Positions 1-64,000 of a stretch of 64,000 nt of DNA are shown here, one piece after another (the stretch's first letter is position 1; each line of letters begins with the position of its first letter). The notes beneath the pieces were generated by a model. The model had not been told where the DNA came from. It saw only the letters and a program-made list of their open reading frames with translations, and did not search any database. The stretch covers positions 193,029-257,028 of the forward strand of contig CAVXQJ010000016.1 in the NCBI GenBank assembly GCA_963763745.1, in the 5' to 3' direction. A program made the translations under genes and the position numbers. This DNA is from an uncultured delta proteobacterium (GTDB taxonomy: Bacteria > Myxococcota_A > Polyangia > Polyangiales > Polyangiaceae).

Positions 1-105
1 GCCGCCGTCTTTGCCGTCACCGTTGCCGCCGCCACACGCCGAAGCCACGACGCACGAAAGCGCGGCGAGCGAGAGCGCGACCGCGAGGCGCACACGAAAG
101 CTCAT
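1..105 (-). CDS. Partial lipoprotein (N-terminus only; the rest lies beyond the window start)
   Basis: Minus-strand ATG at 103-105 followed by MSFRVRLAVALSLAALSCVVASACGGG..., a signal peptide plus lipobox. Truncated by the window edge. Confidence 0.35.
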   Translation of the reverse strand, partial: MSFRVRLAVALSLAALSCVVASACGGGNGDGKDGG

Positions 106-117
106 CGTGCGAGTCTA

Positions 118-920
118 TCACTGCGGTTCGCAGTCGCCGTCGGCGTTCGACCACAATTCGGTGACGTAGTAGCCGTCGAAGTTGACCGGGAAGTTGCACA
201 GGTCTCCGACCTCGCCGCCCGCGGGGTCGATGTCGGCGTCGCTGTACCAACCGGCCGACGGAATCGGATCGGTCACCATCTCCGCGATTTCGTGCGTGAC
301 CGTGACGGGAAACGCGCCGCACGCCGGAATCACCGAGTAGGGCTCGATGCCGTCGTGCGAGTGGTAACCGAGCGCCCACGAGCACGTGTCGCCGCCGCCG
401 AGGTTCACGTTGACGCCGCTCGGCAAGAAAACGATGTACGCGTTCGCCGCTCCGCTCTCGGGTGCGGGGAGCGCCGCGATCGCGGTTTTGATGCGCGATT
501 CGAGCGTCCAAGAATCGATGAAGCCGCCTTGGATGTCGTTCGGCTGAAAGAACGTAGTCGAGTCGACCGCGACGCCGTCGATGAATGACCCGTAGCCGAC
601 GCCATACTGCGCGAGGATCGACCAATAGTTGGTCGACGTGACCATCCACGTGAGGAGCGTATCGAAGTTCTTCGGAACGTTTTGCCCGGAGCCGACGTAG
701 AGCGCGCGCAGCTGCATCGAGCTCAGGACGACGCCTTGGTGTGGCGTCATGCGATTGAACGGCACCTTCACCGCGGCTTCTTCTTCCGCGGCATCGTGTA
801 CCGACGCCTCGATCGGTTTGTGACCGTATTGAACGTCGCCCCCCGCGTCTCCCGCGTCGCTCGTGTCCGTGCCGCCACCACACGCACAGAGAGCGAAGGT
901 AAGCAGCGCGAGGGTCCTCA

Positions 921-921
<1 letters not shown>
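118..921 (-). CDS. Secreted lipoprotein, hypothetical (possible metallopeptidase-like HEIAEM motif)
   Basis: C-terminal 267 aa of the artefactual 118..3858 ORF. Starts MRTLALLTFALCACGGG (lipobox); the rest has protein-like composition. ATG at 919-921 overlaps the acnA stop (TGATG). Confidence 0.7.
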
Positions 922-3566
<2,645 letters not shown>

Positions 3567-3718
3567 GCGCCGCCTCTATCACAAGGATGGATCTGGATCG
3601 ACCTCGCACCACGCGTGTGATCCATTCACGCACGCTCGGTGCGCGAACGCCCGAGAATCGCGAAGAACTTGATTCGGCGTCGCAATTGCATAGATAAGGG
3701 CGCTTGCCGATTTCGACC

Positions 3719-4243
3719 ATGGATACTCTTCCGAGATTTCGACTTCCCGACGAGAGCTCTTCGCGCGACGTGACGAGCGTCCGGCGCGCGCTCAACGCGC
3801 TCGAGTTCGACGACTTGGCGCCGACGACCGTGATCGCCTCGCCGAATCGGCTCGTCATCGATCGGAAAGTGCACGCGCGCGTGGCGCACGCGACCGCCGC
3901 GAACGTCGATGACGTCGTCGAGGAGCTTCGCGCGGCCGCAGCAGGCCGAAAAGCGCGCGTTCGCGAGCTCGAGTCGAAAGACCTGCTCGATGAAGGCGCC
4001 GACGCGAGCTCGGAGCGCGTGCATCAAGTCGACGAGAGCGAGCTCGTCTTCGATCGTCCAGTGACGCCGCGCGAGGTGTGGAACGTGCGCCAAGCCGCGC
4101 GCCCGACCGAGCTCTCGATCATGGGTCCGACGGAGGCGCCCACGCGCTTTCTCGCGACCGCCGCGCTCGCGATGTTCGTGGGCGCATGCCTTGCGATCGC
4201 CGTCGCGCTCGTGGCATGGCGCCTCACCGGCTTCCACCTGTAA
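3719..4243 (+). CDS. Hypothetical protein with a C-terminal TM anchor
   Basis: ORF 3704..4243 with protein-like composition and a C-terminal hydrophobic helix (FLATAALAMFVGACLAIAVALVAW). Divergent from acnA. Confidence 0.5.
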   Translation: MDTLPRFRLPDESSSRDVTSVRRALNALEFDDLAPTTVIASPNRLVIDRKVHARVAHATAANVDDVVEELRAAAAGRKARVRELESKDLLDEGADASSERVHQVDESELVFDRPVTPREVWNVRQAARPTELSIMGPTEAPTRFLATAALAMFVGACLAIAVALVAWRLTGFHL

Positions 4244-4330
4244 CGCAAACTGCCAGCCTCACTGGTATGAGGGGTTTTTAGGGCGATTTCCATCTGGACA
4301 GACCTCGCGTGCGAGCGGAGACTTCTCCGC

Positions 4331-5191
4331 GTGAGAGCGCCCGAGAGCACCGGCAAGTTGGACACGGTGGAGACCAACCCGCTTCCGCACGTTTCGAGCG
4401 CGCGCGCGTGGGATGCACTGGCGCCGAAAGCGCCGCCGCGTCCTTCACGACCGCTCGTCTCGCTGCCGAAGGCGGCGCCCGTCATTCGGGTGAAGCCGCG
4501 CGCGGATCGCACCGAAGAGATTTGCGCCGAGGACATCATGGTGATCGTCCCGCCGCGCGCCGCAGCACCGTCCAGCGAAGAGCTCGACGATTCGGATCTC
4601 GAAATCGAAGTCGAGCACGCGGCGCCGGAGTTTCGTCCTCCGGCATTTTCGGTTCACGCGACGCAAGAGATCTTGGTGGAGGACGTGATCGAAGTGGCGA
4701 ACGCGCCGCTCCCGCCGCCTCCGCCCGTTCCATATTTCGCGCAGCCGCAAGCGCAAGAGCGTCCGTCGTCGATCCCGCCGCCGTGGACGGTCGACGCACA
4801 CAGCGCCGTCGACGAGTTCGAGTTCCCGACGCCGCCGCAATATTCGGGACCGCATCCGGCGATCTCCGCGCGCATCACCGCGTTCTCGGCGACGCAAGTG
4901 TTCCGCCGTCGCAGCGCGAACATGAAGGTCGTCATCGCGAGCGTGAGCCTCGCCGCGTCGGTCGTGCTCATCGCGGGCATCGCGCGCCTCGCGCCGAGCG
5001 CGTCGTTCGGCAGCGAAGGTCCGGTTGGCATCTCGGTTCATTCGCCGAAGAAGCTCGACAGTAGCGTTCGCGGTCGCACGCTCGCCTACGGACGCGCAAC
5101 GCACGTCTCGCAAGTCGCGGACGTTGCCGCGATCTCGATCGACTCGCTCCCGCTGTCTCATGACTGGGCCCACACGCGCCACCACTACTGA
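4331..5191 (+). CDS. Proline-rich membrane protein, hypothetical
   Basis: 286-aa ORF with Pro-rich segments and one TM helix (VVIASVSLAASVVLIAGIA). The competing frames are Arg-rich junk. Confidence 0.45.
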   Translation: MRAPESTGKLDTVETNPLPHVSSARAWDALAPKAPPRPSRPLVSLPKAAPVIRVKPRADRTEEICAEDIMVIVPPRAAAPSSEELDDSDLEIEVEHAAPEFRPPAFSVHATQEILVEDVIEVANAPLPPPPPVPYFAQPQAQERPSSIPPPWTVDAHSAVDEFEFPTPPQYSGPHPAISARITAFSATQVFRRRSANMKVVIASVSLAASVVLIAGIARLAPSASFGSEGPVGISVHSPKKLDSSVRGRTLAYGRATHVSQVADVAAISIDSLPLSHDWAHTRHHY

Positions 5192-5228
5192 CAGCGCAGC
5201 GACGTTGATTTAGGTTGCCCGCACCCGG

Positions 5229-6498
5229 ATGCGGAAAACCCTCGGTCTCGCGCTCGCGCTCGCTCTTCTCTCGTGCTCGAACTCGAAGGCGACGAAGCCG
5301 ACCGTGGAGGCCGCGACGACGACGCCGCCCGTCGCGAGCTCCGCCGCGCAAGTCGAAGTGGACGCTTCGGCCGTCGTGGACGCCGCGCCGCCACCCGAGG
5401 TGCTCGCGGGCGGCGGATTTCGCGGCCCAAGCGAAGTCGCTCTTTCGCATCGCCGCATGCGGTGACGCGACGTCGCCAGTTCCCGAAGCGTTCGAAGCTC
5501 CCGTCGTCGACGGCCACTGCAAAGAGATGGCGTCGATGATTGCAGAATACAAGAAGTCGTGGTGCGACGTCGCGATGCCGTTCATCGCGAAGCTCGTCCC
5601 CGCCACCGCGCCGAAGACCGTCGTCTATCCGTTCGGCGGCGGCGATCTGCTCGGCGAGCTCGCGACGTATCCGAACGCGACCGAGGTGACGACGATCTCG
5701 CTCGAGATCGCCGCGGACGTTCGCAAGGTCGACGTGATCCCGAAGGGTCGTCTCCAACCCGAGCTCGCGCGCTATCGGATCGTCCTCGGCAAGCTCTTCG
5801 AAAAAGCCCACTCGCGCACCGACAACCTCGACATCGGATCGAAGAGCGTCTTGCCCGGCGAGATCGTCTTCGATCTCGTCGCGATGGTCGTGCATGGCTT
5901 CGAGCCCACGAGCCTGCGCTACTTCAAATTCAACGACGACGGCACGCTCCACTACTTCGAGCAATCCGAGATCGACGCAGCAGACGCCGCGGTGAAGGCC
6001 GGAAGAAAGACGCGCGCGGAGATCGACGACGCCTTCTTCTCGAACATGGAGCTTCGCTTCCGCAAAGTCGGAACGACCGAGACGCGCATCCTCCGGCATG
6101 TCGCGTTCAACCTCGACGACAACCACATGAAGGCGAACCCGCGCCTCGAAAAATATTTGAACGCGCGCGGCCCGAAGATCTCGCCGATGACGAAAGCCGC
6201 GAGCCACCTCCTCTGGTCGGACGATTTCTCGATCATCCGCAACTACCTCGCGACGCACATGGACTGGATGATCTCCGACTCGACCGGCTTCACGCCCGCG
6301 TACGCGAAGAAGATGGGATTCGTCCAAGACACGTACGGCACGTACACGTGGCCCGAGCCGTTCGGCACCGTCGACGTGAAGAACGCGACCGACTTGAACA
6401 AGCTCTTCGCGTCGAACCCGCACACGGACATCACGTTCCGCTACGGCTACCCCGACAAAGATCACCACGGCCACATCGTCGTCACGCGCAAGCCATGA
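5229..6498 (+). pseudogene. Lipoprotein with an apparent frameshift near 5400-5410 (sequencing error or authentic)
   Basis: The signal/lipobox ORF (MRKTLGLALALALLSCSNS, 5229..5465) runs into the protein-like tail of ORF 5215..6498 (…[17 protein letters not shown]…VVTRKP) in another frame. The stop overlaps the thyA start (ATGA). Confidence 0.5.
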
Positions 6499-7349
6499 AG
6501 CCGTATCTCGATCTTCTTCGTCGTGTGATGGACGAAGGAACGGATCGTCCCGACCGCACCGGCACGGGAACGCGCAGCGTGTTCGGGCACCAGATGCGAT
6601 TCGATCTCGCCGAGTCGTTTCCGCTCGTGACGACGAAGAAGGTTCACCTCCGTTCGATCCTCCACGAGCTTTTGTGGTTTTTGCGCGGAGAAACCCGCGT
6701 CGAATCCTTGCAGAATGCAAAGGTTTCGATTTGGGACGAGTGGGCGACCGCGGAGCAAACGGCGCGCTTCGGTCGCAAAGCGGGCGACCTCGGCCCCGTG
6801 TACGGACACCAGTGGCGGAACTTCGGCGCAACGCCGCGCGCGGATGGAACGTGGGAGAGCGACGGCGTCGATCAGATCGAGCGCTTGCTCGTCGACCTCC
6901 GCGAGAAACCATTCTCGCGCCGTCACATCGTCACCGGATGGAACCCGAAGGAAGCGGACCAAGTCGCGCTCCCGCCGTGCCACACGCTCTTCCAATTTTA
7001 CGTCATGGAGAAGAACGGCACGTGCTCGCTGTCATGCCATCTCTATCAACGAAGCGGCGACGTCTTCCTCGGCGTGCCGTTCAACATCGCGAGCTACGCG
7101 CTCCTCACGATGATGATCGCGCAAGTGAGCGGCATGCGGCCCGGCGAATTCGTTCACTCGTTCGGCGACGCGCACCTCTACTCGAACCACTTCGACCAAG
7201 CGCGCCTCCAGCTCTCGCGCGAGCCGCGCAAATCGCCCGTGATGCGCATCAACCCCGACGTGAAGGATCTCTTCGCATTCAAATTCGAAGACTTCACGCT
7301 CGAAGGTTACGACGCGCATCCCGCGATCAGCGCGCCGGTCGCAGTGTGA
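6495..7349 (+). CDS. thyA: Thymidylate synthase
   Basis: [31 protein letters not shown]…[11 protein letters not shown]… is a classic ThyA sequence. Confidence 0.95.
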
Positions 7350-7354
7350 TAGTC

Positions 7355-7766
7355 GGGCTTTGGGCTTTGGGCCTTGGGCTTTGGGAAGAATGAGTCGCGA
7401 TCATTCGAAACTCAAAGTGTTTGCGATGGCGGACGAGTTGGTCGTCGCGGTGTACGCCGCGACTTCGGCGTTTCCGAAACACGAACAGTTCGGGTTGGTA
7501 TCGCAACTTCGTCGCGCCGCCGTTTCGATTCCGACAAACATCGTCGAAGGTTGCGCCCGCCAGACAACACGCGATTACGTGCATTTTCTGATCATCGCAC
7601 TCGGTAGCGCGGCGGAGCTTCGATATTTGCTCGACCTCAGTCATCGACTCGGCTTCATGCCGTCGCATGCGCCGCTGGATGCAGCTTGCGAAGCCTTATC
7701 GCGGTCGCTCAACCGGCTCATCGCCGCTCTTCAAACCCAAAGCCCAAAGCCCAAAGCCTGAAGCCC
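7355..7766. mobile_element. Cassette flanked by inverted heptamer repeats, carrying a four-helix-bundle gene, inserted between thyA and folA
   Basis: Left arm 7355-7385 is (GGGCTTT)4GGG. Right arm 7732-7766 is (AAAGCCC)n, its inverted complement. The cassette fills the whole thyA-folA intergenic space. Confidence 0.6.
7390..7761 (+). CDS. Four-helix-bundle protein (23S rRNA intervening-sequence protein family, Avd-like)
   Basis: MSRDHSKLKVFAMADELVVAVYAATSAFPKHEQFGLVSQLRRAAVSIPTNIVEG… matches the family signature. RBS GGGAAG lies upstream. The 3' end (QSPKPKA*) is encoded by the right repeat arm. Confidence 0.85.
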   Translation: MSRDHSKLKVFAMADELVVAVYAATSAFPKHEQFGLVSQLRRAAVSIPTNIVEGCARQTTRDYVHFLIIALGSAAELRYLLDLSHRLGFMPSHAPLDAACEALSRSLNRLIAALQTQSPKPKA

Positions 7767-8249
7767 ATGCTCCGTCCGCTCTGCCTCGTCTTCGCCATGT
7801 CCGACGCGCGCGTCATTGGCAAAGACAACGGTCTTCCGTGGAGCATTCCGGAGGATCTCAAGCACTTCAAGAACGTGACCGTCGGGCACGCGGTGATCTC
7901 CGGACGAAAGACGTATGACTCCGTCGGGAGGCCGCTCCCGAGTCGGCGCAACATCATCGTCACGCGCGACGCCACCTTGAAGCGCGAAGGCGCCGAGGTC
8001 GCGCCGACGCTCGAAGCGGCGCTCGCGCTCGCGTATCAGACGGATGAAGAGCCGCGCGTGCTCGGCGGCTCGGAGATCTTCGCGCTCGCTCTCCCGATCG
8101 CGACGAAGATGATCGTCACGTTCGTTCACCGCGACGTCGAAGGCGACGTGCGCTTTCCGGAGATCGATTGGTCCGCGTGGCGCGAAGTTTCGCGACGCAA
8201 GGCGACGACCGAGCCCGACGTCGAGTTCGTCGAGTACGCGCGCGAGTAA
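7767..8249 (+). CDS. folA: Dihydrofolate reductase
   Basis: MLRPLCLVFAMSDARVIGKDNGLPWSIPEDLKHFKNVTVGHAVISGRKTYDS… is a canonical DHFR N-terminus. ATG at 7767 immediately follows the cassette. Confidence 0.9.
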   Translation: MLRPLCLVFAMSDARVIGKDNGLPWSIPEDLKHFKNVTVGHAVISGRKTYDSVGRPLPSRRNIIVTRDATLKREGAEVAPTLEAALALAYQTDEEPRVLGGSEIFALALPIATKMIVTFVHRDVEGDVRFPEIDWSAWREVSRRKATTEPDVEFVEYARE

Positions 8250-9383
8250 CTACTTCGGAATCGTCGGGACGGCCGACGTGAGGAACGTGAGCGTTCCGCC
8301 GAGCGACGACGGAGGTGTGATCGTCGTCGTGGGTGTCCACCCGCCATCCGCGGCTGCCGAGAAGCGATCGATCGCGCCACCATCGCCGACCAAGTGCGCG
8401 ACGGCGAACATCTCGAGGTTGTCCGGGCTGAGCGCGACCGAAATCGGATCCGTCGCGCTGATGGTGTCGACGAGCGTGAGATCGTCGTTCGACGCAATCT
8501 TGAGGTGATAAACGGCCGTCGGCCCGCTCCCGCTGCGCGGATCGCCCACGTACAGCTCCGATCCGAAGCGCGTCATCAGGTGAAGGCGATCGGCGGTCGC
8601 GATGGTGACCGACGGCGTCACCTCGCTGCCGCTCGGCAACGCGAACTGGCGGATGACGTTTCCGCCCGTGTAGGGAGATCCCGAAGAGACGTATAAACGC
8701 TTTCCGTCGGGCGCCACCGCGAGACCGATCGTCGTCGAGCCCGTGATGGTGAGCACGCCGTCCGATGTCGCGTTGCCTTTGGAGTCGATCGCGAATTTCG
8801 AGATGCTTCCTTGGCCCGCGATTTGGCTGACGTTGGCGGCGTAGAGCTCGTCTTCGGAAGGATCGAAGACGACTTGCCCGACGGCCCCGAGCCCGTTGCC
8901 GCTGATCTCGCCGTTCGCGGCGAAGGTCTGCGTGTTGGCGTCGTAGGTGAATCGCGAAATCGTTCCGCCGGACGTGGGCGGGGCATTGCCCCATCGATTG
9001 CCGACGAAGACCTCCGCCGACTTGTTGCAGAAGGCCAACCCGAGTGGATCGTGCACGAGAGACTTGTCGATCGCCGTGACCTGCGTCGCGGGGCCGTTGT
9101 CGTGATCGATGTTGTAGCGAAGGATGCCACCCCAATCGCTTTGCGCGGGAGATCCGCCGGGCGTCTCCGTGACGAGAATGAAGAAGCTCGTCGACGCTGC
9201 GTCGGCTGCGTCCCCGAACGACGCATCGTCGAAGGTCGGGACGGAAGCGTCCGCGTCGGGCGCGCTGGTATCGGCGACGTCCGCGTCGTTCGTGGGGTTG
9301 GGGATGAAGCCACCCTTGTCCGCCGCGCACGCAGTAACCCCGAAGATGCCAAGCCCGAGCAAGCAACAAACGGTCGACTTCAT
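8250..9383 (-). CDS. Lipoprotein, beta-propeller-like, hypothetical
   Basis: Real part of ORF 8250..9785 beginning MKSTVCCLLGLGIFGVTACAADKG (lipobox). Gly/Ser/Thr-rich repeats suggest a beta-propeller. Confidence 0.7.
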   Translation of the reverse strand: MKSTVCCLLGLGIFGVTACAADKGGFIPNPTNDADVADTSAPDADASVPTFDDASFGDAADAASTSFFILVTETPGGSPAQSDWGGILRYNIDHDNGPATQVTAIDKSLVHDPLGLAFCNKSAEVFVGNRWGNAPPTSGGTISRFTYDANTQTFAANGEISGNGLGAVGQVVFDPSEDELYAANVSQIAGQGSISKFAIDSKGNATSDGVLTITGSTTIGLAVAPDGKRLYVSSGSPYTGGNVIRQFALPSGSEVTPSVTIATADRLHLMTRFGSELYVGDPRSGSGPTAVYHLKIASNDDLTLVDTISATDPISVALSPDNLEMFAVAHLVGDGGAIDRFSAAADGGWTPTTTITPPSSLGGTLTFLTSAVPTIPK

Positions 9384-9454
9384 GTTGAGCCTCCTACGAC
9401 GCATAAGAAGGGGGCGGGCGGCGAAGTGGGTCATGGGAGCTGCGTTACATGGTG

Positions 9455-10225
9455 TTACTTGGCGTGGAGCTCGCGCAGGCGCGCATCGGCGTTTGGGCGC
9501 ATGAGCGCGTCGGGGTGGTTCGCGACGAACGCGCGAAGAGCCTCGATCTCGCCCGGCCGATCTCCGAGCGCGCGCTTCGCTTCGGCGATGCCAAAGCGAG
9601 CTTCCTCGCTCAGCGATCCGTTCGGACGCTCGGCAATCGCGGCTTGGTAGAGGCGCAGCGCGCCGGCCGCATCGTGGAGGTGCTCGAGGCGAATCGACGC
9701 CGCGGCGACGCTCGCCGCGTACGCTTCGGAGCTGTGGGGCGAGCGCGACATCACGTGCTCGTAGGTGCTCTCGGCATCCGACCATTTGCGTTGCGTGCGC
9801 TGCTCGTTCGCCGTGCGGAGCAGGTCTGCGGGCAAGGCGGCTTCCTTCGCCGTGACGCTCGGAGCGGCGGTGACCGCAGGCTCCGGCTCCGACGTCGCGA
9901 CGACCGGCGGCGCCATGGCGCTCGTTTCAGCGATCGTCGCGACGGGCGTCGAGGGTTGCGAAGGTGGCGCGACCGGAGCTTCGGTCCGTGAACCGAAGAC
10001 GCGCGGCAAGAGCGCAGCGAACGCGGTGCCCATCGCGAGCGCGAGCGCCGCTGCGAGCGCGGCGATCCACAAGCGTCGCCTCGGTCGCAACCGGCGCACG
10101 TTCTTCTCTCGGTGCGCTTCATCGATGGCTGCCGCGATGATCGCAGCGCTTCGCTCGGTCGAAATCGGTGCCGCCGGACCAAGGCTTTCATCGAGCGGAA
10201 GCGCGAGATGATCCTCCGTGGTCAT
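9455..10225 (-). CDS. Anti-sigma factor (TM segment plus TPR-like C-terminal domain)
   Basis: ORF 9455..10225 overlaps the upstream ECF sigma gene by ATGA and has one TM helix (LWIAALAAALALAMGTAFAALL). Confidence 0.6.
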   Translation of the reverse strand: MTTEDHLALPLDESLGPAAPISTERSAAIIAAAIDEAHREKNVRRLRPRRRLWIAALAAALALAMGTAFAALLPRVFGSRTEAPVAPPSQPSTPVATIAETSAMAPPVVATSEPEPAVTAAPSVTAKEAALPADLLRTANEQRTQRKWSDAESTYEHVMSRSPHSSEAYAASVAAASIRLEHLHDAAGALRLYQAAIAERPNGSLSEEARFGIAEAKRALGDRPGEIEALRAFVANHPDALMRPNADARLRELHAK

Positions 10226-10743
10226 GACGACTCCTCGAGGCGCTCGCGCAACGCGACGCGACCGTTGCGCAGCCGGCTGCGTACGGTCTCGATCGGGACG
10301 CCCTGCTGATCGGCGATCTCGGGCACGCTCATCTCGAGGACATGATGCAGCACGAGAGCCTCGCGCATCTCTTGGGACAGCGTGTCGAGCGCACGTGCGA
10401 GGCGTCGGCGCGCGAGGTACTCGTCTTGCGAGCTGGCATGATCGACGAGCTCCACGTCGCTGGTCGTTCGCATCGCATCACTGCGCTTGCGTCGCGCTGC
10501 GTCGATCGCCACGCGCGCCACGATGCGGTCGCTCCATGAGGTGAGCTTCCCATCGCCGCGATACGTGTGCAAACCACGGACGATGGCCACGAGGCACTCC
10601 TGCACGGTGTCGTCGATGTCGTCGCCTCTCAAGAAATACCTCACGACGTTTCGAACGCGCGGCATGAGCTCGGTGAGCAGCGAGGTGGCCGCGACGCGAT
10701 CGCCGCGGATGGCCGCAGCCACACGAGGATCGATGCTGCTCAT
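10222..10743 (-). CDS. RNA polymerase ECF-type sigma-70 factor
   Basis: MSSIDPRVAAAIRGD…DTVQECLVAIVRGLHTYRG…LSQEMREALVLHHVLEMSVPEIADQQGVPIETVRSRL shows sigma regions 2 and 4. Confidence 0.85.
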   Translation of the reverse strand: MSSIDPRVAAAIRGDRVAATSLLTELMPRVRNVVRYFLRGDDIDDTVQECLVAIVRGLHTYRGDGKLTSWSDRIVARVAIDAARRKRSDAMRTTSDVELVDHASSQDEYLARRRLARALDTLSQEMREALVLHHVLEMSVPEIADQQGVPIETVRSRLRNGRVALRERLEESS

Positions 10744-10775
10744 TGATGATGGAGGAGCGCGGTCATGGAATCGGG

Positions 10776-11837
10776 TCAAAAAACTTTCGCCTCTAGCTCG
10801 AAGCCGAGGAGCGCGCGAGGCTGCGCGACCGAGGGCGTGAAAACATGGATGAAACCGGTCGGCGTTGCGAGCTCGAACGTCGGAGCGCCCAAGACTGCAT
10901 CGACCCCGACCAACGCGACGATGCCCCACGCGGCTCGCGTCGGTCGCCAACGCCACCGAACCTCCAACCCCGCAAGCCCCGCACCGGAGACGCCGAGCGG
11001 CGCGGCGACGACGGACGGCGATGGGTCGCGAGTCGTGCGCACGTACGCGATCGCACCTGCGCGCACACCGACGTCGAGATCCCAACTCGCGGAGCGGCCC
11101 ACGTCGATGCTCGCGGCGATCGCGAGCACGTCGCGCGCGATGTGGAACGTCGCGTAAGGCGATACGGTGTCGGTCGGCGCGCCCATCGATCCATCGAGGC
11201 GAAGCTCGAAGACGCGCGACCTCACGCCCAACCAGAGAGCCGTATTGGCATTGCCGGCGACGCCATCGGTTCCGATCTGCGCGCCGAGCCCGCCGAACGC
11301 GGCGAGGTCGCCGCCGTGCTTGGGAGGTGGAGGTGCGGGCGTGGCGACTGGTTTCGGTTTCGTGGGAGCGTAGACGGTGCGCTCGACGCCAATCGTTCCA
11401 CCCGCGGCGAGCGCGCGGAGAGCGTTGCGAACGACGAGCGCGGCTTCTTCGAGCGCCGCCGACGTCAAAGGTCCAAGCTCGCTTTGCTGCACCGCTCGAA
11501 CGAGCACGCGACCTGCCGCCGGCTCGGAGATGCACAGCAAGAGTCCCGCGCCTTCGTTGCGCGGCAAGAACCACACGACGACGCGCGCGTGATGCCCGGC
11601 GGCGAGCACATCGGCGCTCGTGAGCTGGGCGGGGAGCGTGGCTTCGAGCGGCGTGTCGTCGGTCGTGAGCGTCACGTCGAGATCGGCGACTTGGCCGAGA
11701 ATGCGCGTGAGAAGCTCGCGCTCGGCGCTGCTCGTCACGCGCACGATCACATCGAGCTTGGGCGCGTCAGCCGCGGCGTTTCGTGCGAGCGAGATGCCCA
11801 CCACGATCGCAAGCGCCAGCCACCCGTGTCGGATCAC
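10776..11837 (-). CDS. Secreted protein, possible outer-membrane beta-barrel (ends …KVF)
   Basis: Protein-like part of ORF 10776..11963 from a GTG start (VIRHGWLALAIVVGISLARNAAADAP signal peptide). C-terminal Phe. First gene of the ECF sigma operon. Confidence 0.5.
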   Translation of the reverse strand: MIRHGWLALAIVVGISLARNAAADAPKLDVIVRVTSSAERELLTRILGQVADLDVTLTTDDTPLEATLPAQLTSADVLAAGHHARVVVWFLPRNEGAGLLLCISEPAAGRVLVRAVQQSELGPLTSAALEEAALVVRNALRALAAGGTIGVERTVYAPTKPKPVATPAPPPPKHGGDLAAFGGLGAQIGTDGVAGNANTALWLGVRSRVFELRLDGSMGAPTDTVSPYATFHIARDVLAIAASIDVGRSASWDLDVGVRAGAIAYVRTTRDPSPSVVAAPLGVSGAGLAGLEVRWRWRPTRAAWGIVALVGVDAVLGAPTFELATPTGFIHVFTPSVAQPRALLGFELEAKVF

Positions 11838-11853
11838 GCCGCCATCATAGGCG

Positions 11854-13344
11854 TCACGTCGTGCTCGCGTGCGACCGTGCGCGGAGCAAATCAGCGATTT
11901 CGGACGCCGTCGGTCGCGCGACCAGGTCGACATCCAATGCGCGACCAATCCACGACGCGCCATCCGGAATGCCGGTGAGATCCGGGCGCGCGGGCGTCGC
12001 GCACAGCGCTTGAATCACCGGCGCCGTCGTATAGGGATATCGCCCCGTGTAAAGCTCACAAGCGATGACGCCGAGGGCGAAGATGTCGGACGCGACCGTC
12101 ACGTGCTCCCCGCCTTTGGCACACTCGGGCGCCATGTAGAGCGGCGTTCCGACGAGCTCACCCGTGCCCGTTCGCTTGAACTGGCTCGCAGTCGCGGCCA
12201 GCGGCGAGACCACGTCGTCTTGTCGTGCCACGCCGAAGTCCGCGATGCGTGCGGTGAGCGCCTCGCCTTCCTCCAAAATGATGTTCGATGGCTTCAAGTC
12301 GCGATGCACGATGCCACGAGCATGGAGCGCTTCGAGGCCCGCGGCGACGTGCGCGAGGACGCGATGCGCTCTCTCGGCATCGCCGAATTTCGAGCGTAGG
12401 TCCTCGAGCGTCACGCCGCGCACGAGCTCCATCACGAGATAGAGATAACCCTCCGGAGCGGCGCCGACGTCGACGACCGGGACGATGTTTGGATGACGCA
12501 CTTGCGCTGCGATCTCCGCTTCTCGCGCGAAGCGGACAGGGTCGGCCGCGCCAATCATGACTTTGAGCGCGAGATCTTTTTCGTCGGTGACGCGCTGCAC
12601 GCGATAGACGGCGCCCATGGCGCCCGAGCCGAGCACCTCGCCGACGCGATAGCGCTCGTCGACGAGCGCCCCAGGCGTGAGCATGACGCTCGCGAACCGC
12701 CGCCACCCTCGCGCGAGGACGTCGCCGAGCTCGCGTGAGCGGCGCTCGACTTGGCGGCGAAGCTCCTCGTTCAGTACTTCAATCTCTTCGATGCGTTGCT
12801 CGAGCGCGACCTTCGACATCGCGTTGCGGACGGCGGCAGCGGCGAGCGTCGCAATCGTCGTCACGAGGTTGTCGTCGCGCGCGTCGAACGCGGCCGGCTG
12901 GTTGCTCTCGACTGCGAAGACGCCGACGAGCTCGTCGTCGATCGCCATCGGCACGACGATCGTCGACATCACGTCAGGCAAACCGGGGAGGCTGACGTCG
13001 GTGCCTGCACCGGTCGCGGTGCGGACGTAGTCTTTGTGGACGCGGATGGCGCCGAGGCGAAGGAGCTTCTTGCGGCGCGCGGCGACGCCGAGCGGACCGT
13101 CGCCGAAGCGAACGGTCGCGCCGATTCCGGAGATTGGATAACCCCGGCTTGCCACGACCTCGAGCGTCTCGTTTGGTTTCGCGAGCAGAACCTGTGTGTG
13201 CTCGAAGCCGAACGTCTCGTGCAGCTGTTCGAGAATCGCGTCGAGGACGCGCGCGAGATCGAGCGATCCGTTGACCGTCGATGCGACACGGCGAACGATA
13301 TCGAGCTCGCGAGTCAGCCGTTCGAGGTCGGCCGCGCCACTCAT
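11854..13344 (-). CDS. GAF-domain Ser/Thr protein kinase
   Basis: N-terminal GAF-like region followed by a kinase domain (GSGAMGAVYRV, HRDLKPSNIIL, DFGVA, APE). ATG at 13342-13344 (MSGAADLERL). Confidence 0.85.
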   Translation of the reverse strand: MSGAADLERLTRELDIVRRVASTVNGSLDLARVLDAILEQLHETFGFEHTQVLLAKPNETLEVVASRGYPISGIGATVRFGDGPLGVAARRKKLLRLGAIRVHKDYVRTATGAGTDVSLPGLPDVMSTIVVPMAIDDELVGVFAVESNQPAAFDARDDNLVTTIATLAAAAVRNAMSKVALEQRIEEIEVLNEELRRQVERRSRELGDVLARGWRRFASVMLTPGALVDERYRVGEVLGSGAMGAVYRVQRVTDEKDLALKVMIGAADPVRFAREAEIAAQVRHPNIVPVVDVGAAPEGYLYLVMELVRGVTLEDLRSKFGDAERAHRVLAHVAAGLEALHARGIVHRDLKPSNIILEEGEALTARIADFGVARQDDVVSPLAATASQFKRTGTGELVGTPLYMAPECAKGGEHVTVASDIFALGVIACELYTGRYPYTTAPVIQALCATPARPDLTGIPDGASWIGRALDVDLVARPTASEIADLLRARSHASTT

Positions 13345-13589
13345 CGTACGAGACGTTATCACTTGTGTTGCACCGCCGCGGCTTGACTTCATCGATGTGG
13401 CTCGGCGACGCTGCTACGTCGTGCTGACCGCCGAGATCATCGAACGTTTCCGCGCGCCGCTGTCGGTGGTTGCCGCCACGCGCAGCGCAGAACGACGTCC
13501 GACCTTCACGCGCGGCCTCGGGATTCGGGGCGAGCTTGGCGCGAATCGCATCACATTTTTCGTCCCGGAGATCACCGCCGCGGCGATGA

Positions 13590-13886
13590 TTGCGGATCTC
13601 GACAGGGTGCAAGGAGATCGCCGTTCAGCTCGCGAGCTGGGCCGATTTCCGCTCGCTGCAAATCAAGGGCGGCGTGGTCGATGTTCGCGCCTCCGGCCCA
13701 GACGCCGTGCCGCTCATCGACGACAACACCCGGCGCGTGGTCGACGTGATCACGCGCGTCGTCGGCGCGGCGCAAGGCGCCGGTTGGGCGCGGTTCGTGA
13801 TCTATCCCGCGCTCGCCGTGACCGTGGAGATGCGCGAGGTCTACGAGCAAACACCAGGGTTGTCGGCTGGAGCGCGGCTCGAGTGA
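13590..13886 (+). CDS. Small hypothetical protein (frame ambiguity; possible N-terminal extension via a frameshift from ~13396)
   Basis: Protein-like 98-aa ORF from a TTG start in the 540-bp gap between the kinase and PNPOx genes. An adjacent frame (13396-13620) is also protein-like. Confidence 0.25.
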   Translation: MRISTGCKEIAVQLASWADFRSLQIKGGVVDVRASGPDAVPLIDDNTRRVVDVITRVVGAAQGAGWARFVIYPALAVTVEMREVYEQTPGLSAGARLE

Positions 13887-14287
13887 TTCCGCCCGAGCTC
13901 TCGCCCGCCTTCGATGGCGTGATTCCGAGCCACATCGCCACGCTCTCCGGCGACGGCATTCCGAACATCACCGCAATCTCTCAAGTCTTCCGCGTCGACG
14001 ACCACCACATCGCGCTGTCACATCAGTTCTTCTCGAAGACCAAACGAAACCTCGGCGAGAACCCTCACGCGGTCGTGCAGGTCATCCACCCTCGAACCTT
14101 CCATATGTGGTTGCTCGAGGTTCGGTTCGTCCGCTCCGAGAGTGAGGGCCCGGTGTTCGAAGCGATGTCGATGCAGCTCGAAGCGATCGCGTCGCTGCAA
14201 GGGATGCAAGACGTGTTTCGGCTCCGCGCCGCCGATCTCTTCGAAGTGCTCGCCGTGCGCGAGCTCCTCGAAGGATCGACCCGCTGA
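13883..14287 (+). CDS. Pyridoxamine 5'-phosphate oxidase family (FMN-binding split-barrel) protein
   Basis: C-terminal part of ORF 13196..14287 (FDGVIPSHIATLSGDGIPNITAISQVFRVDDHHIALSHQFFSKTKRNLGENPHAVVQV…). The GTG start overlaps the upstream stop (GTGA). Confidence 0.6.
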   Translation: MIPPELSPAFDGVIPSHIATLSGDGIPNITAISQVFRVDDHHIALSHQFFSKTKRNLGENPHAVVQVIHPRTFHMWLLEVRFVRSESEGPVFEAMSMQLEAIASLQGMQDVFRLRAADLFEVLAVRELLEGSTR

Positions 14288-14457
14288 ACCCGGCCGCTCA
14301 TTCGGGAAGCGTCGAGCCAATCCTCCCAATTCGCTCCGCAGATCCTTCATCTTGGGTGCGGTGGACGTGCACTCCAGCGTGATGTGGAAAATTGGAATCA
14401 CGGCGGCGTACACGTCGACGAGCTTCCAATGCGGATGCGCGGTCATCGCTCGCTCGG

Positions 14458-14580
14458 TCGCGTGAGCGATCTTCCCGACCGTACGCGTGAAGCGCTCGAA
14501 AGCGCACGCAAGAAGAAGGTGAGCTACGCCGTTCGCCTCGTTCGCGCCCGATGGCCGCACCGTCGCGGTCGAGGCGAAAC
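14458..14580 (+). pseudogene. Truncated duplicate of the TraB/GumN-family gene 5' end (about 88% identical to 16047-16170)
   Basis: gtgagcgatcttcccgaccgtacgcgtgaagcgctcgaaagcgcacgcaagaagaaggtgagctacgccgttcgcctcgttcgcgc… versus 16047…. It encodes VSDLPDRTREALESARKKKVSYAVRLVRA and then breaks off after a 2-bp deletion. Confidence 0.5.
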
Positions 14581-14623
14581 GACGTCGCGGTGAAGCTTGA
14601 CGAACGCGGTACATCGAAGTGTT

Positions 14624-15136
14624 CTACGGCATGCGATACCACGTCGCGCTGTCGTTGCCGGTGCACGTGTAATCGCCCGAATAGAGGTCCGCGTACTTCA
14701 CGGTCTCGCTGAACGTCGAACCATCCGCGGAGAGGACGAGATCGTCCGACTGAATCGTGCGCTGACCCATTCCGTTCGCGCCGTCGACCGCGAACGAACA
14801 CTTTCCTTCGTCGCCGACGTGCGTCGCCTTCTCGGCGTCGATCGAGAAGTCTTGCACGCAGCCGACGGCTTGATCGGTGATGAACATCCGAAGCTTTGTC
14901 CCGCTCACTTCGATGCGCAGCTTCGAGATGCCGTCCGTCACCGCGTCGCTCCCGCCTTGCTTGGTGCCGGTGGGGTTCGAACAGGAAACGTTCCAGTGAT
15001 AGGGCTTCGCGACCCAGTTTCCCGCGAAGCTCGCCGAAGACGACGTGCTTCCCGCATCGTCGCCGGAAATGTCTCCGATGGTCTGGCTGCAACCTAGCGA
15101 CACCAACACCGCTACCAAACAAGCTCGTCGAATCAT
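14624..15136 (-). CDS. Lipoprotein, hypothetical
   Basis: MIRRACLVAVLVSLGCSQT (lipobox) followed by a Ser/Thr/Gly-rich secreted domain. ATG at 15134-15136. Confidence 0.65.
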   Translation of the reverse strand: MIRRACLVAVLVSLGCSQTIGDISGDDAGSTSSSASFAGNWVAKPYHWNVSCSNPTGTKQGGSDAVTDGISKLRIEVSGTKLRMFITDQAVGCVQDFSIDAEKATHVGDEGKCSFAVDGANGMGQRTIQSDDLVLSADGSTFSETVKYADLYSGDYTCTGNDSATWYRMP

Positions 15137-15203
15137 GACAGAACCTCCGTGAAAGAGGCGCTCCATCTAACAGTGCGCTTCGCGTGCGGCGCGCCAAGCG
15201 CTG

Positions 15204-16031
15204 TCACGATCGCGCCAACGCGTCGCTCGCCCGCTCGCGAAACTCCGATGGGCTCTCGCCGACGAGCTTCCGAAAGTGAAGCGCGAAGTGCGAAGGCGAG
15301 GCGAAGCCAACGTCGCGCGCAATGCTCTCGAGCTTGGCGTTGCCTCCGACCAAGAGAGCTTGAGCAGCACGCACGCGTGCGCGGATCACCTCGGCGCTGA
15401 AGCTCGTTCCATCTTGCCCGAGCGCGCGTTGAAGCGAGCGCGTCGACGTTCCGAGCGCCCGCGCGGCAGCCGTCAGCGACGGGCGCTTCAAGTTGCGCGC
15501 GAGCCACGCTGCCACATCGCGCGTGGGAACGCGCGCTCGAGCCTCGGTGACGTGCCGTTCGACATCCTGCAACGCGCGCGCGAGGTCGTCGCGCGGCAAC
15601 GCGGTCAATGCTTCGTCCGTGGATCGCACGATACGCACGGCGTGTGACGGTCCCAGCGAAGGATACAGACCGGCGACGACGGCGCCCGTGAGGCCTGGGC
15701 GCAAGAGCACCACCATCGTGCCGAGCGACCTGCCGAACACATCCAAACGTTGGGACAGGTACTCGAGCATCCCGGCCTGAGCGCTCACGTCGATTCCGTC
15801 GAGCTCGCGCCCATCCAGGATGACGTCGATGGGCGCACGCATCGCGCCCTGCCGCACGACGTCCCAGAGTCGCGTGAGCGTTGGAAGATCGTCCGAGCCC
15901 AACCACCCCCAGTGCACCGAGCCGCACAGTGATGGATTGCCACACCACACGAGCGCGCCGCGCGACACGACGTAGCGATCCGCGGGGGAGCGCAAGAACT
16001 CGTCGATGTCTGCGGCAAGCACGCGTCCCAT
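15204..16031 (-). CDS. AraC-family transcriptional regulator
   Basis: C-terminal HTH_AraC region (…LTAAARALGTSTRSLQRALGQDGTSFSAEVIRARVRAAQALLVGGNAKLESIARDVGFASPSHFALHFRKLVGESPSEFR). Confidence 0.85.
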   Translation of the reverse strand: MGRVLAADIDEFLRSPADRYVVSRGALVWCGNPSLCGSVHWGWLGSDDLPTLTRLWDVVRQGAMRAPIDVILDGRELDGIDVSAQAGMLEYLSQRLDVFGRSLGTMVVLLRPGLTGAVVAGLYPSLGPSHAVRIVRSTDEALTALPRDDLARALQDVERHVTEARARVPTRDVAAWLARNLKRPSLTAAARALGTSTRSLQRALGQDGTSFSAEVIRARVRAAQALLVGGNAKLESIARDVGFASPSHFALHFRKLVGESPSEFRERASDALARS

Positions 16032-16046
16032 TCTGCGCTAAGTTGC

Positions 16047-16798
16047 TCTTCGTGAGTGATCTTCCCAACCGTGCGCGTGAAGCGCTCGAACGCGCACGCA
16101 AGAAGAAGGCGAGCTACGCCGTTCGCCTCGTCCGCGCGCCCGATGGCCGCATCGTCGCGGTCCTCGGCGAAGCGCACATGAAGCTCGCCGAGGCGGCCGC
16201 GATCGGACGCGCCGTCGTCGAGGCGTTCGAGCTGCGCGGCGTCGAGACGTTCCAGCGCAAACAGGTCTTTCTCGGCCGCACGCTCGGCGTTCTCATCCAC
16301 GCGCCGCGCGTTCTTCTGCGCATCCTCTCGTTCGGCAAGATCCAAGGAAGCACCATCACCGAAGCGAAGCAGCTTCCGTCCGGATACACGGTGGAGCTCG
16401 AGCGAACCAAGCGCGTCCCGTTCGGTCTTCACGTGACGTCGCTCTACATGACCGTGTTCTTCATCTTCGCGTTCCTCGGTCTGCTCCTGCCGCTGATCGC
16501 GCCGGTGCTGCCGTGGCTCGCCGCGTTCGTCATGACCGTGCTGTTCGCGTTTCAAGCGCACATGATCCTGCTCGTGCCCGCGATCCTTCTTCGCCGGTTC
16601 TCGTGGAGCTGGATGATCCATCCGTTCATGGGGATCCTCACGCTGCGCGACGAGCTCATGGCCGCCGGCACGGTGGAGATGCTCGCCGATCACAAACGCG
16701 AGAAAGCGGCGGTCGTCGTCATGGGGCGCGCACACGTGAGCGGCTACACGCGACTTCTCGTCGACAAATACGGATTCACCGCAATAGAAGAGCCCTAG
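16047..16798 (+). CDS. TraB/GumN-family protein (membrane)
   Basis: N-terminal SYAVRLVRAPDGRIVAVLGEAHM and C-terminal AVVVMGRAHVSGYTRLL are TraB-family signatures, with internal TM helices. The GTG start is homologous to the 14458 fragment. Confidence 0.75.
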
Positions 16799-17381
16799 CG
16801 ACGGCCGCAAGCGCGTCGATGCGCGCGTTCTCCATCTCTGGGTCGGGGGCGATCATGCGGTGCATTTGTTCGCCGTCGAAGATCGCGACCACCGTGTCGA
16901 CGAGAAGCGGGAACCGTTCGCCGAGCGACGCGGCGAGCTCGGGCAAGAGCGCGCGCGCGAGGCTTTCGATTTCGTGCGCGTAGCGTTTGCCGACGGGCCT
17001 GAGCGCTTTCTTCAGCGCAGCGTCGGTGCGACACGCGTGAACGAGCTCGAGCCACGCCTGGTTGATGCGCGAGCGCGTCGTGTCGCGGAGCAGTCGCAAC
17101 GCGAGCACGATCGGATCTTCGACGCCGTGAAGCGACTCGAACGAGTCGCGGTAGCGATCGAGAATGACTCGGCCGAGATCCTCTCCGACCGCAACCATCA
17201 GCGCCTCGCGCGTCGGAAAATGACGAAAGAGCCCGCCGATGGAGACACCCGCGCGCGTCGCGACGAGCTGCATGCTCGTCCCCGCGTATCCAGACTCCAC
17301 GAGGATCTCGACGGTCGCGTCGAGCACTTTTCGAATCGTGGCCGCGCGACGCTCGGCTTGCGTCCGCCGGACGACGCGCAT
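16776..17381 (-). CDS. TetR-family transcriptional regulator
   Basis: Real 201-aa C-terminal part of the artefactual 783-aa ORF (MRVVRRTQAERRAATIRKVLDATVEILVESGYAGTSMQLVATRAGVSIGGLFRHFPTREAL…). Confidence 0.85.
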   Translation of the reverse strand: MRVVRRTQAERRAATIRKVLDATVEILVESGYAGTSMQLVATRAGVSIGGLFRHFPTREALMVAVGEDLGRVILDRYRDSFESLHGVEDPIVLALRLLRDTTRSRINQAWLELVHACRTDAALKKALRPVGKRYAHEIESLARALLPELAASLGERFPLLVDTVVAIFDGEQMHRMIAPDPEMENARIDALAAVARALLLR

Positions 17382-19159
17382 CACGCGGCCTTCGCCGAAC
17401 GCGCACGTGCGCGCGGCGCGACCTTCTCGCCCGCGGGCAAGAACTGACCGAACTCCGCCTCGCGGCCGAGGGCGGGCTCGATCACGCCGTCGCGCGACGC
17501 GACGCGCCCGCCGACGAGCACCAGAGGCACCGCGCCATCGCTGCGGTTCACCATGCGCACGAGTCCGTCGAAGCCGTCCATCGGCGCCTCGTGATACGCG
17601 TCGAGTCGCGCGTCGAGCGCATCGGGATCGATCACGACGACGTCGGCGCGATCGCCGACGCGCAAGTGTCCCGCGTCGACCTCGAGCCAGTCTGCGATCT
17701 CGCCGGTGAGACGCCACACGGCTTTCTCGAGCGGCATGACCGACGGATCGTCTTTCACGAGCTTCAACATGCGGAGCGGGAAGCTGTAAAACGCCATGTT
17801 GCGAATGTGCGCGCCGGAGTCCGCGAAGCCGACGAGCGCGCACTTCTCGTTCACCATGCGTGCGACTTCGCTCTTGCGATGATTCGCGATGAGCGTGCGC
17901 CAGCGGAGCTTCGTTCCGTGCTCCACGACCAAATCGAGGAACGCATCGACGGGATGAATGCCGCGCTCGTCGGCGATTTGTCCGAAGGAGCGACCGACGA
18001 GCGCCTCGTCCGGGCACGCGACGACGAACGCATCGTGAAAATCGCGATGCCAGACGCGCGCGCTGCCCGTGCGTTCGTAGTCTTTGCGGAAGCGGCGGCG
18101 ATACGCGGGATCCTTCATGAGCTCGCTGCGCTCGATCTGTTCCACGAGATGGAGCAGCGCGCGTCCCGAGCCGAACTCCTCGAAGACGACGAGATCCACG
18201 CCGTCGGCGTACACCTCGAAAGGCACCGGCAGCGTTTGCCAGCGGAGGTCGCCGCCGAACGCAGCGTTCACGAAGCGCGTGAACCCGGCGATGATCCGGT
18301 GAAGCCCAGGCGACGACTTCGCGTCGGCGAGCGTGATGAGCGTCGTCTTGAGCGCGCTCGTGAACCACAGACCCGCGCTCGCGAACAAGAAGAGGAGCGC
18401 GTTGACCTTCGTCGTGATGTTCGGCGCGGACTGCAAGATGCGTTTGCGCTGGCGAAGCACGCGATGCATCCGGCGATACTCGCCCCACGTGGCGAACGTC
18501 GATGGCAGCGGCTTCGAGCGAAAACGATCGCCGTCGAGCTTGTCCCACGGATTCGTCATCGTCGAGAGACCGAGGAAGCCTTCGTCGAGCGCTTCCTCCA
18601 GCCACCGCTCCATCTCGCGCATCTCGGGCTCGGTGGGCCGAACCTTTTCGTCCACGGCGCGCTCGAGCCCGAGCACGCGCGTGCGCAAGTCGGAGTGCCC
18701 GAGGAACGACGTTCACGTTCGGGCCGAGCGGATGCGCGCGAAGAAATCCACGTACTCGCGCGGCGTCGACCACGTCTTCGTCTTCTCGAGGAGCGGCAGC
18801 ACGTGCGTGCGCGGAACCGCCTCGACGCGCGTGAAGAGATCCGAGCAGTCCTCCGGTTCGGCGAGCACCGCGCTGACCGAGCAGCTTCCGATGGTCACCG
18901 TCGTCACGCCGTGTCGCACCGATTCGCTCAGCGAAGGCGCGGCGATGAGCTCGGCGTCGTAGTGCGTGTGCATATCGAGAAAACCGGGCGTCACCCACTT
19001 CCCGTGCGCGTCGATGATCTCCGGACACCCCGCTTCGTCGAGCGGCTCGGCGCTCCAAGCGGCAACGCGCCCATCGCGAATGCCGACGTTCACGCGCTCG
19101 CCCGGCGCGCCGGTTCCGTCGAAGCAAAGACCGTTTTTGACGATGACGTCGAAGGGCAT
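17381..19159 (-). pseudogene. N-acyl-D-amino-acid deacylase (D-aminoacylase) interrupted by an in-frame TGA at 18713-18715
   Basis: ORFs 18713..19159 (N-terminal metal site DAHGKWVTPGFLDMHTHYD) and 17381..18688 are in the same frame. They are separated only by one TGA (…IRSART*TSFLGHSDLRTRVLG…). Confidence 0.8.
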
Positions 19160-19220
19160 GACGACGTCATAACATAGAGAGTGAACGCTCGCTATCTTTT
19201 CCTGGTGTAGTCTGACGGCG

Positions 19221-19937
19221 ATGGAGCGGATTCGGTCCTTGTGGGACGGCTACGGCGAGATCGTCCGCGATGGGGCGGTGATCGTCAAAACCGTGCGACC
19301 GCCTCCGGGCGCGCATCCGCGGAAGATTCGCTCGTACGAAGTCGAGCGGACGTTCTACGAAAAGTACGCGCCGCGCTGCGACGACGCGTGCCGTGTCGCG
19401 AAGCTCATCGAACGCCGCCCGAACGCTTTGGTGCTCGAAGATCTCGACGCGGCCGGTTTTCCAAAACGGGATGGCGACATCGAGCCGTGCCTCGCGTGGC
19501 TCGCGGCGTTTCACGCGCGCTTTCTCGGCGTCCGCCCCGACGGCCTTTGGAAGATCGGAACGTATTGGCATTTGGACACGCGACGCGAAGAGCTCGCCGC
19601 GATGCGCGACCGCGCGCTGCAGGCGCGCGCACCCGAGATCGATCGCGCGCTATGCGAAGCGAAGCACCAAACGATCGTCCACGGTGACGCGAAGCCCGAC
19701 AACTTCTGCTGGTCGCGCGATGGGACGCGCGTCGCCGCCGTCGATTTCCAATACGTAGGCGGCGGGCCCGGAATCAAAGACGTCGCGTACCTCCTTCACG
19801 GCGAACGCGACGAGGACGCGCGGCTCGAGACGTACTTCGAATGCCTCGCGAACGCAGAAGTCGAACGCGAGTGGCGCGCGCTCTATCCCGTCGCGCGCGA
19901 AGACTTTCGACGCTTCCTCGACGGATGGCGGCGGTGA
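19221..19937 (+). CDS. Phosphotransferase-family protein (APH/choline-kinase-like)
   Basis: Kinase-like fold with HGDAKPDNF and a DFQYVG motif. Confidence 0.75.
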   Translation: MERIRSLWDGYGEIVRDGAVIVKTVRPPPGAHPRKIRSYEVERTFYEKYAPRCDDACRVAKLIERRPNALVLEDLDAAGFPKRDGDIEPCLAWLAAFHARFLGVRPDGLWKIGTYWHLDTRREELAAMRDRALQARAPEIDRALCEAKHQTIVHGDAKPDNFCWSRDGTRVAAVDFQYVGGGPGIKDVAYLLHGERDEDARLETYFECLANAEVEREWRALYPVAREDFRRFLDGWRR

Positions 19938-19953
19938 TTCGCGCGACGAACGA

Positions 19954-20901
19954 TCACGCGGGGCGCGCGCGGCGCAACGGTGGAAACGCGACGATGTCGA
20001 TCGTCGTGCTCGCGATGCCGATGCCGGCCTCGTCGAACGCCTTCAAGATGTCGCGCGCGATTTGGTCCTTCGTCTCGCGCGATGCTTGGTCGCGCACGAT
20101 GACGCGCAAGCTCAGCTCGAGCCAGTTGTCGGTGATTCGATAAAAGACGCGCGGGCCCAGCGACTCGAGTTCGAGGTGGTACATCTCGTTCAGCTGCATG
20201 CGATACGGCTCGGCCTCTTTTTCGATGGGGGCCGTATGCGCCGCTGCCGCTGCGAGCAGGATCGCCTCCGCGCGCTCGCGGTCCGTCGCGTAGGTGATCG
20301 GAATGTTGATCTCGTCCCAGATGAACGGGAAGTCGCGCGTCGAGTTGAAGACGGGCTCTTCGAAGATCTTGTCGTTCGTGATCGTCACGATGCGTCCCGT
20401 GTATTGCCGCCCGTGCACCCACACGGATGGCGCGTTCGGCGCGGGGTCGCCCATCTCCATCAACGTGGTCTTGAGAAAGCCGAGCGAGATCACGTCGCCG
20501 CGCACGCCGCCCATCGTGATGCGATCGCCCACGGTGAAGACGCGGCTGCGGATGATGACGAAGTAACCGGCGAACGACGTGACGACCTTCTGCAGCGCGA
20601 ATGCGAGACCGGCAGAGACGAGGCCGATACCCGTCGCGAGTCGGCCGGGATCGTCGAACCAGATGGAAAGCATCGACAGAACGAACAAGCCCGCGCTGAA
20701 GAGGTTCGCGGCTTGCCTCACCCAGAACGAGCGACGCTCGCGACGGCGCGCGGGAATCACGAGGCGAATGCCCCACTCGATCAGCGCCCTCAAGATGACC
20801 AGCCCGACGATGAACGCCATCGTGAGAACGGCCTTGTGCAGGGTCATCGCCGACAGGCCGAGGAGCTTCACGCCGAAAATTTGAAGCGGACCTTCGTTCA
20901 C
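19954..20901 (-). CDS. Mechanosensitive ion channel (MscS family)
   Basis: N-terminal TM helices plus the MscS beta-domain (…GDRITMGGVRGDVISLGFLKTTLME…). Confidence 0.85.
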   Translation of the reverse strand: MNEGPLQIFGVKLLGLSAMTLHKAVLTMAFIVGLVILRALIEWGIRLVIPARRRERRSFWVRQAANLFSAGLFVLSMLSIWFDDPGRLATGIGLVSAGLAFALQKVVTSFAGYFVIIRSRVFTVGDRITMGGVRGDVISLGFLKTTLMEMGDPAPNAPSVWVHGRQYTGRIVTITNDKIFEEPVFNSTRDFPFIWDEINIPITYATDRERAEAILLAAAAAHTAPIEKEAEPYRMQLNEMYHLELESLGPRVFYRITDNWLELSLRVIVRDQASRETKDQIARDILKAFDEAGIGIASTTIDIVAFPPLRRARPA

Positions 20902-20976
20902 GAAACGATCGTATGCGGGTGGGCGAGAGCGGGCGACTTCTCTGCGGTAGACGCCGACCCCTGATACGTTGTGTGA

Positions 20977-21789
20977 GTGAACATTCGTCTCGGGGCGAAG
21001 CTCCTTGCGAGCGCGGCAACGGCCTCGCTCGCTGCGTGCTCGCTCCTCACGGATCTCACGAGCCTTCGCGACATGGACGCCTCCACCGACGGCGGCGGCG
21101 AGACCGGTGTCGACGTCAAGACGGACACGACGTCACCGATCGACGGCGGCGATGGTGGGCTCTGCTCGGTCGCGCACACCTTCTGCGACGACTTCGACGA
21201 AGGCGGGGTGGGAGCGCGCTGGGATCTGCTCCAGCCCTACGGCGGCACGCTGGCGTACACCGATGCGGCCGTGTCTCCGCCGAACGCTCTCGAAGTGACC
21301 GCGAGCGCCAGCCTCGACGCAGGCATCACCGCCATGGTCAAACATTTCATCTCCGCCGCGAGCAAGATTCATCTCGAGATGGATTTGCAAACCGATTGCG
21401 AGGCCGTCAGCGAGGTCGACCTCGTCGACGTCATTCCGAGCACAGCGCCAAACCCGTACTCGAGCGTCGATCTGCTCCTCTGGCAACACCAAGATGCCGG
21501 CTACATCGAAGTCGATTACAACGCGACCCCGGTCGATGCCGGCACGTCCGCGAACGCGCCCATTTCGGTCCCCTTTGGCGGCGGGTATCGACACTTCATC
21601 ATCCAGTACGACCTCGTCGCGCAGGCGCTCACCGTCACCATCGATGGCGTGGTCGAGGCCAAATTGGATTTGCCGATCGCCATCACGCCATCGACGTTCG
21701 ATCTGTCACTAGGCGTTCTCTATCACTCGAAGCTCGGAACGACCGACTGTCACGTGCGGGTCGACAACGTCGTCGTCGACGCGTTGTGA
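20977..21789 (+). CDS. Lipoprotein, hypothetical
   Basis: (V/M)NIRLGAKLLASAATASLAACSLL is a signal peptide with lipobox. The rest has protein-like composition. Confidence 0.6.
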   Translation: MNIRLGAKLLASAATASLAACSLLTDLTSLRDMDASTDGGGETGVDVKTDTTSPIDGGDGGLCSVAHTFCDDFDEGGVGARWDLLQPYGGTLAYTDAAVSPPNALEVTASASLDAGITAMVKHFISAASKIHLEMDLQTDCEAVSEVDLVDVIPSTAPNPYSSVDLLLWQHQDAGYIEVDYNATPVDAGTSANAPISVPFGGGYRHFIIQYDLVAQALTVTIDGVVEAKLDLPIAITPSTFDLSLGVLYHSKLGTTDCHVRVDNVVVDAL

Positions 21790-21799
21790 ATGGGTGAGC

Positions 21800-22111
21800 T
21801 CACGCGAGCTCGATCACGCCCGTCGCGCCATCCATCGAGACGATCGTCCCGCTCGCCACGTTCGCGAACGACGGACACCCCACGATGCACGGCTTGCCCA
21901 GCGCGCGCGCCGCGACCGCGCCGTCTGCGGTGATCCCGCCGCGCGTGATGATCACGCCGGCCGCCACGCGAATTCCCGGAACGTCATCCGCGTCCATCTC
22001 CGAGCGCGCGAAGATCGCGGGCGTGCCTCGCTCGGCGAACGCGATCGCTTCCGTCGCGGTCGTCGCGAGCGGACCCTTCGCGCGACCCGGGCTCGCGCCC
22101 TGGCCTTTCAC
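21800..22111 (-). CDS. Stand-alone PEP-utilizing-enzyme mobile-domain protein (phospho-His position is Asp)
   Basis: …ERGTPAIFARSEMDADDVPGIRVAAGVIITRGGITADGAVAARALGKPCIVGCPSF… aligns with PpsA/PPDK mobile domains (GGxTSHAAIxARE). GTG start at 22109-22111. Confidence 0.5.
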   Translation of the reverse strand: MKGQGASPGRAKGPLATTATEAIAFAERGTPAIFARSEMDADDVPGIRVAAGVIITRGGITADGAVAARALGKPCIVGCPSFANVASGTIVSMDGATGVIELA

Positions 22112-22112
22112 T

Positions 22113-22532
22113 TCACTTCTCCGCGCCGAAGGAGAGCGGGTAACCGTCGTCCCACTCCGCGCCGTCGACGGTGCTGCGAACGCGAACGCGAAGCGTCGTC
22201 GAGCCCGGCTGCGAGGCGGTGGCTTGCAACGCGATCGATCCGTCCGTGCTGGGAATGGCGACGACGTTGCACACGGCGTCACACGTCGCGGAGAGAAGCG
22301 TGATGGGCGTTTCGGTGGTTGGGTCGCACGTCGATCCGGTCGTCCCGCTGCATTGGTCGGTGCGTTGTTCGAGGCGGCGAACGGTGACGACCGCGGCTTG
22401 ATCGAGCGGCGTCGATGAGCCGAGCGGCGCGCCCTCGAAATAGAGCTGCACGTTGTAGCCGTTCGCTTCGGGCGTTGGTGCCGCTACGCACGCAAGCGCG
22501 AAAACTGCCGTCAAGACTCCAAGAATCCGCAT
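22113..22532 (-). CDS. Lipoprotein, hypothetical
   Basis: MRILGVLTAVFALACVAAPT (lipobox), then a Thr/Ser-rich secreted domain. Confidence 0.6.
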   Translation of the reverse strand: MRILGVLTAVFALACVAAPTPEANGYNVQLYFEGAPLGSSTPLDQAAVVTVRRLEQRTDQCSGTTGSTCDPTTETPITLLSATCDAVCNVVAIPSTDGSIALQATASQPGSTTLRVRVRSTVDGAEWDDGYPLSFGAEK

Positions 22533-22662
22533 TTCGACCACCATGTGAGCAAACGCGGTGCCATGAACAAGCCAATGAAATCATTGGCACAATTAGCAGA
22601 GCATCAACGACGGTTCACGTGCACCAACGGTGAGGTGCACATACTACATCAACTTACATCGA

Positions 22663-24819
22663 TCAAACGAGTTTGCTGAAGTCCGCGATGCGCAGCATGC
22701 ACGACGCGCCGTACGAGAGGAGGCGGAGGCGCTCGGGAGTCTTGTCGTCGTCGGGATCGTTGACGAGCGTCTCGTTGAAGATGCGATCGACTTGCTCGGC
22801 GAGCTCGCCCATCGTGAAGAGGGCCTCGGCTGTCGCGTGCTCGGTCACGAGCGCGCGCGTTTTTTCATCGAGCGCTTCGACGACGTCGACGATCGCGGCG
22901 TCGGTGGGTTTGGCGAACGCCGAGCGCGCGACGAGCTCGGGCTTCGACTCTTTGCTGATGCCCGCGAGGCGCTTGCCCACGGTGCGCGCCTTGTCGAGCC
23001 ATGGAGCTTTTTCGTCGATCAGCTTTTGCAGCGCTCGCGCTTTTTGGAGCGCGAACGCGGAGTGCATCGCCGGAGCGACGCGCTTGCCGTCGATCCACGC
23101 GTAGCCGCCGAGGACCGCGGCGGCGGCGGCGCGGCTCGTGCGCGACTCGATGAGGCCGCGGAGTCGCTCGGTGGCGAACGCTTCGAGCAAGCGCGTCGTC
23201 TCGGCGGCGTCGTGATCGAGCTTCTTTCCGGCGAAGAGACCGTGCGCGAACGTCGTGAGATCGCCGAAGTGAATGCGCGCGTACGCGGGTGACGCTTCTT
23301 CGATGAGCGTGCGCAAGATTCCGATGCACGCGCGGCGGAGCGCGAAGGGATCCGCCGTGCCCGTCGGTTGGAGCGAGGCGGCGAAGCCGCCGGCGAGCGT
23401 GTCGATGCGATCGGCGATGGCGACGACGCGCGCGATGTCGTCGGTCGCGACCGCGCCCTCCGCGCCGATGGGCGCGTAGTGATCGCGAATGGCGTCCGCG
23501 ACGCGCGGGTTCTCGTTCGCGGCGAGCGCGTAGGCGCGGCCCATCGTTCCTTGGAGCTCGGGGAACTCGCCGACCATGAGCGTCACGAGATCGCTCTTGC
23601 AGAGTCGCGCGGCGCGCGCGGCGAGCGCGGTGTCCGCGTCCGAGAGCCCGATGATCTTCGCGATGTGCGCGCTGAGCTTCTCGATGCGCTCCACTTTTTC
23701 GCGGATCGATCCGAGGCGCGTGTGAAACACGATGCCGGCGAGCTTGTCGGTGCGTTCGTCGAGCGATGTCTTCTTGTCCGTGTCGAAGAAGAATCGCCCG
23801 TCGGAGAGGCGCGCGCGCATCACGCCGTCGTTGCCTTTGCGCACGTTCGACGGGTTCTTCGCCGTGTTCACGACGGCGAGGTAGTGCGGCAAGAGCACGC
23901 CCTGCGCGGCGTCGCTCTTCTGCACGACGAAATATTTTTGGTGACCGCGCGCGACGGCGCGAATCACCGCGGGCGGAAGCGAGAGGAACGCAGGATCGAA
24001 CCCGCCCGCGACGACGTGCGGCTCTTCGACGAGCGACGCGTTCTCGCTGACGAGCGCGGGATCCGGATCGGGGACGCCGCCGAGCGCGGATGCCGCATCG
24101 ACGACGAGCTTCATCATCGTGCGCTCGCGCTCTTCGCGATCGACGAGCACGTGTGCGGTGCGAAGCTGCTCGACGTAGCTCGCGGCGCTGCCGATGTCGA
24201 AGAACGCGGGCGAGAGGAAGCGGTGACCGCGCGTGCGACGTCCGCTGCGGACGTGAGCGAACTCGAAGTCGATCACGCGATCGTCCGCGAGCGCGACGAG
24301 CCATTGCACGGGGCGACCGAACGGCGTGTCGTAGTCGGCCCAGCGCATCGACTTGCGAAACGGGATCGAGGCGCAGACGTCGGCGAGCATGGCGCCGATG
24401 AGCTCGACCGATTTGCGGCCTTTCTCTTCGCGTCGTCCGACGACGTAGCGGCCGGGCTTCTTTCCGCTCGAGGCGTCGAGATCTTTAACGACGAGCGCAT
24501 CCAACGAGAGGCCGAGCTTTGCGGCGAACGTCTCGGCGGCTTTGGTGGGCTTGCCGTCTTTGTATGCGGCCGTCTCGGGCGGGCCGATGACCATTTCGTC
24601 GAGATCGCTCTGCACGTCGGCGATGTCGTGGACGATCGTCGTCAGCCGACGCGGCGTGCCGAGCGCGTGGATCTGATCGTGCGTCACGCGCAGCGCGGCG
24701 AGGCGCGTGCGAAACAGATCAGGCAGCGCCGCGAGCGCGCCGTCCACGAACGACGACGGGAGCTCTTCGCAGCCAATTTCGAGCAGGAGGGTGAAGCCCA
24801 CGAGCGTGAGGTCTATCAT
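22663..24819 (-). CDS. glyS: Glycine--tRNA ligase beta subunit
   Basis: MIDLTLVGFTLLLEIGCEELPSSF… plus the C-terminal anticodon-binding region. About 719 aa. No adjacent glyQ. Confidence 0.9.
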   Translation of the reverse strand: MIDLTLVGFTLLLEIGCEELPSSFVDGALAALPDLFRTRLAALRVTHDQIHALGTPRRLTTIVHDIADVQSDLDEMVIGPPETAAYKDGKPTKAAETFAAKLGLSLDALVVKDLDASSGKKPGRYVVGRREEKGRKSVELIGAMLADVCASIPFRKSMRWADYDTPFGRPVQWLVALADDRVIDFEFAHVRSGRRTRGHRFLSPAFFDIGSAASYVEQLRTAHVLVDREERERTMMKLVVDAASALGGVPDPDPALVSENASLVEEPHVVAGGFDPAFLSLPPAVIRAVARGHQKYFVVQKSDAAQGVLLPHYLAVVNTAKNPSNVRKGNDGVMRARLSDGRFFFDTDKKTSLDERTDKLAGIVFHTRLGSIREKVERIEKLSAHIAKIIGLSDADTALAARAARLCKSDLVTLMVGEFPELQGTMGRAYALAANENPRVADAIRDHYAPIGAEGAVATDDIARVVAIADRIDTLAGGFAASLQPTGTADPFALRRACIGILRTLIEEASPAYARIHFGDLTTFAHGLFAGKKLDHDAAETTRLLEAFATERLRGLIESRTSRAAAAAVLGGYAWIDGKRVAPAMHSAFALQKARALQKLIDEKAPWLDKARTVGKRLAGISKESKPELVARSAFAKPTDAAIVDVVEALDEKTRALVTEHATAEALFTMGELAEQVDRIFNETLVNDPDDDKTPERLRLLSYGASCMLRIADFSKLV

Positions 24820-25034
24820 GTCGCCGTGGCGAAGCAGAAGACGTTCCCCGAGAAGTGTCGCTGCGGGTTTCGACTCGAGCATCCGCTCGTCGCGCCGCGC
24901 CTTCATTTTTCGCCGCCCAAGTGGGTGCTGCTTTGTCTCGGCGCGACGCCGTATCCGTCACGCGTCGACTACCACTGCACGCGCTGCAACATCGTCTTGA
25001 AGTCGACGGACGAAAAAAAAGTCCTCGAGACTTT

Positions 25035-25625
25035 CTAAGGACACGACGAGAGGCGATACGACGGGCTGCGGCCGTTCACGCCGGCGACGTTGTCCGTGTA
25101 CGGACTGTCTTCGAGATGAAGCGCTAGCAGGCCGCCGGCGAAATCGAATTCGAGCGGCGCGTCGTTCGCGAGGTTCGTGTTCACGCAATCGTCGAAGCTC
25201 GTGAATCCACCTTGTCCTTGAACGAAGCCGACGGTGCCCGGCGCGGGCGCGATGATTTGGTTTCCAGTCGTCACGACGTAGAGCGTGTCGGGTCCGTTCG
25301 CGTACGCGTTCACGGTCCACGCTTGTCCGGACGAATACTTCATGCAGCCGTCGACGTACGTCACGCGGTAGTGGCCCGGCGGCACCGAGCCCCACGTGAC
25401 GGTGCTGCCGAAGACGTCCTCGACGGCGACGCCGAAGTCGCACGGTGGCGGTGGCACATCGGCGACGTTCACGTCGGTCACGACGTCGCTCGGCGCGTCG
25501 ATCACGCTCGCGTCGCGATGATCGATGCTCGCGTCGACGATGTGCGACGCGTCGACTTCGATGATCCCGCCGAGCTCGGTTCGCGCTCCGCACGCACACA
25601 CGAGGGCGAGCAGTGCGGCGCGCAC
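25035..25625 (-). CDS. Lipoprotein, hypothetical
   Basis: MRAALLALVCACGART (lipobox). Directly downstream of the AAA+/RF-like gene and probably co-transcribed. Confidence 0.65.
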   Translation of the reverse strand: MRAALLALVCACGARTELGGIIEVDASHIVDASIDHRDASVIDAPSDVVTDVNVADVPPPPCDFGVAVEDVFGSTVTWGSVPPGHYRVTYVDGCMKYSSGQAWTVNAYANGPDTLYVVTTGNQIIAPAPGTVGFVQGQGGFTSFDDCVNTNLANDAPLEFDFAGGLLALHLEDSPYTDNVAGVNGRSPSYRLSSCP

Positions 25626-25626
25626 G

Positions 25627-28320
25627 TCAGCTCGCTTCGAGCGCGGCTTCGAGGAACGCGTCGATCTTTCCCGAGAGGACGCGCTTCACGTCGCCATCGG
25701 ACGCGCCCGTGCGGCGATCGCGGACGCCGCGCGAGTGGAGCTGATCGTACGTGCGGATCGGCGGCTCGTCGTCGCGCACGCGCTTCGTCGACATCGGCGC
25801 GCCGGGCGCTTTGACTTCGACGCGCGCGAGCCACGTGTCGCCGCGCTTGTCCTTGCCCTTCGGCGCCGCGATCAACCGGTGCCCGCCTTGTTCGCCTTTC
25901 AAATATCCGTACGCGTATGGGCCCTTCACGGTGATCGTCACGGTCTGCGCGTGCGCGGTCGTCTCGACGTCGTACTTTCGATCCTCGGCCCACGACGCGT
26001 ACATCTGCGCGAGCTCCTTCGCCCATGCGCTCGCGCCCTCTTTGCCGCCGACGGCGCGCACGACGAGCTCGGCGTCGCCGCGATCGGTGTCGTCGAAGTG
26101 GACGATCTCGCGTTCGGCGCGCGTGAGCGCGCGTTCGAGGCGCGCGTAGCGACCGACGAGATCATCGGCGGTGTCGCCGCGGGCGTTGCGCGGATCGACG
26201 AACGCGGCCTCGACGACCTCGCTCAGCAAATCGGTCCGCTGGCGCAAATCTTCGAGGCGCTTGATCTCCACGCTGAGCCGGTGGCGCTTGTACACGTCGC
26301 CGCCCTTGCCGAACGCTTCGTCCCAAAACGCCGGGCTCTTCGTCTTCTCTTCCATCGCCTCGAGCTCGCCGCGCATCGCAGCGACGTCGGCTTTTTCTTC
26401 GAGCTTCTCGATGCGCTCGTAGATGGACTTGAGCTCCGTCTTCACTTGCGCGAGCGACATGCGCACGACCTGTCCTTCGCCGTCGGTCGCGCGCGTGCGG
26501 CGCTCGAGGCTCTGGAGCTTGCGCGAGGTCTCGGTGTCTTCGAAGCTGAGTGACACGCCGTCGCCCTTTCGTGCCACACGGAGGAGCTGGTAGCGCTGCG
26601 CGGACGCGCCGAGCACCGCGCGCGCGAGCGGGAGAACGAGGAGCTCCTCGATCGCGCGCTTCAGCGGGCGCGCGCCGTACTTCGGATCGAAGCCGCGATC
26701 GAGGAGGAGATCGATGACGCCTTCGTCCACTTCGAGGAGGAGATCGCGCTCGAGCAATCCTTCGCGCCGATACACCTTGCCGAGCTCGCGCTGCGCGATC
26801 TTGCGCATGTCGCTCTTCTCGAGCGGCTCGAAGACGAGGATCTTGTCGATGCGGTTGAGAAACTCGGGGCGGTACGCGTGCTCGAGCGTGCGCCGCACGT
26901 CGCGGACGATGTTCGGCGAGCCGCCCTCCGCGCGACCGGAGAAACCAATCGACAATCCGAGCTCGCGCATGTTCGCGCCGACGTTCGACGTGAGGATGAT
27001 GAGCGTGTGGCGGAAGTCGACCGTGTCGCCGAACGCGTCGGTGAGGCGTCCGTCGTCGAAGACTTGGAGCATCAAGTCGGCGAGGTTCGGGTGGCCCTTC
27101 TCGAACTCGTCGAGCAAGACGACCGAGAATGGATTCTTGCGGACGTAGTCGGTGAGGAGCCCTGTCTTGTCCTGCTTCGGATCGCCGATGAGCTTCTCGA
27201 ACGAGTGAAAGTCTTTGTACTCGCTCACGTCGATGCGGAGCATCTTCGACGGGCTGCCGAAGAGAAACTCGGCGGTCGCCTTCGCGAGCTCCGTCTTGCC
27301 GACGCCCGTTGGACCGACGAAGAGCAAAACGCCCGCGGGCCAATCGGGATCGTTGAGGCCGGTCTTGTATAATGCAAGCAAATCGGCGACCGCGGAAACG
27401 GCTTCTTTTTGGCCCAAAACGCGCTCGGCGAGGAACTTGTGCATCTCCTCGTACGACATGCGCACAGTGGCCGAGAGCATGTGCATCGGGAGCGCGGTTT
27501 GTTTCGCGAAGACCTCCTCGACGAACGGCGCGTCGATGCGCGCCTTGTGGCCCGTGTCCGGCGCGCTCGCTTCTTGGACGACGCGCCGGAGGAGCTCGAC
27601 GCCTTTGCCGGGGAAGCTCTGCGTCGGAATGAATTTTTTCGCGAGCGAGAAGACGCGATCGATCGCTTGCTTTTCGAACGCGGGCGAGAGATCCGCCGCG
27701 ACGCGCACGAGCAGCTCGCGCGTCTCTTCTTCGGTGGGCTCGGGCACCGCGATGGCGACGAAATCGCGGACGAGGATCGGGTGCTCGCGCGCGAGCTTGT
27801 CCCAGCGGCCGGGTGTCACCTCGCCGAAGATGACGAGCTTGCCCTGTTCGATGCCGGGCCGCATGAGATCGTACACGCCGCGCGGGTTCGTGCTGTACGA
27901 GCCGGCGTACGGGAGGTTCCACACGTCGGGGATGTAGTGGAGGCGTTTTCGCGACGCGTGCGCGAGCATCGATCGGATGCGGCCTTCTTGTTGTCCCGTG
28001 AAGCGCGTGTCGGCGCAGAGACCGACCGTGGAGATTTCGTAAATCTTCGAGCCCGCGACTTCGGGGACGCGCCCGTCGCGCAGATACGAGAGGAGCTTTT
28101 GAACGACCGCGCTTTTTCCGACGCCGCTCGGGCCGACGAGCACAGCGCTTCGACCGCTCGCGAGCGTGCGCGCGAGCGCGTGCACTTCGGTTTGACGACC
28201 GAAGGTCTTCTCGCCGGTCGCATTGGGATCGGCGGAGAGCTCGCGCCCATCTTGCGCGACGACGTCGAAGTTGGCTTCAGTCACGGGAGAGCGTCGAAAG
28301 ATAGCATTTGCGCCGTGCAC
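25627..28320 (-). CDS. ClpA/ClpC-like double-AAA+ ATPase fused to an RF2-like domain-2/C-terminal module lacking the GGQ domain
   Basis: Walker A motifs GPSGVGKS and GPTGVGKT. D2 has LLDEFEKGH, RPEFLNRIDKILVFEPL and GARPLKRAIEE. An SIGF loop sits at the ClpA IGL position. The C-terminus aligns with the RF2 PCRF region and tail (YAYGYLKGEQGGHRLIAAPKGKDKRGDTW…; IRTYDQLHSRGVRDRRTG…IDAFLEAALEA). GTG start. Confidence 0.85.
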   Translation of the reverse strand: MHGANAIFRRSPVTEANFDVVAQDGRELSADPNATGEKTFGRQTEVHALARTLASGRSAVLVGPSGVGKSAVVQKLLSYLRDGRVPEVAGSKIYEISTVGLCADTRFTGQQEGRIRSMLAHASRKRLHYIPDVWNLPYAGSYSTNPRGVYDLMRPGIEQGKLVIFGEVTPGRWDKLAREHPILVRDFVAIAVPEPTEEETRELLVRVAADLSPAFEKQAIDRVFSLAKKFIPTQSFPGKGVELLRRVVQEASAPDTGHKARIDAPFVEEVFAKQTALPMHMLSATVRMSYEEMHKFLAERVLGQKEAVSAVADLLALYKTGLNDPDWPAGVLLFVGPTGVGKTELAKATAEFLFGSPSKMLRIDVSEYKDFHSFEKLIGDPKQDKTGLLTDYVRKNPFSVVLLDEFEKGHPNLADLMLQVFDDGRLTDAFGDTVDFRHTLIILTSNVGANMRELGLSIGFSGRAEGGSPNIVRDVRRTLEHAYRPEFLNRIDKILVFEPLEKSDMRKIAQRELGKVYRREGLLERDLLLEVDEGVIDLLLDRGFDPKYGARPLKRAIEELLVLPLARAVLGASAQRYQLLRVARKGDGVSLSFEDTETSRKLQSLERRTRATDGEGQVVRMSLAQVKTELKSIYERIEKLEEKADVAAMRGELEAMEEKTKSPAFWDEAFGKGGDVYKRHRLSVEIKRLEDLRQRTDLLSEVVEAAFVDPRNARGDTADDLVGRYARLERALTRAEREIVHFDDTDRGDAELVVRAVGGKEGASAWAKELAQMYASWAEDRKYDVETTAHAQTVTITVKGPYAYGYLKGEQGGHRLIAAPKGKDKRGDTWLARVEVKAPGAPMSTKRVRDDEPPIRTYDQLHSRGVRDRRTGASDGDVKRVLSGKIDAFLEAALEAS

Positions 28321-28382
28321 GACGCGCTGGGCCCAACGCCGGGATCGTCGAAGATCGTGTAGGATCGGCGGAAGGGTGGGCG

Positions 28383-29067
28383 ATGGAACGAGCGTCGACG
28401 TTGATGATGGCCGGGCTCCTCACGACGGCCAGCGGGTGCTCGAAGAGTGGCGAGCCCGGTGATCTTTGTGGCCGACTGGCAAAAGCGGGTGCTGCGACGA
28501 GCTGCAGCACGCCGCCCAATCAAGACAAAAGCCTGCAGTTTGCGACGTTCACCGAGTCGGGCAACACGCATCACAAGGGCGTCATTGTTCGTTATCGCGA
28601 CGAACCAGACTATCGCAAGGCCAAGCAGTTCGAGGACGAGCACAAGGCGGCAGCGGCGCTGATCGAGCGCGTCTACGTCAAAGACGATGCTCACGTGGTC
28701 GTGACACTCGAAGGCAGCGGCGGACAAGATCGCCAAGACGCTCGACATGACGGTGCTCGTCGGTTCCCCAACGACCAACGTCGCACCCGCGGAGCTCGGC
28801 AAGTATCTATTCGCGAGCAAGGGGTGCGCGGTGTGTCACTCGGTTGATGGCACCAAGTCAACCGGACCAACACTCAAGGGCGTATTCGGGAAACCCGTCT
28901 TGCTCGCCTCGGGCGAGAGTGTCGTGGCAGACGAAGCGTACGTTCGCGAGTCGATCCTGCAGCCAAACGCGAAGGTCGTCCTCGGTTTTCCGCCGATACA
29001 GCCCCCATATGAACTTCCGGAAGTCGAGATCGCCGGCCTCGTCGCATACGTCGAGTCACTTCAATGA
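28383..29067 (+). pseudogene. Lipoprotein with a C-terminal class-I cytochrome c domain, apparent frameshift near 28715-28725
   Basis: MERASTLMMAGLLTTASGCS (lipobox) ORF in frame 0. The CAVCH haem-binding ORF (28747..29067) is in frame +1 and has no signal peptide of its own. Confidence 0.55.
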
Positions 29068-29420
29068 TCGGCAGCCGCCGCGAGCGCGTTCAAATCCGCC
29101 ATCGGCACGTCCGAGCCACTCAAGACGCCTTGCGTGCGCGGGCTCGAGCCGAGCGCTTGGAGCATTTGGATTTGCATCTTCTCGGCTTGTTGACTCAGCG
29201 CTGCGCGCCGCTGCTCGTTGATGTCGCGCTCGCCCCCGTCTCGCGCGAGGTTCGCGATGGGCGGATCCGCAACCGATGCGGATGCCACCGGCGTCGCGCT
29301 CACGCTCGCGATCGCGCTGGGCGCTGGCGCGGTCGTCGTTGTCGTTGTCGTCGTCGTCGCATCGTCCTGACGGCGACACCCGAGGAGCACGAGCGCGAAG
29401 AGCCAACGCCGGCATTGCAT
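29061..29420 (-). CDS. Small lipoprotein, hypothetical
   Basis: MQCRRWLFALVLLGCRRQ (lipobox), a poly-Thr linker and a protein-like tail. Confidence 0.45.
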   Translation of the reverse strand: MQCRRWLFALVLLGCRRQDDATTTTTTTTTAPAPSAIASVSATPVASASVADPPIANLARDGGERDINEQRRAALSQQAEKMQIQMLQALGSSPRTQGVLSGSDVPMADLNALAAAADH

Positions 29421-29448
29421 CATGCCCGCGATGTTACGAGACTCTGGC

Positions 29449-29656
29449 GATGAGCAAACAGGTTGCTGTGGTCGTTTGCGTTGGGCTCGGCATCCCGATT
29501 GCGCTCGGTGGTGGAACGACGTTCGCGATCGGCCTCGCCGCGAATTTCGGAGCCATGGTTGCGGTCGGCGCGAGCATCCTCGGCATCGGCGGCTTTCTCA
29601 TCGGAGCTGGCGTTCTCTTGAACGAGCAAGCCAAGGAGCGTTACGCGAGTGACTGA
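29449..29656 (+). CDS. Small hydrophobic membrane protein
   Basis: MSKQVAVVVCVGLGIPIALGGGTTFAIGLAANFGAMVAVGASILGIGGFLIGAGVLL (about 68 aa). Confidence 0.35.
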
Positions 29657-29676
29657 GATGGCGTAGCCTGGGGATC

Positions 29677-30240
29677 GTGTTCATCCCACACGTCGAAGGA
29701 CACAACGCGGCGCGCGAAGCACACGAGTCGCACTCGATGCTGCAGGGCTTCGTCGAGATGGGGCCAATCGAAAAGCTGCAGGTCATCGTGATCTTCGTGG
29801 CGTGCCTCTATCAAATCATCTGGTTCGTGCGGCAGACGAACATGCGCGTGAATGTCGTGGCGTTCTGCGAGCAGATTCGAAAGCTCATCGACGCGGGCAA
29901 TCCCGAGCGCGCGTTGAAATTGTGCGCGGCGGCGCCGCACGCGCCTGTCGCGCTTCTTGCGAAGCTCGGTTTGGAGGCACGCGCGCGCGGAGAGAATGCG
30001 CGCGACGCCATGCGCGCCGCGTACCCACGCTTCCTCAGCGCGAGCCGCGGAGGCTTGCTCATCGCAGTCGTCCTCGGAGCGATCGCGTTCGCCGAGGGCG
30101 TGGTGCTCCTCGCCGAGGAAGGCGTCGCGAACGTCGCGTCGATCCCTCTGCTCTTCGTGGTGCTGTTGGGCGCGCTGAACGCGTCGCGATATGTGGCGTG
30201 GCCACGCGAGCTCACGCTGGTCTGCGACAAGCTCGGCTGA
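29677..30240 (+). CDS. Membrane protein, hypothetical
   Basis: Protein-like 187-aa ORF with 2-3 TM helices. Confidence 0.45.
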   Translation: MFIPHVEGHNAAREAHESHSMLQGFVEMGPIEKLQVIVIFVACLYQIIWFVRQTNMRVNVVAFCEQIRKLIDAGNPERALKLCAAAPHAPVALLAKLGLEARARGENARDAMRAAYPRFLSASRGGLLIAVVLGAIAFAEGVVLLAEEGVANVASIPLLFVVLLGALNASRYVAWPRELTLVCDKLG

Positions 30241-30251
30241 ACGTCATCGAC

Positions 30252-31238
30252 TCAGCGCTTCGCGGCGTGCGCGAGAGCCCGCGCGAGCTCGTGTCGCTTC
30301 GTCGTTCCGAGCTTGCGATGTGCGCGCGCGATGAGGACGCGCACGGTCGTGTCCGATAGCCCGAGCTCGTAGGCGATGTGCTTCGTCGTGTGACCGAGTA
30401 CGACGAAGGAGACGACTTGTCGCTCTCGCGGCGTGAGCGCTTCGGGTCCGTGCCCGCCGGCCTCGTTGCGTTGAGCGACGACGTAGCGTTTTCCGCTGCG
30501 CTCGAAGTGATCGACGAGAGTCCATCGCGCGGAGACGAGGCCGCGCCACATCGCGATGGCCTCGTCGGGCGCGTTGCGTCGCATGCGTCCGCGAGCGCGT
30601 TCAATCGCGCACGTCGCTTCTTTGAGGAGATCGCGCGCGGCGCGCAGTTGCGCTTCTCCGACCGCGTGCTCCACGCGACCGTTCGGCGCGAGGATGGCCT
30701 CGCCGTCCGAAGGAGTGGTTCGAAGTCTTCGACGAAGTCGATATCCGGCGGCGATGTGCGCGGAGACGCGCGAGAGCATCTCCTGGCGATCGCGCGTGAG
30801 TCGCATTTTCGTCGGCGTTGCGACGCCGATGAACGCGCCGATGCCGGCGGGGTCGACTCCGTTGATGCCCAGCATGTCGCGAACGCCGACCGGGTTGAAC
30901 AGCGCGTGGAACGACGTCTGCGCATGGTTGGGCGTCGTGCTCGCCATCGCACACGGAATCACGCGAAACGACGTTTCGACGTACGACGCGTTCACGCCTT
31001 CCTCGATGACTTGCTTGGCGAGCGCCGCGAACCCGCGCGCGCGCTTCGTTTCGACGACGGTGCGTGCGTGCATCGTGTTCGACGCGTCGACTTCGTAGAG
31101 CAATCCGACGGTGCCGACTCCAACACCCACCGCCGACTCAGTCGCGTCTGCGATGCGCTGGATCCAGCTCGCGTCGTTCCCGTCGAAATCGTAAACGCGC
31201 TCGACGACGGAGAGAATGTCCGACTTGCCGCGCCCCAT
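30252..31238 (-). CDS. LuxR-family transcriptional regulator
   Basis: C-terminal HTH (LTPRERQVVSFVVLGHTTKHIAYELGLSDTTVRVLIARAHRKLG). ATG at 31236-31238. Confidence 0.8.
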   Translation of the reverse strand: MGRGKSDILSVVERVYDFDGNDASWIQRIADATESAVGVGVGTVGLLYEVDASNTMHARTVVETKRARGFAALAKQVIEEGVNASYVETSFRVIPCAMASTTPNHAQTSFHALFNPVGVRDMLGINGVDPAGIGAFIGVATPTKMRLTRDRQEMLSRVSAHIAAGYRLRRRLRTTPSDGEAILAPNGRVEHAVGEAQLRAARDLLKEATCAIERARGRMRRNAPDEAIAMWRGLVSARWTLVDHFERSGKRYVVAQRNEAGGHGPEALTPRERQVVSFVVLGHTTKHIAYELGLSDTTVRVLIARAHRKLGTTKRHELARALAHAAKR

Positions 31239-31338
31239 GTCCCATCGTCGCACACGTTCGCGAGGGCGTGCGTTTACATGAACACGCGTAAACGATTTCG
31301 AACGCCCGGCGCACGCGCAGCGCCAGCATGATGCCCGC

Positions 31339-32838
31339 ATGCGTACGCTCGTATTCTTCTTCTTGGCATGTGGCGCCGCATCTGCTGCTTGCGTCGGTGA
31401 TGGCGGGCAAACGACGACCGATGGAGGGCTCGACGCGGCCTCCGATGTCTCACTGAACGACGTTGTCGCGATCGACGCCTCCGAAGCGTGCGCGACGACG
31501 TGCGGGGGTCAGTGCGTCGACACGACGAGCGATCCGCAGAACTGTGGCGGATGCGGTGTCACATGCAAGAAGGCGTCGACGAGCTTTGCGTGTGTGCAAA
31601 GCAAATGCGGAAACGTCGTCACGAGCGTCGAGACGAGCCAGAACGCGTCGTGCGCGCTTCTTCTCGAAGGCACCGTGTGGTGTTGGGGTGACGAGAACGT
31701 CGGAGAGACCGGCGTCGTCGGCACCTACACGCCGGCGCCGACGAAGGTCGCCGGCTTGTCGAACGTCACGGCGATCGCCGGTGCGGCGAGCTCGTGGTGC
31801 GCGCTCGAAGGCGACGGGAGCGTGTGGTGCTGGGGATCGAACAGCGTCGGCCAGCTCGCACAAACCATCGGCGCCGACCCCGATTGCAACGGCGTGTGCG
31901 ACCCGACGCCGAGGCAGGTGACGCTCTCGAGCAAAGCAACGCAAGTCGTCGGTGGCACGGACACGTTCTGCGCCGTCGTCGCGGGCAACGTCTACTGCTG
32001 GGGGGCGGCGTCGACGGGCATCCTCGGAACGACGAGCGCCACGCCGAGCGCCACGCCCGTGAAGATCCCCGTGTTCACCGGCGATGTGCTCGCTCTTGGC
32101 TTTTCATTCAGCGATGGCGGTTTCCCGGGCGTGCACGAACATGCCTGCGCGCTGCGATCGGACACGTCGATTTGGTGTTGGGGCGAGAACAACGGCGGTC
32201 AACTCGGGCACCCGCAACAAGCCGGAACGCCCGCCGACACCGGTTGCTACACCAACGCGTGGTGCAACCCGACGCCGCAACCCGTCCAAGACGGTGCGTC
32301 GAAGACGATCACGGGGTTCAAGGTCGTGCTCGCGGGCAACCAATTCTCCGCCGCGATCAAGAGCGACGGCACGTTGTGGACGTGGGGCAGCAACGGCGAA
32401 GGCACGCTCGGCAACGGAACGCACGACACCAACGTGTTCGGCTCGCACAGCGTGCCCGCGCAGATCCTCACGAACGCCGCGTATGCGTCCGTCAGCGAGC
32501 TCGACGGGTTCGTCGTCGACAACGGCGGCACGACGAGCGTGTGGGGCGCGAACTTGAACGGCTCGCTCGGTCTCGGCACGCTCACGGTCGGCACGACGTG
32601 TACGAACTTCGATTGCAAACAAGCACCGGCGACGAACGCCTCGCTCGCCGGCGCCAAGCACGTCTCCCTCCGTTACGAGAGCGGCCTCGCGCTCATGCCG
32701 AACGGCGACGTGCTCGGTTGGGGCATCAACGACTACGCGCAGCTTGGCCACGCACCCAATACGAACGGCGACGTCACGTGCGGAGCATCGAGCCACTGCC
32801 TGCTCGCGCCGACGGCGCTCGCGTCGACGCCGTGGTGA
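31339..32838 (+). CDS. RCC1-repeat (beta-propeller) lipoprotein with a Cys-rich N-terminal module
   Basis: MRTLVFFFLACGAASA (lipobox), a Cys-rich CGGQCVDTTSDPQNCGGCGVTC module, then repeated WCWG…GQLG RCC1 blades. Confidence 0.85.
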   Translation: MRTLVFFFLACGAASAACVGDGGQTTTDGGLDAASDVSLNDVVAIDASEACATTCGGQCVDTTSDPQNCGGCGVTCKKASTSFACVQSKCGNVVTSVETSQNASCALLLEGTVWCWGDENVGETGVVGTYTPAPTKVAGLSNVTAIAGAASSWCALEGDGSVWCWGSNSVGQLAQTIGADPDCNGVCDPTPRQVTLSSKATQVVGGTDTFCAVVAGNVYCWGAASTGILGTTSATPSATPVKIPVFTGDVLALGFSFSDGGFPGVHEHACALRSDTSIWCWGENNGGQLGHPQQAGTPADTGCYTNAWCNPTPQPVQDGASKTITGFKVVLAGNQFSAAIKSDGTLWTWGSNGEGTLGNGTHDTNVFGSHSVPAQILTNAAYASVSELDGFVVDNGGTTSVWGANLNGSLGLGTLTVGTTCTNFDCKQAPATNASLAGAKHVSLRYESGLALMPNGDVLGWGINDYAQLGHAPNTNGDVTCGASSHCLLAPTALASTPW

Positions 32839-33639
32839 TCACGCCGCGGCTTTGAGCTCCGAGCTGCGAATCTCCGTGTAGACGGGCGGCGCATCGAGGT
32901 CGAGGCGCGCGCGAACTTCTTCGACCGGCAGCGCGAGCATCGATTCCCAATCTTGCTCGGGGAGCCACTGCGCTTTGCGACCGCGACGGAAGCCGTCGAC
33001 GATCGTCTTTCGCGCGGCCGCACCGCCGAGCTCCGCGGTGATCGTCTTGCTGAGACCGATGGCGATGATCAAACCGATTGCGGGGTTCTACGTTTGCGCG
33101 AACGTGAACGCGAGCAGCGCCGTCTCGCCGAGCACGTCGCCGGAATATCCGACGGCCGCGTGCCAGAGATCGTGCGTGTCGCGCATGCGCGCGTGGACCC
33201 AATCGAGCGGGGCGGGGAGGAGCTCCGCTTCCTGGCGGAATCCTTTTTTCTGCGCGTCGCGAATGCCTTCAGCGGAGATGTTCTCGCGCTCGACGAACGC
33301 GAGATACGCGCGGCCGAGCGATCCCTCGGGCAAGCGCGCGAGCGCTTTGCGATCGGCGAGCACGGAGACGATGTCGGCGCGGGCAGCCAGCATCTTTTTT
33401 CCGGATGCGCTCTTTTGAAGCCGTTCACCGATGCGCTCGAGCGTGTTGCCGCTCAGCGATTCGATGATGGTGAAGACCTGCGGCAAATCGTCGGGGTCGG
33501 CGGCAAGGATACGTGCGGCGCGAAGGGCCCGTTTGGGCTCGAATTGAATCGTGCGAACAGCACGATTCGATGACTCTTGCTGGGAAGCGCGGCGCCCGCC
33601 GCGCGTTCCCATTTGTACGTGGCTCATGCCCAAGAACAA
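32839..33639 (-). pseudogene. Coq4-family protein (HDxxH-x11-E zinc motif) interrupted by an in-frame TAG at 33088-33090
   Basis: ORFs 33088..33639 (…RMRDTHDLWHAAVGYSGDVLGET…) and 32839..33072 are in the same frame and contiguous except for one TAG (…FAQT*NPAIGLIIAIG…). Confidence 0.75.
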
Positions 33640-33702
33640 TGGACGCTACCTACAGGATTGTCAATAGCTGCTGACAGGTTTGTTCGTAGGCGGCGATGTG
33701 CG

Positions 33703-34341
33703 ATGCTGGCGTCCATGGCCGCGCGTGGGAAAACGAAGCCGCGCCGGCGGCTCGACGCCGAAACGGCGCGGAAGTTGATTTTGGACGCCACGGAAGCGCG
33801 CCTCGTTCGCGTCGGGCCCGCCGGCATTCGGCTGCAAGAGGTCGCGGCGGACGCGGGCGTGTCGCACCCGACCGTGCTGCATCATTTCGGGAGCCGCGAG
33901 CTCCTCGTGAAGGCAGCGTGCTCGCGCGCGTTTCAGGAGATCAACGCGACGCTCGTCGAGTCGATCATGTCGTCGGCGGGCGACGAAGTGCGCCTCGAGG
34001 CGATGCTCGAGAACGTCGCCACGGCGCTCGCGAAAGCGGGGCACGCGCGCGTCGTCATGTGGCTCGCGCTCGAAGGGTTTCGAATCGACGACGCAGAGAA
34101 CGGTCTCTCGAACGTCGTCGACGCGACGCACGCGCTCCGCCTCGCGCGTCACACGCGCGGAAAAAAACCAACGCGCGAAGACACGGCCCACACGGTCGTC
34201 CTCGCGACGCTCGCGCTCGTCGGCGGCGCGGTCCTCGGCACGACGCTGCTCGACAACGCGGGCCTCCCCTCGAGCGACCGCGCGATGAGCGAGTTCCGCA
34301 AATGGCTGTTTCGGGTGCTCATCGAGCACCTCGATGGGTGA
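33703..34341 (+). CDS. TetR-family transcriptional regulator
   Basis: N-terminal HTH (ARKLILDATEARLVRVGPAGIRLQEVAADAGVSHPTVLHHFGSRELL). Confidence 0.8.
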   Translation: MLASMAARGKTKPRRRLDAETARKLILDATEARLVRVGPAGIRLQEVAADAGVSHPTVLHHFGSRELLVKAACSRAFQEINATLVESIMSSAGDEVRLEAMLENVATALAKAGHARVVMWLALEGFRIDDAENGLSNVVDATHALRLARHTRGKKPTREDTAHTVVLATLALVGGAVLGTTLLDNAGLPSSDRAMSEFRKWLFRVLIEHLDG

Positions 34342-34347
34342 GGAGAA

Positions 34348-34445
34348 GGCTGCGGGCTGCGGGCTGCGGGCTACGGGCTTCGGGAAGAATGAAATCTCGA
34401 TCCTTCTTGCTCTTCCCGCGGCCCGCAGCCCGTAGCCCGCAGCCC
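34348..34445. repeat. Gene-less copy of the inverted-heptamer cassette (98-bp hairpin) between two convergent stop codons
   Basis: (GGGCTGC)3GGGCTACGGGCTTCGGG, then AAGAATGAAATCTCGATCCTTC, then the inverted arm CCCGCAGCCCGTAGCCCGCAGCCC. The loop keeps the GGGAAGAATGA…TCGCGATC start region seen at 7380-7400. Confidence 0.6.
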
Positions 34446-35839
34446 TATCTCAATTTGTCTATCGCCTCCTGCACCGTGCGCTCGAAGCCCGGTTTCTTCT
34501 GGGCGTCGGGCAGTGAGCGGTAGAGCGCGAGCTGCGCTTCGAGGGCGGCGCGGGCTTCGGGGCGCTTGCCCATCGCCATCAAGATGTCCGCTTTGAGGCG
34601 GTACATGAGGCCTTTGCGCGCGCCGTAGCCTTTGGCTATCGCGCGATCGATCGCGGCGAGCGCCTCTGCGTTTTTTCCGAGCTTGAAGTACACGTGCGCG
34701 AGGCGGTGCGCGGGGTTGTAGTCGTTCGGTAGCGCCTTCTCTTGCGCCTCGAGGAACTGCGCGGCCTCCGCGCCACGACCGAGGAACTCGAGCGTCTCCA
34801 TGCGCGCGCCGTCGAACGTCGTCGCGATCTCCGGGTCGGGACGCGCGGCGACGGCCTTCATGATGACGGCGAGTCGCGAGCGCGCGGCGTCTTGCGCGCC
34901 CTTGTGATCGCCGAGCATCTCGAGCGCTTCCCACACGACGTGAAATCCGTCGGCGCGATCGTCGGGCGAGAGGAGCGCGTTCGTGTCGCTGCACGCTTGC
35001 GCGACGCGCGGCGCGATCGCCGAGCGAATCTTCTTCACGCGCGCGGCGTCGTGGCTCTGCTCGGTGCAGTCGAGCGCGATCGAAGAAAAATCGATCATCA
35101 CGGACGACTCGCCGAGCGTGCCGAGATATTTCTCCGCCGTGTCGAGGCAGCGCGCGTCGTGCTTTTGCGCGCTGATCAATCCGAGCGCGGCTTCCGGCAA
35201 GTGATCCCAATTCGCGGGCGCCGCGGCGAGCGCGCGTGCGAATTGTTTCTCCGCTTCGGCGTAGTCGCTCTTCAGCACCGCGCGGTGACCCGCGAGGAGC
35301 AGCGCGCGCGGATTGTTCGCATCGAGCGAGCCCGCGTGTGCCTGCTCGATGGAGCGCGTCGCGTCCGTCAGGAACGCGCGCATCTGTTGAACGCTGCCCG
35401 CGCCTTCCCATCTTCCGTGAACGGATCCATCGCTCGGATCGACGACGAAGAACGTGGGCAGCACGTGCGTCGGAAACGCGGCGGACGCGGCGGCGTTCTG
35501 CTCTTTCTCGATGTCGAACGAGAAACGCACGAACGACTGCGGGAGCGACGCGTCCTCGAGCACGAACGTCCGCATCGCCTTGCACGTGTGACACCACACC
35601 GCCGACGCATCGACGAAGAGCGGCGCGTTCGCTTTCTTCGCGGTCGCGACGGCGCGCGCGTAGTCGTCCTCAATCCAATCGCGCGGAATCGGGATGGGCG
35701 CAGAGGCGGACGCAGACGCCGACGGAGTCAGAGACGGAGTCGGGGACGGGGACTGGGACGGAGTCGGAGTCGGGGACGGAGTCGGCGTTTGCGTGCCGCC
35801 GCACGCGACGAGAAAGAGAAAGACGAGCCGGCGCGACAT
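34445..35839 (-). CDS. Thioredoxin-like (WCxxC) TPR-repeat lipoprotein
   Basis: MSRRLVFLFLVACGG (lipobox), a Pro/Thr/Ser linker, a WCHTCK thioredoxin-fold motif and C-terminal TPR-like repeats. Confidence 0.8.
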   Translation of the reverse strand: MSRRLVFLFLVACGGTQTPTPSPTPTPSQSPSPTPSLTPSASASASAPIPIPRDWIEDDYARAVATAKKANAPLFVDASAVWCHTCKAMRTFVLEDASLPQSFVRFSFDIEKEQNAAASAAFPTHVLPTFFVVDPSDGSVHGRWEGAGSVQQMRAFLTDATRSIEQAHAGSLDANNPRALLLAGHRAVLKSDYAEAEKQFARALAAAPANWDHLPEAALGLISAQKHDARCLDTAEKYLGTLGESSVMIDFSSIALDCTEQSHDAARVKKIRSAIAPRVAQACSDTNALLSPDDRADGFHVVWEALEMLGDHKGAQDAARSRLAVIMKAVAARPDPEIATTFDGARMETLEFLGRGAEAAQFLEAQEKALPNDYNPAHRLAHVYFKLGKNAEALAAIDRAIAKGYGARKGLMYRLKADILMAMGKRPEARAALEAQLALYRSLPDAQKKPGFERTVQEAIDKLR

Positions 35840-36025
35840 CGCGCCATCTTGTGCTAACGTTTCATCGATGTCGACGTTCGCCTACGCCCGCTATCAGTAT
35901 TCGTATTACGCATTGCGGGCGTAGCTGGAGTCGCACATCTGATCGACGAGGCCGCCCGGGAGGTGGCCTCGTTTCGTTTTGTGCGCGGCGCATCTCCAGA
36001 GCGGTTCTCGAAAAGGAGAACCGAG

Positions 36026-36694
36026 ATGCACACGAAAGAAGAAAACGCGCTCTGGGCGATGCTTCGCGCCGAGCTCGAGCCGCTTCACGCGCGAAGCGCG
36101 TGCCGTGCGATACGCGACACGCACGTCGCGCTCCCACGCGATCGCATTCCATCGCTCGAAGAGGTCACGGCGCTCGTCCGGCCGCACACGGGATTCGTCT
36201 TGCGTCCCGTCGACGGGCTCGTTCCGTCGCGCGAGTTCCTCGGCGCGCTCGCGCATGGAGTCTTCTCGAGCACGACGACAATTCGCGACGCGCGCACGCC
36301 GCACTACACGCCCGAGCCCGACGTCGTGCACGAGTTCATCGGACACGCCGCGTCGCTCGCGCATCCGGAGATCGCGGAGCTCAATCGCATGATCGGGCGC
36401 GCTGCGCAGGGTTGCGACGACGATGCGCTCGTCGCGCTCGAACGTTTCTACTGGTTCACGCTCGAGTTCGGATTGATCGAAGAAGACGGCGAGCCCAAGG
36501 CGCTCGGCGCGGGGCTGCTGTCGTCGGTCGCGGAGATGAAGCGCTTCGCGCACGTCACGCTGCGCCCATTTCATCGGGACGAAATCACGGCGACGCCTTT
36601 CTCGACGACCGCCATGCAAGACGTGCTCTTCGTCGCGCCATCGCTCGACGCGATCATTTCGTCGTTCGGGCGTGTTAAAGAGATCGCAGCATGA
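36026..36694 (+). CDS. phhA: Phenylalanine 4-monooxygenase (aromatic amino acid hydroxylase)
   Basis: [19 protein letters not shown]…[27 protein letters not shown] matches the pterin-dependent hydroxylase catalytic core. RBS aaaggaga lies upstream. Confidence 0.85.
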
Positions 36695-38373
36695 CGGAGA
36701 CCATCCCGGCAATTTCGTCGAAGACATCGTCAAAGACGATCTCGCGAGCGGCAAACATGGCGGTCGCGTGATGACGCGATTCCCGCCCGAGCCGAACGGC
36801 TATCTCCACATCGGCCACGCGAAATCGATTTGCTTGAACTTCGGTCTCGCGGCGCTCTCGCCCACGGGAAATGCAATTTGCGCTTCGATGACACGAATCC
36901 CGTCGCCGAAGACGTCGAGTACGTCGAGTCGATCAAGAACGACGTGCGCTGGCTCGGGTTCGATTGGGAAGATCGCGAGTACTACGCGTCGGATTATTTC
37001 CCGAAGCTCTACGAGCTCGCCGAGGCGATCGATCAAAAAGGTTTGGCCTACGTCGACAGCCAAACCGAAGAGCAGATTCGCGATGGCCGCGGCAGCTTCC
37101 ACGAGCCCGGGCGCGATTCGCCGTTTCGCAATCGCCCCATCTCCGAGAATCTCGATTTGCTTCGTCGCATGAAGAGCGGCGAGTTCAAGGATGGCGAGCA
37201 CGTCCTCCGCGCGAAGATCGACATGGAGTCGACCGACGTGAAAATGCGCGATCCTCTCATGTATCGCATTCGCCACGCGCACCATCACCGCACGGGCGAC
37301 ACGTGGTGCATCTATCCGATGTACGATTTTGCGCACGGCTTTCGGACGCCATCGAAGGCGTGACGCACTCGGTGTGCACGCTCGAGTTCGTCAACCATCG
37401 GCCGCTCTATCACTGGTTCATCGACGCCGCGGCGACGGAGAATCACCCGCAGCAGATCGAGTTCGCCAAGCTAATCATCACGTACATGCTCTTCTCGAAG
37501 CGAAAGCTAAGCCAGCTCGTGGAGGAGAAGCACGTGAGCGGCTGGGACGATCCACGCATGCCGACGCTCGCGGGGTTGAGGCGTCGCGGCGTCACACCGA
37601 GCGCGCTCCGCGAATTTTGCGATCGCGTCGGCGTGTCCACGCGCGACAGCGTCGTCGACATCGTCGCTCCTCGAGCATACGCTGCGCGAAGATCTCAACG
37701 CGACGTCGCCGCGCGTGATGGCGGTTTTGCGCCCATTCGAAATCGAAATCGAGAATTGGCCCGAAGGCAAAGTCGAATGGATCGAAGCGCCATACGACCC
37801 GGAAAAACCCGACGGGCCGAAGCGCAAGGTGCCTTTCTCGCGACGCGTTTTCATCGAGCGCGAAGACTTCATGGAGGATCCGCCGAAGAAATTCTCCGTC
37901 TCTCCCCCGGCGCGGAAGTTCGTTTGCGTTGGGCGACGATCATCAAGTGCAAAGAGGTCGTCAGGAACGGGCGCGGCGAAATCGATAAGGCTCGTTTGCA
38001 CCTATGACCCCGAACGCGACGGGCGGTCAACCGAAGGACGGCCGCAAGATCAAAGGCACGATCCACTGGGTCTCGGCGGATCACGCGAAAGACGCGGAAG
38101 TGCGTTTGTACGATCGCCTCTTCAAAGACGAAAACCCCACGCACACGGAGAACTTCCTCGACTCGCTCAATCCGAATTCGCTCGAGACGCGGGAGCATTG
38201 CAAAGTAGAGCCGAGCCTCGAGATCGGCCCAAGCGCTCGAGCGATTCCAATTCGAGCGACTCGGCTACTTCTGCGTCGACCCCGACTCGACGCCCGCGAA
38301 GCTCGTTTTCAACCGGACGATCACGTTGAAGGACACGTGGGGCGTGCTGGTTCAAAAAGGGAAGGCGGACTGA
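36691..38373 (+). pseudogene. glnS: Glutamine--tRNA ligase with at least 8 single-nt frameshifts
   Basis: GlnRS-homologous segments alternate between frames: MTETIP | NFVEDIV…[13 protein letters not shown] | [13 protein letters not shown]…YPMYDFAHG | [17 protein letters not shown]… | …EDLNATSPRVMAVLRPFEIE… | …EVRLRWATIIKCKE… | …CTYDPE… | …[18 protein letters not shown]… | …[12 protein letters not shown]…. The shifts fall at short G/C or A runs. Confidence 0.85.
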
Positions 38374-38375
38374 GC

Positions 38376-39626
38376 GTGCTCCGGGGGCTATCGTGGTTTC
38401 GCGATGACACGCCACGCGCGCGCGACGCTGCGTTCTGTCGTCGCATGCTTCCGCAGGTCTCGCGCACGTTCGCGCTCTCGATCGCGATGCTGCCGCCCAC
38501 GCTGCGCGATGCAGTCGGCGACGCGTATTTGATTTGCCGCATCGTCGACAGCATCGAAGACGACGCGCGTCTATCGCACTCCGAACGGCTCGCGCTCTTC
38601 GACGCGTTCGATTCGGTGATCGCCGACGACGCGCTCGACGAACGCGTGCTCGAGCGCGCTGCGCGCAAAGCGGCGGTGGGCGAAACGGCCGCCGAGAGCG
38701 AGCTCTGCGCGCGATCGGGTGCGGTGATGCGAGCGTTTCGCGCGCTCGATCGATCGCAACGCGAAGCGATTCGTCCGCACGTCCTCGAGATGTCGCGCGG
38801 CATGCGCGAGTACGCGGCGCGCGCCGCGCGCGACGGACGATTGCGCATCGCGGACGTCGCCGATCTCGAGCGGTATTGTTACTTCGTCGCCGGCACCGTC
38901 GGCGAGCTGCTCACGGATTTGTTCGCGCTCGAGGTCCCCGGGATCGACGCGCGGACGCTCGCGGAGCTGCGCCGGCTCGCGGTTCCTTTCGGCATCGGCC
39001 TCCAGCTCGTGAACATCGTGAAAGACGTCGCGGGCGATCTCGAGCGCGGCGTGTGCTTCTTGCCCGCGAGCCTCGCCGCGCGCGAAGGCGTCGCGCTCGA
39101 GGAACTGCTCGAGCCCGCGCGTCGTGCCAAGGCGATGCGCGTCGTCGAGTCGGTGTGCGATCTCGCAGAAGAAAAGCTACGCGACGCGCAGACGTACACG
39201 CTCGCATGGCCCCGAGAGCGCGCGCACGCCATTCGTCTTTTTTGCTCCGTGCCGCTCGTTCTCGCGCTCGCATCGCTTCGCGTGGTGCGCGACGGCACGC
39301 GCGCGCTCGTCCGCGACACGACGCCCAAGGTCGGTCGCGTCGAGCTGTTCACCATCGTGCGCGACGTGCTCGCGTCCATCGACGACGATCGCGCTCTTGC
39401 CGGTCTCTTTGCTCGTCACGCGAGCTACCGAGCCGCACCACGATACCGGCAACGCGGACTGCGGAGCCTTCTCCTGCGGCGGTTCCTCGCGCGCGGCGGC
39501 ATTCCGGCTGCGCGCGTTCAGACGCGGATCTGGCTCGCGTGGGATCGCGTGCGCGAACGCGCGCGCGAGGCGCGTCGGATCATCGACGCGCTGAATCTCA
39601 ATAGCTCACGGAGTAGGGGATGGTGA
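38376..39626 (+). CDS. Squalene/phytoene synthase family protein (HpnC/HpnD/CrtB-like)
   Basis: …[35 protein letters not shown]… and [14 protein letters not shown] are family motifs. Start uncertain (GTG at about 38376 or ATG at 38448). Confidence 0.8.
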
Positions 39627-40170
39627 CTTTGGCGCCGTCTCGCATCGGCAGATCGAACTTCGCGCGCACCTGAATGCTGCCCGCGCCTCCAGTGCACGCG
39701 AGCGAGAGCTGAGCTTGCACGGCTCCCGGAATGCTTCCATCCGGCTTGATTCGAATCACGGCCACCTTGGGTTGATAGCTGACCGACACGAGCTGTCCGC
39801 CCCAGACCATCGGTTGCGGGCTGGACGCAGACTGCGAGGAGAACGTCGCTTGCGTCGGATGGTTCGCCGGCAGCGTGACCGTGATCTCCACGACGAGACC
39901 AGCGGCATCGCGCTTGATGGCGGCGAGCGTCGTTGCCGCCGTGCCCAAGCTCGGACAGTACGAAGGCGGCGGCACGGGGTCGTGGCCCATGAGTGGGTGG
40001 CGCGTGAGTTGCGCACGGTCTTGTTCATCCTCGACGGGTTTCGCCGATTGCGTGGCGGTCGCAGCGACGGACGCCGAGGCCGCCTGCGCTTGTGGCTCCA
40101 GCGTGATCGTGTTGACGGGCTCGTGCGAGCAACCCGCTGCGGCGACCGCGGTGGTCAGCAGCTTGCGCAT
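39598..40170 (-). CDS. Lipoprotein, hypothetical
   Basis: [18 protein letters not shown] (lipobox). It is the real tail of the artefactual 499-aa ORF. Confidence 0.6.
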
Positions 40171-40214
40171 GTGAGCCATCGTTCGCGCGCGTGCGGCGCT
40201 CGCTTCGTCTCGAG

Positions 40215-41105
40215 TCATGGCGCGCTGCAGAACATGGGCGCGATCGACAAGAAGGCGGCCTGAAAGCTCCCCGTGACGATGCACTGGGAGAAGTTTCCCG
40301 CGTCGGCGTCGCATTCGGCCGCAAGGAACTTGGAGCATCCGCCGGCATTGGCCGATTGCAGGCACTGCTCGAAGAGCGCAAAGCTCGAGCCGTCGGTGAT
40401 CGGGCACTGCGCGACGCACGCAGCGCCGTCGCACTCGATCGCGCTCGCGAGCTTCTGCGCGCAGCTCGTGCTGCTCGAATCGCCGGTCACGATCGCGATG
40501 CAGCCAGCTTCGTTGATGTCGAGGATGGCGCCGTTCTCGACCGCGATGAGCGCACCCCAACTCGGCGCGCTCTCGGGCGTCACGAGACACGCGACGCACG
40601 ACGCGTTCGCGGTCGTGAACGATTGGCACTTCGTCGAGGACGACGTGCCCGAATCGAGACAGCTCGCGTAGTAGTCGGAGATCTGCTGCGAGCTGCACAC
40701 GTTCTCGACGAGCGACGGATGCATCGCCGCGGGCGCGAACGTGGAGACGTCTGCAGGCGTCGGGCACGTCGTCGTCGGAGGGCCGGAGTCGGGCAGCGGC
40801 TGGCCGCAATACGACGTCGGGTTCGGCGGTGGAATCCAGATCGAGCAACCGTGAGCGTCGGTGCTCATCTGCCAGCCCGGATCGTTCGGCGATGGCATCC
40901 CGTCGCAGACTTGGCCGCACGAGGCTTGATCGGACCAGCCGCCGAAGCTCATGCAGCACGAGGGCCCGCTCGGCAGGCAACACGCCCCGTTCGTCGTGAT
41001 GATGGATCCGTCTCCACCTCCGCCATCGATCGGTGTGTCGATCTTTCCGCCGCACGCAGCAAAGGTGACGACGAACGCGCTCAGCGAGGCGGCCCAACGC
41101 TTCAC
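40215..41105 (-). CDS. Cysteine-rich lipoprotein, hypothetical
   Basis: MKRWAASLSAFVVTFAACGG (lipobox). More than 40 Cys in 296 aa. Confidence 0.65.
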   Translation of the reverse strand: MKRWAASLSAFVVTFAACGGKIDTPIDGGGGDGSIITTNGACCLPSGPSCCMSFGGWSDQASCGQVCDGMPSPNDPGWQMSTDAHGCSIWIPPPNPTSYCGQPLPDSGPPTTTCPTPADVSTFAPAAMHPSLVENVCSSQQISDYYASCLDSGTSSSTKCQSFTTANASCVACLVTPESAPSWGALIAVENGAILDINEAGCIAIVTGDSSSTSCAQKLASAIECDGAACVAQCPITDGSSFALFEQCLQSANAGGCSKFLAAECDADAGNFSQCIVTGSFQAAFLSIAPMFCSAP

Positions 41106-41132
41106 CGCGTCAGCGTACCACGCGACTCGATC

Positions 41133-41816
41133 CTACGGCGCGCACGGCGTGACGGGCACGCACACGCGACGCACTTCACGCCCAGCGAGCGCGACCTCGC
41201 CCGTTTGCTTCGGCATGGTCGTCTTCGTGACGTGCGTCGTCGCCATCGTGAACGTCTGCATGTCGGGTCCGAACACGAACGCACTGAACTGCACGGGGCC
41301 TGGACCGATGTGAAGCGGCGTCTTTCCGGCGGGAGGCGCTCCGAACTTTCCGCAGAGCGAACCGCTGCACGTGAGCGTGCCGTCGGTGCGGTAGCCGCTC
41401 ACGGGCGTGCGCCACCGAAGGGTGTGGTTGTCGAGCGTGCCTTCTGCGGCAATCGAGCAAGCGTTGGGCGTCGCGCGCGTGTTCGTCTCGGTGATGACGG
41501 TCGTGGTCCACGCGAGCGTCTTCGCTTTGATCGTGAAGCTCTCGCGCATCGCGTATTGGAGCATCTTCACGTCGCCGCCGGGTTGCCCGCCTTGGTTCTC
41601 GAAGCGGAGAACGACCTTGCCCGGGCCGATCGGGTAGATGCCGTTGCCTTCGCCCATCGGCGTCTCGGTGAGCTTGAGGTTCGCGGAGAGGTTGTATTCG
41701 ATCTCCCACGCGCAAGGCGGTGGCGTCGTCGCCATTTCTGCGAGATGAAATGGAGCGACGAGCACGGCGACGAAGCCGAACGGAACGACGGCGGACATCA
41801 TCCGTGTGAACTGCAT
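41133..41816 (-). CDS. Secreted protein, hypothetical
   Basis: MQFTRMMSAVVPFGFVAVLVAPFHLAEMA signal peptide followed by a beta-rich domain. Confidence 0.6.
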   Translation of the reverse strand: MQFTRMMSAVVPFGFVAVLVAPFHLAEMATTPPPCAWEIEYNLSANLKLTETPMGEGNGIYPIGPGKVVLRFENQGGQPGGDVKMLQYAMRESFTIKAKTLAWTTTVITETNTRATPNACSIAAEGTLDNHTLRWRTPVSGYRTDGTLTCSGSLCGKFGAPPAGKTPLHIGPGPVQFSAFVFGPDMQTFTMATTHVTKTTMPKQTGEVALAGREVRRVCVPVTPCAP

Positions 41817-41915
41817 GTCGTCGAAGAGTGCATATCGAATGCCACGCGGCGCGCGCACGGCGTGCGTCGGCGACGGATGTGCTGCGAGCGGTGATATGCG
41901 CGTTATGCTGCCCTC

Positions 41916-42371
41916 ATGAAGGCGCGCGCTCGGATCGCTCTGCTCGGTGCAGCGCTCGCGATGTCGAGCTCGCCTCACGTCGCGCGCGCCGGCACGACCG
42001 CGACGATCGTGCTCGAGGTGTCCACGTTTCGCAACACGCGCGGCTTCCTCGGTTGTCAGCTCTACTCGAAGAGCGAGGGTTTTCCCGACAACTGGCAGTC
42101 CCAAGTCAACTTGCGCAAGCGCGTCGTCGTGTCCGGCACGACGACGTCATGCACGTATCCGGACATGCCGCCCGGCACGTACGCCGCCGCCGTGATTCAC
42201 GACGAGAACTCCAACGGCAAGCTCGACACCAATTTTCTCGGCATGCCGACCGAAGGCTACGGCATCTCGAACAATCACACGCACGCGCTGAGCCGCCCGA
42301 GTTGGAACGAATCGAAGTTCGTCGTGAACGCGGACACGACCGTCACGTCGCACATCTCGCTTCGTTATTGA
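41916..42371 (+). CDS. DUF2141-family secreted protein
   Basis: Signal peptide plus …FRNTRGFLGCQLYSKSEGFPDNW…HDENSNGKLDTNFLGMPTEGYGISNN…. Confidence 0.7.
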   Translation: MKARARIALLGAALAMSSSPHVARAGTTATIVLEVSTFRNTRGFLGCQLYSKSEGFPDNWQSQVNLRKRVVVSGTTTSCTYPDMPPGTYAAAVIHDENSNGKLDTNFLGMPTEGYGISNNHTHALSRPSWNESKFVVNADTTVTSHISLRY

Positions 42372-43459
42372 GGAAGCCGCGAGCGCGCGATCTCGACGGC
42401 TGCGTCGTAGGCCGACGTGCCTTTCGCTCGTCCCGCTTCGATGACGAGCTTCACGTTGCGTCCGACGCGATCGGCGACGAGCGCGAACGCTCCCGCGGCG
42501 TCTTCGCCTTGGACGCTGGCCATCGTCGCGAGCACGCCGCCCGCGTTCGTCACGAAGTCAGGAAGCGCGACGACTCCGCGCGCCGCGAGACGCGCGAGCG
42601 TTCCTTCGCCGTATGGAATGTTCGCCGCCGGAACGATGAGCTTCGCCTCGATGCGCTCGACGTTCTCGATGTGGATCACGTCGGGGCGCGCGCCGGGAAC
42701 GAGCACGTCGGCGCGAAGCGTGATGAGATCCTCGCGCGCGATGCGTTTGCCGCGCGTCGCGTGCGCGAGCGCGCCGTCGCCGTGCTCGGCGCGCAGCGCG
42801 AGGAGCTCGCCCGTATCGAGACCCTCCGGATCCCACAGCCCGCCGTCCACCGTCGAGATCGCGACGACGATCGCTCCCTCGCGCGCGAAAAATTTCGCGG
42901 CGCCCGCGCCCACTTTGCCGAATCCTTCGATCGCGACGGTCGCGCCGCGCAGCGGTCGCGAGAGCGCTTCGCACGCGGCCTTCGTCGCCGCGACCACGCC
43001 GGCGCCCGTGAGCTGCGCTTCGAGCGGCATCCCCTCGAACGACTCCGCGCCGAGGTTCGTCTCCATGCGATCGCCCCAGAGCGTCGCGAAGTCCGCGCCC
43101 GACGTGCCCATGTCCGCGCCGGGCATGAACGCGCCGGACTCGACGAGCGGTTTGATCGCTCGAACGAACGCGCTCATCACTTCTGCGCGCGATGGGTCCG
43201 CTGGGTCGAGCATGATGCCGGCTTTTGCGCCGCCGCATGGGAGCTCGAGCATCGCGTATTTGAACGTCATCGCGCGCGCGAGGCGCGCGACCTCGCCCAC
43301 GGAGACGTCGCGCGCCATGCGAACGCCGCCGCCGGAGATCATGAAGCGCGTCGTGTCGAGCACGACCACCGCGCGCATGCCGCTCCGCGGATCGTAGAAG
43401 CAGTGAACGCGCTCGGGTCCGAGGTCGTCGAACTTCACCCGCGAAAAATCGAAGGTCAT
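42365..43459 (-). CDS. Glu/Leu/Phe/Val dehydrogenase family (leucine dehydrogenase-like)
   Basis: …GGGVRMA…AMTFKYAMLELPCGGAKAGI… and an NAD-binding GFGKVGAGAA motif. Confidence 0.9.
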   Translation of the reverse strand: MTFDFSRVKFDDLGPERVHCFYDPRSGMRAVVVLDTTRFMISGGGVRMARDVSVGEVARLARAMTFKYAMLELPCGGAKAGIMLDPADPSRAEVMSAFVRAIKPLVESGAFMPGADMGTSGADFATLWGDRMETNLGAESFEGMPLEAQLTGAGVVAATKAACEALSRPLRGATVAIEGFGKVGAGAAKFFAREGAIVVAISTVDGGLWDPEGLDTGELLALRAEHGDGALAHATRGKRIAREDLITLRADVLVPGARPDVIHIENVERIEAKLIVPAANIPYGEGTLARLAARGVVALPDFVTNAGGVLATMASVQGEDAAGAFALVADRVGRNVKLVIEAGRAKGTSAYDAAVEIARSRLPQ

Positions 43460-43469
43460 GGCGTTCCTT

Positions 43470-44639
43470 TCACGGAAGCGCGTCGCCGTTCCACGCGATG
43501 TCGTAGAACTGCGCGGCGACGAGATCCGAATGCTGATGTCGCTTCACGTGCAGCCGATGTCGAAACGACAGCACGTGCGTGTACGAGAGAATTTGATACA
43601 GCCCCGGAAGCGGATCGCCTTTCTGCGTGTAGATGTCTTGACCGCCCGAGAGGATCGCTTCCACGTCAGCGGGGATTTCGCGCCAGTCGCGGAACATGTC
43701 GCGGACGAGCGCGATGGCGATCTGTTTGTGGACGCCTGCAGGCACGACGTGAGGCGCGCCATCGCCCGGATGAAGCACGGCGTCCACGAGCGGCTTCGCG
43801 TCCATCATGAACACGCCGGCCGTCGGTCGCGGATTGCACTCGACAAGGACGAGACCGTTCGGTGTGCGAATGTAGTCGAGCGATATCTGACCGGTGTAGC
43901 CGAGGTGCTCGGTGAAGCGCTCGGTGATCGCGAGCGACTCGGGCTCGAGGACGGACTCGAACGTGATCCCGCCTGCGTGCTCGATCGTCTTCGGGTGAAC
44001 GTACGCGACGTGCGCGACGACGCGACCATGGTGCGCCACGCTGAAGCTGCACACGTCTTCGCCATGAACGAAGCGCTGCACGATCCACGGACGCTCCGGC
44101 GTGGCGGCGCACGCTTCGATCGCGAGCTGTCCGGCGAGCGGCCCCACGTTGGTGAGGAGCTCGACGCCGCCGCGCGAGTACGCGGGGCGCGCGAGGTACT
44201 CGGAGAGCTCGGCGGTCGCGCGCGCGAGCTCTTCCGTGCTCGTGGCGATGCGCGTCTCCGGCACCGCGAGGCCGAGCGCGCGCGCGAGCGCGACGAACGT
44301 GCGCTTGTCGTGCAACCGCGCGAGCGTGTCGAACGACGGACAAAACACCTTCGCCGGCAAAAGCGAGCTCGCGTGCTTCGCGATGAGAAAAACTTCCTCG
44401 AAGCTCGGCACGATCCAGTCGATCCGCTGGTCGCGGACGATCGCACCGATGTCCGCGAGGAAACGCATGGGCTCGTACGCGGGCGACGACGTGATGAACG
44501 CTTCCCTCACGTACTTCGAGTGACTTCCCGGAGACGTGCGAAACGTGTCGGTCGCGTAGACGTCGTGCCCCTCGACTCCGAACTTGCGGATCTCGTCGAG
44601 CGCATGCGGCAGGCGCGAGCTGGTAATGAGTATCCTCAT
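43470..44639 (-). CDS. ATP-grasp domain protein (carboxylate-amine ligase)
   Basis: ATP-grasp fold signature (…IVQRFVHGEDVCSFSVAHHGRVVAHVAYV…SLDYIRTPNGLVLVECNPRPTAG…). Directly downstream of the dehydrogenase. Confidence 0.8.
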   Translation of the reverse strand: MRILITSSRLPHALDEIRKFGVEGHDVYATDTFRTSPGSHSKYVREAFITSSPAYEPMRFLADIGAIVRDQRIDWIVPSFEEVFLIAKHASSLLPAKVFCPSFDTLARLHDKRTFVALARALGLAVPETRIATSTEELARATAELSEYLARPAYSRGGVELLTNVGPLAGQLAIEACAATPERPWIVQRFVHGEDVCSFSVAHHGRVVAHVAYVHPKTIEHAGGITFESVLEPESLAITERFTEHLGYTGQISLDYIRTPNGLVLVECNPRPTAGVFMMDAKPLVDAVLHPGDGAPHVVPAGVHKQIAIALVRDMFRDWREIPADVEAILSGGQDIYTQKGDPLPGLYQILSYTHVLSFRHRLHVKRHQHSDLVAAQFYDIAWNGDALP

Positions 44640-44644
44640 GTCTC

Positions 44645-46185
44645 GTGGAGGAAGTTATGGCTGCGATGCGCGCGCGCAACGCGCGTGAGTTCGATGACCT
44701 CGTGATCGGCGCCGGAATGGGCGGCCTCACCGTCGGCGCGCTGCTCGCCGCGCAAGGCCGGCGCGTTCTCGTCGTGGAGGCGCACGATGTGCCGGGCGGC
44801 TACGCGCACACGTTCGAGGTCGGCAAGTACCGCTTCTGCGCGCAAGTGCATTACATCTTCGGCTGCGGCGAAGGCGAGCCCGTTCACGAGCTCCTCCGGC
44901 GCACCGGTCTCGACGAGCGCGTGCGCTTCCACCGGCTCGATCCCGAAGGCTTCGATCACGTCGTCGTCGCCGGCAATCGTTACCGCATACCGAACGGTCT
45001 CGAAAATTCCGCGACGGGCTCATTCGTGCATTCCCGCACGCGGGCGATCCGATCCGCGGATACTTCGACGTCGTGATGGCGATCGGCCGCGAGCTCGACA
45101 AGCTCCCCGAAATCGATCGGCTTGCGCGATCTCCTGACGGCTCCTTTTCGGTTTTCGCATTTGCTTCGTTACAAGAGTTGGACGCTCGGTCGCTTGTACG
45201 AGTCGCTCCGCATGCCGCCGCGTCTGCGAACGATCCTCGCGGGGCAGTCGGGCGATTACCTGCTCCCACCGAGCGAAGTGTCGCTCTTGCTCCACGTCGC
45301 GCTCGTGCGCGCCTACGATCGCGGCGCCTACTATCCCGAAAAGCACTACGTGCATTTCATCGACAGCATCGCGTCGTACTTGCGATCGCGCCCGGGATGC
45401 GAGCTCCTGCTCGAGACCGAGGTCGAGTCGATCCTCAGCGACGGCAAGCGCGTCACGGGCGTACGCACCAAGCGCGGGGAGACCTTCACGGCGCGCGCGC
45501 TACATCTCGAACGTCGACCCGCATCGCACCGCGAGCCTCCTCGGCGCGCGGCGCTGGGCAGCGGAAGCTCTCGTACGAATACTCCTCGGGCAACATCACG
45601 CTCTACTTGGGTATTCGCGACATCGACTTACGCGATTACGGCTTTGGCTCGTACAACGTTTGGCATTATCCGCACGACGACATCGACGCGATGTACCGGC
45701 GCCAGCGCGACGCGCGCGATTTCCGCGAGCCGTGGCTGTTCATGTCGACGCCCACGCTCCACACGACGCACCCGGGCTTGTGCCCAGAGGGGCACCAAAT
45801 CCTCGAGCTCGCGACGAGCGCGGACCACGCGTGGTTCAAGGCGCTCCGCGATCGCGACCGCCGAGCCTACAACGCCGAGAAAAAGCGGCTTCGCGAGCGA
45901 ATGATCGCCGTCGTCGAACGACACTACGTTCCCAAGCTGAGCAAGCACCTCGCGATGCAGGTGATGGGAACGCCCGCCACCAACGAGCGCTTCTGCAACG
46001 CGCCATTCGGCAACGCATATGGATCGGCGCTCACGCCCGAGAACGTGAGCCGTCGCGTTCCGAGCGCGACCCCGCTCCGCAACTTGTGGCTCGTCAATGC
46101 GACGGCGGGATTCCCGAGCATCGGCGGAACCGTGAAGGCGGGTATCGATCTCGTCGATGGCCCGCTGCGCGCACTCGGTGCATGA
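44645..46185 (+). pseudogene. NAD(P)/FAD-dependent oxidoreductase, phytoene-desaturase (CrtI) family, 3 frameshifts
   Basis: VIGAGMGGLTVGALLA Rossmann N-terminus in frame 2. Later segments alternate between frames 1, 2 and 1 (ORFs 44645..45076, 45073.., 45122..45904, tail to 46185). Total about 513 aa. Confidence 0.75.
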
Positions 46186-46222
46186 GAGCGGTGGTCTCGG
46201 TTTTGCAATTTGTTTGGGTGTC

Positions 46223-46633
46223 ATGAAACCGAGCGAGATTCGACGCGACCTTCTCGCGGAGCACGCACGGCTCCGCACCGCGATGCAGAATGCTCGCAAC
46301 GCGGGCGCGCGCGATCTTCACGATGCGCTCGTGGAGGTCGCGGATTTCCTTCGCGAGCACAACCTTCGCGAGGAGGAGCTCATGAGACAAGTCTTTCCAA
46401 CGCTCGACGCATGGGCTCCGATCCGCGCAGACGTGATGATGGAAGAGCACGTCGACGAGGAGCGCGAGATGGTCGACGTGCTGACGGACGCGAGCGCGAC
46501 GACGGACGTCGCGGTGGCCGCGGCAAAGCTCTTCGATCGCATCCTCGAGCACATGACGCGCGAGGAAGAAGTCTTTCTCGGCGAAGACGTGCTCTCGGAC
46601 GACGCGTTCGTGCCTGATTCGTTCGGCGGTTGA
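46223..46633 (+). CDS. Hemerythrin-like (HHE cation-binding) domain protein
   Basis: MKPSEIRRDLLAEHARLR…EHNLREEELM…EEHVDEEREM… is the His/Glu pattern of hemerythrin-like domains. Confidence 0.75.
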   Translation: MKPSEIRRDLLAEHARLRTAMQNARNAGARDLHDALVEVADFLREHNLREEELMRQVFPTLDAWAPIRADVMMEEHVDEEREMVDVLTDASATTDVAVAAAKLFDRILEHMTREEEVFLGEDVLSDDAFVPDSFGG

Positions 46634-46639
46634 CCGGCG

Positions 46640-47932
46640 CTACGGAAGCACGATGCGCCGAATGGCGCCGTCGCCGCGACCGAAGAGCAGCGCGCCGTTC
46701 GCGAGCGAGAAATCCGTGTAGGGGATTCCCTCGTTCGCGACGAGCGTGCTCGGCGTCGTCCCGCATCCGGCCGCGCGCGCGCAATAACGAATCGCGGGGG
46801 CGGAATCGAAATAGACGTTCGTGCCGTCCGATGCGACGTGACCCGACGAGGTCGCCAAAGCAAACACGGCGATGAACCCACCGCCACCCTTCGGTGCGAC
46901 GAGAACGCTGCGCGGTCCACCGACGAGGATGTCTTGCCCGGTGAAGTACACGTTGAATCCATCGACCGCGAGGCCACCGCAGTCGACGTATCTCGCGGAG
47001 ACGCCCGTCACGATCTCCTCTTGGCCTTGTGGCGAGAGCTTCGCGCGTCGCACGCCGCCGTTCTTATCCACGTTGTCGTTCGTGTACGTGCCCGAGTTCA
47101 ACCAATAGAGATATCCGCTCTCGACGAGGAGCGCGCCGGGTGCGGGTTGATTGACGGTGCTGACGAGCGCGCCGGTGTCGTCGAAGATGCCGCCACCGGT
47201 CTGCGCGTCGTACGGCGTCTCGACCGCGTAGAACCCGCGCGAGCTCGCGAAGTCCGCGGCGACCGGGTTGGCGTTGACGCTCAACGCACCGTGCACGACG
47301 TGAGACGAGCTGCACGCGGGCAGATCGCACGCGCGGAGCTCGCGACCTCCCGACCCGTCATCGCAGAGGAAGATCACTTGCGTTTGCGACACGGCGAGTC
47401 CGTGACAACCCTCTAGCGCAGGACGCGAATAGCTCGTTTGCAGATCGCTCCCATCGAGCGCCGCGCTGAACAAACCGCCGCCATTGTTGTTATCGCCATA
47501 TCGCGTCCAAAAGACGCGAGCGCTCGACGCGCCAACGGCGCTTACCGTCGTTTGACCCGTTGCAATGGTATAGGGCTGACATTGTCCTTGGGAGCACGTG
47601 CCCGATCCGCACGAGTGACCGCACGCGCCGCAGCTCGCGACATCGACTTGCGTGTCGGTGCACGCGCCGTTGCATGCGGTCGTCGAGCCCGGACAAGCGC
47701 AGACTTGTCCATTGCAAGTCGCGTTGCCGGTGCAAGCGCCCGCACAGCATGCTTCACCGGGCGCGCCGCACGACGGAGCCTCCGGCGCACTCGCGTCGGC
47801 TTGAACGGGCGCGTCCGTGCTCGCGTCGGCGCCGGTGCTCGGCGAGTCACCGACACACGCGATGAGTGAAGAAGCCGCAAAGGATGCAGCAAGGAGCAAA
47901 GAGCGAAAGTCCACCACGACCTCCATTCGCAT
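46640..47932 (-). CDS. Cys-rich / beta-propeller lipoprotein, hypothetical
   Basis: Signal peptide plus SLIACVG lipobox, a Cys-rich module (…CGACGHSCGSGTCSQGQC…), then Gly-rich propeller-like repeats. Confidence 0.7.
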   Translation of the reverse strand: MRMEVVVDFRSLLLAASFAASSLIACVGDSPSTGADASTDAPVQADASAPEAPSCGAPGEACCAGACTGNATCNGQVCACPGSTTACNGACTDTQVDVASCGACGHSCGSGTCSQGQCQPYTIATGQTTVSAVGASSARVFWTRYGDNNNGGGLFSAALDGSDLQTSYSRPALEGCHGLAVSQTQVIFLCDDGSGGRELRACDLPACSSSHVVHGALSVNANPVAADFASSRGFYAVETPYDAQTGGGIFDDTGALVSTVNQPAPGALLVESGYLYWLNSGTYTNDNVDKNGGVRRAKLSPQGQEEIVTGVSARYVDCGGLAVDGFNVYFTGQDILVGGPRSVLVAPKGGGGFIAVFALATSSGHVASDGTNVYFDSAPAIRYCARAAGCGTTPSTLVANEGIPYTDFSLANGALLFGRGDGAIRRIVLP

Positions 47933-48022
47933 AGATGCCTACGGCCGCATCGCCGTTTCGGTCTTCGTCGCTCACTGCATACAATGCGCGAATGGCGTGT
48001 AGGCTCGTGTCGGGTTCGTGCT

Positions 48023-48805
48023 CTAGTCCTCGAGACCCGAGAACGCGCGGAGCGCGCGTGCATCCGCGGTGCGCTCGCCGGCCGCGTCGCGCAACATCAT
48101 CGACGACACCGCGAGCGCGCTCGGCGTGCGCGCGAGCGTCCACACCGAGAAAAGCGGTGGCTCGTGCTCGCGCGGGATCACCTCGCATCGCGCGCGCACG
48201 AAGAGCTTCGCGCTCGAGGCCGCGGTCTCGACGCGCGCGTTCGCGAGCGCCGCGCCGCACATCACGACGATTCCGTCACCCGCCAAGACGCGGCTCGCCG
48301 TCTCGACGTAGGCCTCGACGCCGCCGCGGTACTCGATGCGCGCGTAAGCGCGCTGCTCGTCCATCGCGTCGGACGCCGCGCCCGGCGGAAAGTACGGCGG
48401 TGTTCCCGTCACGAGATCGAAATCGCGCCCGAGCTTCTCGATCGCGTCTCGCTCGCGCAGATCCCCGTGATGAATCGCGACGCGTTGCGCGACGCCCGCG
48501 CGTGCGACGTTGCGCCGAAGCAGCTCGAACGACATCTCCTGCGCCTCGATCCCGACGAAGTTCGCGTCGGTCATCTTCCACGCGAGGTGAAGCAGCACCG
48601 ACCCGAGCCCGCACCCGAGATCGAGGACGCGCTTCGCGGAGGGCCGCGCGTGCCACGCAATGAACGCCGTTGCGAGATCGTCCGACGAAAACCGATGCCC
48701 CTTGGCGCGCTGATACACGCGAAAATCGCGGGTGAGCGCGTCGTCGGTGAGCGGGCCGAGGATCGGATCGGAGAGCGGATTCACGCTGTGCGTTCCATAA
48801 CGCAT
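48023..48805 (-). CDS. SAM-dependent methyltransferase (N6-adenine/TrmN6-like, TPPYF motif)
   Basis: DLGCGLGSVLL (motif I) and TGTPPYF (motif IV). Confidence 0.85.
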   Translation of the reverse strand: MRYGTHSVNPLSDPILGPLTDDALTRDFRVYQRAKGHRFSSDDLATAFIAWHARPSAKRVLDLGCGLGSVLLHLAWKMTDANFVGIEAQEMSFELLRRNVARAGVAQRVAIHHGDLRERDAIEKLGRDFDLVTGTPPYFPPGAASDAMDEQRAYARIEYRGGVEAYVETASRVLAGDGIVVMCGAALANARVETAASSAKLFVRARCEVIPREHEPPLFSVWTLARTPSALAVSSMMLRDAAGERTADARALRAFSGLED

Positions 48806-48849
48806 AAAGCAGCATTCACTTCAACGGATCGAGTCTTGATAGGTCGTGG
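48806..48849 (-). promoter_or_regulatory. Conserved leader motif, copy 1, immediately upstream of the methyltransferase start codon
   Basis: taaagcagcattcacttcaacggatcgagtcttgat… is about 87% identical to 52385-52430. Both are in the same orientation relative to the downstream gene. Confidence 0.4.
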
Positions 48850-49025
48850 CTATCGACCGGCGGCAGCGAGACTGCGCGGCCGGGCCGCAGCTGGACCTTC
48901 GCCAGTTGATCACGGCGGCCAAAGCCTGGCGTCGTCGAAGTCGGGTGAATGTCCAGCGCCGGCCTCGCCGGTTCTTCACGCTGCCGCATATCGGCGTCCA
49001 ACCCTGGACGAGACAATCAGTTTAG

Positions 49026-50594
49026 GTGATCTTCGGAGTACGTTGCGAAGACATGCGTCCGGGTGACGTAGCCGACATCATCCTCTCGTTCGTAGCGACG
49101 ATCGTGTTTCTCGCCATCGCGGCGCTCGCCGTCGCGCGCGGTCGACGCGATCCGCTCGGGTGGCAGCTCGCGCTCTTGTGCGGCGACTTGTTCGTCTACG
49201 ACATGTCCGAGGTCGCGCATTCGCACGCGCGCAGCCCGCTCATCGGCGGCGCGCAGAGCCAACCGGGTTGGGACTGGATCAACAACGCGTCGGCTTCGCT
49301 CGCGCCCGTGCTCTTCTATCACCTCGTCGTTGCGTTCGTCGGCCAGCGGAAGTCGCTGAAAACTCCGGTGCGCGTCGCGTACGTGTATTTCGGCGCGCTC
49401 GCCGCGATGTGCCTCTCGCCGGTGGTCGTGCGCTACGCGTCGCCTGCGTCGTACGCGCGAGCGAACGAGTTCTCGGGCGGCGCGGCGTGGGCGATCGCGA
49501 TGCTCGTCGGGCTCCTCGTCGTCGGCGTGCACGGCTCCATCATCCTCACGCGCCACTTCCGCGGGACGTATCCCGAGGAGCGCGCGCGCACGCGCCTCGT
49601 GATCGCGACGGTGTTCATCGCGGGCATCGCGAACGCGACCGATCTCGTGTACCTCGCGGGCGCGTCGTGGTCGCCGCACGTGGGCTCGTGGGGTCTCGTC
49701 GTCAGCGCGCTCGTTCTCGCTGCTGCGGCGCTGCGCCTTCGCATGTTCGAGAAGCTCTCCGTTCTCACCGCCGTCAACGCCGCGGTGATCGCGGTCACCG
49801 TCGTCATCATCGAGGTCGCGGTGTTTCGTTATGTCGGCGATCGCGCGGCGATCGCCATTGCATCGACCGTGGTGATCGCGCTCGCGGCGCTCCTCGCGGG
49901 GCGCTTCGTGATCACCGAGTATGCCAAGGAGCGCGAACGCATCTTGGCACACGCGACGCTCGGCCGGATGGCGGCGCACATGGCGCACGACATCAAGAAC
50001 CCGCTCGCGACGATTCGCGGCGCAGCGCAGTTCCTCTCCGCCGAGCGCTCCGCTGGCCGTTCGATCGACGCGCAAGACGAAGTGCTCGATCGCTTGGTGT
50101 CGCACTGCGATCGCATCACGCGCGTCGTCGATCAGTACCATCGCATCGGCCAATCGAAACCGCTGCTCGACAAGACCGACGTCAACGCGGCGACGCGTCA
50201 AGCGCTCCATGTCGTCGCCGAAGGCCACATCGACTCGAAGCTCGGCGAGCCGCTTCCGTCGTGCGACACCGATCGCGACTTGCTCGTCATCGCGCTCGAG
50301 AGCGTTCTTCGCAACGCGTGCGAGGCCGCGCCGGGACACGTCGTTCACGTGGAGACCGGCGCCTTCGAGGATCGCGAGCGCAAGTGGGTGTTCATCTCGA
50401 TCCGCGACGAGGGTCCCGGCATGACGCGCCGCACGCTCGACCGCGCCCTCGAAGGTTTCTTCACGACGAAGGCGCAGGGCTCGGGCCTCGGTCTCGCGTT
50501 CGTGAAACGCGTCGTCGAAGCCCATCGCGGCAGGCTCGACATCGCATCGCGCGAAGGCGCGGGTACGACCGTGCGCATCGAGCTCCGCGCGTGA
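49026..50594 (+). CDS. Sensor histidine kinase with a multi-TM N-terminal domain
   Basis: Six to seven TM helices, then H-box HDIKNPLATIRG and the HATPase G1/G2 boxes (GSGLGLAFV). Possible alternative ATG at 49053. Confidence 0.85.
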   Translation: MIFGVRCEDMRPGDVADIILSFVATIVFLAIAALAVARGRRDPLGWQLALLCGDLFVYDMSEVAHSHARSPLIGGAQSQPGWDWINNASASLAPVLFYHLVVAFVGQRKSLKTPVRVAYVYFGALAAMCLSPVVVRYASPASYARANEFSGGAAWAIAMLVGLLVVGVHGSIILTRHFRGTYPEERARTRLVIATVFIAGIANATDLVYLAGASWSPHVGSWGLVVSALVLAAAALRLRMFEKLSVLTAVNAAVIAVTVVIIEVAVFRYVGDRAAIAIASTVVIALAALLAGRFVITEYAKERERILAHATLGRMAAHMAHDIKNPLATIRGAAQFLSAERSAGRSIDAQDEVLDRLVSHCDRITRVVDQYHRIGQSKPLLDKTDVNAATRQALHVVAEGHIDSKLGEPLPSCDTDRDLLVIALESVLRNACEAAPGHVVHVETGAFEDRERKWVFISIRDEGPGMTRRTLDRALEGFFTTKAQGSGLGLAFVKRVVEAHRGRLDIASREGAGTTVRIELRA

Positions 50595-50606
50595 TCACAT
50601 GCTCGA

Positions 50607-51365
50607 TCACCAAACGAACGGAACGAGCACTCGTCGGCGCGCTGGGTAGTCGCCGAACGTCCGGCGATACCAAGCGTGGTGCGCGGCCGCGCGCGGAGCG
50701 AGGTTCGCGATCGTGTAGAACGCGAACGCCGCGCCGCCGGACGACCAGCTCGCGATCGCCCAGCCGATCCATTCGATGATCTCTCCGAGGTAGTTCGGGC
50801 AAGTCACCCAGTCATAGAGGCCGCCGCGCGGAATCTTGTATGCGGTTTCGCCGGGCGCGCGCAGCGCGAAGAGCCTTCGATCCGCGTCGATGTTGATCGT
50901 CATCCCGATCGCGAAGAGGAGCGCGCCGATCGCGAAGGGCGCGCCGAAAATCCACCCGCGCGGATAATCGCCGAGGTCGGAGATGAACGACGCGTTCATC
51001 ACCGAGTTCGTGACGTTGAATATCAACGCGAGCACGACGATGACGACGGGCATCCGCTTGCCTTTCGTCTTCATGCGAAGCGGATAGATGAGCGTTCGAT
51101 GCGCGTAGTGCGCCGCCCACATCGCGTAGAGCGCGAGCGGCGCGATCTCGCCGTGCTTTTTGCCCGAGAAGAACAAAACGGAGAACAAGACGAGCGACGG
51201 GCTCTCCATGATCATCCAGCCGAGCTTGTCGGGCACCGTCGGTCCCCACGAGGCGCGCACGTACCGCCCATAAGGCGCGACGACGAAGAGAAGCGCGACG
51301 AACGTGAAGACGCCCGCGGCGACGACGCCGAACGCGAGCGCGTCGTAGGTGCCGCGGCTGATCAA
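50607..51365 (-). CDS. 3-oxo-5-alpha-steroid 4-dehydrogenase / DUF1295-family membrane protein
   Basis: Real 255-aa tail of the artefactual ORF with the …IPRGGLYDWVTCPNYLGEIIEWIGWAI motif. The TTG start overlaps the gpsA stop (TTGA). Confidence 0.75.
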   Translation of the reverse strand: MISRGTYDALAFGVVAAGVFTFVALLFVVAPYGRYVRASWGPTVPDKLGWMIMESPSLVLFSVLFFSGKKHGEIAPLALYAMWAAHYAHRTLIYPLRMKTKGKRMPVVIVVLALIFNVTNSVMNASFISDLGDYPRGWIFGAPFAIGALLFAIGMTINIDADRRLFALRAPGETAYKIPRGGLYDWVTCPNYLGEIIEWIGWAIASWSSGGAAFAFYTIANLAPRAAAHHAWYRRTFGDYPARRRVLVPFVW

Positions 51366-52375
51366 CGAATCCCCTGGAGCTCGTGCTTGAACTCGCGCGT
51401 GACGAGCAGCCTCAGCGCTTCGAGCAAGGGTCTGCCGCGATGGAGCACGAAGTGAACTTGCTCGATGATGGGCGCGTCGATGCCGAGCTTCTGCGCGAGG
51501 TCGTACGCGGCGTGCGCCGTGTAGAATCCCTCCGCGACCGTCCGCTGCGTCGCGAGGTACGTCGCGGCGTCGATGCCCTTCGCGACTTCGGTGCCGAGCT
51601 GCCTGTTTCGCGAGAGCTCTCCGGTGCATGTGAGAAAGAGATCGCCGACGCCCGCCAAGCCGAGAAACGTCAGCGGGTCCGCGCCGAGCGCGACGCCGAA
51701 GCGCGTGATCTCCGCGAGGCCGCGCGTGAGGAGCGCGGCGCGCGCGTTCAATCCGAGCTGGAGTGCGTCGCATGCGCCCGCGGCGATCGCGATGACGTTC
51801 TTCAGCGCGCCGGCGACCTCGACGCCGACCGGATCGCCGCTCGCGTAAATGCGAAACGTCGGCGCGTGAAGCAAGCGTTGGATCGGCTCGCACGCGGCCA
51901 TCGCCTTCGATGCCGCGACGATGTCGCACGGGAGGCCCTTCGCGACTTCTTTGGCGAACGTCGGCCCGGAGAGAAACGCCATGCGCTCCGCTGGCACGTC
52001 GGGGAGCACCTCCGCGAGGACGTCGCTCATCAGCTTGAGGCTCGACTCCTCGATCCCCTTCGACGCGACGGCGACGAGCGCGTCTTTCGCGATGAGCGGA
52101 GCGGTCGATCGCGCGACGTCGCGCAAGTACTTCGACGGCGGCACGAGGATCACGAGCTCGGCGTCGCGTAACGCTTCGGCGAAATCGAGCGTGACCGTGA
52201 CCGCGTCGGGAAGCGCGAAGCCCGGGAGGAACGGCGTGTTCTCGCGAGCGCTCTCTGCCGATTGGAACACTTCGCGCTCGCGCGCCCACAGACGAACCGT
52301 GTGACCCATGCGAGCCGCATGAATGGCAAGCGCGGTTCCCCACGCACCCGCGCCGACGACAGCGATGATGGCCAT
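51362..52375 (-). CDS. gpsA: NAD(P)H-dependent glycerol-3-phosphate dehydrogenase
   Basis: MAIIAVVGAGAWGTALA…typical GpsA across the full length. Confidence 0.9.
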   Translation of the reverse strand: MAIIAVVGAGAWGTALAIHAARMGHTVRLWAREREVFQSAESARENTPFLPGFALPDAVTVTLDFAEALRDAELVILVPPSKYLRDVARSTAPLIAKDALVAVASKGIEESSLKLMSDVLAEVLPDVPAERMAFLSGPTFAKEVAKGLPCDIVAASKAMAACEPIQRLLHAPTFRIYASGDPVGVEVAGALKNVIAIAAGACDALQLGLNARAALLTRGLAEITRFGVALGADPLTFLGLAGVGDLFLTCTGELSRNRQLGTEVAKGIDAATYLATQRTVAEGFYTAHAAYDLAQKLGIDAPIIEQVHFVLHRGRPLLEALRLLVTREFKHELQGIR

Positions 52376-52384
52376 CGCGCGAGA

Positions 52385-52430
52385 CTAAAGCAGCATTCAC
52401 TTGAACGGATCGAGTGTTGACGCGTCGCGG
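52385..52430 (-). promoter_or_regulatory. Conserved leader motif, copy 2, upstream of gpsA
   Basis: ctaaagcagcattcacttgaacggatcgagtgttgacgcgtcgcgg matches 48806-48849. Confidence 0.4.
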
Positions 52431-55180
52431 TGCACGGTCGGGATCGTGAAGAAGAAAGACGCTCCTTTGCCCGGCACGCTCTCCACCCAAATGCGACCGC
52501 CGTGAGCTTCGATGACTCCTTTCGCGATCGGGAGACCGAGGCCGGCGCCGTGTCTATGCGCCTTCGTGCCCTGCCAGAATCTCTCGAACACGTGCGGGAG
52601 CTCCTCCTCGGGGATCCCGGCGCCGCTGTCTTTCACCCAGAAGAGCACCTCGCTTTCGCGCGGCGCCGCGCCGACTTCGATGCGCGCGCCTGGCTCGCTG
52701 AACTTGAGCGCGTTGCCGATCAGATTTTCGAAAACCTGAAGCAGGCGATCGCGATCCGCGAAGACGTCGGGTAGCTCGCTCGTGACGTCGAGCCGAAGCT
52801 CGACGGTGGAAGACGCCGCGAGCTGCTTCTGCGCGTCGACGGATGACGCGACGATCTCTCGCGCGGCAACGCGCGCGGGCTCGACGGACAAGCGGCCCGC
52901 ATCCATGCGCGTCACGTCGAGCAGATCTTGAATGAGCCGATTCATGCGTTTGGCCGATCGCTCGATCACTTCGGCGGGCGTGTGTCCGGGCTCCGCTGCG
53001 ATGCCGCGCCGGAGAAGGTTGGCGTGCAGGATGATGTTGTTGAGCGGGTTGCGAAGATCGTGAGCGACGACGCCGAGGACGTTGTCGCGCGCCTGCGCCG
53101 CGCGCTTCGCTGCGCGATAGAGGCGTGCGTTGTCGATCGAAAGCGCCGCGCGCCGAGCGAGCTCCTCGGCCAAGCGAACATCCGCTGCGCCATACACGCG
53201 AGAAGGCGTCGAGGATATGAACGTGATCGCCCCCAAGAGCTTCTCGTTCGACACGAGCGGCACCGCCACCATCGACCGAATCTCGGCAGCGCGAAGGGCT
53301 CGTAAGTGCTCTTCGCTCTGAGCAAACGATGCGACCTCTTGCTCCGTCGGACGTTCCATGAGGAGCGACTGCCGAGTCTCGAAGACGGGGCGCACCAAGT
53401 AAGGACCGTTTCGGTCGAGCGGAAGGTGCGTCAGGAGATCGCAAAGCCACGCCTTCGATGGATCACGGGCCACGACTTTGAGCGGTCTGACCTCTTCGTC
53501 GTCGAGGACGACTTCGACGATGCAGAGGTCGGCGAGATCGCGCACCGCAAGCTCGGCGATCCTCGTGAGGGTTGCTTCGAAAGCGAGCGTGCTCGCAAGG
53601 ACCGGCCCGACGTCGGCCAAGAACTTCTGCTCCTTCTCGAGTCGGTTCTGCTCCGTGACGTCGCGAAGGTCGACCGTGAGGACTTTCTTGCCGCCCACGT
53701 CGAGCATGGAGATCGCGGCATCGGCGGGGAACTCCTCGCCGCCTTTTCGCAGACCGATGATCGTCGAGTGCCGTTCGCCCATGCGGCGCGCGTGCTGCCG
53801 GCCGGACGCGAAACGAGCCACGTGCTCGCGATGGACGGCTCGAAACCGCTCGGGAACGAGCATGTCGAGCGACGCTCCGATCGCTTCGGCTTGCGTGTAA
53901 CCGAAGATCTTCTCGGCACCCGTGTTGAACAGCGTGATGCGTTGGTCCTCGTCGACGGAGATGATCGCGTCGGCGGAGATGGAGAGAATGCCCGACGACT
54001 TCGCTTCGGCGAGGCGGAGCTCTTCTTCGAGCCGCTTTCGCTCCGTGATGTCTTCCATCTCGGAAATGAAGTAGCGCGGCACGCCGTCGTGACCGCGAAG
54101 AGTCGAGACGCTGAGCATCACGTCGACGATCGTTCCGTCCTTGCGGATGTAGCGCTTGCTCCGCTGGTAGCGTGGGATCTCGTCGCGCGCGAGCTGCATC
54201 GACATCGCGACATCGGCGGCTACGTCATCCGGATGCGTGATCGCTTGGAACGTGAGCGCCATGAGCTCGTCCGCCGTGTAGCCGAGGATCTCGCAGAGCG
54301 CGCGATTGACGCGAACGAAGCGGCCGTCGAGCGCGACGAGCGCCATCCCGATCGGCGCCTCGTCGATCGTGAGCCGGAAGCGCTCCTCGGACTCCTCGCG
54401 CTCGCGAGCGATGCGTCGCGGCTCGGTGATGTCGCGCGTGATCGTCCCCATCCCGAGCACGCGACCGCTCTCGGGATCGCGAATCATGAAGTGGTCGTCG
54501 GAGACGGGGATGGCTTCCTCCGTTTTCCAATTTCTGAAATAGGTCTCGCCCGACCATTGTCCACGCTCCAACATCGCCTTGACGATCACGTCCGCCGCGA
54601 ACGCGCGCTCGCTCGGCGGGTAGTAGTCGGGGATTTGCGTCTTTTCGATCGGATAGTCCGCTGATAACCCCACCATGCGGCGACCGCCCGCGTTGATGTA
54701 AACCGGTTTTCCGTTCGGGTCGGCGATGCCGATGAAGTCGGAGGAGTTGTCGAGCAGCGCCGTGAAGATCTTCTTCTCGTCCGCAGCGCGCTTGATCGCC
54801 GAGACGTCGGCGACATGGACGAAGAACCCATGAACCACGCCATCCACGACATCGGGGATGTACGTCGCAAGGCTGTGTCGCGAGGGGCCGCCGGCTGGAT
54901 CGGGGATCTCGCGTTCGAATTCTTGCGCATGACCGCGCAAGGCTTGCTCGATGTGGGGGAGGTTGAGCCGATACAGCGCGGGCCCGAGCAGCTCGCTGAT
55001 GTGCTTGCCGAGCAGCGCATCGGGAGACACGCCGAACCACACTTCGTATGCACGGTTTGCGAACCGGCAATGTTGCGTGGAATCCCAGTACGCGACCATT
55101 GCGGGAAGCGAGTCGACGAGCCGATTCAGCAACTCGTTTTCAGCGATCACCGCTGAGATCGAAGCACGCTGCGTGCCCAC
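52397..55180 (-). CDS. Multi-PAS/GAF sensor histidine kinase
   Basis: Several PAS repeats, a GAF-like region, then H-box HDLRNPLNNI and HATPase (GAGLGLPIAKG). The N-terminal part of the listed ORF is artefact. Start is at about 55180 (GTG) or 55099 (ATG). Confidence 0.85.
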   Translation of the reverse strand: MGTQRASISAVIAENELLNRLVDSLPAMVAYWDSTQHCRFANRAYEVWFGVSPDALLGKHISELLGPALYRLNLPHIEQALRGHAQEFEREIPDPAGGPSRHSLATYIPDVVDGVVHGFFVHVADVSAIKRAADEKKIFTALLDNSSDFIGIADPNGKPVYINAGGRRMVGLSADYPIEKTQIPDYYPPSERAFAADVIVKAMLERGQWSGETYFRNWKTEEAIPVSDDHFMIRDPESGRVLGMGTITRDITEPRRIAREREESEERFRLTIDEAPIGMALVALDGRFVRVNRALCEILGYTADELMALTFQAITHPDDVAADVAMSMQLARDEIPRYQRSKRYIRKDGTIVDVMLSVSTLRGHDGVPRYFISEMEDITERKRLEEELRLAEAKSSGILSISADAIISVDEDQRITLFNTGAEKIFGYTQAEAIGASLDMLVPERFRAVHREHVARFASGRQHARRMGERHSTIIGLRKGGEEFPADAAISMLDVGGKKVLTVDLRDVTEQNRLEKEQKFLADVGPVLASTLAFEATLTRIAELAVRDLADLCIVEVVLDDEEVRPLKVVARDPSKAWLCDLLTHLPLDRNGPYLVRPVFETRQSLLMERPTEQEVASFAQSEEHLRALRAAEIRSMVAVPLVSNEKLLGAITFISSTPSRVYGAADVRLAEELARRAALSIDNARLYRAAKRAAQARDNVLGVVAHDLRNPLNNIILHANLLRRGIAAEPGHTPAEVIERSAKRMNRLIQDLLDVTRMDAGRLSVEPARVAAREIVASSVDAQKQLAASSTVELRLDVTSELPDVFADRDRLLQVFENLIGNALKFSEPGARIEVGAAPRESEVLFWVKDSGAGIPEEELPHVFERFWQGTKAHRHGAGLGLPIAKGVIEAHGGRIWVESVPGKGASFFFTIPTVHRDASTLDPFK

Positions 55181-55240
55181 CCGTGTCGCAGCGTTTGCGT
55201 AAGGACCGGCGGCACATTCGATGCGTGGTTCGAATTCGAA

Positions 55241-56827
55241 ATGAACCACCAGCGCGTTCTCGTCGTCGAAGACGACGCGGATCTTCGGACGAGCGTCACG
55301 CAGCTCTTGTCCGCGGATGGGATGGACATGGTCCAGGCGGGGTCGGGAAAAGAAGCGCTCGCCACGTTGCTTTCGAACGCATTCGATCTGGTCGTCACCG
55401 ACGTGATGATGCCTCCTCCGCTCGGCGTCGAGGTCGCAGCGCTCGCGCGCACCGCCGGCGATGGCGTTCCGATCCTCGTGATGACGGGCCTGCGCGACGA
55501 GTGGGTGACGGACGCGGTCGGCAAGCTGCAGCGCGCCGATCTGTTGCACAAACCGTTTTCTGCCGACGAGCTCCTCGCGCACGTGCACGCGCTGCTCGAA
55601 CGCAAGCAAGTGGACGAGGCCGCGGCTTCCGAGCGCCAAGTCGGGCTCGCACGCGCGACGACCAGCGGTGCACACGTGTTTCCTCCAGCGATCGTGCCCA
55701 TCCTCCGCGAGAGATTCGCGGACGACATTCCATGCATCAGCGGCGTCGATGACGTCGTGCTCGCGGAGCTGCTCTCGGTCGTGTTCTTCGCGGGGCTCGT
55801 CGCCGAAGAAGGCGAGCACAAACCGGTGCGGGTCGTCTTCGTCGGCACGGCGCCGTCCGTCGTCGACGAGGAGACGTCGTCTCCGCTCTATCGTTGGAGC
55901 ACGCTTCGATTCCGCGTCGCTCGTCCGTTCTCCGTTGGAGAGCTCGTCAAGCTCGCGACTGCGACGGGCAGCGAGCGTGTCTTCACGCAGGTTTGCTACG
56001 ACGGCGACGACCTCGTCGTCACGGGTCTCGCGCGCGAAGGGATCAACGTCGAAGGCGATGCGTTTCTCAAGGTCGTGGTCCCGCAGCCAGGCGCTCTATC
56101 CATCCGCGTCGGACGACGGCACTTGCTCGAGTACGAGCACGGTCACGTGCAGGCGCCGAGCGGAGACGTCGTCTTCTCGCAAGGGCCCGTGCGAAGAGCG
56201 CTCGAGGAAGTGGCCGTCGCGGTCGGCGTGGAGAACGCGGTCGATGCATACTTGGACGCCGTGCGCGCGCTCGTCGGCGAGATGACGGGCCACGGCGCGG
56301 GCGGCATCATGGTGTTCACGCCCGACCCGCAATCCGTCCTGCCGACCGACGCGCCGTACTTGACGTTTCCCGAGGTGTCGCTCGCCGCGATCATCCAACG
56401 CCTCCACACGCAAGTCGATCACGTCATGCGCGTCACGTTCTTCGCCGAGCTCGAGCGCACGATCGAAGAGCTCGGCGCGCTCTCGGCGCTCGATGAAGCC
56501 GTGGTGTTCGATCGCTCGCTCGCCGTCGAAGGATTCGGCGTCGTCTTGCCCATCCAAAGCCACGAGCCGCTCGTCATCTTCGAGGCACACGACGCCGAGG
56601 CTCACGACGTGCGGCCGTTCGACATCGGCACGCGCGGAGCGCGGCATCGCGCTGCGGCAACGTACGCGATGAATCACCCGCGCACCGTCGTGTTCGTCGC
56701 ATCGGAGGACGGGCCCGTCGGGTGTTTCTTCCGCGCGCCGGGTTGGAAGCACGTCATCCTCTGGCCGTTCCACGCGATGGACGCGCGTCATTCCCAACGC
56801 ATGACGGCGTTCATTCCGCGACTCTGA
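55241..56827 (+). CDS. Response regulator with receiver domain plus a ~400-aa uncharacterized C-terminal domain
   Basis: MNHQRVLVVEDDADLR…LVVTDVMMP… is a REC domain. The remainder is protein-like but unrecognized. Divergent from the PAS kinase. Confidence 0.8.
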   Translation: MNHQRVLVVEDDADLRTSVTQLLSADGMDMVQAGSGKEALATLLSNAFDLVVTDVMMPPPLGVEVAALARTAGDGVPILVMTGLRDEWVTDAVGKLQRADLLHKPFSADELLAHVHALLERKQVDEAAASERQVGLARATTSGAHVFPPAIVPILRERFADDIPCISGVDDVVLAELLSVVFFAGLVAEEGEHKPVRVVFVGTAPSVVDEETSSPLYRWSTLRFRVARPFSVGELVKLATATGSERVFTQVCYDGDDLVVTGLAREGINVEGDAFLKVVVPQPGALSIRVGRRHLLEYEHGHVQAPSGDVVFSQGPVRRALEEVAVAVGVENAVDAYLDAVRALVGEMTGHGAGGIMVFTPDPQSVLPTDAPYLTFPEVSLAAIIQRLHTQVDHVMRVTFFAELERTIEELGALSALDEAVVFDRSLAVEGFGVVLPIQSHEPLVIFEAHDAEAHDVRPFDIGTRGARHRAAATYAMNHPRTVVFVASEDGPVGCFFRAPGWKHVILWPFHAMDARHSQRMTAFIPRL

Positions 56828-56837
56828 CGGGCGGGAA

Positions 56838-57723
56838 GGTCGCCCGTGCGTCGTTCGTATCAGTGGACGTGCAGAGGCAGGTCCTCGTGTTCTGGGATGG
56901 CGACGTCATCGCGACGCACGTCATGGGCGACGACGGTCCCATTCGCGTCGGGCCCGACGCGAACGCCGATGTGATCCTTCCGATCGCAACGACGATCGAT
57001 GGGGAGGGCGACACCACGCTCGGCGCGTTCATCGTCAGCGTCTCGCGCACTCGCGCGGACGACGAGATCCGTGCGCCGTTGCACGTTGGACGGAGCGCGT
57101 GGACGTTCGCGCTCTCGACGGTTTTTCACGCGTTGCTGTTCGTTGCGGTCATCGTCGGGAGCCGCATCGACGTGCGCGCGGAGGATGACGCCGCACGACT
57201 CACGGCGATGCAAGGCTATCTCGCGCGAAGCTCCGATCGAGAGACGAAGCACGACGCGATTGGGCAAGAGCACGTGCCCATCGCGATCGCGGCAGAGGCC
57301 ACGACCATCTCGACTCCACCACCCGTCGTCGTTGCGCCGCTGACGCGAAGCATGAGCCACACGGAGAGCGGTGGCTCGGTGTCGACGCCGAAAGGCTCAG
57401 TGCGTGTTGGCGATTGGGTCGGGACGTACACGTGTCTCGATCGAACGTACGGCCTCGCTCTTCACATCGACCACGCGCACAATAACGATTTTCACGTCGT
57501 CGGAAGCGCGACGAGCCCCGATGGAATTCAAGCTTCGTACAGGCAGCGCGGCGTGCGCAATCCCGCGACGGGCGTGTCGAGCTTCTTTCCCGAAGGCTGG
57601 TTGGGCGAGCCGATGCCTGCCCACAACTTGAGCGGAATGCACGGACGCTTCGCCGGCGACACGTTCAGCGGCGTGATCGACGATCCGCAATGCGGAAGCG
57701 TCAATCTGCGTCGTCACGCGTGA
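56838..57723 (+). CDS. Hypothetical membrane protein (possible FHA-like N-terminus)
   Basis: Protein-like ORF with one TM helix (WTFALSTVFHALLFVAVIVGS). Start uncertain. Confidence 0.45.
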
Positions 57724-57735
57724 TATGAACGCGAC

Positions 57736-58464
57736 GTGATCGTTCAAACCAGCAGCGTCGTCATCGAGACGAGCACCGGCGCGATGCTCACGCACGTTCA
57801 TCGTCCGGTTGCGGACGGCAAGCGACCGGGGATCGTTCTCTTCTCGGAGATCTTCCAGCAGACGGCGCCCATCGCGCGCATGGCGGCGATGTTCGCGGGG
57901 CATGGGTTCGTCGTCGCGGTGCCGGAGATATTTCACGAGCTCGAGCCGGCGGGGACCGTCCTCGCATACGACGCGCGCGGGACGGACGCGGGAAACCGCC
58001 ACAAAACCGAGAAGCCCATCAGCGCGTTCGACGACGACGCACGCGCCGCGATCGACCATCTGCTCTCGCGCGACGACGCGAGCGGCGCGATCGGAGCGTT
58101 CGGCGTTTGCATCGGCGGGCACCTCGCGTTTCGGTGCGCGTTCGATCCGCGCGTTCGCGCGGCGGCGTGTTTCTACGCGACCGACTTGCACAAGCGTTCG
58201 CTCGGAAAAGGCGGCGACGATTCGCTGTCGCGCGCCGCGGACATTCGCGGCGAGCTCATGATGGTGTGGGGTCGGCAAGATCCCCACGTCGACGACGAAG
58301 GCCGTCTCGCGATCGAGGCCGCGCTGCGCACCGCGAAAACCAAGTACACGTGGCACGAGCTCAACGCAGCACACGCGTTCCTCCGCGACGAGGGCCCGCG
58401 CTACGACCCTGCGCTCGCGCTGCTCTCGTACCGCATGTCGCTCGATCTCTTCGCGCGGATGTGA
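57736..58464 (+). CDS. Dienelactone hydrolase family protein
   Basis: …GIVLFSEIFQ…AFGVCIGGHLAF… shows the alpha/beta-hydrolase DLH pattern. GTG start. Confidence 0.8.
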   Translation: MIVQTSSVVIETSTGAMLTHVHRPVADGKRPGIVLFSEIFQQTAPIARMAAMFAGHGFVVAVPEIFHELEPAGTVLAYDARGTDAGNRHKTEKPISAFDDDARAAIDHLLSRDDASGAIGAFGVCIGGHLAFRCAFDPRVRAAACFYATDLHKRSLGKGGDDSLSRAADIRGELMMVWGRQDPHVDDEGRLAIEAALRTAKTKYTWHELNAAHAFLRDEGPRYDPALALLSYRMSLDLFARM

Positions 58465-59078
58465 TGCGCCGCTTCGTCGTCATCGGCCAGAAGGCCACTG
58501 CATCGGACGCCTTTTCGCTCGACGATTTGCCCGCGACGAGCGGACGACTCGACGTGCTGCTCCGCTGCGTGCGCGCCGCGCTCCTCGTCTCGCACGGTCT
58601 TCGTCGCGACACGATCATCTATCTCGTCCTCCAAGGCGGACCGCGCGCACCTCGGAGCATTCGCATCGACGGACGCACCGCCGAGTACGTGCGACCCGAC
58701 GAGCGGAGCCTCGCCGGCGCGATCCGAAGTCTGCTCAAGCACGTGCGACCGCCGAGCGGCGCGGTGTTCAGCGAGGCCACGCGCGGAGTCGCGATCGCCG
58801 ACGGAGGTCTCGAGTCGGTCATCGCCGATCTCGGAGACTTCGTTCCTTACGTCCTCGACGAATCCGCATCCGACTTGCGCGACGCGGTCGTCGATTTGGA
58901 ACGGCCCGTTTTTTTCGTCGGCGATCATCTCGGCTTCGACGACGACGCGCGCGCGCGCCTCGCCGCGCTCGGTTCGACTCCGCTCTCGGTCGGCCCGATC
59001 AGCGTTCACGCCGACGACGCGATCACGCTCGTGTCGAACGAGCTCGATCGCCGCGTCACGTCGGCGCGTGTTTCCTGA
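58464..59078 (+). CDS. trmY: tRNA (pseudouridine54-N1)-methyltransferase (SPOUT, DUF358)
   Basis: MRRFVVIGQKATASDAFSLDDLPATSGRLDVLLRCV…PVFFVGDHLGFDDDAR…LSVGPISVHADDAITLV aligns closely with archaeal TrmY. The ATG overlaps the upstream stop. Confidence 0.8.
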   Translation: MRRFVVIGQKATASDAFSLDDLPATSGRLDVLLRCVRAALLVSHGLRRDTIIYLVLQGGPRAPRSIRIDGRTAEYVRPDERSLAGAIRSLLKHVRPPSGAVFSEATRGVAIADGGLESVIADLGDFVPYVLDESASDLRDAVVDLERPVFFVGDHLGFDDDARARLAALGSTPLSVGPISVHADDAITLVSNELDRRVTSARVS

Positions 59079-60030
59079 ACTCGTGGTGCGTGAACCACAC
59101 GCCTGGGAGCATCGGGAGCCAGAAGCTGAAACCGCGCATGATCAACGTGGCGGGCGCGGCAGCCTCGATCGGCGCGCCGAACGCGACGAGCAACGTCGTC
59201 GCGGCGATCTCGAACGCGCCGAGACCGCCGGGGATGAAGCTCGCGGTCCCGAGGACGTACGCGAGCGTGAAGGCGACCGTCGCGAGCGCGGGCGAAATCG
59301 GATGACCGACCGCGGCGAGCGCTGCTGCGAGCGTCGCGCCGTCGAGGAGAAGCACCGCGGCGCGAAGCGCGATCGACCTCCAGAGAACCGATGGCGAGAG
59401 CACGATGTCGAGCGGCGCATCGTCGAGGTGATCTCGCAAATGCGCGACGGCCGTCATGCGGCGAATGCGCGCGGGCAACTTGTTCATCGCGCCCGTCAGC
59501 GACACGACGAGCGGAATCGGAATCACGATCGCGGCCAGTATCGCGACGACGCACGCGGTGATCTCCCAACCTCGGTAGCGATCGTGCGCCATCACCATGG
59601 CGGTCGACGCAATGACGAGGACGAGCTGCGCGAAATAGAAACCGAGGAGGCTCGCGACGACCGCGGCCATCGCCGCGCGCTTCGAGACGCCATGCTTCTT
59701 GAGCGACGCGACGACGAGCACGGTGCCGCTCATCCCGGCGGATGGAATCGTTTGATCCGTGAAGAGCTCGGCGACCGAGAGACGCATGAGCCCCGCGAAC
59801 GAGGGCGGCGTGTCGCCCGCGCGCCGGATCACGATCATCCAGAGCAACACCATGCACGGATACGTCAGCAGCTGAAACACCGCCGCGAGAAGGAGCCACG
59901 CGGGACGCGCGCCTGCGAGCACGTGCGCGAGCTGTTCGGGCTCCGCGCGGAAACGTACGAGCATCACGAGCGCGCCGATGACGGCGAATCCGATCAGCCA
60001 GCGATACCAGGTGTGATGTCCTTCACGCAT
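59056..60030 (-). CDS. UPF0104 / lysylphosphatidylglycerol-synthase-TM-region-like membrane protein
   Basis: Eight TM helices and flippase-like domain composition. ATG at 60028-60030. Confidence 0.75.
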   Translation of the reverse strand: MREGHHTWYRWLIGFAVIGALVMLVRFRAEPEQLAHVLAGARPAWLLLAAVFQLLTYPCMVLLWMIVIRRAGDTPPSFAGLMRLSVAELFTDQTIPSAGMSGTVLVVASLKKHGVSKRAAMAAVVASLLGFYFAQLVLVIASTAMVMAHDRYRGWEITACVVAILAAIVIPIPLVVSLTGAMNKLPARIRRMTAVAHLRDHLDDAPLDIVLSPSVLWRSIALRAAVLLLDGATLAAALAAVGHPISPALATVAFTLAYVLGTASFIPGGLGAFEIAATTLLVAFGAPIEAAAPATLIMRGFSFWLPMLPGVWFTHHEFRKHAPT

Positions 60031-60997
60031 TCGCCCTCCGCGAGCTCGGCCCAACCAGGAAGTGGCGACCCGCGCTGAGCTCGTCGAGCATGCATTGCAT
60101 CCGCGCCTCCACTTCGCGGTAGCAGCGGTCGAGCACGGTTGGGTTGTCGGCATCGCTCGGGCCGAGGTCGGGCCACGACATCGGCGCGCCGAACGCGAGC
60201 GAGGCTTGCGCGGGGAGGGGAAGATACGGAACGAAACCGGACGTGAGTCCCCACGGAAACGAGAGCACGATCGGAAGGACTTCGGTGCGCGCCCACGCGT
60301 GCGCGTGGAGAAGGCGAGCGAGCTTGTCGCCGCGCGAGAGAACGATGAGCTGCTCGTGCGCGCCCGCGGTGACGACGGGGACGATGGGTACGCGCTCGCG
60401 CAGCGCGAGCTTGAGAAATCCTTTGCGGCCGCCGAGCACCACGCGGTTGCGATCGCGGAACGTGCGAAACGTATCGAGGTCGGATCCGGGATAGACGATG
60501 ACGCACGCGCCGACGGCGAACGCGTGATGCGCGCTCTCGTGCTTCGCTCGCAGCATTCCGAGTCGCGCGGCGTATCGGCGGAGGAGCGGATCTTCGAAGA
60601 TGAAGTCGTGCGCGAGCGCGTAGACCGCGCGCGTCACGCCGTAGCGCTCGTAGATGGCGAGCGCGGTGAAGAAGCCTTCGCTCGGAAGCAACCCGCCATT
60701 GTGGTTCCCCACGAGAAGAACGGGGCCCGTCTCCGGCACGTTCTCGACGCCCGATACGCGCAACCGAAAATAATATTTCGCGAGCACGCGATAGAGGTCG
60801 AGCAGTGCCTCGACCAGCTCGGGATCGCGCGCTCGAACGTCGTCGGCGCTCGAGCTGCCCGCGCGCCCGGCGTGCCTCGCGAGCGCGAAACGCGCGAAGC
60901 GCGCGACGAGACGCGGTGGCGAGAGAAGAACGCGCCGATCCTCGCGCGGAATGACGCGCCGCGCGCGACGGACCCAGTCGATCGTCTCGGAGAGCAT
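60023..60997 (-). CDS. Lysophospholipid acyltransferase (PlsC superfamily)
   Basis: Real 324-aa tail of the artefactual ORF 60023..61954 (…VPETGPVLLVGNHNGGLLPS…VPIVPVVTAGAH…). It overlaps the downstream membrane gene. Confidence 0.75.
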   Translation of the reverse strand: MLSETIDWVRRARRVIPREDRRVLLSPPRLVARFARFALARHAGRAGSSSADDVRARDPELVEALLDLYRVLAKYYFRLRVSGVENVPETGPVLLVGNHNGGLLPSEGFFTALAIYERYGVTRAVYALAHDFIFEDPLLRRYAARLGMLRAKHESAHHAFAVGACVIVYPGSDLDTFRTFRDRNRVVLGGRKGFLKLALRERVPIVPVVTAGAHEQLIVLSRGDKLARLLHAHAWARTEVLPIVLSFPWGLTSGFVPYLPLPAQASLAFGAPMSWPDLGPSDADNPTVLDRCYREVEARMQCMLDELSAGRHFLVGPSSRRANA

Positions 60998-61066
60998 CGC
61001 GCTGGACGTTGCATTGTGCGCGCCACGGTCGCGTCTGCACCGTTTGCAGGTTGGACGCGCGGCACG

Positions 61067-62328
61067 ATGAGTGCAGCGCGTTTCGGCATGGCGAACACGA
61101 ATCGACTCGGGGCCGAGGACACCGCGTGGCTTCACATGGAAGACGCGACCAACCCGATGGTGGTCAACGCGCTGTTCGAGCTCGGCGGCACGCTCGACGT
61201 CGCACGCTTGTGGTCGCTCGTCGAAACGCGCTCGCTTCCGCCGCGCTTTCGCGCGCGCGTGGTCGAAGCGCATCGCCCGTTTGCGCTTCCGCGTCTCGAG
61301 ACCGATCCGGCTTTCGATTTCGGCCAGCACATCGTTCACGTCGAGCTCGAGCCGGGCGAAGACGCGCTGCGCGCGTTCGTCGATCGGCAAGTGAGCTCGC
61401 TGCTCCCGCGCGACCGACCGCTGTGGTGCACGTTCGTGATCGATCGCGTCGGCGCGCCGACGTGCTTGCTGTTCCGCGTGCACCACTCGCTCGCGGATGG
61501 ATTCGCGTTGCTCGGTCAGCTCCGTTTGCTCTGCGACGAGCACGAGCACGTCGCGCCGCCTCCAGCGACGAAGGGCACCCGCGAGGGTGGCGTGCTGCGG
61601 CAGAGCGCAGCGCTCGCTCGGCTCGTCACGCTGCCGAGCGATCCGCACACCGTGTTCAAGCATTCGCTCGGCGAAGAGAAGCGCGTCGCGTGGTCGCGCC
61701 CGATTCCCATCAGCACCGTCAAGGCGATCGCTCGCGGCGCGTTTGCAACGGTCAACGACGTGATGGTCTCCGCGGTCGCGAGCGCGCTCGGACGACAGCT
61801 CACGATGCGCGGCGGTGACGGCGCACAAGACGTCAGCGCGATGGTGCCCGTGAATCTCCGACCGACGGAAGAGAATCCGACGTCCGGAAATCAATTCGGC
61901 CTGATCCTTCTCTCGCTTCCCGTTGGAGAGATGAGCGCCACGTCGCGTTTGCACGAAGTGAAGTGGCGCATGGATCGGATAAGAAGACGCCCGAAGCGTT
62001 CGTCGCGTTCGATTTGCTCGGCGCGATGGGACACATGCCGACGCGACTCGAGAACCTCGGCGTCGCGTTCTTCGGCAAGAAGGCGTCGCTCGTGCTCACG
62101 AACGTTCCCGGTCCGCGCGAGCGGCTCCACCTCGGCGGCGTTCCGATCGAGCGCATCGTGTTCTGGGCGCCGCAAGCCGGCCGCATGGGGCTCGGCATCA
62201 GCATCTTCAGCTACGCGGGCGAGGTCACCGTCGGCGTCATCGCGGACACGCTCGTCGTGCCGCGGCCCGAGGAGCTCATCGCCGCAGTCGACGCGGAGCT
62301 CGCCGCGCTCGTCTCTACGACGTCATAA
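61067..62328 (+). pseudogene. Wax ester synthase/diacylglycerol acyltransferase (WS/DGAT) with a frameshift near 61975
   Basis: HHSLADG active-site motif in frame 2. The C-terminal LTNVPGP…SYAGEV… segment continues in ORF 61963..62328 (frame 1). Confidence 0.75.
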
Positions 62329-62399
62329 CTTGCGCGTCATTGCGCTACGTGCGTGCAAGGCGTGCTGCGTGCGCGCCGCGAGTGCGCGAAGCAAACGCA

Positions 62400-64000
62400 T
62401 GATGTTGCGGAAAACGCGTTGGCGTGGACGTTGCTCTTGTGCCTCGGCGTGAAGTCGCTCCTCCCGCTTCTGGTTTTGCTCGCCGCTTGCGCGCCGAGCA
62501 TCCCGCAAAATCCGACGCCAAGCGTCATCGTCGTTCAGTTCGATCCGGGAGCGGCCGTTCCCGTCGTGCCGACGCCGAACGATCTCGCGCGCGATCCATC
62601 GACGGGCCTCGTCGTCGTGCCGAAGACGCCCGGCGAGACCGCGACGCAGCGCGAGTTCGAAGACACGTATCTCCAAACGCTCGCGGGCTTTCCCTTCGAG
62701 AGCACCGCGCTCGTGACGATGAACGGCGATCTCGATCCGACGACGGTGACCGCACAGTCGGTGCTCGCTCTCGACGTCGCGAACATGACGCCCGTTGCGA
62801 TCGCGCCCGCGTACGATCAGGCCGCGCGATCGATCAGCGTGACGCCGACCGCGGGAACTTGGACGCGTGGTCACACGTATGCGGTCGCGCTCGTCGCGGG
62901 AGCGAACGGTCTTCGTGGCGCGAAGGGAGAGCCGGTCGTCGGATCGGAGACGTGGGCGCTCGTCTCGAGCAGCACGTCGCTCGTCACGTGCACGGATTTG
63001 ACCGCCGCGAATTGCAGGCCGACCGTCGACGTGATCCCGTCGAGCCAAACCGATCCCGCGGCGCGCCTCGCCGATCAAACGGCGAAAGCGATTGCACTCG
63101 AGCAACTTCGCAGGCAGTACGCTCCGCTCCTCGATGGGCTCGCCGCGCAGGGACTTCCGCGCGAGAACGTTCCGATCGCGTGGACGTTCACCATCGTCGA
63201 CGCAGGCGAGGCGACGTTCGATCCCGCGCACGGCGTGATTCCATTTCCGAACGACCTCCTCCGTACCGGCGGCAAAGTGAATTTGCCGAATCCGAAGACG
63301 CAAGCGCCGCTCACGTCCGCCGACTGCACCGCGCCGACCGATCCGCTCCTCGCGATCACGTGCGGCCTCAACACGCTCGATGGGTTCTCGACGCTCGCGC
63401 CGCCCGTCAGCGAGAACTCGGACACGCTCGGCGCCGTCGCGCAAGCGAGCATCGACCCCGCATCGCTCAGCGCTGCATCCGTCGGGCTCCTTCCCGTCGC
63501 GACGCAAGCGCCCGCCGGCGAGTCGACCGCGCCGCACTTCACGCCGTGCCTCAATTGTCTCTCGAGCACGGATTCGGGCGGCAACCCGCAGACGACGCCG
63601 CAGCAGCTGCAATGGAAGCTCGACGCGCCGCTCGACGAACGCACGACCTACTTCGCATACGTCACGAGCGGCGTGAAGGACTCGACGGGCAAGCCCGTCA
63701 TCGCCAATCCGATTTTCGCGATGCTCAGGCTCACGAATCCGCTGTTCGATGGAACGCACACGACGATCAACTTGCTCACCGACGCGCAGGCAGCGCAGCT
63801 CGAGCCGCTCCGCGTCGCGATGAAGCCCGCGCTCGATGGGCTCGGTCAAGCGGGCATCGCGCGTTCGTCACTCGCGCTCGCGTTCGGGTTCACGACGGTC
63901 TCGGAAGCGAGCGTGCTCGATCAGCTCCACGCGTATCCGTATGGACCCATCTCCGCGGTCGTACCGGACTCGCCGCTCTACGTCGTCGATGCGACCGCGC
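62400..64000 (+). CDS. Large lipoprotein, hypothetical (3' partial; not in the ORF track because no stop lies within the window)
   Basis: The frame that opens after the 62326 stop reads …LLLCLGVKSLLPLLVLLAACAPSIPQNPTPS… and stays open to the window end. An ATG N-terminus (MMLRKTRWRGR) lies in the -1 frame. Confidence 0.55.

What the first reader, a model, noticed from the sequence alone, without database searches (positions are those of the whole stretch)
7350..7770. Four-helix-bundle (23S rRNA IVS / Avd-like) gene in a cassette with inverted heptamer-repeat arms, inserted between thyA and folA
The thyA stop is at 7349 and the folA ATG is at 7767. The whole 412-bp gap is one element.

The left arm is (GGGCTTT)4GGG. 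It is followed by the RBS-like GGGAAG and the ATG of a 123-aa four-helix-bundle protein. The right arm is the inverted complement (AAAGCCC)n. The right arm also encodes the protein's last residues (QSPKPKA) and its stop.

The arms could pair into a stem about 30 bp long that encloses the gene. Members of this protein family sit inside rRNA intervening sequences and serve as DGR accessory (Avd) proteins. Here the gene looks like cargo of a small hairpin-ended insertion that split a conserved thyA-folA operon without destroying either gene.
Basis: seen in the sequence. Interest (0 to 1): 0.7.

Follow-up and report, generated by a model that had tools for sequence, protein, structure and literature searches.

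The report
Heptamer-hairpin gene cassette splitting thyA-folA
A 412-bp insertion carrying one small four-helix-bundle gene between two mirror-image runs of 7-base repeats sits exactly between the thyA and folA genes; it belongs to a very widespread but barely described family of hairpin-ended elements, the same kind as the "intervening sequences" found in some ribosomal RNA genes.

Summary
The thyA stop is at 7347-7349 and the folA ATG at 7767. Between them lies a 412-bp element (7355-7766) with three parts:
- a left arm, GGGCTTT GGGCTTT GGGCCTT GGGCTTT GGG;
- a 123-aa PF05635/TIGR02436 four-helix-bundle ORF (7390-7761);
- a right arm that is the inverted complement of the left (28/31 Watson-Crick, 30/31 counting G·U, -59 kcal/mol).

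Five related Polyangiaceae-like genomes have thyA and folA overlapping or at most 10 nt apart, so this is a precise insertion with no target duplication.

A second copy without an ORF (34348-34445) lies in the same window. It keeps the same inner junctions.

Inverted tandem-repeat arms flank 59 of 73 homologous genes from many phyla, against 5 of 216 control intervals. The period is 7 in 82 of 111 arrays. The repeat units share an RGCT core and change together with the protein.

The Xanthomonas XCC0516 gene (PDB 2GSC) sits the same way between accB and accC, inside the published but unexplained GGGAATC repeats. The Coxiella 23S IVS has the same design.

No DGR, reverse transcriptase or transposase is present.

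Best reading: an IVS-type selfish hairpin cassette that is co-transcribed with the operon. RNase III processing, binding of the repeats by the protein, and the way the element moves are all inferred, not shown.

The parts
6555..7349 (+). thyA (thymidylate synthase), the upstream host gene; stop TGA at 7347-7349
   Evidence: PF00303 E 7e-108 over 264 aa. Relatives have the same 3' end.
7350..7354 (+). The retained 5-nt thyA-folA spacer, TAGTC, outside the element
   Evidence: The empty site in L093 has a 5-nt spacer, GCACG, between TGA and ATG.
7355..7766 (+). The whole inserted element (412 bp): left arm, ORF, right arm
   Evidence: It is absent from five related thyA-folA junctions. ORF GC3 is 0.64 against 0.81-0.85 in the neighbouring genes.
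7355..7385 (+). Left arm: 4.4 tandem heptamers, GGGCTTT GGGCTTT GGGCCTT GGGCTTT GGG
   Evidence: TRF period 7, 4.4 copies.
7383..7388 (+). Shine-Dalgarno-like GGGAAG. It overlaps the inner end of the left arm and would be partly sequestered in the stem.
   Evidence: Sequence. The same GGGAAGAATGA junction is present in the ORF-less copy.
7390..7761 (+). 123-aa four-helix-bundle protein of the PF05635 / TIGR02436 family (S23p, '23S rRNA IVS protein'); pI 9.4
   Evidence: Closest solved structure is XCC0516, 2GSC, E 3e-21. pI.
7736..7766 (+). Right arm: inverted complement of the left arm. It encodes QSPKPKA and the stop, and ends flush with the folA ATG.
   Evidence: TRF reports 7732-7767, period 7.
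7767..8249 (+). folA (dihydrofolate reductase), the downstream host gene
   Evidence: PF00186 E 3e-51. A 100% identical protein, P0121, comes from a 607-kb contig.
34348..34445 (.). Second member of the family, without an ORF (98 bp): (GGCTGCG)n left arm at 34348-34384, a 30-nt remnant, and a (CCCGCAG)n right arm at 34415-34445. It lies between the convergent genes 33577-34341 (TetR family) and 34445-35839 (thioredoxin/TPR).
   Evidence: It folds at -78 kcal/mol. It shares GGGAAGAATGA..TC.CGATC and GCTCTTC with the main element. Neighbouring genes were identified.

Best explanation
This is a non-ribosomal copy of the 'intervening sequence' type of element. It is a 412-bp selfish cassette whose only gene is a PF05635 four-helix-bundle protein. 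Its two ends are inverted arrays of about 4.5 tandem heptamers.

**Shown**
- It inserted precisely between the 5-nt thyA-folA spacer and the folA ATG.
- It belongs to a cross-phylum family in which the ORF and its repeat arms are inherited together.
- ORF-less hairpin derivatives exist, one of them in this window.

**Inferred**
- The element has no promoter or terminator of its own and is transcribed as part of the thyA-folA mRNA.
- In that RNA the arms pair into a stem of about 31 bp. The stem puts the thyA stop (5 nt before its base) and the folA AUG (0 nt after its base) back next to each other.
- The stem is the kind of substrate that RNase III cuts in the homologous 23S rRNA IVSs.
- A ribosome terminating on thyA would melt the base of the stem and expose the folA start. 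This would explain why such a tight junction tolerates the insert.
- The basic, presumably pentameric protein probably recognises the repeated RGCT-core heptamers. About 4-6 repeats per arm would match five subunits.

**Unknown**
- How the element moves. It encodes no recognisable transposase or reverse transcriptase.
For: **Insertion**
- Five of five relatives have thyA and folA overlapping or 3-10 nt apart.
- ORF GC3 is 0.64 against 0.81-0.85 in the flanking genes.

**Family**
- Inverted arms score at least 14 in 59 of 73 homologue loci, against 5 of 216 control intervals (Fisher p 1e-41).
- The repeat period is 7 in 82 of 111 arrays and 8-10 in the rest. The median is 4.6 repeats per arm.
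- The units share an N-N-R-G-C-T-T core: 4.66 bits, against 3.06±0.19 for shuffled units.
- The distance between repeat units falls as protein identity rises (Spearman -0.41).

**ORF-less derivatives**
- One lies at window 34348-34445 and shares the inner junctions of the main element.
- Others occur in L014, L031, L039, L043, L054, L074 and in 13 metagenome loci.

**Same design elsewhere**
- Xanthomonas: accB - [GGGAATC arms + XCC0516-type gene] - accC, with the accC ATG flush with the right arm.
- Coxiella 23S IVS: a 28-bp terminal stem, (GACAGAT)3-4 heptamers before the S23p ATG, and excision by RNase III shown experimentally (PMC4990558).

**Co-transcription and tight fit**
- No promoter-like or terminator-like site lies inside the element.
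- Where both neighbours point the same way, the ORF has their orientation in 39 cases and the opposite in 12 (p 2e-4).
- The left arm starts within ±10 nt of the upstream stop in about 30 of 55 loci.
- The downstream start codon lies 0-19 nt after the right arm in 20 of 32 loci.

**Stem and protein**
- The arms form a -59 kcal/mol duplex and the fold z-score is -8.1.
- The protein has pI 9.4.
Against: **Untested or unresolved steps**
- RNase III cleavage, protein-repeat binding and ribosome unmasking were not tested here.
- Mismatches within 64 stems do not clearly favour sense-RNA wobble pairs: 88 G:U-type against 67 A:C-type (p 0.11). RNA-level and DNA-level function therefore cannot be told apart.
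- The stems are only about 84% complementary, and variant positions in the two arms do not compensate each other.

**The reverse association is weak**
- Among 120 metagenome loci holding (GGGCTNN)≥3.7 arrays, only 3 carry a PF05635 ORF. About 97 are solo arrays with no inverted partner.
- Heptamer arrays are thus much more common than the gene and may have other origins.

**No direct proof of mobility**
- No two near-identical copies at different sites were found, so active transposition is not demonstrated.
- No target-site duplication is present.
- The whole source genome could not be inspected.

**Other limits**
- The orientation and distance statistics rest on crude ORF calls.
- In Coxiella, S23p appears not to be translated (PMC4990558).
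Confidence: 0.6

Rival explanations
1. A DNA-level transposon, autonomous or MITE-like. The inverted heptamer arrays are terminal inverted repeats recognised in DNA by an enzyme encoded elsewhere. Candidates are a hairpin-binding transposase or a reverse-transcriptase or recombination route. The four-helix-bundle protein would be an accessory end-binding factor or a passenger. Any RNA stem would be incidental.
For: - The element has TIR architecture, and ORF-less derivatives outnumber ORF-bearing copies.
- Repeat units look genome-specific. The window has GGGCTTT and GGGCTGC; two copies in MAG CAVZMW01 share ACGGCTG at 72% protein identity. Xanthomonas has about 186 GGGAATC arrays, 70 of them in inverted pairs (PMC4692102).
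- ORF and arms are co-inherited, including an 89%-identical pair assigned to different phyla.
- There is no significant excess of G:U over A:C mismatches in the stems.
Against: - No target-site duplication is present at the thyA|folA site.
- No transposase lies in or near the element.
- The ORF is biased toward the orientation of its neighbours, 39 against 12, which a purely DNA-level element would not need.
- The homologous rRNA IVSs are demonstrably processed as RNA (PMC4990558).
- This reading is not exclusive of the best explanation.
Confidence: 0.25
2. A host-serving regulatory module rather than a selfish insert. Heptamer arrays placed at stop/start junctions would tune processing, stability or translation of the flanking cistrons. 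The PF05635 protein would be their dedicated repeat-binding regulator.
For: - The arrays abut stop and start codons. The folA and accC ATGs are flush with the right arm.
- Published work reports heptamer repeats that end 1 nt before start codons in Beggiatoaceae (PMC4679880). It also reports regulatory effects in Nostoc with an 'as yet unidentified interacting partner' (bioRxiv 10.1101/2022.06.06.494920).
Against: - Five of five close relatives do without the insert at this junction.
- The ORF is compositionally foreign.
- The flanking genes differ between loci and are functionally unrelated: thyA/folA, accB/accC, ADH/SDR, cmr3/cmr2.
- Decayed ORF-less copies are common.
Confidence: 0.1
3. A G-quadruplex or simple-sequence-repeat element. 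The left arm, with GGG every 7 nt, would form a G4. The arrays would arise by polymerase slippage, and the gene would merely be nearby.
For: - The left arm has five GGG tracts separated by 4-nt loops.
- The Xanthomonas GGGAATC and Nostoc GGGGAYT repeats were shown or argued to form G4 structures (PMC4692102).
- Arrays vary in copy number, for example among Coxiella strains.
Against: - Many family members use units without G tracts, such as AAAGCTT, ACAGTTT, AGTTTTC and GTAAAAGACA. They keep the inverted arrangement around the same gene.
- Inverted pairing around the ORF is seen in 59 of 73 loci against 5 of 216 controls, which slippage alone does not explain.
Confidence: 0.04
4. A remnant or satellite of a diversity-generating retroelement, with the ORF acting as the Avd accessory protein.
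For: PF05635 is homologous to Avd (PMC10053308). Some close homologues also hit PF22296, bAvd, weakly.
Against: - The Avd equivalog NF033474 scores 22.4 bits against a cut-off of 80.
- No reverse-transcriptase domain was found in the neighbours within about 6 kb.
- No convincing YxDD-type motif was found in any long frame of the 64-kb window.
- No adenine-specific template/variable repeat pair is present.
- Empty-site comparisons show a solitary 412-bp insert.
Confidence: 0.01

Closest known systems
ORF-bearing 23S rRNA intervening sequences (Coxiella burnetii IVS with S23p; Leptospira IVS)
   Same: - Same protein family, PF05635/S23p.
- Same size class, about 0.4-0.7 kb.
- Terminal inverted repeats form a stem of about 28-31 bp that encloses the ORF.
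- Tandem heptamers lie directly before the ATG. Coxiella has (GACAGAT)3-4, with copy number varying between strains.
- A weak A/G-rich Shine-Dalgarno lies at the stem. (PMC4990558.)
   Different: - The window's element lies in an mRNA, between two protein-coding genes, not in helix 25 or 45 of 23S rRNA.
- None of the 220 loci fetched here contains conserved 23S motifs.
- RNase III excision is shown for the rRNA IVS and only inferred here.
Xanthomonas GGGAATC heptamer repeats (Rehm et al. 2015, PMC4692102) and the XCC0516 protein (PDB 2GSC)
   Same: - Period-7 intergenic arrays, with 70-75 inverted (convergent) pairs per genome.
- I found the XCC0516-type gene enclosed by inverted GGGAATC-type arrays between accB and accC. 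The accC ATG is flush with the right arm. This is the same layout as thyA-[element]-folA.
- XCC0516 is the closest solved structure to the window protein.
   Different: - The unit sequence differs (GGGAATC against GGGCTTT).
- The paper treats the repeats as G-quadruplex-forming simple repeats of unknown function. It does not mention the four-helix-bundle gene or mobility.
Other bacterial heptamer repeat arrays (TAACTGA in Beggiatoaceae, cyanobacteria and Bacteroidetes; Nostoc heptamers; cyanobacterial STRR, the last from memory)
   Same: - Tandem 7-mers of 2-6 or more copies in intergenic regions.
- They often end at the start codon.
- Their function and binding partner are unknown (PMC4679880; bioRxiv 10.1101/2022.06.06.494920).
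   Different: - They are mostly solo direct arrays, not inverted pairs.
- No link to PF05635 is reported.
- On cyanobacterial plasmids I saw one PF05635 gene with inverted arrays (Calothrix, L221) and one with non-complementary arrays (Nostoc, L220).
MITEs and REP/BIME-type extragenic palindromes
   Same: - Small inverted-repeat hairpins sit in intergenic spacers of operons.
- ORF-less copies outnumber any autonomous copy.
- They lie directly after stop codons.
   Different: - The arms here are tandem heptamer arrays, not a unique TIR or palindrome.
- No target-site duplication is present.
- No transposase or RAYT is associated.
- The 'autonomous' form encodes only a 120-aa helical bundle.
DGR accessory protein Avd
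   Same: A homologous four-helix-bundle fold. From memory, Avd is a basic pentamer that binds nucleic acid and the DGR reverse transcriptase.
   Different: - The protein is not an Avd equivalog (22 bits against a cut-off of 80).
- No reverse transcriptase, template repeat or variable repeat is present.

Membership tests
PF05635 / TIGR02436 four-helix-bundle protein (S23p, '23S rRNA IVS protein') | The profile HMM score is above the curated cut-off over the whole domain | tested here: met
   PF05635 scores 108 bits against 33.8, covering profile positions 2-105 of 106. TIGR02436 scores 109 bits against 24.
PF05635 / TIGR02436 four-helix-bundle protein (S23p, '23S rRNA IVS protein') | The conserved motif GxxRxxxSxxxNxxE (quoted in PMC3936711) | tested here: met
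   The sequence FGLVSQLRRAAVSIPTNIVEG contains G..(x)..R, S, N and E at the stated spacing.
PF05635 / TIGR02436 four-helix-bundle protein (S23p, '23S rRNA IVS protein') | Homopentameric toroid of four-helix bundles, as in XCC0516 | not testable with these tools
   Only sequence similarity to 2GSC was obtained (E 3e-21). The oligomeric state was not modelled.
Classical 23S rRNA intervening sequence (IVS) | Located within a 23S rRNA gene (helix 25 or 45) | tested here: not met
   It lies between thyA and folA. There is no Rfam hit in 6500-8500. No 23S motif occurs in any fetched locus.
Classical 23S rRNA intervening sequence (IVS) | Complementary termini form a long stem that encloses the element | tested here: met
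   31-nt arms with 30/31 positions paired, at -59 kcal/mol. The minimum-free-energy fold pairs the arms, with z -8.1.
Classical 23S rRNA intervening sequence (IVS) | Excised from the transcript by RNase III | not testable with these tools
   This needs RNA end-mapping in the organism or an in-vitro RNase III assay. It has been shown for Coxiella (PMC4990558).
Heptamer-armed PF05635 cassette (the family defined here) | A PF05635 ORF bracketed by inverted arrays of short tandem repeats (period 7, sometimes 8-10) | tested here: met
   The window arms are period 7 with 4.4 and 5.3 copies. The family shows this in 59 of 73 loci against 5 of 216 controls.
Heptamer-armed PF05635 cassette (the family defined here) | The repeat unit carries the shared R-G-C-T core, reading inward | tested here: met
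   GGGCTTT rotates to TGGGCTT / GGGGCTT-like units. Consensus.
DGR accessory protein Avd | Scores above the equivalog cut-off and sits next to a DGR reverse transcriptase and a TR/VR pair | tested here: not met
   NF033474 scores 22.4 bits against 80. No reverse transcriptase is among the neighbours or in a motif scan. No TR/VR-like repeat pair is present.
TIR transposon / MITE | Terminal inverted repeats | tested here: met
TIR transposon / MITE | Target-site duplication flanking the insert | tested here: not met
   The flanks are TAGTC|...|ATGCT, with no duplication. The 5-nt spacer length equals that of the empty site in L093.
TIR transposon / MITE | Several copies in the same genome, with a transposase encoded by an autonomous copy | tested here: inconclusive
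   Two related copies lie in 64 kb, one full and one ORF-less. No transposase was seen. The whole genome was not available: the source is absent from genome contigs and the P0121 look-up failed.

The most novel reading that the evidence does not exclude
PF05635 four-helix-bundle pentamers are the sequence-specific partners of bacterial heptamer-repeat arrays. Together they form one large class of mobile hairpin elements that has not been recognised as such. The class would have autonomous ORF-bearing copies and many ORF-less derivatives, and would move without a conventional transposase.

This single class would account for three separate puzzles:
- the 23S rRNA intervening sequences;
- the unexplained heptamer repeats of Xanthomonas, cyanobacteria and Beggiatoaceae;
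- the scattered 'four helix bundle protein' genes found inside conserved operons and cas loci.

The elements would target or survive at stop/start junctions because their stem restores the original junction geometry in the RNA.
Probability: 0.3. Interest if true: 0.85.

Novelty: new variant of a known kind. Interest (0 to 1): 0.66.

Why it matters
Three long-standing observations have been treated separately:
- the origin and meaning of 23S rRNA intervening sequences and their S23p ORF, known since about 1990;
- the over-representation of heptameric tandem repeats in bacterial intergenic DNA, such as Xanthomonas GGGAATC, cyanobacterial heptamers and TAACTGA;
- the function of the very large PF05635/TIGR02436 family, which has about 17,900 clusters at 50% identity and two crystal structures but no known role.

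This locus is a clean, datable insertion into an essential two-gene operon. Together with the cross-phylum survey, it suggests that all three are facets of one element type.

It also provides a tractable test system: accB-XCC0516-accC in Xanthomonas, where the protein structure and transcriptomes already exist.

On the practical side, such cassettes sit inside conserved operons and cas loci and have been read as functional partners of their neighbours (PMC3936711). They also break metagenome assemblies, since most contigs carrying the gene are under 2 kb.

Tried and rejected
**Ruled out**
- DGR context. The Avd equivalog model fails, and there is no reverse transcriptase and no TR/VR pair.
- Known RNA family. 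There is no Rfam match even at E≤1.
- Phage origin. tblastn found no match in 50,697 phage records.

**Inconclusive or uninformative**
- RNA-level against DNA-level selection, tested by counting G:U-type against A:C-type mismatches in 64 stems. The result was 88 against 67, p 0.11.
- Orientation of the upstream neighbour alone. 62 of 80 are co-directional, which is not clearly above what is usual for bacterial gene pairs. Only the contrast within co-directional contexts is informative (39 against 12).

**Searches that failed or fell short**
- The source genome is not in genome contigs; the best match is 64% identical. The look-up of the 100%-identical FolA, P0121, returned nothing. A genome-wide census of (GGGCTNN)n pairs was therefore impossible.
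- An exact-junction pattern, GGGCNNNGGGCTTNGGGAAGAATGA, had 0 hits in metagenomes.
- The context of P0005 came back without DNA.

**A result that cut against a simpler view**
- I tested the idea that every (GGGCTNN)n array marks a cassette. Only 3 of 120 arrays carry the gene and most are solo. This forced the weaker claim 'the gene nearly always has arms' rather than 'arms imply the gene'.

**Literature**
- Eight full-text searches found no paper that links PF05635 genes outside rRNA to heptamer arms.
- The library lacks most subscription journals, and Ralph & McClelland 1993 was not readable. Prior description cannot be excluded.

**Side observation set aside**
- L095 has a pair of PF05635-like genes flanked by hexamer arrays (GGGGAC/GGAGAC) in direct orientation. 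This is a different architecture and was not pursued.
Full report
**1. What is there**

Reading 7200-7900 gives the following layout.
- thyA ends with TGA at 7347-7349.
- A 5-nt spacer, TAGTC, follows.
- The left arm is 7355-7385: GGGCTTT GGGCTTT GGGCCTT GGGCTTT GGG.
- AAGA follows, then an ATG at 7390.
- The ORF runs to the TGA at 7759-7761.
- The right arm is 7736-7766: CCC AAAGCCC AAAGCCC AAAGCCT GAAGCCC.
- The folA ATG at 7767 follows with no spacer.

Pfam confirms ThyA (PF00303) and FolA (PF00186). For the 123-aa ORF it gives PF05635, 23S_rRNA_IVP (E 3.5e-31). NCBIfam gives TIGR02436, 'four helix bundle protein'. The closest solved structure is XCC0516 of Xanthomonas campestris (2GSC, E 3e-21).

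The arms are 28/31 Watson-Crick complementary. Two of the three exceptions are G·U pairs in the sense RNA, and the duplex energy is -59 kcal/mol. Folding 7340-7780 pairs arm with arm, with z = -8.1 against shuffles. The heptamer run is far beyond chance: 7 matches against 0.05 expected. The gap is 417 nt and the element is 412 bp.

**2. It is an insertion**

The FolA protein has a 100%-identical database entry from a 607-kb contig, and its nearest named relatives are Polyangiaceae MAGs. I fetched the thyA-folA junction of five relatives, with FolA 89, 84, 80, 78 and 77% identical. In all five the two genes either overlap (ATGA, or a 1-nt overlap) or are 3, 5 or 10 nt apart.

The alignment shows the window as ...GTGTGA TAGTC | 412 bp | ATGCTCCG..., against ...GTGTGA GCACG ATGCGTCCG... 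in L093. The inserted segment is therefore bounded exactly by the outer ends of the two arms. No bases were lost and there is no target-site duplication.

The ORF is compositionally foreign: GC3 is 0.64, against 0.81 for thyA and 0.85 for folA. No promoter-like or terminator-like site lies inside the element.

**3. It is not unique in the window**

TRF and a period-7 scan found a second inverted pair at 34348-34445. It consists of (GGCTGCG)n...GGGCTTCGGG, a 30-nt core and (CCCGCAG)n. It fills the gap between two convergent genes, a TetR-family gene ending at 34341 and a thioredoxin/TPR gene whose stop is at 34445-34447.

It has no ORF. It does keep GGGAAGAATGA..TC.CGATC after the left arm, which is the Shine-Dalgarno, ATG and first codons of the main element. 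It also keeps GCTCTTC before the right arm. It is an internal-deletion derivative of a sister cassette and folds at -78 kcal/mol.

**4. The architecture is general for this protein family**

I fetched 80 genomic loci encoding homologues, 40-64% identical. They come from Acidobacteriota, Planctomycetota, Myxococcota, Bacteroidota, Omnitrophota and other phyla.
- Inverted arms score at least 14 in 59 of 73 usable loci, against 5 of 216 control intervals in the same loci (Fisher p about 1e-41).
- The arms are tandem arrays. The period is 7 in 82 of 111 arrays, 8 in 23, 9 in 4 and 10 in 2. The median is 4.6 repeats per arm.
- The unit differs from locus to locus: GGCTTGA, CAGTCCT, GGCCAGA, CGGCTGA, AAAGCTT, ACAGTTT and others.
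- After rotation the units share a core, N-N-R-G-C-T-T: 4.66 bits, against 3.06±0.19 for shuffled units, with a maximum of 3.72 in 200 shuffles.
- Unit distance falls steadily as protein identity rises. It is 3.6 differences at 30-45% identity and 0.9 at 80% or more (Spearman -0.41). Arms and ORF are therefore inherited as one unit.
- One 89%-identical pair with the same 8-mer unit is assigned to different phyla. One of the two contigs is short and may be mis-binned.
- Element size has a median of 501 bp and a range of 401-718 bp.
- ORF-less hairpins with the same kind of arms occur elsewhere in these loci.
- None of the fetched loci contains universal 23S rRNA motifs. This clade lives outside rRNA.
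- The protein family is large: 17,898 clusters at 50% identity with E≤1e-3.

**5. Placement**

Across the family the arms hug the neighbouring genes.
- The left arm begins within ±10 nt of the stop of an upstream same-strand ORF in about 30 of 55 loci.
- The right arm ends within ±10 nt of the stop of a convergent gene in about 20 of 36 loci.
- A co-directional downstream start codon lies 0-19 nt after the right arm in 20 of 32 loci.
- Where both neighbours point the same way, the ORF shares their orientation in 39 cases and opposes it in 12 (p 2e-4).

These numbers rest on crude ORF calls. Calling errors should blur the signals rather than create them.

**6. Links to published systems**

(a) The Coxiella burnetii 23S IVS is a 428-nt element with a 28-bp terminal stem and an S23p ORF. 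It has three to four GACAGAT heptamers directly before the ATG, with copy number varying between strains. RNase III excises it, as shown in vitro with mapped ends. RNase III cleavage removes its Shine-Dalgarno, so the protein may not be made (PMC4990558).

(b) Rehm et al. described about 186 GGGAATC heptamer arrays in Xanthomonas campestris, 70 of them as convergent pairs. They gave no function and no link to mobile elements (PMC4692102). I looked up the XCC0516-type gene. It lies between accB and accC and is bracketed by inverted GGGAATC-type arrays. Its GTG start is inside the left arm, and the accC ATG is flush with the right arm. This is the same layout as thyA-[element]-folA.

(c) PF05635 genes have been reported inside cas operons, for example between cmr3 and cmr2, and were read there as functional partners (PMC3936711).

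(d) Heptamer repeats that end at start codons, with an unknown binding partner, are reported in Beggiatoaceae, cyanobacteria and Bacteroidetes (PMC4679880; bioRxiv 10.1101/2022.06.06.494920).

(e) Cyanobacterial plasmids carry such genes. A Calothrix copy has inverted TAGCTGT/AAAGCTA arrays. A Nostoc copy has arrays on both sides that are not complementary.

Eight full-text searches found no paper connecting the gene outside rRNA with heptamer arms. The library is incomplete.

**7. The reverse test, and its limit**

I started from the repeat instead of the gene and sampled 120 metagenome loci holding (GGGCTNN)≥3.7.
- Only 3 have a PF05635 ORF.
- 13 are ORF-less hairpins. All have the G-rich array 5' of the loop. 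One, L173, retains the AGTCGCGATC remnant of the ORF start.
- 9 are pairs 200-700 nt apart.
- About 97 have no inverted partner, 44 of them close to a contig end.

The gene almost always has arms, but arrays are far more common than the gene. This fits a few autonomous copies among many decayed or non-autonomous ones. It also leaves room for other origins of heptamer arrays.

**8. What it is not**

It is not a DGR component.
- The Avd equivalog model scores 22 bits against a cut-off of 80.
- Neighbours within about 6 kb are aconitase, unknowns, a lactonase-like protein and a Ser/Thr kinase, with no reverse transcriptase.
- No convincing YxDD-type motif appears in any long frame.
- The only long direct repeat, 87 nt at 14461/16051, differs at mixed bases rather than at adenines.

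It matches no Rfam family, and there is no phage match.

**9. How it most likely works**

*Shown:* it is a precise insertion; ORF and arms are co-inherited; ORF-less derivatives exist; the architecture is the same as in rRNA IVSs and in the Xanthomonas accB-accC insert.

*Inferred:*
- The element is transcribed as part of the thyA-folA mRNA.
- The arms pair into a stem of about 31 bp. It is long enough for RNase III (established requirement of about two helical turns; from general knowledge), as demonstrated for the homologous IVS.
- The thyA stop lies 5 nt before the base of the stem and the folA AUG 0 nt after it. Folding therefore restores the ancestral stop-5 nt-AUG geometry.
- A ribosome terminating on thyA would open the base of the stem, which is exactly the region upstream of the folA AUG. 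This would preserve coupling and would explain why inserts are found in such tiny spacers.
- The basic protein (pI 9.4) is homologous to a pentameric toroid. It plausibly reads the RGCT cores, with 4-6 repeats per arm matching five subunits.

*Not resolved:*
- Whether the arms act as RNA or as DNA. G:U-type mismatches number 88 and A:C-type 67, p 0.11. Stems are about 84% complementary and show no compensatory changes.
- How the element moves. It has no transposase, no reverse transcriptase and no target-site duplication.

**10. Verdict**

The element is a new variant of a known kind: an IVS-type cassette in an mRNA rather than in rRNA. As far as I could find, the family-wide rule that emerges (PF05635 ORF plus inverted heptamer arrays plus ORF-less derivatives at stop/start junctions) has not been described. 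It ties together several unexplained phenomena and offers a tractable test system in Xanthomonas. Interest 0.66.

Noticed in passing
window 14461-14547 and 16051-16137: An 87-nt direct repeat, 93% identical and 1590 nt apart. The differences are at mixed bases, not adenine-specific, so it is not a DGR TR/VR pair. It is probably a duplicated gene segment.
   Followed up: partly
window 48805-48849 and 52386-52430: A 45-nt direct repeat, 87% identical (TAAAGCAGCATTCACTTNAACGGATCGAGTNTTGA...). Each copy lies just beyond the upstream end (higher-coordinate side) of a minus-strand ORF (48023-48805 and 52397-55819). It could be a shared regulatory or leader sequence.
   Followed up: no
window 5215-6498: A 427-aa ORF with no Pfam hit lies directly upstream of thyA. 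A gene of 423-425 aa with no Pfam hit occupies the same position in all five relatives (L093, L095, L096, L222, L223). It appears to be a conserved unknown gene linked to thyA-folA.
   Followed up: no
L095 2487-3655 (relative with FolA 84% identical): A different composite lies just downstream of folA. Long hexamer arrays (GGGGAC/GGAGAC) in direct orientation sit on both sides. Two inverted modules of about 100 nt lie inside them, with two convergent PF05635-like genes of another subfamily (2844-3131 +, 3113-3430 -).
   Followed up: partly
protein P0414: A 2474-aa protein with 23 separate stretches matching the 123-aa query. It looks like a giant tandem array of PF05635-like segments.
   Followed up: no
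L109 around 5653-5678; L185, L126: Heptamer arrays of different units occur side by side or nested. Examples are an outer (AAAGTCA)n/(TTTGACT)n inverted pair around an inner (GGGGCTA)n array, and (GGGGCTG)n followed by (GAACTGA)n. This suggests repeated insertion into, or next to, existing arrays.
   Followed up: no
L061 3426-3585; L078 3354-3532; L041 3451-3590; L057 3415-3542: Some right arms have expanded to 100-180 nt, in one case as three copies of a 45-nt higher-order unit. The arrays are prone to slippage and expansion.
   Followed up: no
one search hit table: Most contigs carrying close homologues of the gene are only 0.5-2 kb long. This fits assemblies breaking at the repeat arms or at multi-copy elements.
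   Followed up: no
window 35721-35785: 12/24-nt tandem repeats (GACGGAGTCGGA) lie inside the minus-strand thioredoxin/TPR gene and encode a Thr/Pro/Ser-rich linker. They are unrelated to the heptamer elements.
   Followed up: partly
L001 2925-2965 and 3395-3425: In the Polyangiaceae homologue locus the heptamer arms are extended outward. On each side there is a small self-complementary module (TTTCGCCC-loop-GGGCGAAA), and the two modules are reverse complements of each other. Some family members therefore have composite ends.
   Followed up: partly

Follow-up and report, generated by a model that had tools for sequence, protein, structure and literature searches.

Ribosome rescue and quality control in bacteria are thought to rest on tmRNA, ArfA, ArfB, RqcH/RqcP, MutS2/SmrB and HflX. 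To our knowledge, no AAA+ unfoldase is targeted directly to the bacterial ribosome. In the Clp/Hsp100 ATPases the N-domain binds the adaptors of ClpC and ClpA, the M-domain couples ClpB to DnaK, and translocation by ClpA, ClpB and ClpX depends critically on the GYVG sequence of the D2 pore-1 loop. Several members of the release-factor (RF) family, PrfH, ArfB and ArfA-RF2, act on ribosomes but read no stop codon. All of them keep the GGQ motif and release the peptide, which the RF2-like module described here cannot do; PrfH is without domain 1, whereas the module keeps it.

Two other systems offer an analogy only. Vms1/ANKZF1 and Cdc48/p97 bring an RF-like protein and a two-ring AAA+ unfoldase together on stalled ribosomal complexes. 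However, Vms1 is a separate polypeptide with the unrelated eRF1 fold, shows catalytic activity on peptidyl-tRNA and has no homology to the fusion, whose role on the ribosome is a prediction. In Dom34/Pelota-ABCE1 (and Hbs1) an RF paralogue lacking both GGQ and stop-codon reading is combined in the A site with an ATPase, but the fold is of the eRF1 type, the ATPase belongs to the ABC and not the AAA+ class, the proteins are separate and there is no link to a ClpP-type protease.

The gene analysed here lies in a window of 64,000 nucleotides (the whole stretch of DNA under study) and encodes a two-ring Clp/Hsp100 ATPase fused to an RF2-derived module without GGQ. Such a fusion was proposed in a preliminary description of the sequence, and Pfam, NCBIfam, AF2 and Foldseek results together with more than 130 homologues establish it as real and conserved. 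The combination is apparently undescribed: no published description of a Clp-RF2 fusion was found in the literature and the protein passes no NCBIfam model, in keeping with the preliminary description, which did not recognise a known family.

Architecture of the fusion protein

The open reading frame is uninterrupted and its coordinates include the stop codon.

25627..28320, minus strand: whole ORF, 897 aa from the GTG at 28320; comparison with homologue P0001 favours 885 aa

P0001 is 100% identical and 885 aa long, which points to Val13 (GTG at nt 28284) as the likely true start. The ATPase occupies residues ~40-574, a structured junction follows at 575-622, and RF2 domains 1, 2 and 4 fill 623-897. 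A Pfam search with the 897-aa protein finds AAA_2 at 329-494 (4e-43) and ClpB_D2-small at 500-574, and no match to Clp_N or to the GGQ domain RF-1 (PF00472). D1 begins ~15-40 residues from the N-terminus, leaving the protein without a Clp N-domain, as previously stated. The full-length AF2 model (pLDDT 91.7, pTM 0.73) finds its best Foldseek matches in ClpC chains from ClpC-ClpP complexes, ClpB and ClpA (TMt 0.7-0.8), with the ClpC chains ahead of the others. The NCBIfam ClpA model covers residues 57-570, and scores for the equivalogs ClpA, ClpB, ClpV, ClpK and ClpG all lie far under their cut-offs (343 vs 993 for ClpA, 353 vs 1232 for ClpB). Tandem AAA+ modules followed by a C-terminal D2-small domain with a sensor-2 GAR are the hallmark of class-I Clp/Hsp100 proteins and are shared with ClpC and ClpA. 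Unlike these, the fusion lacks the N-domain, the Glu of the D1 Walker B motif and the GYVG of D2, and it has gained ~320 C-terminal residues that make up the junction and the RF2 module.

The motifs reported earlier are all found in the protein (GPSGVGKS 63-70, LHYIPDVW 127-134, GPTGVGKT 336-343, LLDEFEKGH 402-410, SIGF 457-460, RPEFLNRIDKILVFEPL 484-500 and GARPLKRAIEE 549-559). The domain boundary has to be moved, since the presence of RF2 domain 1 means that the Clp part, formerly given as residues 1-730, really stops at ~574-590.

The junction and the RF2-derived module

The C-terminal third of the protein has the following parts.

26455..26598, minus strand: Clp/RF junction, residues 575-622, two beta-hairpins and a helix (AF2 pLDDT ~90), conserved
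26086..26454, minus strand: RF2 domain 1-like helical bundle, residues 623-745, with a conserved PxFW motif (W666)
25810..26085, minus strand: RF2 domain 2-like region, residues 746-837, structural core kept, decoding elements lost
25762..25809, minus strand: 16-aa linker APGAPMSTKRVRDDEP, residues 838-853, in place of the ~105-aa GGQ domain 3
25630..25761, minus strand: RF2 domain 4-like tail, residues 854-897, with R856, Y858 and D868 nearly invariant

The junction segment is present in neither Clp proteins nor RF2. A possible misjoin had been placed near 26100-26250; the junction really lies at nt ~26455-26598 and is conserved. Because residues 623-745 correspond to RF2 domain 1, the RF-derived part measures ~275 aa and comprises domains 1, 2 and 4; the preliminary description correctly recognised domain 2 and the tail but limited the RF part to the last ~150 aa.

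The module is closer to RF2 (prfB) than to RF1. It shares with RF2 the fold of domains 1, 2 and 4 and the core motifs MYxxWA, GxYAxGxLxxExGxHR, RxY and DxRTG, and the conserved core of the domain 2-like region consists of Y774, W777, A778, G800, G805, L807, E810, G812, H814, R815, V834 and V836. PCRF (PF03462) matches residues 651-821 over profile positions 3-180 of 194 (4.8e-18), and its 66.1 bits against a cut-off of 24 bear out the expectation that the C-terminus would score with this model. NCBIfam prfB matches at 4e-33 over 631-837 and a second stretch, with a TIGR00020 score of 114.8 bits that falls below the curated cut-off of 370. A phmmer search against the PDB returns E. coli RF2 at 7e-18, with a match to RF2 residues 7-204 and the tail aligning to RF2 ~323-363. 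Taken as sequence statistics, the Pfam, NCBIfam and phmmer scores are far beyond chance. The AF2 model of residues 600-897 (pLDDT 94, pTM 0.88) agrees with them: its top Foldseek matches are all RF2 or RF1, the best being free RF2 (1gqe; TMq 0.73, E ~1e-16), and the C-terminus thus has the predicted RF2 fold that the earlier description anticipated.

The elements that read stop codons have a different fate. SPF has become (A)PK(G), as the earlier reading of APK at this position indicated, the E167 loop has been deleted and Asp takes the place of His215. SPF, the GGTE tip of helix alpha5, the E167 loop and His215 are lost in every fusion subfamily, and the tip loops differ between subfamilies. 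With these losses the module is codon-blind, and its former name of decoding module is a misnomer. Further differences from RF2 are the missing domain 3, the absence of a programmed frameshift site and the position of the module behind an ATPase.

The D1 and D2 rings

The first ring has the following features.

27451..28203, minus strand: D1 AAA+ module, residues ~40-290, identified by Pfam, NCBIfam, HMMER alignment to ClpB and ClpA D1, AF2 and Foldseek
28111..28134, minus strand: D1 Walker A GPSGVGKS, residues 63-70, kept family-wide
27994..28008, minus strand: D1 pore-1 loop TRFTG, residues 105-109, counterpart of the ClpB/ClpA KYR loop
27919..27942, minus strand: degenerate D1 Walker B LHYIPDVW, residues 127-134, hhhhDE changed to hhhh[PST]D
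27814..27828, minus strand: FGEVT, residues 165-169, with invariant Glu167 beside the D1 sensor-1 position, where ClpB has GATT

No N-domain precedes this module and, as in ClpA, there is no M-domain. Foldseek matches it to ClpC, ClpB and ClpA with TMt up to 0.80. The aromatic residue of the KYR-type pore loop, also a feature of ClpC and ClpA, is kept family-wide (Y107 in 88/115 members, F107 in 25/115). The catalytic Glu of Walker B, earlier noted as missing from this protein, is found in 0/115 family members. Glu167 could be a substitute catalytic residue of D1.

The second ring has the following features.

26830..27438, minus strand: D2 AAA+ module, residues ~295-497, whole catalytic set invariant
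27160..27186, minus strand: shortened D2 pore-1 loop GDPKQDKTG, residues 379-387, canonical GYVG lost through a 4-residue deletion
26920..26976, minus strand: putative ClpP-docking loop, residues 449-467, tip I458-G459-F460 at nt 26941-26949
26599..26823, minus strand: D2 small domain, residues 500-574, including sensor-2 GARPLKR (Pfam ClpB_D2-small, 3e-16); G549, A550, R551 and R555 invariant

The invariant set comprises Walker A (336-343), Walker B (400-408), sensor-1 T444/N446, the Arg-finger R484 and sensor-2. The tip of the putative ClpP-docking loop is equally constrained (G in 115/115, F in 113/115), with variable and gapped flanks. Against S. aureus ClpC the loop aligns gap-free with 'fagfgg', a position at which ClpB falls 6 aa short, and it is the sole internal segment with pLDDT <50 in the full-length model. 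ClpP partners carry an [ILV]-G-[FL] tripeptide on a flexible loop at the surface of their last AAA+ module, and here the tripeptide has the position and spacing of the ClpC P-loop. The preliminary description was therefore right to compare SIGF with the IGL of ClpA: [ILV]GF lies exactly at the ClpC/ClpA docking site. No clpP was found in the 64,000-nt window, nor adjoining the gene in 20 loci.

Of the two pore loops expected of a Clp unfoldase, KYR in D1 and GYVG in D2, the second is missing. HMMER aligns 'ligdpk....qdktgllt' with 'ligappgyvgyeeggqlt' of ClpB. The deletion extends to essentially the whole family, aromatic residues are all but absent at this site, and the replacement loop is basic and conserved, DP[KR]xx[KT][TP]G. 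It is therefore doubtful that D2 threads polypeptides into ClpP in the canonical way. The two-ring Clp ATPase part of the earlier assignment stands, but the label unfoldase is weakened by this family-wide deletion.

The same loop figures in an unlikely alternative, in which the protein would be a non-proteolytic remodeller or splitter of ribosomes. An RF2-like arm would sit in the A site and D2 would use ATP hydrolysis mechanically, with no threading into ClpP; prising the subunits apart or dislodging mRNA, tRNA or a bound factor, in the manner of Dom34/Pelota-ABCE1, has an equally low probability. The basic D2 loop might engage RNA in such a machine, which would also accommodate the degenerate D1 Walker B and an RF paralogue without GGQ and codon reading, a parallel to Pelota and eRF1. 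The structured, conserved junction and the full-length pTM of 0.73 suggest a defined geometry between ring and arm, which also speaks for this alternative. On the other hand, the invariant [ILV]GF loop has no obvious role if ClpP is not involved, the conserved aromatic pore loop of D1 argues for a grip on polypeptides, and we know of no Clp/Hsp100 member that translocates RNA.

Distribution of the family and loss of domain 3

More than 130 colinear homologues (33-100% identity) come from independent assemblies in several phyla. They occur in Polyangia/Myxococcota, Acidobacteriota, Riflebacteria and alpha/delta-proteobacterial MAGs, on contigs that include ones of 7.0 Mb and 1.8 Mb. A fusion created by misassembly or frameshift, or a decaying pseudogene that joins clp to a truncated prfB, has practically no probability left and is refuted by these homologues, the intact ORF, the conserved junction, the invariant catalytic residues and the high confidence of the AF2 models.

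GGQ is present in 0/137 fusions compared with 47/47 canonical RF2 proteins, a set classified by the GGQ motif itself, and SPF occurs in none of the more than 130 fusion homologues. The RF modules taken from the fusions group in a single clade, separate from canonical RF2. Deeper branches retain a degenerate domain 3 with GGQ replaced; in the clade of the present protein domain 3 is gone entirely and a linker of 16-19 aa is left. A local deletion, considered earlier, would leave a GGQ domain in all other homologues. Domain 3 is indeed kept in deeper relatives, but always without GGQ, so the lack of catalysis characterises the family and did not arise by a local accident. The sequences order the losses as inactivation of GGQ, then shrinkage of domain 3, then its disappearance, with domains 1, 2 and 4 under selection throughout. 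Stepwise erosion of domain 3 beside an invariant core in domains 1, 2 and 4 indicates selection on a binding role, not on catalysis.

Gene neighbourhood

In subfamily B, the sister of the clade studied here, the fusion gene comes fourth in a dnaK-dnaJ-merR(hspR-like) cluster, on the same strand and with gaps of 18-40 nt. The arrangement is seen in three loci, and the RF modules encoded there share only 49-64% identity. The position directly 3' of these genes recalls that of clpB in HspR-controlled heat-shock regulons; in contrast to the clpB product, the fusion has no M-domain for coupling to DnaK and carries a ClpP-type loop, which is absent in ClpB. The link to stress is weakened by the fact that the dnaK operon association comes from one subfamily with shared upstream synteny, and a search for an HspR operator could not demonstrate one. 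ClpP, ClpS and ribosomal genes are not conserved neighbours in 20 loci, and the subfamilies have no ribosomal or translation-factor gene in common beside the fusion. The downstream lipoprotein (25035-25625), once suggested as a possible partner, is not conserved as one.

This cluster, which a clpB-type gene could occupy, is compatible with a somewhat unlikely alternative: a stress chaperone or protease whose RF2-derived domain works off the ribosome and is re-used for binding substrates or adaptors, for regulation or for oligomerisation. That it acts on misfolded or aggregated proteins beside DnaK and DnaJ, like ClpB or ClpC, is likewise somewhat improbable. Loss of the stop-codon contacts and of the catalytic domain fits such a protein, as does the lack of a translation-related neighbour. 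However, RF2 domains 1, 2 and 4 keep their mutual arrangement and core over deep divergence, we know of no partner of RF2 domain 1 except the ribosome and RF3, and the protein has neither the M-domain nor the N-domain through which DnaK and adaptors are engaged.

A role in conflict or defence, with the protein attacking or inspecting ribosomes, for instance in phage infection, is very unlikely. RF paralogues do operate alongside RNA-repair or defence modules, PrfH among others is active in damage-response contexts, and the PADLOC models DolB and PDC-M37B match the D2 AAA_2 region, but these matches are confined to the generic AAA core (residues 287-449), and no full-length component match with adjacent partner genes was found. 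The fusion is a single chromosomal gene of native GC content among housekeeping genes; a search of the plasmid and phage collections found no member of the family, and no defence neighbours were seen in 20 loci.

A proposed ribosome-directed Clp machine

The best reading is that of a stress-linked Clp machine, probably docking to ClpP, that would be directed to ribosomes by a dead RF2 mimic. The protein belongs to an apparently new two-ring Clp/Hsp100 subfamily, and its catalytically dead, codon-blind copy of RF2 would most likely target it to the ribosomal factor-binding and A site, a proposal that we put at slightly under an even chance. The ATPase would assemble as a hexamer, with D2 and its complete invariant catalytic set as the motor. 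D1 would bind nucleotide without the canonical catalytic Glu and, because it alone has aromatic pore loops, would be the ring that grips the substrate. Docking to ClpP would fall to the flexible, invariant [ILV]-G-F loops, as in ClpC, ClpA and ClpX.

One of the six RF2-like arms, through domains 1, 2 and 4, would occupy a ribosome with a free A site, where it would neither read the stop codon nor hydrolyse peptidyl-tRNA. Putative A-site binding is inferred from the retained fold of these domains only. RF2 has the N-terminus of its domain 1 close to the L11/L7-L12 stalk, facing outwards from the ribosome, which makes a fusion at that end sterically conceivable. ATP-driven remodelling, probably degradation, would then be delivered to a ribosome-bound substrate, probably under stress; candidate substrates are stalled translation complexes, factors bound to the ribosome and ribosomal proteins. 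Nascent-chain extraction, as proposed earlier, has no direct support. Several features count against the best reading. The entry pore of D1 is distant from the RF arms, which emerge from the ring at its D2 (ClpP-proximal) end; D1 is without its Walker B Glu, and D2 has a basic loop instead of GYVG; and the residues that read stop codons are all gone, with variable tip loops.

A conserved Clp motor and an A-site mimic in one protein suggest that a ribosome-targeted AAA+ pathway exists. It is conceivable, though on the doubtful side, that the fusion is the first AAA+ machine in bacteria to be brought to the ribosomal A site by mimicking a release factor. As a functional counterpart of Vms1-Cdc48 or Dom34-ABCE1 in one polypeptide, it would serve a previously unknown stress-induced pathway of ribosome quality control or turnover, possibly coupled to ClpP or engaging RNA via the basic D2 loop, in Myxococcota, Acidobacteriota and other phyla. 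The gene offers a single-gene handle for testing the idea of a ribosome-targeted Clp. The family is also a natural experiment in release-factor evolution and in Hsp100 mechanism, with an ATP-hydrolysing ring that lacks the pore tyrosine stacked on a ring that has the tyrosine and lacks the catalytic glutamate. Some relatives carry TPR or HEAT repeats in place of the Clp N-domain.

Domain architecture of the fusion protein

The fusion gene (25627..28320, minus strand) is one unbroken reading frame that begins with GTG and encodes 897 aa. This agrees with the preliminary description, and every motif quoted there was found in its place when the coordinates were re-derived. A database protein that is 100% identical (P0001) is only 885 aa long and the N-termini of homologues lie 25-31 residues ahead of query position 40, so the true start is probably Val13 (nt 28284). 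The protein joins a two-ring Clp/Hsp100 ATPase, with AAA+ modules D1 and D2, to a C-terminus derived from release factor RF2, in the following layout.

Residues ~40-290: D1
Residues ~295-497: D2
Residues 500-574: D2-small domain
Residues 575-622: structured and conserved junction, folded into two hairpins plus a helix
Residues 623-745: RF2 domain 1
Residues 746-837: RF2 domain 2
Residues 838-853: 16-aa linker
Residues 854-897: RF2 domain 4

This layout puts the end of the Clp part near residue 590 instead of 730 as first proposed, and the RF-derived part spans ~275 aa rather than ~150. Pfam models identify AAA_2 (329-494, 4e-43), ClpB_D2-small (500-574, 3e-16) and PCRF (651-821, 4.8e-18; 66 bits, gathering score 24). 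Neither Clp_N nor the RF-1/GGQ domain is matched in the Pfam scan of the fusion, which bears out the earlier statements that the Clp N-domain and the GGQ domain are absent; the linker stands in place of the latter. Among NCBIfam models, ClpA and ClpB give partial matches far under cut-off, and prfB matches at 4e-33 across residues 631-837 plus a second stretch. In a phmmer search of PDB sequences E. coli RF2 residues 7-204 align with the query and the tail corresponds to about 323-363 of RF2 (E = 7e-18). With 113 homologues as input, AlphaFold2 gives residues 600-897 the fold of RF2 (pLDDT 94, pTM 0.88), as had been anticipated. Among PDB structures Foldseek ranks 1gqe, free E. coli RF2, highest (TMq 0.73, E about 1e-16), and the top matches listed for the RF part comprise RF2 and RF1 only. 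The full-length model (pLDDT 91.7, pTM 0.73) most resembles ClpC chains of ClpC-ClpP complexes, ClpB, ClpC1 and ClpA, with neither an N-domain nor an M-domain.

Extent and integrity of the family

More than 120 full-length proteins of the same architecture, 33-100% identical to the query, were recovered from independent assemblies, among them contigs of 7.0, 1.8 and 1.4 Mb. By name, their sources are Polyangiaceae, Polyangia, Kofleriaceae and Myxococcales, and further Acidobacteriota, Candidatus Riflebacteria and MAGs of 'Deltaproteobacteria' and Alphaproteobacteria. The intact ORF and the colinear homologues from independent assemblies exclude misassembly, a frameshift or pseudogene origin. 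A further 22 fusions or fusion fragments came from a phmmer search that ran the RF module exhaustively against 1.84 billion representatives. When genome contigs were scanned with a single RF module, canonical RF2 came up along with six real relatives, each from a Polyangia/Myxococcota MAG and none from a cultured organism. Stand-alone GGQ-less RF2-like proteins were considered and rejected: matches of 250-350 aa look like pieces of fusions. Short matches scanned with Pfam carry a ClpB_D2-small piece at the N-terminus and are therefore fragments, and the remaining ones cluster with fusion RF modules.

Some members (P0144, P0101, P0116, P0094, P0105 and P0120) have 180-440 aa of N-terminal TPR or HEAT/Armadillo repeats in place of the Clp N-domain, which suggests lineage-specific substrate or adaptor domains; in a few members with such repeats the D2 pore loop does contain an aromatic residue, Trp or Tyr. 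Two other proteins, P0233 (787 aa) and P0158 (777 aa), have unusual RF architectures outside the Clp-RF family, one with a PCRF fragment followed by HEAT repeats and another with a complete RF2 (PCRF + RF-1) and C-terminal SHIPPO repeats.

Decay of the release factor module

A single branch of the neighbour-joining tree of RF modules divides all fusions from canonical RF2. None of the 137 proteins that combine a Clp D2 part with an RF part has GGQ in the latter. The motif is present in 47/47 sequences that the exhaustive phmmer search yielded as canonical RF2, a figure that follows from GGQ being the criterion for that class. The deepest fusion groups retain a full-size domain 3, the domain that carries GGQ in RF2. 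For P0102 an end-to-end alignment with E. coli RF2 covers residues 47-361 of the latter (E = 5e-22), and the GGQ position in these groups reads G.RR, GQGE, ARGP, RAGL and similar. Intermediate groups keep a remnant of 71-78 aa in which the QNxRxxxxN signature is still visible, and the query clade (about 69 tree sequences) and one other clade have only a linker of 16-39 aa. A local deletion, with GGQ present everywhere else, had been raised as a possibility; distant relatives do have domain 3, but it is dead there too.

The SPF motif and the GGTE tip of helix alpha5 are gone from every subfamily; the query also lacks the E167 loop and has Asp in place of His215. The core of domains 2 and 4 is invariant (Y774, W777, A778, G800, G805, L807, E810, G812, H814, R815, V834, V836, R856, Y858 and D868) and W666 of domain 1 is likewise conserved. 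Retention of this core alongside loss of SPF, GGTE and GGQ argues that selection has kept a binding scaffold while decoding and catalysis were both discarded. Such a codon-blind, catalytically dead copy of RF2 would target the Clp machine to the ribosomal factor-binding and A site.

ATPase rings and the putative ClpP-docking loop

The catalytic set of D2 is invariant, with Walker A GPTGVGKT, Walker B LLDE, sensor-1 T444/N446, Arg-finger R484 and sensor-2 R551. Its pore-1 loop lacks exactly four residues, GYVG, as seen in the HMMER alignment of 'ligdpk....qdktgllt' (query) with 'ligappgyvgyeeggqlt' (ClpB); the family consensus is D-P-[KR]-x-x-[KT]-[TP]-G and nearly no member has an aromatic residue there. 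In D1 both Walker A and an aromatic pore loop (T-R-[YF]-T-G) are retained. The D1 Walker B has the form hhhh[PST]D, and the missing catalytic Glu reported for the query is a family-wide trait: no member has this residue. Glu167 (FGEVT, residues 165-169, window 27814-27828) is invariant in all 114 aligned members; it adjoins sensor-1 of D1, a position occupied by Ala in ClpB, and may compensate for the absent Walker B glutamate. From the two losses, the ring predicted to hydrolyse ATP (D2) would be without grip and the gripping ring (D1) without the canonical catalytic residue. The protomers of ClpB, Hsp104 and ClpA are seen by cryo-EM to move as units, so by analogy D2-driven motion of the D1 loops is conceivable, and threading is not to be assumed. 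The deletion of GYVG, unseen in the preliminary description, weakens the term 'unfoldase' used there.

The tripeptide [ILV]-G-F at 458-460 is essentially invariant (G in 115/115, F in 113/115), with flanks that differ in sequence and length. Alignment of this segment with the S. aureus ClpC loop needs no gaps, whereas ClpB lacks six residues at this position; nowhere else inside the full-length model does pLDDT fall below 50. The segment thus has the expected signature of a ClpP-docking loop, and docking is predicted from sequence and model. The missing D2 pore tyrosine would also suit a machine that remodels or splits ribosomes without proteolysis, in the manner of Pelota-ABCE1; this reading is rather improbable, and the invariant IGF loop speaks against it. 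Extraction of nascent chains, as first proposed, would be an activity suggested by analogy only.

Genomic context

The DNA around the fusion gene is native in composition (about 65% GC). The neighbouring genes in the window are as follows.

22663-24906, minus strand: glycyl-tRNA synthetase beta subunit (glyS), downstream of the fusion
25035-25625, minus strand: lipoprotein-like ORF of 196 aa, one base past the fusion stop codon
28747-29067, plus strand: cytochrome c, upstream
30252-31340, minus strand: LuxR-type regulator, upstream
31339-32838, plus strand: RCC1-repeat protein, upstream
~34470-38373: thioredoxin-like and GlnRS genes, by synteny with locus L001

The 196-aa ORF has a signal-peptide, lipobox-like N-terminus (…LLALVCACG…) and no match in a Pfam scan. 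It had been put forward as a possible conserved neighbour; it is confined to the two closest relatives (L001 and L006) and is rejected as a partner. The aminoacyl-tRNA synthetase neighbours are Polyangiaceae synteny and not an operon. Synteny with glyS alone persists in the query clade, and distant members have unrelated neighbours. No clpP was found near the fusion gene in the window or across 20 loci, and a promoter/terminator scan around the gene gave nothing over background. ARAGORN calls an 84-nt tRNA-Ala(TGC) at 58077-58160 (plus strand), and at gathering score an Rfam scan of the whole window returned neither a tRNA nor any other family; the tRNA may be atypical, or the call a false positive.

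A different context is found in subfamily B, whose ~965-aa members form the sister group of the query clade in the RF-module tree. Here, in three loci, the fusion is the fourth gene in the order dnaK, dnaJ/cbpA-like, MerR-family (HspR-like), fusion, Abhydrolase_2, all on the same strand with gaps of 18-40 nt.

L020: gene cluster 2482-8898; promoter-like element region 2330-2490
L022: gene cluster 2431-8895; promoter-like element region 2270-2440
L023: gene cluster 2473-8916; promoter-like element region 2310-2480

The three loci share upstream tatA/tatC synteny and their RF modules are only 49-64% identical to one another. Heat-shock operons of the HspR type have this dnaK-dnaJ-MerR/HspR-like arrangement, and the family is linked to stress proteostasis at least in the subfamily B lineage. 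Searches for the HspR operator (HAIR) upstream of dnaK in L020 and L022 gave chance-level matches only. The alignment reveals a promoter-like TTGACA-N17-TATATT conserved upstream of dnaK in all three loci, with ACTCAAG, half of the HspR operator consensus, in the spacer; this element is suggestive of HspR control. A metagenome contig search with the subfamily B junction and RF alignment gave at least 80 loci, those listed all <=30% identical, with patterns that also fit canonical RF2.

The dnaK context, together with the loss of all known ribosome-reading residues, would also fit another reading, in which the protein is a chaperone or protease and its RF-derived domain serves a purpose away from the ribosome. 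That three RF domains are retained, domain 1 included, makes this unlikely. We tentatively favour a stress-linked, probably ClpP-docking Clp machine aimed by its dead, codon-blind RF2 copy at the ribosomal factor-binding/A site.

Relation to known families

On several defining features the fusion falls outside ClpA, ClpB and ClpC, and it falls outside prfB too. Its sequence marks it as a new subfamily of Clp/Hsp100 whose predicted targeting domain is unprecedented. Members carry the automated labels 'AAA family ATPase' or 'ClpC'; a few JGI records read 'ClpA/protein subunit release factor A', so the architecture has already been seen by machines. The preliminary description did not recognize it as a described family, and full-text literature searches likewise yielded no description of a Clp-PCRF fusion, an absence that is not proof of absence. 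Nor is one described in the survey of release-factor evolution by Burroughs & Aravind 2019 (PMC6514570). Ribosome targeting, if true, would be a new principle of bacterial quality control.

A role as a defence effector is highly improbable: PADLOC matches are to generic AAA only, which rejects membership of a known defence system, and searches of plasmid and phage collections rejected carriage on either. The phage records MK250015-MK250029 (Prevotella Lak megaphages) contain RF2-like proteins ~26% identical to the query RF module, which look like ordinary phage-borne release factors and not Clp fusions.

What the first reader, a model, noticed from the sequence alone, without database searches (positions are those of the whole stretch)
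34348..34445. Gene-less 98-bp copy of the same heptamer-hairpin element exactly between two convergent stop codons
The sequence is (GGGCTGC)3 GGGCTAC GGGCTTC GGG, then AAGAATGAAATCTCGATCCTTCTTGCTCTTCC, then the inverted arm CGCGGCCCGCAGCCCGTAGCCCGCAGCCC.

The loop retains GGGAAGAATGA..TCGATC, which is the same RBS/ATG/first-codons string as the 4HB gene at 7380-7400. This looks like a deletion scar of the cassette, or a miniature non-autonomous derivative.

The element abuts the TetR stop at 34341, and its right arm ends on the stop of the Trx/TPR gene at 34445. It could therefore also act as a bidirectional terminator hairpin.
Basis: seen in the sequence. Interest (0 to 1): 0.6.

Follow-up and report, generated by a model that had tools for sequence, protein, structure and literature searches.

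The report
Gene-less remnant of a heptamer-hairpin cassette
A 98-bp perfect-looking hairpin made of 7-base repeats, wedged between two converging genes, is a gene-less leftover of a small inserted cassette that normally carries a four-helix-bundle (S23p/Avd-like) gene; this kind of element is already known from ribosomal RNA intervening sequences and from bacterial heptamer repeats, and what it does is still unknown.

Summary
Window 34347-34445 holds five GGGCTNC-type heptamers, then GGGAAGA-ATG and a short inner segment, then the inverted array. As RNA it folds at about -80 kcal/mol on either strand (z about -8). It fills the gap between the TetR stop (34339-34341) and the Trx/TPR stop (34445-34447).

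It has the same architecture as the 4HB (PF05635/TIGR02436) cassette at 7355-7766. Its inner segment matches that gene's SD/ATG/first codons in 21 of 22 aligned positions, with one gap (shuffle p about 2e-4).

The cassette is a real insertion. Relatives have thyA and folA only 5-10 nt apart, where the window has 417 nt. Of 29 non-redundant 4HB genes from other contigs, 28 fold with a long closing stem between their flanks. The arm units differ between elements but match within each element.

Gene-less hairpins of the same heptamer class are common elsewhere. Four orthologous Trx/TPR genes lack the hairpin.

I read it as an internally deleted, ORF-less copy. It is most likely a passive 3'-UTR double-stranded RNA stem (RNase III substrate or transcript barrier), not a canonical terminator. 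It is a new member of a known kind and of moderate interest. Whether it moved as a miniature or decayed in place is unresolved.

The parts
34347..34381 (+). Left arm: five tandem heptamers, AGGCTGC GGGCTGC GGGCTGC GGGCTAC GGGCTTC. G-rich, and a potential G-quadruplex motif on the + strand.
34382..34388 (+). Innermost unit GGGAAGA. This is the Shine-Dalgarno-like string of the parent 4HB gene, identical to 7383-7389. It pairs with TCTTCCC at 34411-34417.
34389..34406 (+). Remnant of the 4HB start, ATGAAATCTCGATCCTTC, against ATGAGTCGCGATCATTC in the intact gene. It differs by one inserted base and three substitutions. It is a decayed copy of the M-S-R-D-H-S codons and is no longer a 4HB reading frame.
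34407..34410 (+). Rest of the inner segment (TTGC). Together with 34411-34415 it reads TTGCTCTTC, which resembles CCGCTCTTC at the 3' end of the intact 4HB gene (7724-7732). On its own this match is not significant.
   Evidence: (p = 0.17)
34411..34445 (+). Right arm: TCTTCCC GCGGCCC GCAGCCC GTAGCCC GCAGCCC, the inverted complement of the left arm. On the - strand it is G-rich.
33577..34341 (+). TetR-family regulator gene. Its stop (34339-34341) lies 5 nt (34342-34346) before the left arm. The true start codon is uncertain.
34445..35839 (-). Thioredoxin-like + TPR protein gene. Its stop codon (34445-34447 on the + strand) shares one base with the right arm.
7355..7389 (+). Left arm of the intact sister cassette: GGGCTTT GGGCTTT GGGCCTT GGGCTTT GGGAAGA.
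7390..7761 (+). Four-helix-bundle protein gene, 123 aa. Matches PF05635 (23S_rRNA_IVP) and TIGR02436. Closest solved structure is XCC0516 (PDB 2GSC).
7728..7766 (+). Right arm of the intact cassette: TCTTC AAACCC AAAGCCC AAAGCCC AAAGCCT GAAGCCC. It overlaps the last codons of the 4HB gene and ends one base before the folA ATG.
7350..7766 (+). The whole 417-nt insertion between the thyA stop (7347-7349) and the folA start (7767). Relatives have only 5-10 nt in this position.

Best explanation
The 98-99 bp element is an ORF-less, internally deleted copy of a small inserted cassette. The intact cassette consists of a four-helix-bundle gene (S23p / 23S-rRNA-IVS protein family, Avd-like) enclosed by two inverted arrays of 7-nt repeats. 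About 320-340 nt of coding sequence have been lost. What remains is both arms, the SD-like GGGAAGA, the ATG, and a frameshifted remnant of the first five codons.

Shown here:
- It shares architecture with the intact cassette 27 kb away, and its inner segment is significantly similar to that gene's start.
- The intact cassette is an insertion.
- The cassette family is widespread.
- The arm units co-vary between the two arms of each element.

Inferred:
- Read-through transcripts from TetR (+) or from Trx/TPR (-) would fold the element into a near-continuous stem of about 35 bp or more.
- By analogy with the ORF-bearing and ORF-less intervening sequences of 23S rRNA, RNase III would cut such a stem. 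The stem would also block 3' exonucleases and separate the two convergent transcripts.
- I therefore take it to be a passive 3'-UTR processing or stability structure left by a selfish element, not a gene and not a classical intrinsic terminator.

I lean towards decay from an ORF-bearing copy, in place or shortly before arrival, because the loop still carries recognisable coding remnants.

The confidence given applies to the identity (an ORF-less derivative of the 4HB cassette). For the RNase III / transcript-barrier function alone I would put it at about 0.35.
For: Anatomy and stability.

Loop homology to the 4HB start:
- 21 of 22 aligned positions with one gap, shuffle p = 2e-4.
- My own binomial estimate for the part after ATGA alone (10 of 13 matches) is about 1e-3.
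- The matched codons R-D-H are invariant or nearly invariant in the protein family, so their presence in a non-coding loop points to descent from coding sequence.

Shared innermost unit: GGGAAGA directly before the ATG in both elements.

The cassette is an insertion: thyA and folA are 5 or 10 nt apart in relatives with 91% and 86% ThyA identity, against 417 nt in the window.

The family is general:
- 4HB genes in Alphaproteobacteria and Polyangiaceae MAGs and two other contig sets carry flanking arrays.
- By my reading of the listed flanks, 29 of 31 viral-contig 4HB loci carry heptamer-like arrays upstream and their complement downstream. The strict array detector reports only a subset of these.
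- A cassette's own downstream flank is the best complement of its upstream flank in 15 of 29 cases and among the top three in 26 of 29. Own-pair mean score is 18.8 against 9.7 for non-own pairs.
- 28 of 29 fold with a closing stem of at least 20 pairs.

ORF-less hairpins of the same GGCT heptamer class: 21 copies in 19 loci, none with a 4HB gene inside the fetched locus.

Lineage-specific presence: four orthologous Trx/TPR genes (74-78% identity) end at nearly the same codon without any hairpin.

RNase III precedent: the Coxiella IVS has an S23p ORF, an AGAAGA SD, tandem heptamers and a 28-bp stem cut by RNase III in vitro, with the in vivo ends mapped inside the stem (PMC4990558).
Against: - The 3'-side similarity (GCTCTTC) is not significant alone (p = 0.17). 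It can be explained by the need to pair with GAAGA.
- Most of the 5' alignment score comes from the 8-nt AAGAATGA.
- No intermediate (a full cassette at this site) was found, and no second copy of this loop was found.
- The source genome could not be retrieved, so the copy number in the genome is unknown.
- The relatives used for the empty-site comparison do not share the downstream gene (TetR), so there is no exact empty site for this element.
- No transcript data exist. RNase III cleavage and any effect on the neighbouring genes are inference only.
Confidence: 0.65

Rival explanations
1. It is a non-autonomous miniature (MITE- or REPIN-like). The ORF-less hairpin itself is the mobile unit. 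It arrived at the Trx/TPR 3' end as a 98-bp element, mobilised in trans by whatever moves the 4HB cassettes.
For: - ORF-less hairpins of the same heptamer class are frequent and dispersed: 21 copies in 19 loci, with three copies on one 37-kb contig.
- None of those loci carries a 4HB gene.
- In Xanthomonas, 70-75 inverted heptamer pairs are reported (PMC4692102). The one 4HB gene checked there (XCC0516) has such an array overlapping its start codon.
- The element sits at the edge of a roughly 6-kb lineage-specific block.
Against: - Only one mini is present in the 64-kb window.
- No second copy with this loop was found in 185,579 species representatives, in JGI metagenomes or in IMG/VR.
- Loops of the other ORF-less hairpins show no obvious 4HB remnant on inspection, so this one looks like a fresh deletion, not a member of an amplified mini family.
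- No target-site duplication flanks either window element.
- No transposase-like gene is known for the family.
Confidence: 0.2
2. It is an independent simple-sequence-repeat hairpin. Polymerase slippage generated two inverted heptamer arrays, and the element has no ancestry in a 4HB cassette. The similarity of the loop is chance plus a shared preference for a purine-rich innermost unit.
For: - G-rich heptamer SSRs, single or as inverted pairs, are abundant in some bacteria without reference to any gene (PMC4692102).
- Heptamer arrays followed by GGGAAGAATGA turn up in unrelated phyla, but they were selected by that very pattern.
- The 3'-side match is not significant.
Against: - The inner-segment match to the 4HB start is significant (p = 2e-4).
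- It extends past the ATG into the conserved R-D-H codons.
- The two elements share GGGAAGA + ATG in the same register with the arrays.
- Other 4HB relatives have different SD regions, so this string is specific to this lineage and is not a general property of the hairpins.
Confidence: 0.12
3. It is a selected bidirectional transcription terminator. The hairpin is kept because it stops both convergent transcripts.
For: - It sits exactly between two convergent stop codons.
- The fold is very stable on both strands.
- Rehm et al. find such repeats mostly close behind the upstream ORF.
Against: - No U-tract follows the stem on either strand.
- The stem of about 35 bp is far longer than that of an intrinsic terminator.
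- The consensus scan does not flag it, though that scan accepts only loops of 3-8 nt.
- Orthologous Trx/TPR genes do without it.
- The sister cassette lies inside the thyA-folA gene pair, immediately before the folA ATG, where termination would cut off folA.
Confidence: 0.12
4. It is a G-quadruplex element. The GGGN4 arrays on both strands act through G4 (DNA or RNA) formation, not through the hairpin.
For: - Each strand carries five G3 tracts with 4-nt spacers in its 5' arm.
- GGGAATC-type heptamer oligonucleotides form G4 in vitro (PMC4692102).
Against: - Many 4HB cassette arms have units without a G3 tract, such as AGGCTGT, AGTCTGG and AGACTGA. The Coxiella unit is GACAGAT. G4 potential is therefore not a family property.
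- The competing hairpin is about -80 kcal/mol.
Confidence: 0.06

Closest known systems
ORF-bearing intervening sequences (IVS) of 23S rRNA genes that encode S23p / PF05635 proteins (Leptospira, Coxiella burnetii, Brucella, Haemophilus; PMC4990558)
   Same: - The sister cassette at 7355-7766 encodes the same protein family.
- The gene is enclosed by terminal inverted repeats that form a long stem.
- A purine-rich SD (AGAAGA in Coxiella, GGGAAGA here) lies in the stem region.
- Tandem heptamers lie upstream of the ORF, and in Coxiella their copy number varies between strains.
- The ORF is dispensable or decaying in Coxiella. The focal element is the end point of such decay.
   Different: - It is not in an rRNA gene. 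There is no rRNA in the window, and the elements lie between protein-coding genes.
- Here the arms themselves are heptamer arrays with a G-CT core.
- RNase III cleavage is not shown here.
ORF-less IVSs of 23S rRNA (about 100 nt, helices 25 and 45; Salmonella and others). The RNase III part is cited in PMC4990558; the sizes are from my own knowledge.
   Same: A short extra stem-loop of about 100 nt without a gene, excised by RNase III. This is the behaviour I infer for the focal hairpin.
   Different: - The location is an mRNA 3' UTR, not rRNA.
- The arms are heptamer-repeat arrays.
- No processing data exist.
G-rich heptameric simple sequence repeats, GGGAATC in Xanthomonas and GGGGA(C/T)T in Nostoc, including 70-75 convergent (inverted) pairs per Xanthomonas genome (Rehm et al. 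2015, PMC4692102). The cyanobacterial STRR heptamers are named from my own knowledge.
   Same: - Tandem GGGNNNN units, typically about four.
- Intergenic and close behind the upstream ORF.
- Often present as an inverted pair able to form a stem-loop.
- Function unknown.
- One such array overlaps the start codon of XCC0516, the structurally solved 4HB homologue.
   Different: - The unit here is GGGCTGC.
- That paper does not connect the repeats with the 4HB/S23p gene family. Here the loop remnant makes the connection explicit for one element.
REP / REPIN and MITE-type intergenic palindromes (own knowledge)
   Same: Short intergenic hairpin-forming repeats at gene ends. They are transcribed, and can stabilise upstream mRNA or be processed.
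   Different: - No RAYT or transposase partner is known or was seen.
- No target-site duplication is present.
- The arms are internally periodic (7 nt), unlike unique-sequence palindromes.
Avd, the accessory protein of diversity-generating retroelements (PDB 4DWL; PMC10053308)
   Same: The cassette's protein is a distant homologue: DivGenRetAVD model E = 1.2e-4, below its curated cut-off. The literature links PF05635 and Avd.
   Different: - No reverse transcriptase or TR/VR pair was looked for or seen near either element.
- The focal element encodes nothing.

Membership tests
4HB (S23p / PF05635) heptamer-hairpin cassette | Encodes a PF05635 / TIGR02436 four-helix-bundle protein | tested here: not met
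   The focal element has no such ORF. Only a frameshifted remnant of codons 1-6 remains, and tblastn finds only the gene at 7390-7758 in the window. The sister element meets the feature. The focal element is therefore filed as a derivative, not as a full member.
4HB (S23p / PF05635) heptamer-hairpin cassette | Inverted arrays of 7-nt units flank the insert, with the same unit in both arms | tested here: met
   for the focal element. Searches show this is the family rule (own-arm complementarity 18.8 against 9.7 for non-own pairs).
4HB (S23p / PF05635) heptamer-hairpin cassette | SD and ATG directly follow the innermost unit of the left arm, and the sequence is homologous to a 4HB gene start | tested here: met
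   GGGAAGA + ATG is identical to 7383-7392. The match is 21 of 22 aligned positions with one gap, p = 2e-4.
4HB (S23p / PF05635) heptamer-hairpin cassette | Presence or absence polymorphism at orthologous sites (an insertion) | tested here: inconclusive
   The hairpin is absent after four orthologous Trx/TPR genes, but the downstream gene differs there, so there is no exact empty site. A clean empty site was obtained only for the sister cassette.
23S rRNA intervening sequence (IVS) | Located inside a 23S rRNA gene (helix 25 or 45) | tested here: not met
   No rRNA or any other Rfam family reaches its threshold in the window. The element lies between protein-coding genes.
23S rRNA intervening sequence (IVS) | Stem excised by RNase III | not testable with these tools
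   Only the predicted stem of about 35 bp is available. The precedent is in PMC4990558.
G-rich heptameric SSR, inverted pair (Rehm et al. 2015) | At least 2 tandem heptamers carrying a G3 tract | tested here: met
   Five or more G3-bearing units per strand.
G-rich heptameric SSR, inverted pair (Rehm et al. 2015) | Two arrays in convergent orientation on opposite strands, close together, intergenic, and within about 50 bp of a stop codon | tested here: met
   22-37 nt separate the arms. The left arm begins 5 nt after the TetR stop codon, and the right arm shares its last base with the Trx/TPR stop codon.
G-rich heptameric SSR, inverted pair (Rehm et al. 2015) | Unit GGGAATC / GGGANTN (Xanthomonas) or GGGGA(C/T)T (Nostoc) | tested here: not met
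   The unit is GGGCTGC. It is the same descriptive class with a different unit.
Rho-independent (intrinsic) terminator | Short GC-rich stem (about 5-15 bp), small loop, then a U-tract | tested here: not met
   The stem is about 35 bp and no U-run follows on either strand. The scan does not list it, though it only allows loops of 3-8 nt.
MITE | Terminal inverted repeats plus a target-site duplication | tested here: not met
   Inverted arms are present, but there is no direct repeat at the borders (GGAGA|AGGCTGC ... GCAGCCC|TATCTC). There is also none at the thyA|folA insertion.
REP / REPIN | Associated RAYT (Y1 transposase) gene and a family of near-identical copies in the genome | not tested
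   The source genome is not retrievable. The window's ORFs were not all screened for PF01797.

The most novel reading that the evidence does not exclude
Heptamer-repeat hairpins in bacteria, including the hundreds of 'G-quadruplex SSR' pairs in Xanthomonas and the cyanobacterial heptamer repeats, would be the non-autonomous progeny of one unrecognised class of mobile element. Its only gene would be an Avd-like four-helix-bundle protein, and it would spread through its RNA hairpin, for example by recruiting a reverse transcriptase as Avd does in DGRs, with the 4HB pentamer reading the 7-nt G-CT periodicity. The element at 34347-34445 would then be a caught intermediate between the autonomous and the miniature form.
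Probability: 0.12. Interest if true: 0.75.

Novelty: new member of a known kind. Interest (0 to 1): 0.38.

Why it matters
The origin and spread of the S23p-encoding intervening sequences, and the function of the very abundant PF05635 four-helix-bundle proteins, have been open questions since the 1990s. Bacterial heptamer repeats have been described separately as quadruplex-forming SSRs of unknown role.

This window offers two things side by side:
- a clean insertion of an ORF-bearing cassette into a 5-10 nt gene spacer;
- an ORF-less copy that still carries the gene's first codons.

That ties the two literatures together for one lineage. It also gives concrete substrates (an intact cassette, a mini, and empty sites) for testing RNase III processing, 4HB binding to the hairpin, and mobility.

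For annotation, it explains why such hairpins sit flush against stop and start codons, and why assemblies break at these genes. By itself the 98-bp element is probably a neutral remnant.

Tried and rejected
Retrieving the source genome to count copies:
- Exact-protein look-ups failed for the 4HB and Trx/TPR proteins and for P0121.
- The cluster look-up gave no accession or name.
- A 607-kb contig exists, but it cannot be fetched.

Collection scans with GGGCNNNGGGCNNNGGGAAGAATGA:
- The genome scan gave 13 loci. None was the source or a close relative: 8 were heptamer arrays in Nostoc, Aminicenantes, Clostridia, Pirellulales and Peribacteria, and 5 looked like chance hits.
- The metagenome scan gave 7 loci, all cyanobacterial-type arrays or chance hits.
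- These hits were selected by the pattern itself, so they say nothing about conservation of GGGAAGAATGA.
- In hindsight, an arm-only pattern on the genome collection would have been a better use of that single scan.

Other searches:
- The loop-specific pattern in viral contigs gave 0 hits.
- Rfam gave nothing at gathering thresholds. At relaxed thresholds the mini hairpin drew only weak sub-threshold hits, mostly eukaryotic miRNA-precursor models, which fits a generic long hairpin. The cassette gave nothing.
- The terminator and promoter scan was not informative for this stem.

Rejected or weakened ideas:
- The 3'-side homology of the loop (GCTCTTC) was rejected as independent evidence (p = 0.17).
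- G-quadruplex as the family's defining property was rejected, because many cassette arms lack G3 tracts.
- A small ORF starts at the remnant ATG (34389) and runs antisense into Trx/TPR for about 45 codons (read from the sequence). It was not considered a gene.
- The literature searches found no paper linking heptamer arrays with 4HB genes apart from the Coxiella IVS description.
Full report
**1. What is in the sequence**

Reading 34200-34600 gives the following layout:
- TetR stop TGA at 34339-34341, then five bases (GGAGA, 34342-34346).
- Five tandem heptamers, AGGCTGC GGGCTGC GGGCTGC GGGCTAC GGGCTTC (34347-34381).
- GGGAAGA (34382-34388) and ATG (34389-34391).
- A short inner segment up to 34410.
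- The inverted array TCTTCCC GCGGCCC GCAGCCC GTAGCCC GCAGCCC (34411-34445).
- The last C of that array is the first base, on the + strand, of the CTA (= TAG) stop of the minus-strand gene 34445-35839.

Tandem Repeats Finder reports 5.3 and 4.4 copies of a 7-nt unit. The arms are 35 nt at 89% complementarity, or 24 nt at 96% in a register shifted by one unit. In that shifted register the variant unit GGGCTAC faces GTAGCCC.

As RNA the element folds at -82.3 kcal/mol on the + strand and -78.6 on the - strand. The z-scores are -8.1 and -8.9, and none of 200 shuffles does as well. The inner segment also pairs with itself, so the structure is an almost continuous hairpin with a small terminal loop.

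The pattern GGGCNNNGGGCNNNGGGC (up to one mismatch) matches 15 times in the window against 0.55 expected. Thirteen of these lie in this element or in the 4HB cassette at 7355-7766.

One is a TetR_N protein and the other a Thioredoxin_7 + TPR protein. The alternative overlapping ORFs have no family match.

The only correction is that the first unit is AGGCTGC.

**2. Relation to the 4HB locus**

The gene at 7390-7761 encodes a 123-aa protein of PF05635 (23S_rRNA_IVP, E = 3.5e-31) and TIGR02436. The closest solved structure is XCC0516 of Xanthomonas campestris, PDB 2GSC.

It is preceded by GGGCTTT GGGCTTT GGGCCTT GGGCTTT GGGAAGA + ATG (7355-7392). It is followed by, and partly encoded in, TCTTC AAACCC AAAGCCC AAAGCCC AAAGCCT GAAGCCC (7728-7766).

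The whole cassette folds with these arms as the closing stem, at -199 kcal/mol and z = -7.0.

The focal element has the same plan: an array, then GGGAAGA, then ATG. Its inner segment aligns to the first bases of the 4HB inner region:
- focal: AAGAATGAAATCTCGATCCTTC
- 4HB: AAGAATG-AGTCGCGATCATTC

That is 21 of 22 aligned positions with one gap, and 4 of 20,000 shuffles of the loop score as well.

The part after the ATG corresponds to the codons for S-R-D-H-S. R3 and D4 are invariant and H5 nearly invariant in an alignment of 22 family members. Finding a frameshifted, mutated copy of conserved codons inside a non-coding loop is what an internal deletion of a coding cassette predicts.

The 3' match (GCTCTTC just before the right arm in both elements) is not significant by itself (p = 0.17). 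It is also the complement of the SD-like GAAGA, so I do not count it as independent evidence.

The heptamer units differ (GGGCTGC against GGGCTTT). The mini is therefore not a recent copy of the cassette at 7355, but descends from another member of the same lineage.

**3. The cassette is real, inserted and widespread**

The insertion:
- thyA (Thymidylat_synt) ends at 7349 and folA (DHFR_1) starts at 7767.
- In the closest retrievable relatives the two genes are separated by 5 nt (TGA-GCACG-ATG, ThyA 91% identical) or 10 nt (86% identical).
- The 417 nt between them in the window are therefore an insertion that fits exactly between a stop and a start codon. No target-site duplication is visible.

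4HB genes from other contigs:
- Those from an Alphaproteobacteria MAG, a Polyangiaceae MAG and two further contig sets all carry GGGCTNN or AGGCTAC arrays upstream and the complementary arrays downstream.
- By my reading of the listed flanks, 29 of 31 4HB loci from IMG/VR contigs carry heptamer-like arrays, with units such as AGGCTGT, AGGCTGG, AGTCTGT, AGGCTTG and GGGCTTT. The strict array detector reports only a subset of these.
- Among 29 non-redundant cassettes, each one's own downstream flank is the best reverse-complement partner of its upstream flank in 15 cases and among the top three in 26. The mean score is 18.8 for own pairs against 9.7 for non-own pairs.
- Where both arrays are clearly periodic, the consensus unit is the same or differs at one position in most. 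So the unit varies between elements and co-varies within an element, around a conserved G-CT core.
- 28 of 29 fold with a long-range closing stem of at least 20 pairs. In 15 of 29 at least half of the SD window is buried in that stem. This analysis had no shuffle control.

**4. ORF-less copies elsewhere**

A pattern for three GGCT-type units, a 20-50 nt spacer and three complementary units found 21 hairpins in 19 IMG/VR loci. By my rough estimate far fewer than one would be expected by chance for 24 specified bases. They fold at -36 to -87 kcal/mol with short loops.

None of these loci contains a 4HB homologue. One 37-kb contig has three copies.

Their loops show no obvious 4HB remnant on inspection. 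That makes the window's element look like a fresh derivative and not a member of an old amplified mini family.

**5. Is the focal element an insertion at its site?**

Four orthologues of the Trx/TPR gene (74-78% identity) end at practically the same codon (...VQEQIDKLK*) and have no heptamer array downstream.

In those relatives the next gene is a ClpB-like AAA/PCRF protein, or another gene. In the window that gene lies at 25627-28320. About 6 kb of lineage-specific genes (LuxR-type, RCC1-repeat, a hypothetical, TetR) lie in between.

The hairpin sits exactly at the Trx-side junction of this block. It is thus lineage-specific, but no exact empty site with TetR as neighbour was available.

The source genome could not be fetched. 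Neither the genome scan nor the metagenome scan found a relative of either window element. Copy number in the genome is therefore unknown.

**6. How it most likely works**

Shown: the element is a stable, nearly perfect inverted repeat located in the 3' regions of both convergent genes.

Inferred: if either gene's transcript runs into it, the RNA forms a duplex of about 35 bp.

The best-documented fate of such stems in this element family is cleavage by RNase III. The Coxiella IVS carries an S23p ORF, an AGAAGA SD, tandem heptamers (GACAGAT) whose number varies between strains, and a 28-bp terminal stem. RNase III cuts that stem in vitro, with the in vivo ends mapped inside it. The same holds for the Leptospira and Salmonella IVSs (PMC4990558).

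I therefore expect the mini to act as a processing or stability structure and as a barrier between convergent transcripts, without being needed. The orthologues lack it.

A canonical terminator is unlikely for three reasons:
- There is no U-tract on either side.
- The stem is several times longer than that of a terminator.
- The sister cassette sits directly in front of the folA start codon, where termination would cut off folA.

In the intact cassette the SD-like GGGAAGA is part of the closing stem. This suggests that translation of the 4HB protein depends on opening or cutting the stem. In the mini this feature is only a fossil.

G-quadruplex formation by the GGGN4 arrays is possible on both strands (compare PMC4692102). 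It cannot be the family's common denominator, because many arms lack G3 tracts.

**7. Comparison with what is known**

The element works like, and descends from the same kind of cassette as, the S23p-encoding IVSs of 23S rRNA. It is not an IVS, because it is not in rRNA.

It fits the descriptive class of G-rich heptameric SSRs occurring as inverted pairs close behind ORFs, described for Xanthomonas and Nostoc with unknown function (PMC4692102). The unit differs.

That paper's own table lists a GGGAATC array overlapping the start codon of XCC0516, the solved 4HB homologue. It makes no link to the gene family. I found no paper that does, other than the Coxiella description.

It is not a MITE in the strict sense, since there is no target-site duplication. 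REP/REPIN membership could not be tested.

The protein family is distantly related to DGR Avd. That similarity is the only hint towards a nucleic-acid-directed role.

**8. Verdict**

The terminator idea is not.

The element is a new member of a known kind, most likely a neutral remnant with incidental RNA-structure effects.

Its value is as a link between IVS/S23p cassettes and bacterial heptamer-repeat hairpins. Together with the clean thyA|folA insertion, it also provides material for testing how these cassettes move and what the 4HB protein binds.

Interest is 0.38.

Noticed in passing
window 7350-7766 (compare L081 3358-3364; L082 3352-3363): The ORF-bearing 4HB cassette is a clean 417-nt insertion between the thyA stop and the folA start. 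Relatives have only 5 or 10 nt in that position. No target-site duplication is visible. The right arm ends one base before the folA ATG, so folA has no conventional SD of its own.
   Followed up: yes
window 28320-34445: About 6 kb (LuxR-type regulator, RCC1-repeat protein, a hypothetical, TetR) lies between the Trx/TPR gene and the ClpB-like AAA/PCRF gene. In relatives L020/L021 those two genes are adjacent and overlapping. The hairpin marks the Trx-side junction of this lineage-specific block.
   Followed up: partly
PMC4692102, supplementary file 2 (Xcc repeat #15, genome 622956-622983): A GGGAATC x4 array of the Xanthomonas 'quadruplex SSR' class overlaps the annotated start codon of XCC0516. 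XCC0516 (PDB 2GSC) is the closest solved homologue of the window's 4HB protein. The paper does not comment on this.
   Followed up: partly
one search hit table (P0001-P0120): Most contigs carrying close 4HB homologues are shorter than 1.5 kb. This suggests that metagenome assemblies tend to break at these cassettes, because of repeat arms or multiple copies.
   Followed up: no
L068 4121-4199 and 11320-11401; L072 874-946 (all on contig IMGVR_UViG_3300011438_000025): Three ORF-less hairpins with the same AGGCTGA/AGGCTAA unit lie on one 37-kb contig. No 4HB gene is present in the fetched parts. This is a dispersed gene-less family within one genome.
   Followed up: partly
L037 about 1370-1500: One 4HB cassette has a very long upstream array (17 or more units of AGGCTCC/AGGCTTC, about 130 nt) against a short, degenerate downstream array. 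The arms can expand very unequally.
   Followed up: no
window 35721-35785: A 12/24-nt tandem repeat (GACGGAGTCGGA-like, 5.4 copies) lies inside the N-terminal part of the Trx/TPR gene on the minus strand. It is probably a low-complexity linker after the signal region.
   Followed up: no
window 34389-34523: The remnant ATG opens a reading frame of about 45 codons (MKSRSFLLFPRPAARSPQPYLNL...). It runs through the right arm and antisense into the Trx/TPR gene. It was not searched on its own; the longer overlapping ORF 33696-34523 in the same frame has no Pfam match. It is very probably not a gene.
   Followed up: partly
L001, L007, L012, L013, L026, L027, L030 (Nostoc and other cyanobacterial contigs): Cyanobacterial GGGCATT/GGGAATT arrays face AGTCCCC-type arrays. 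These hairpins rely on G-U pairs, so they would be stable only as RNA of one strand.
   Followed up: no
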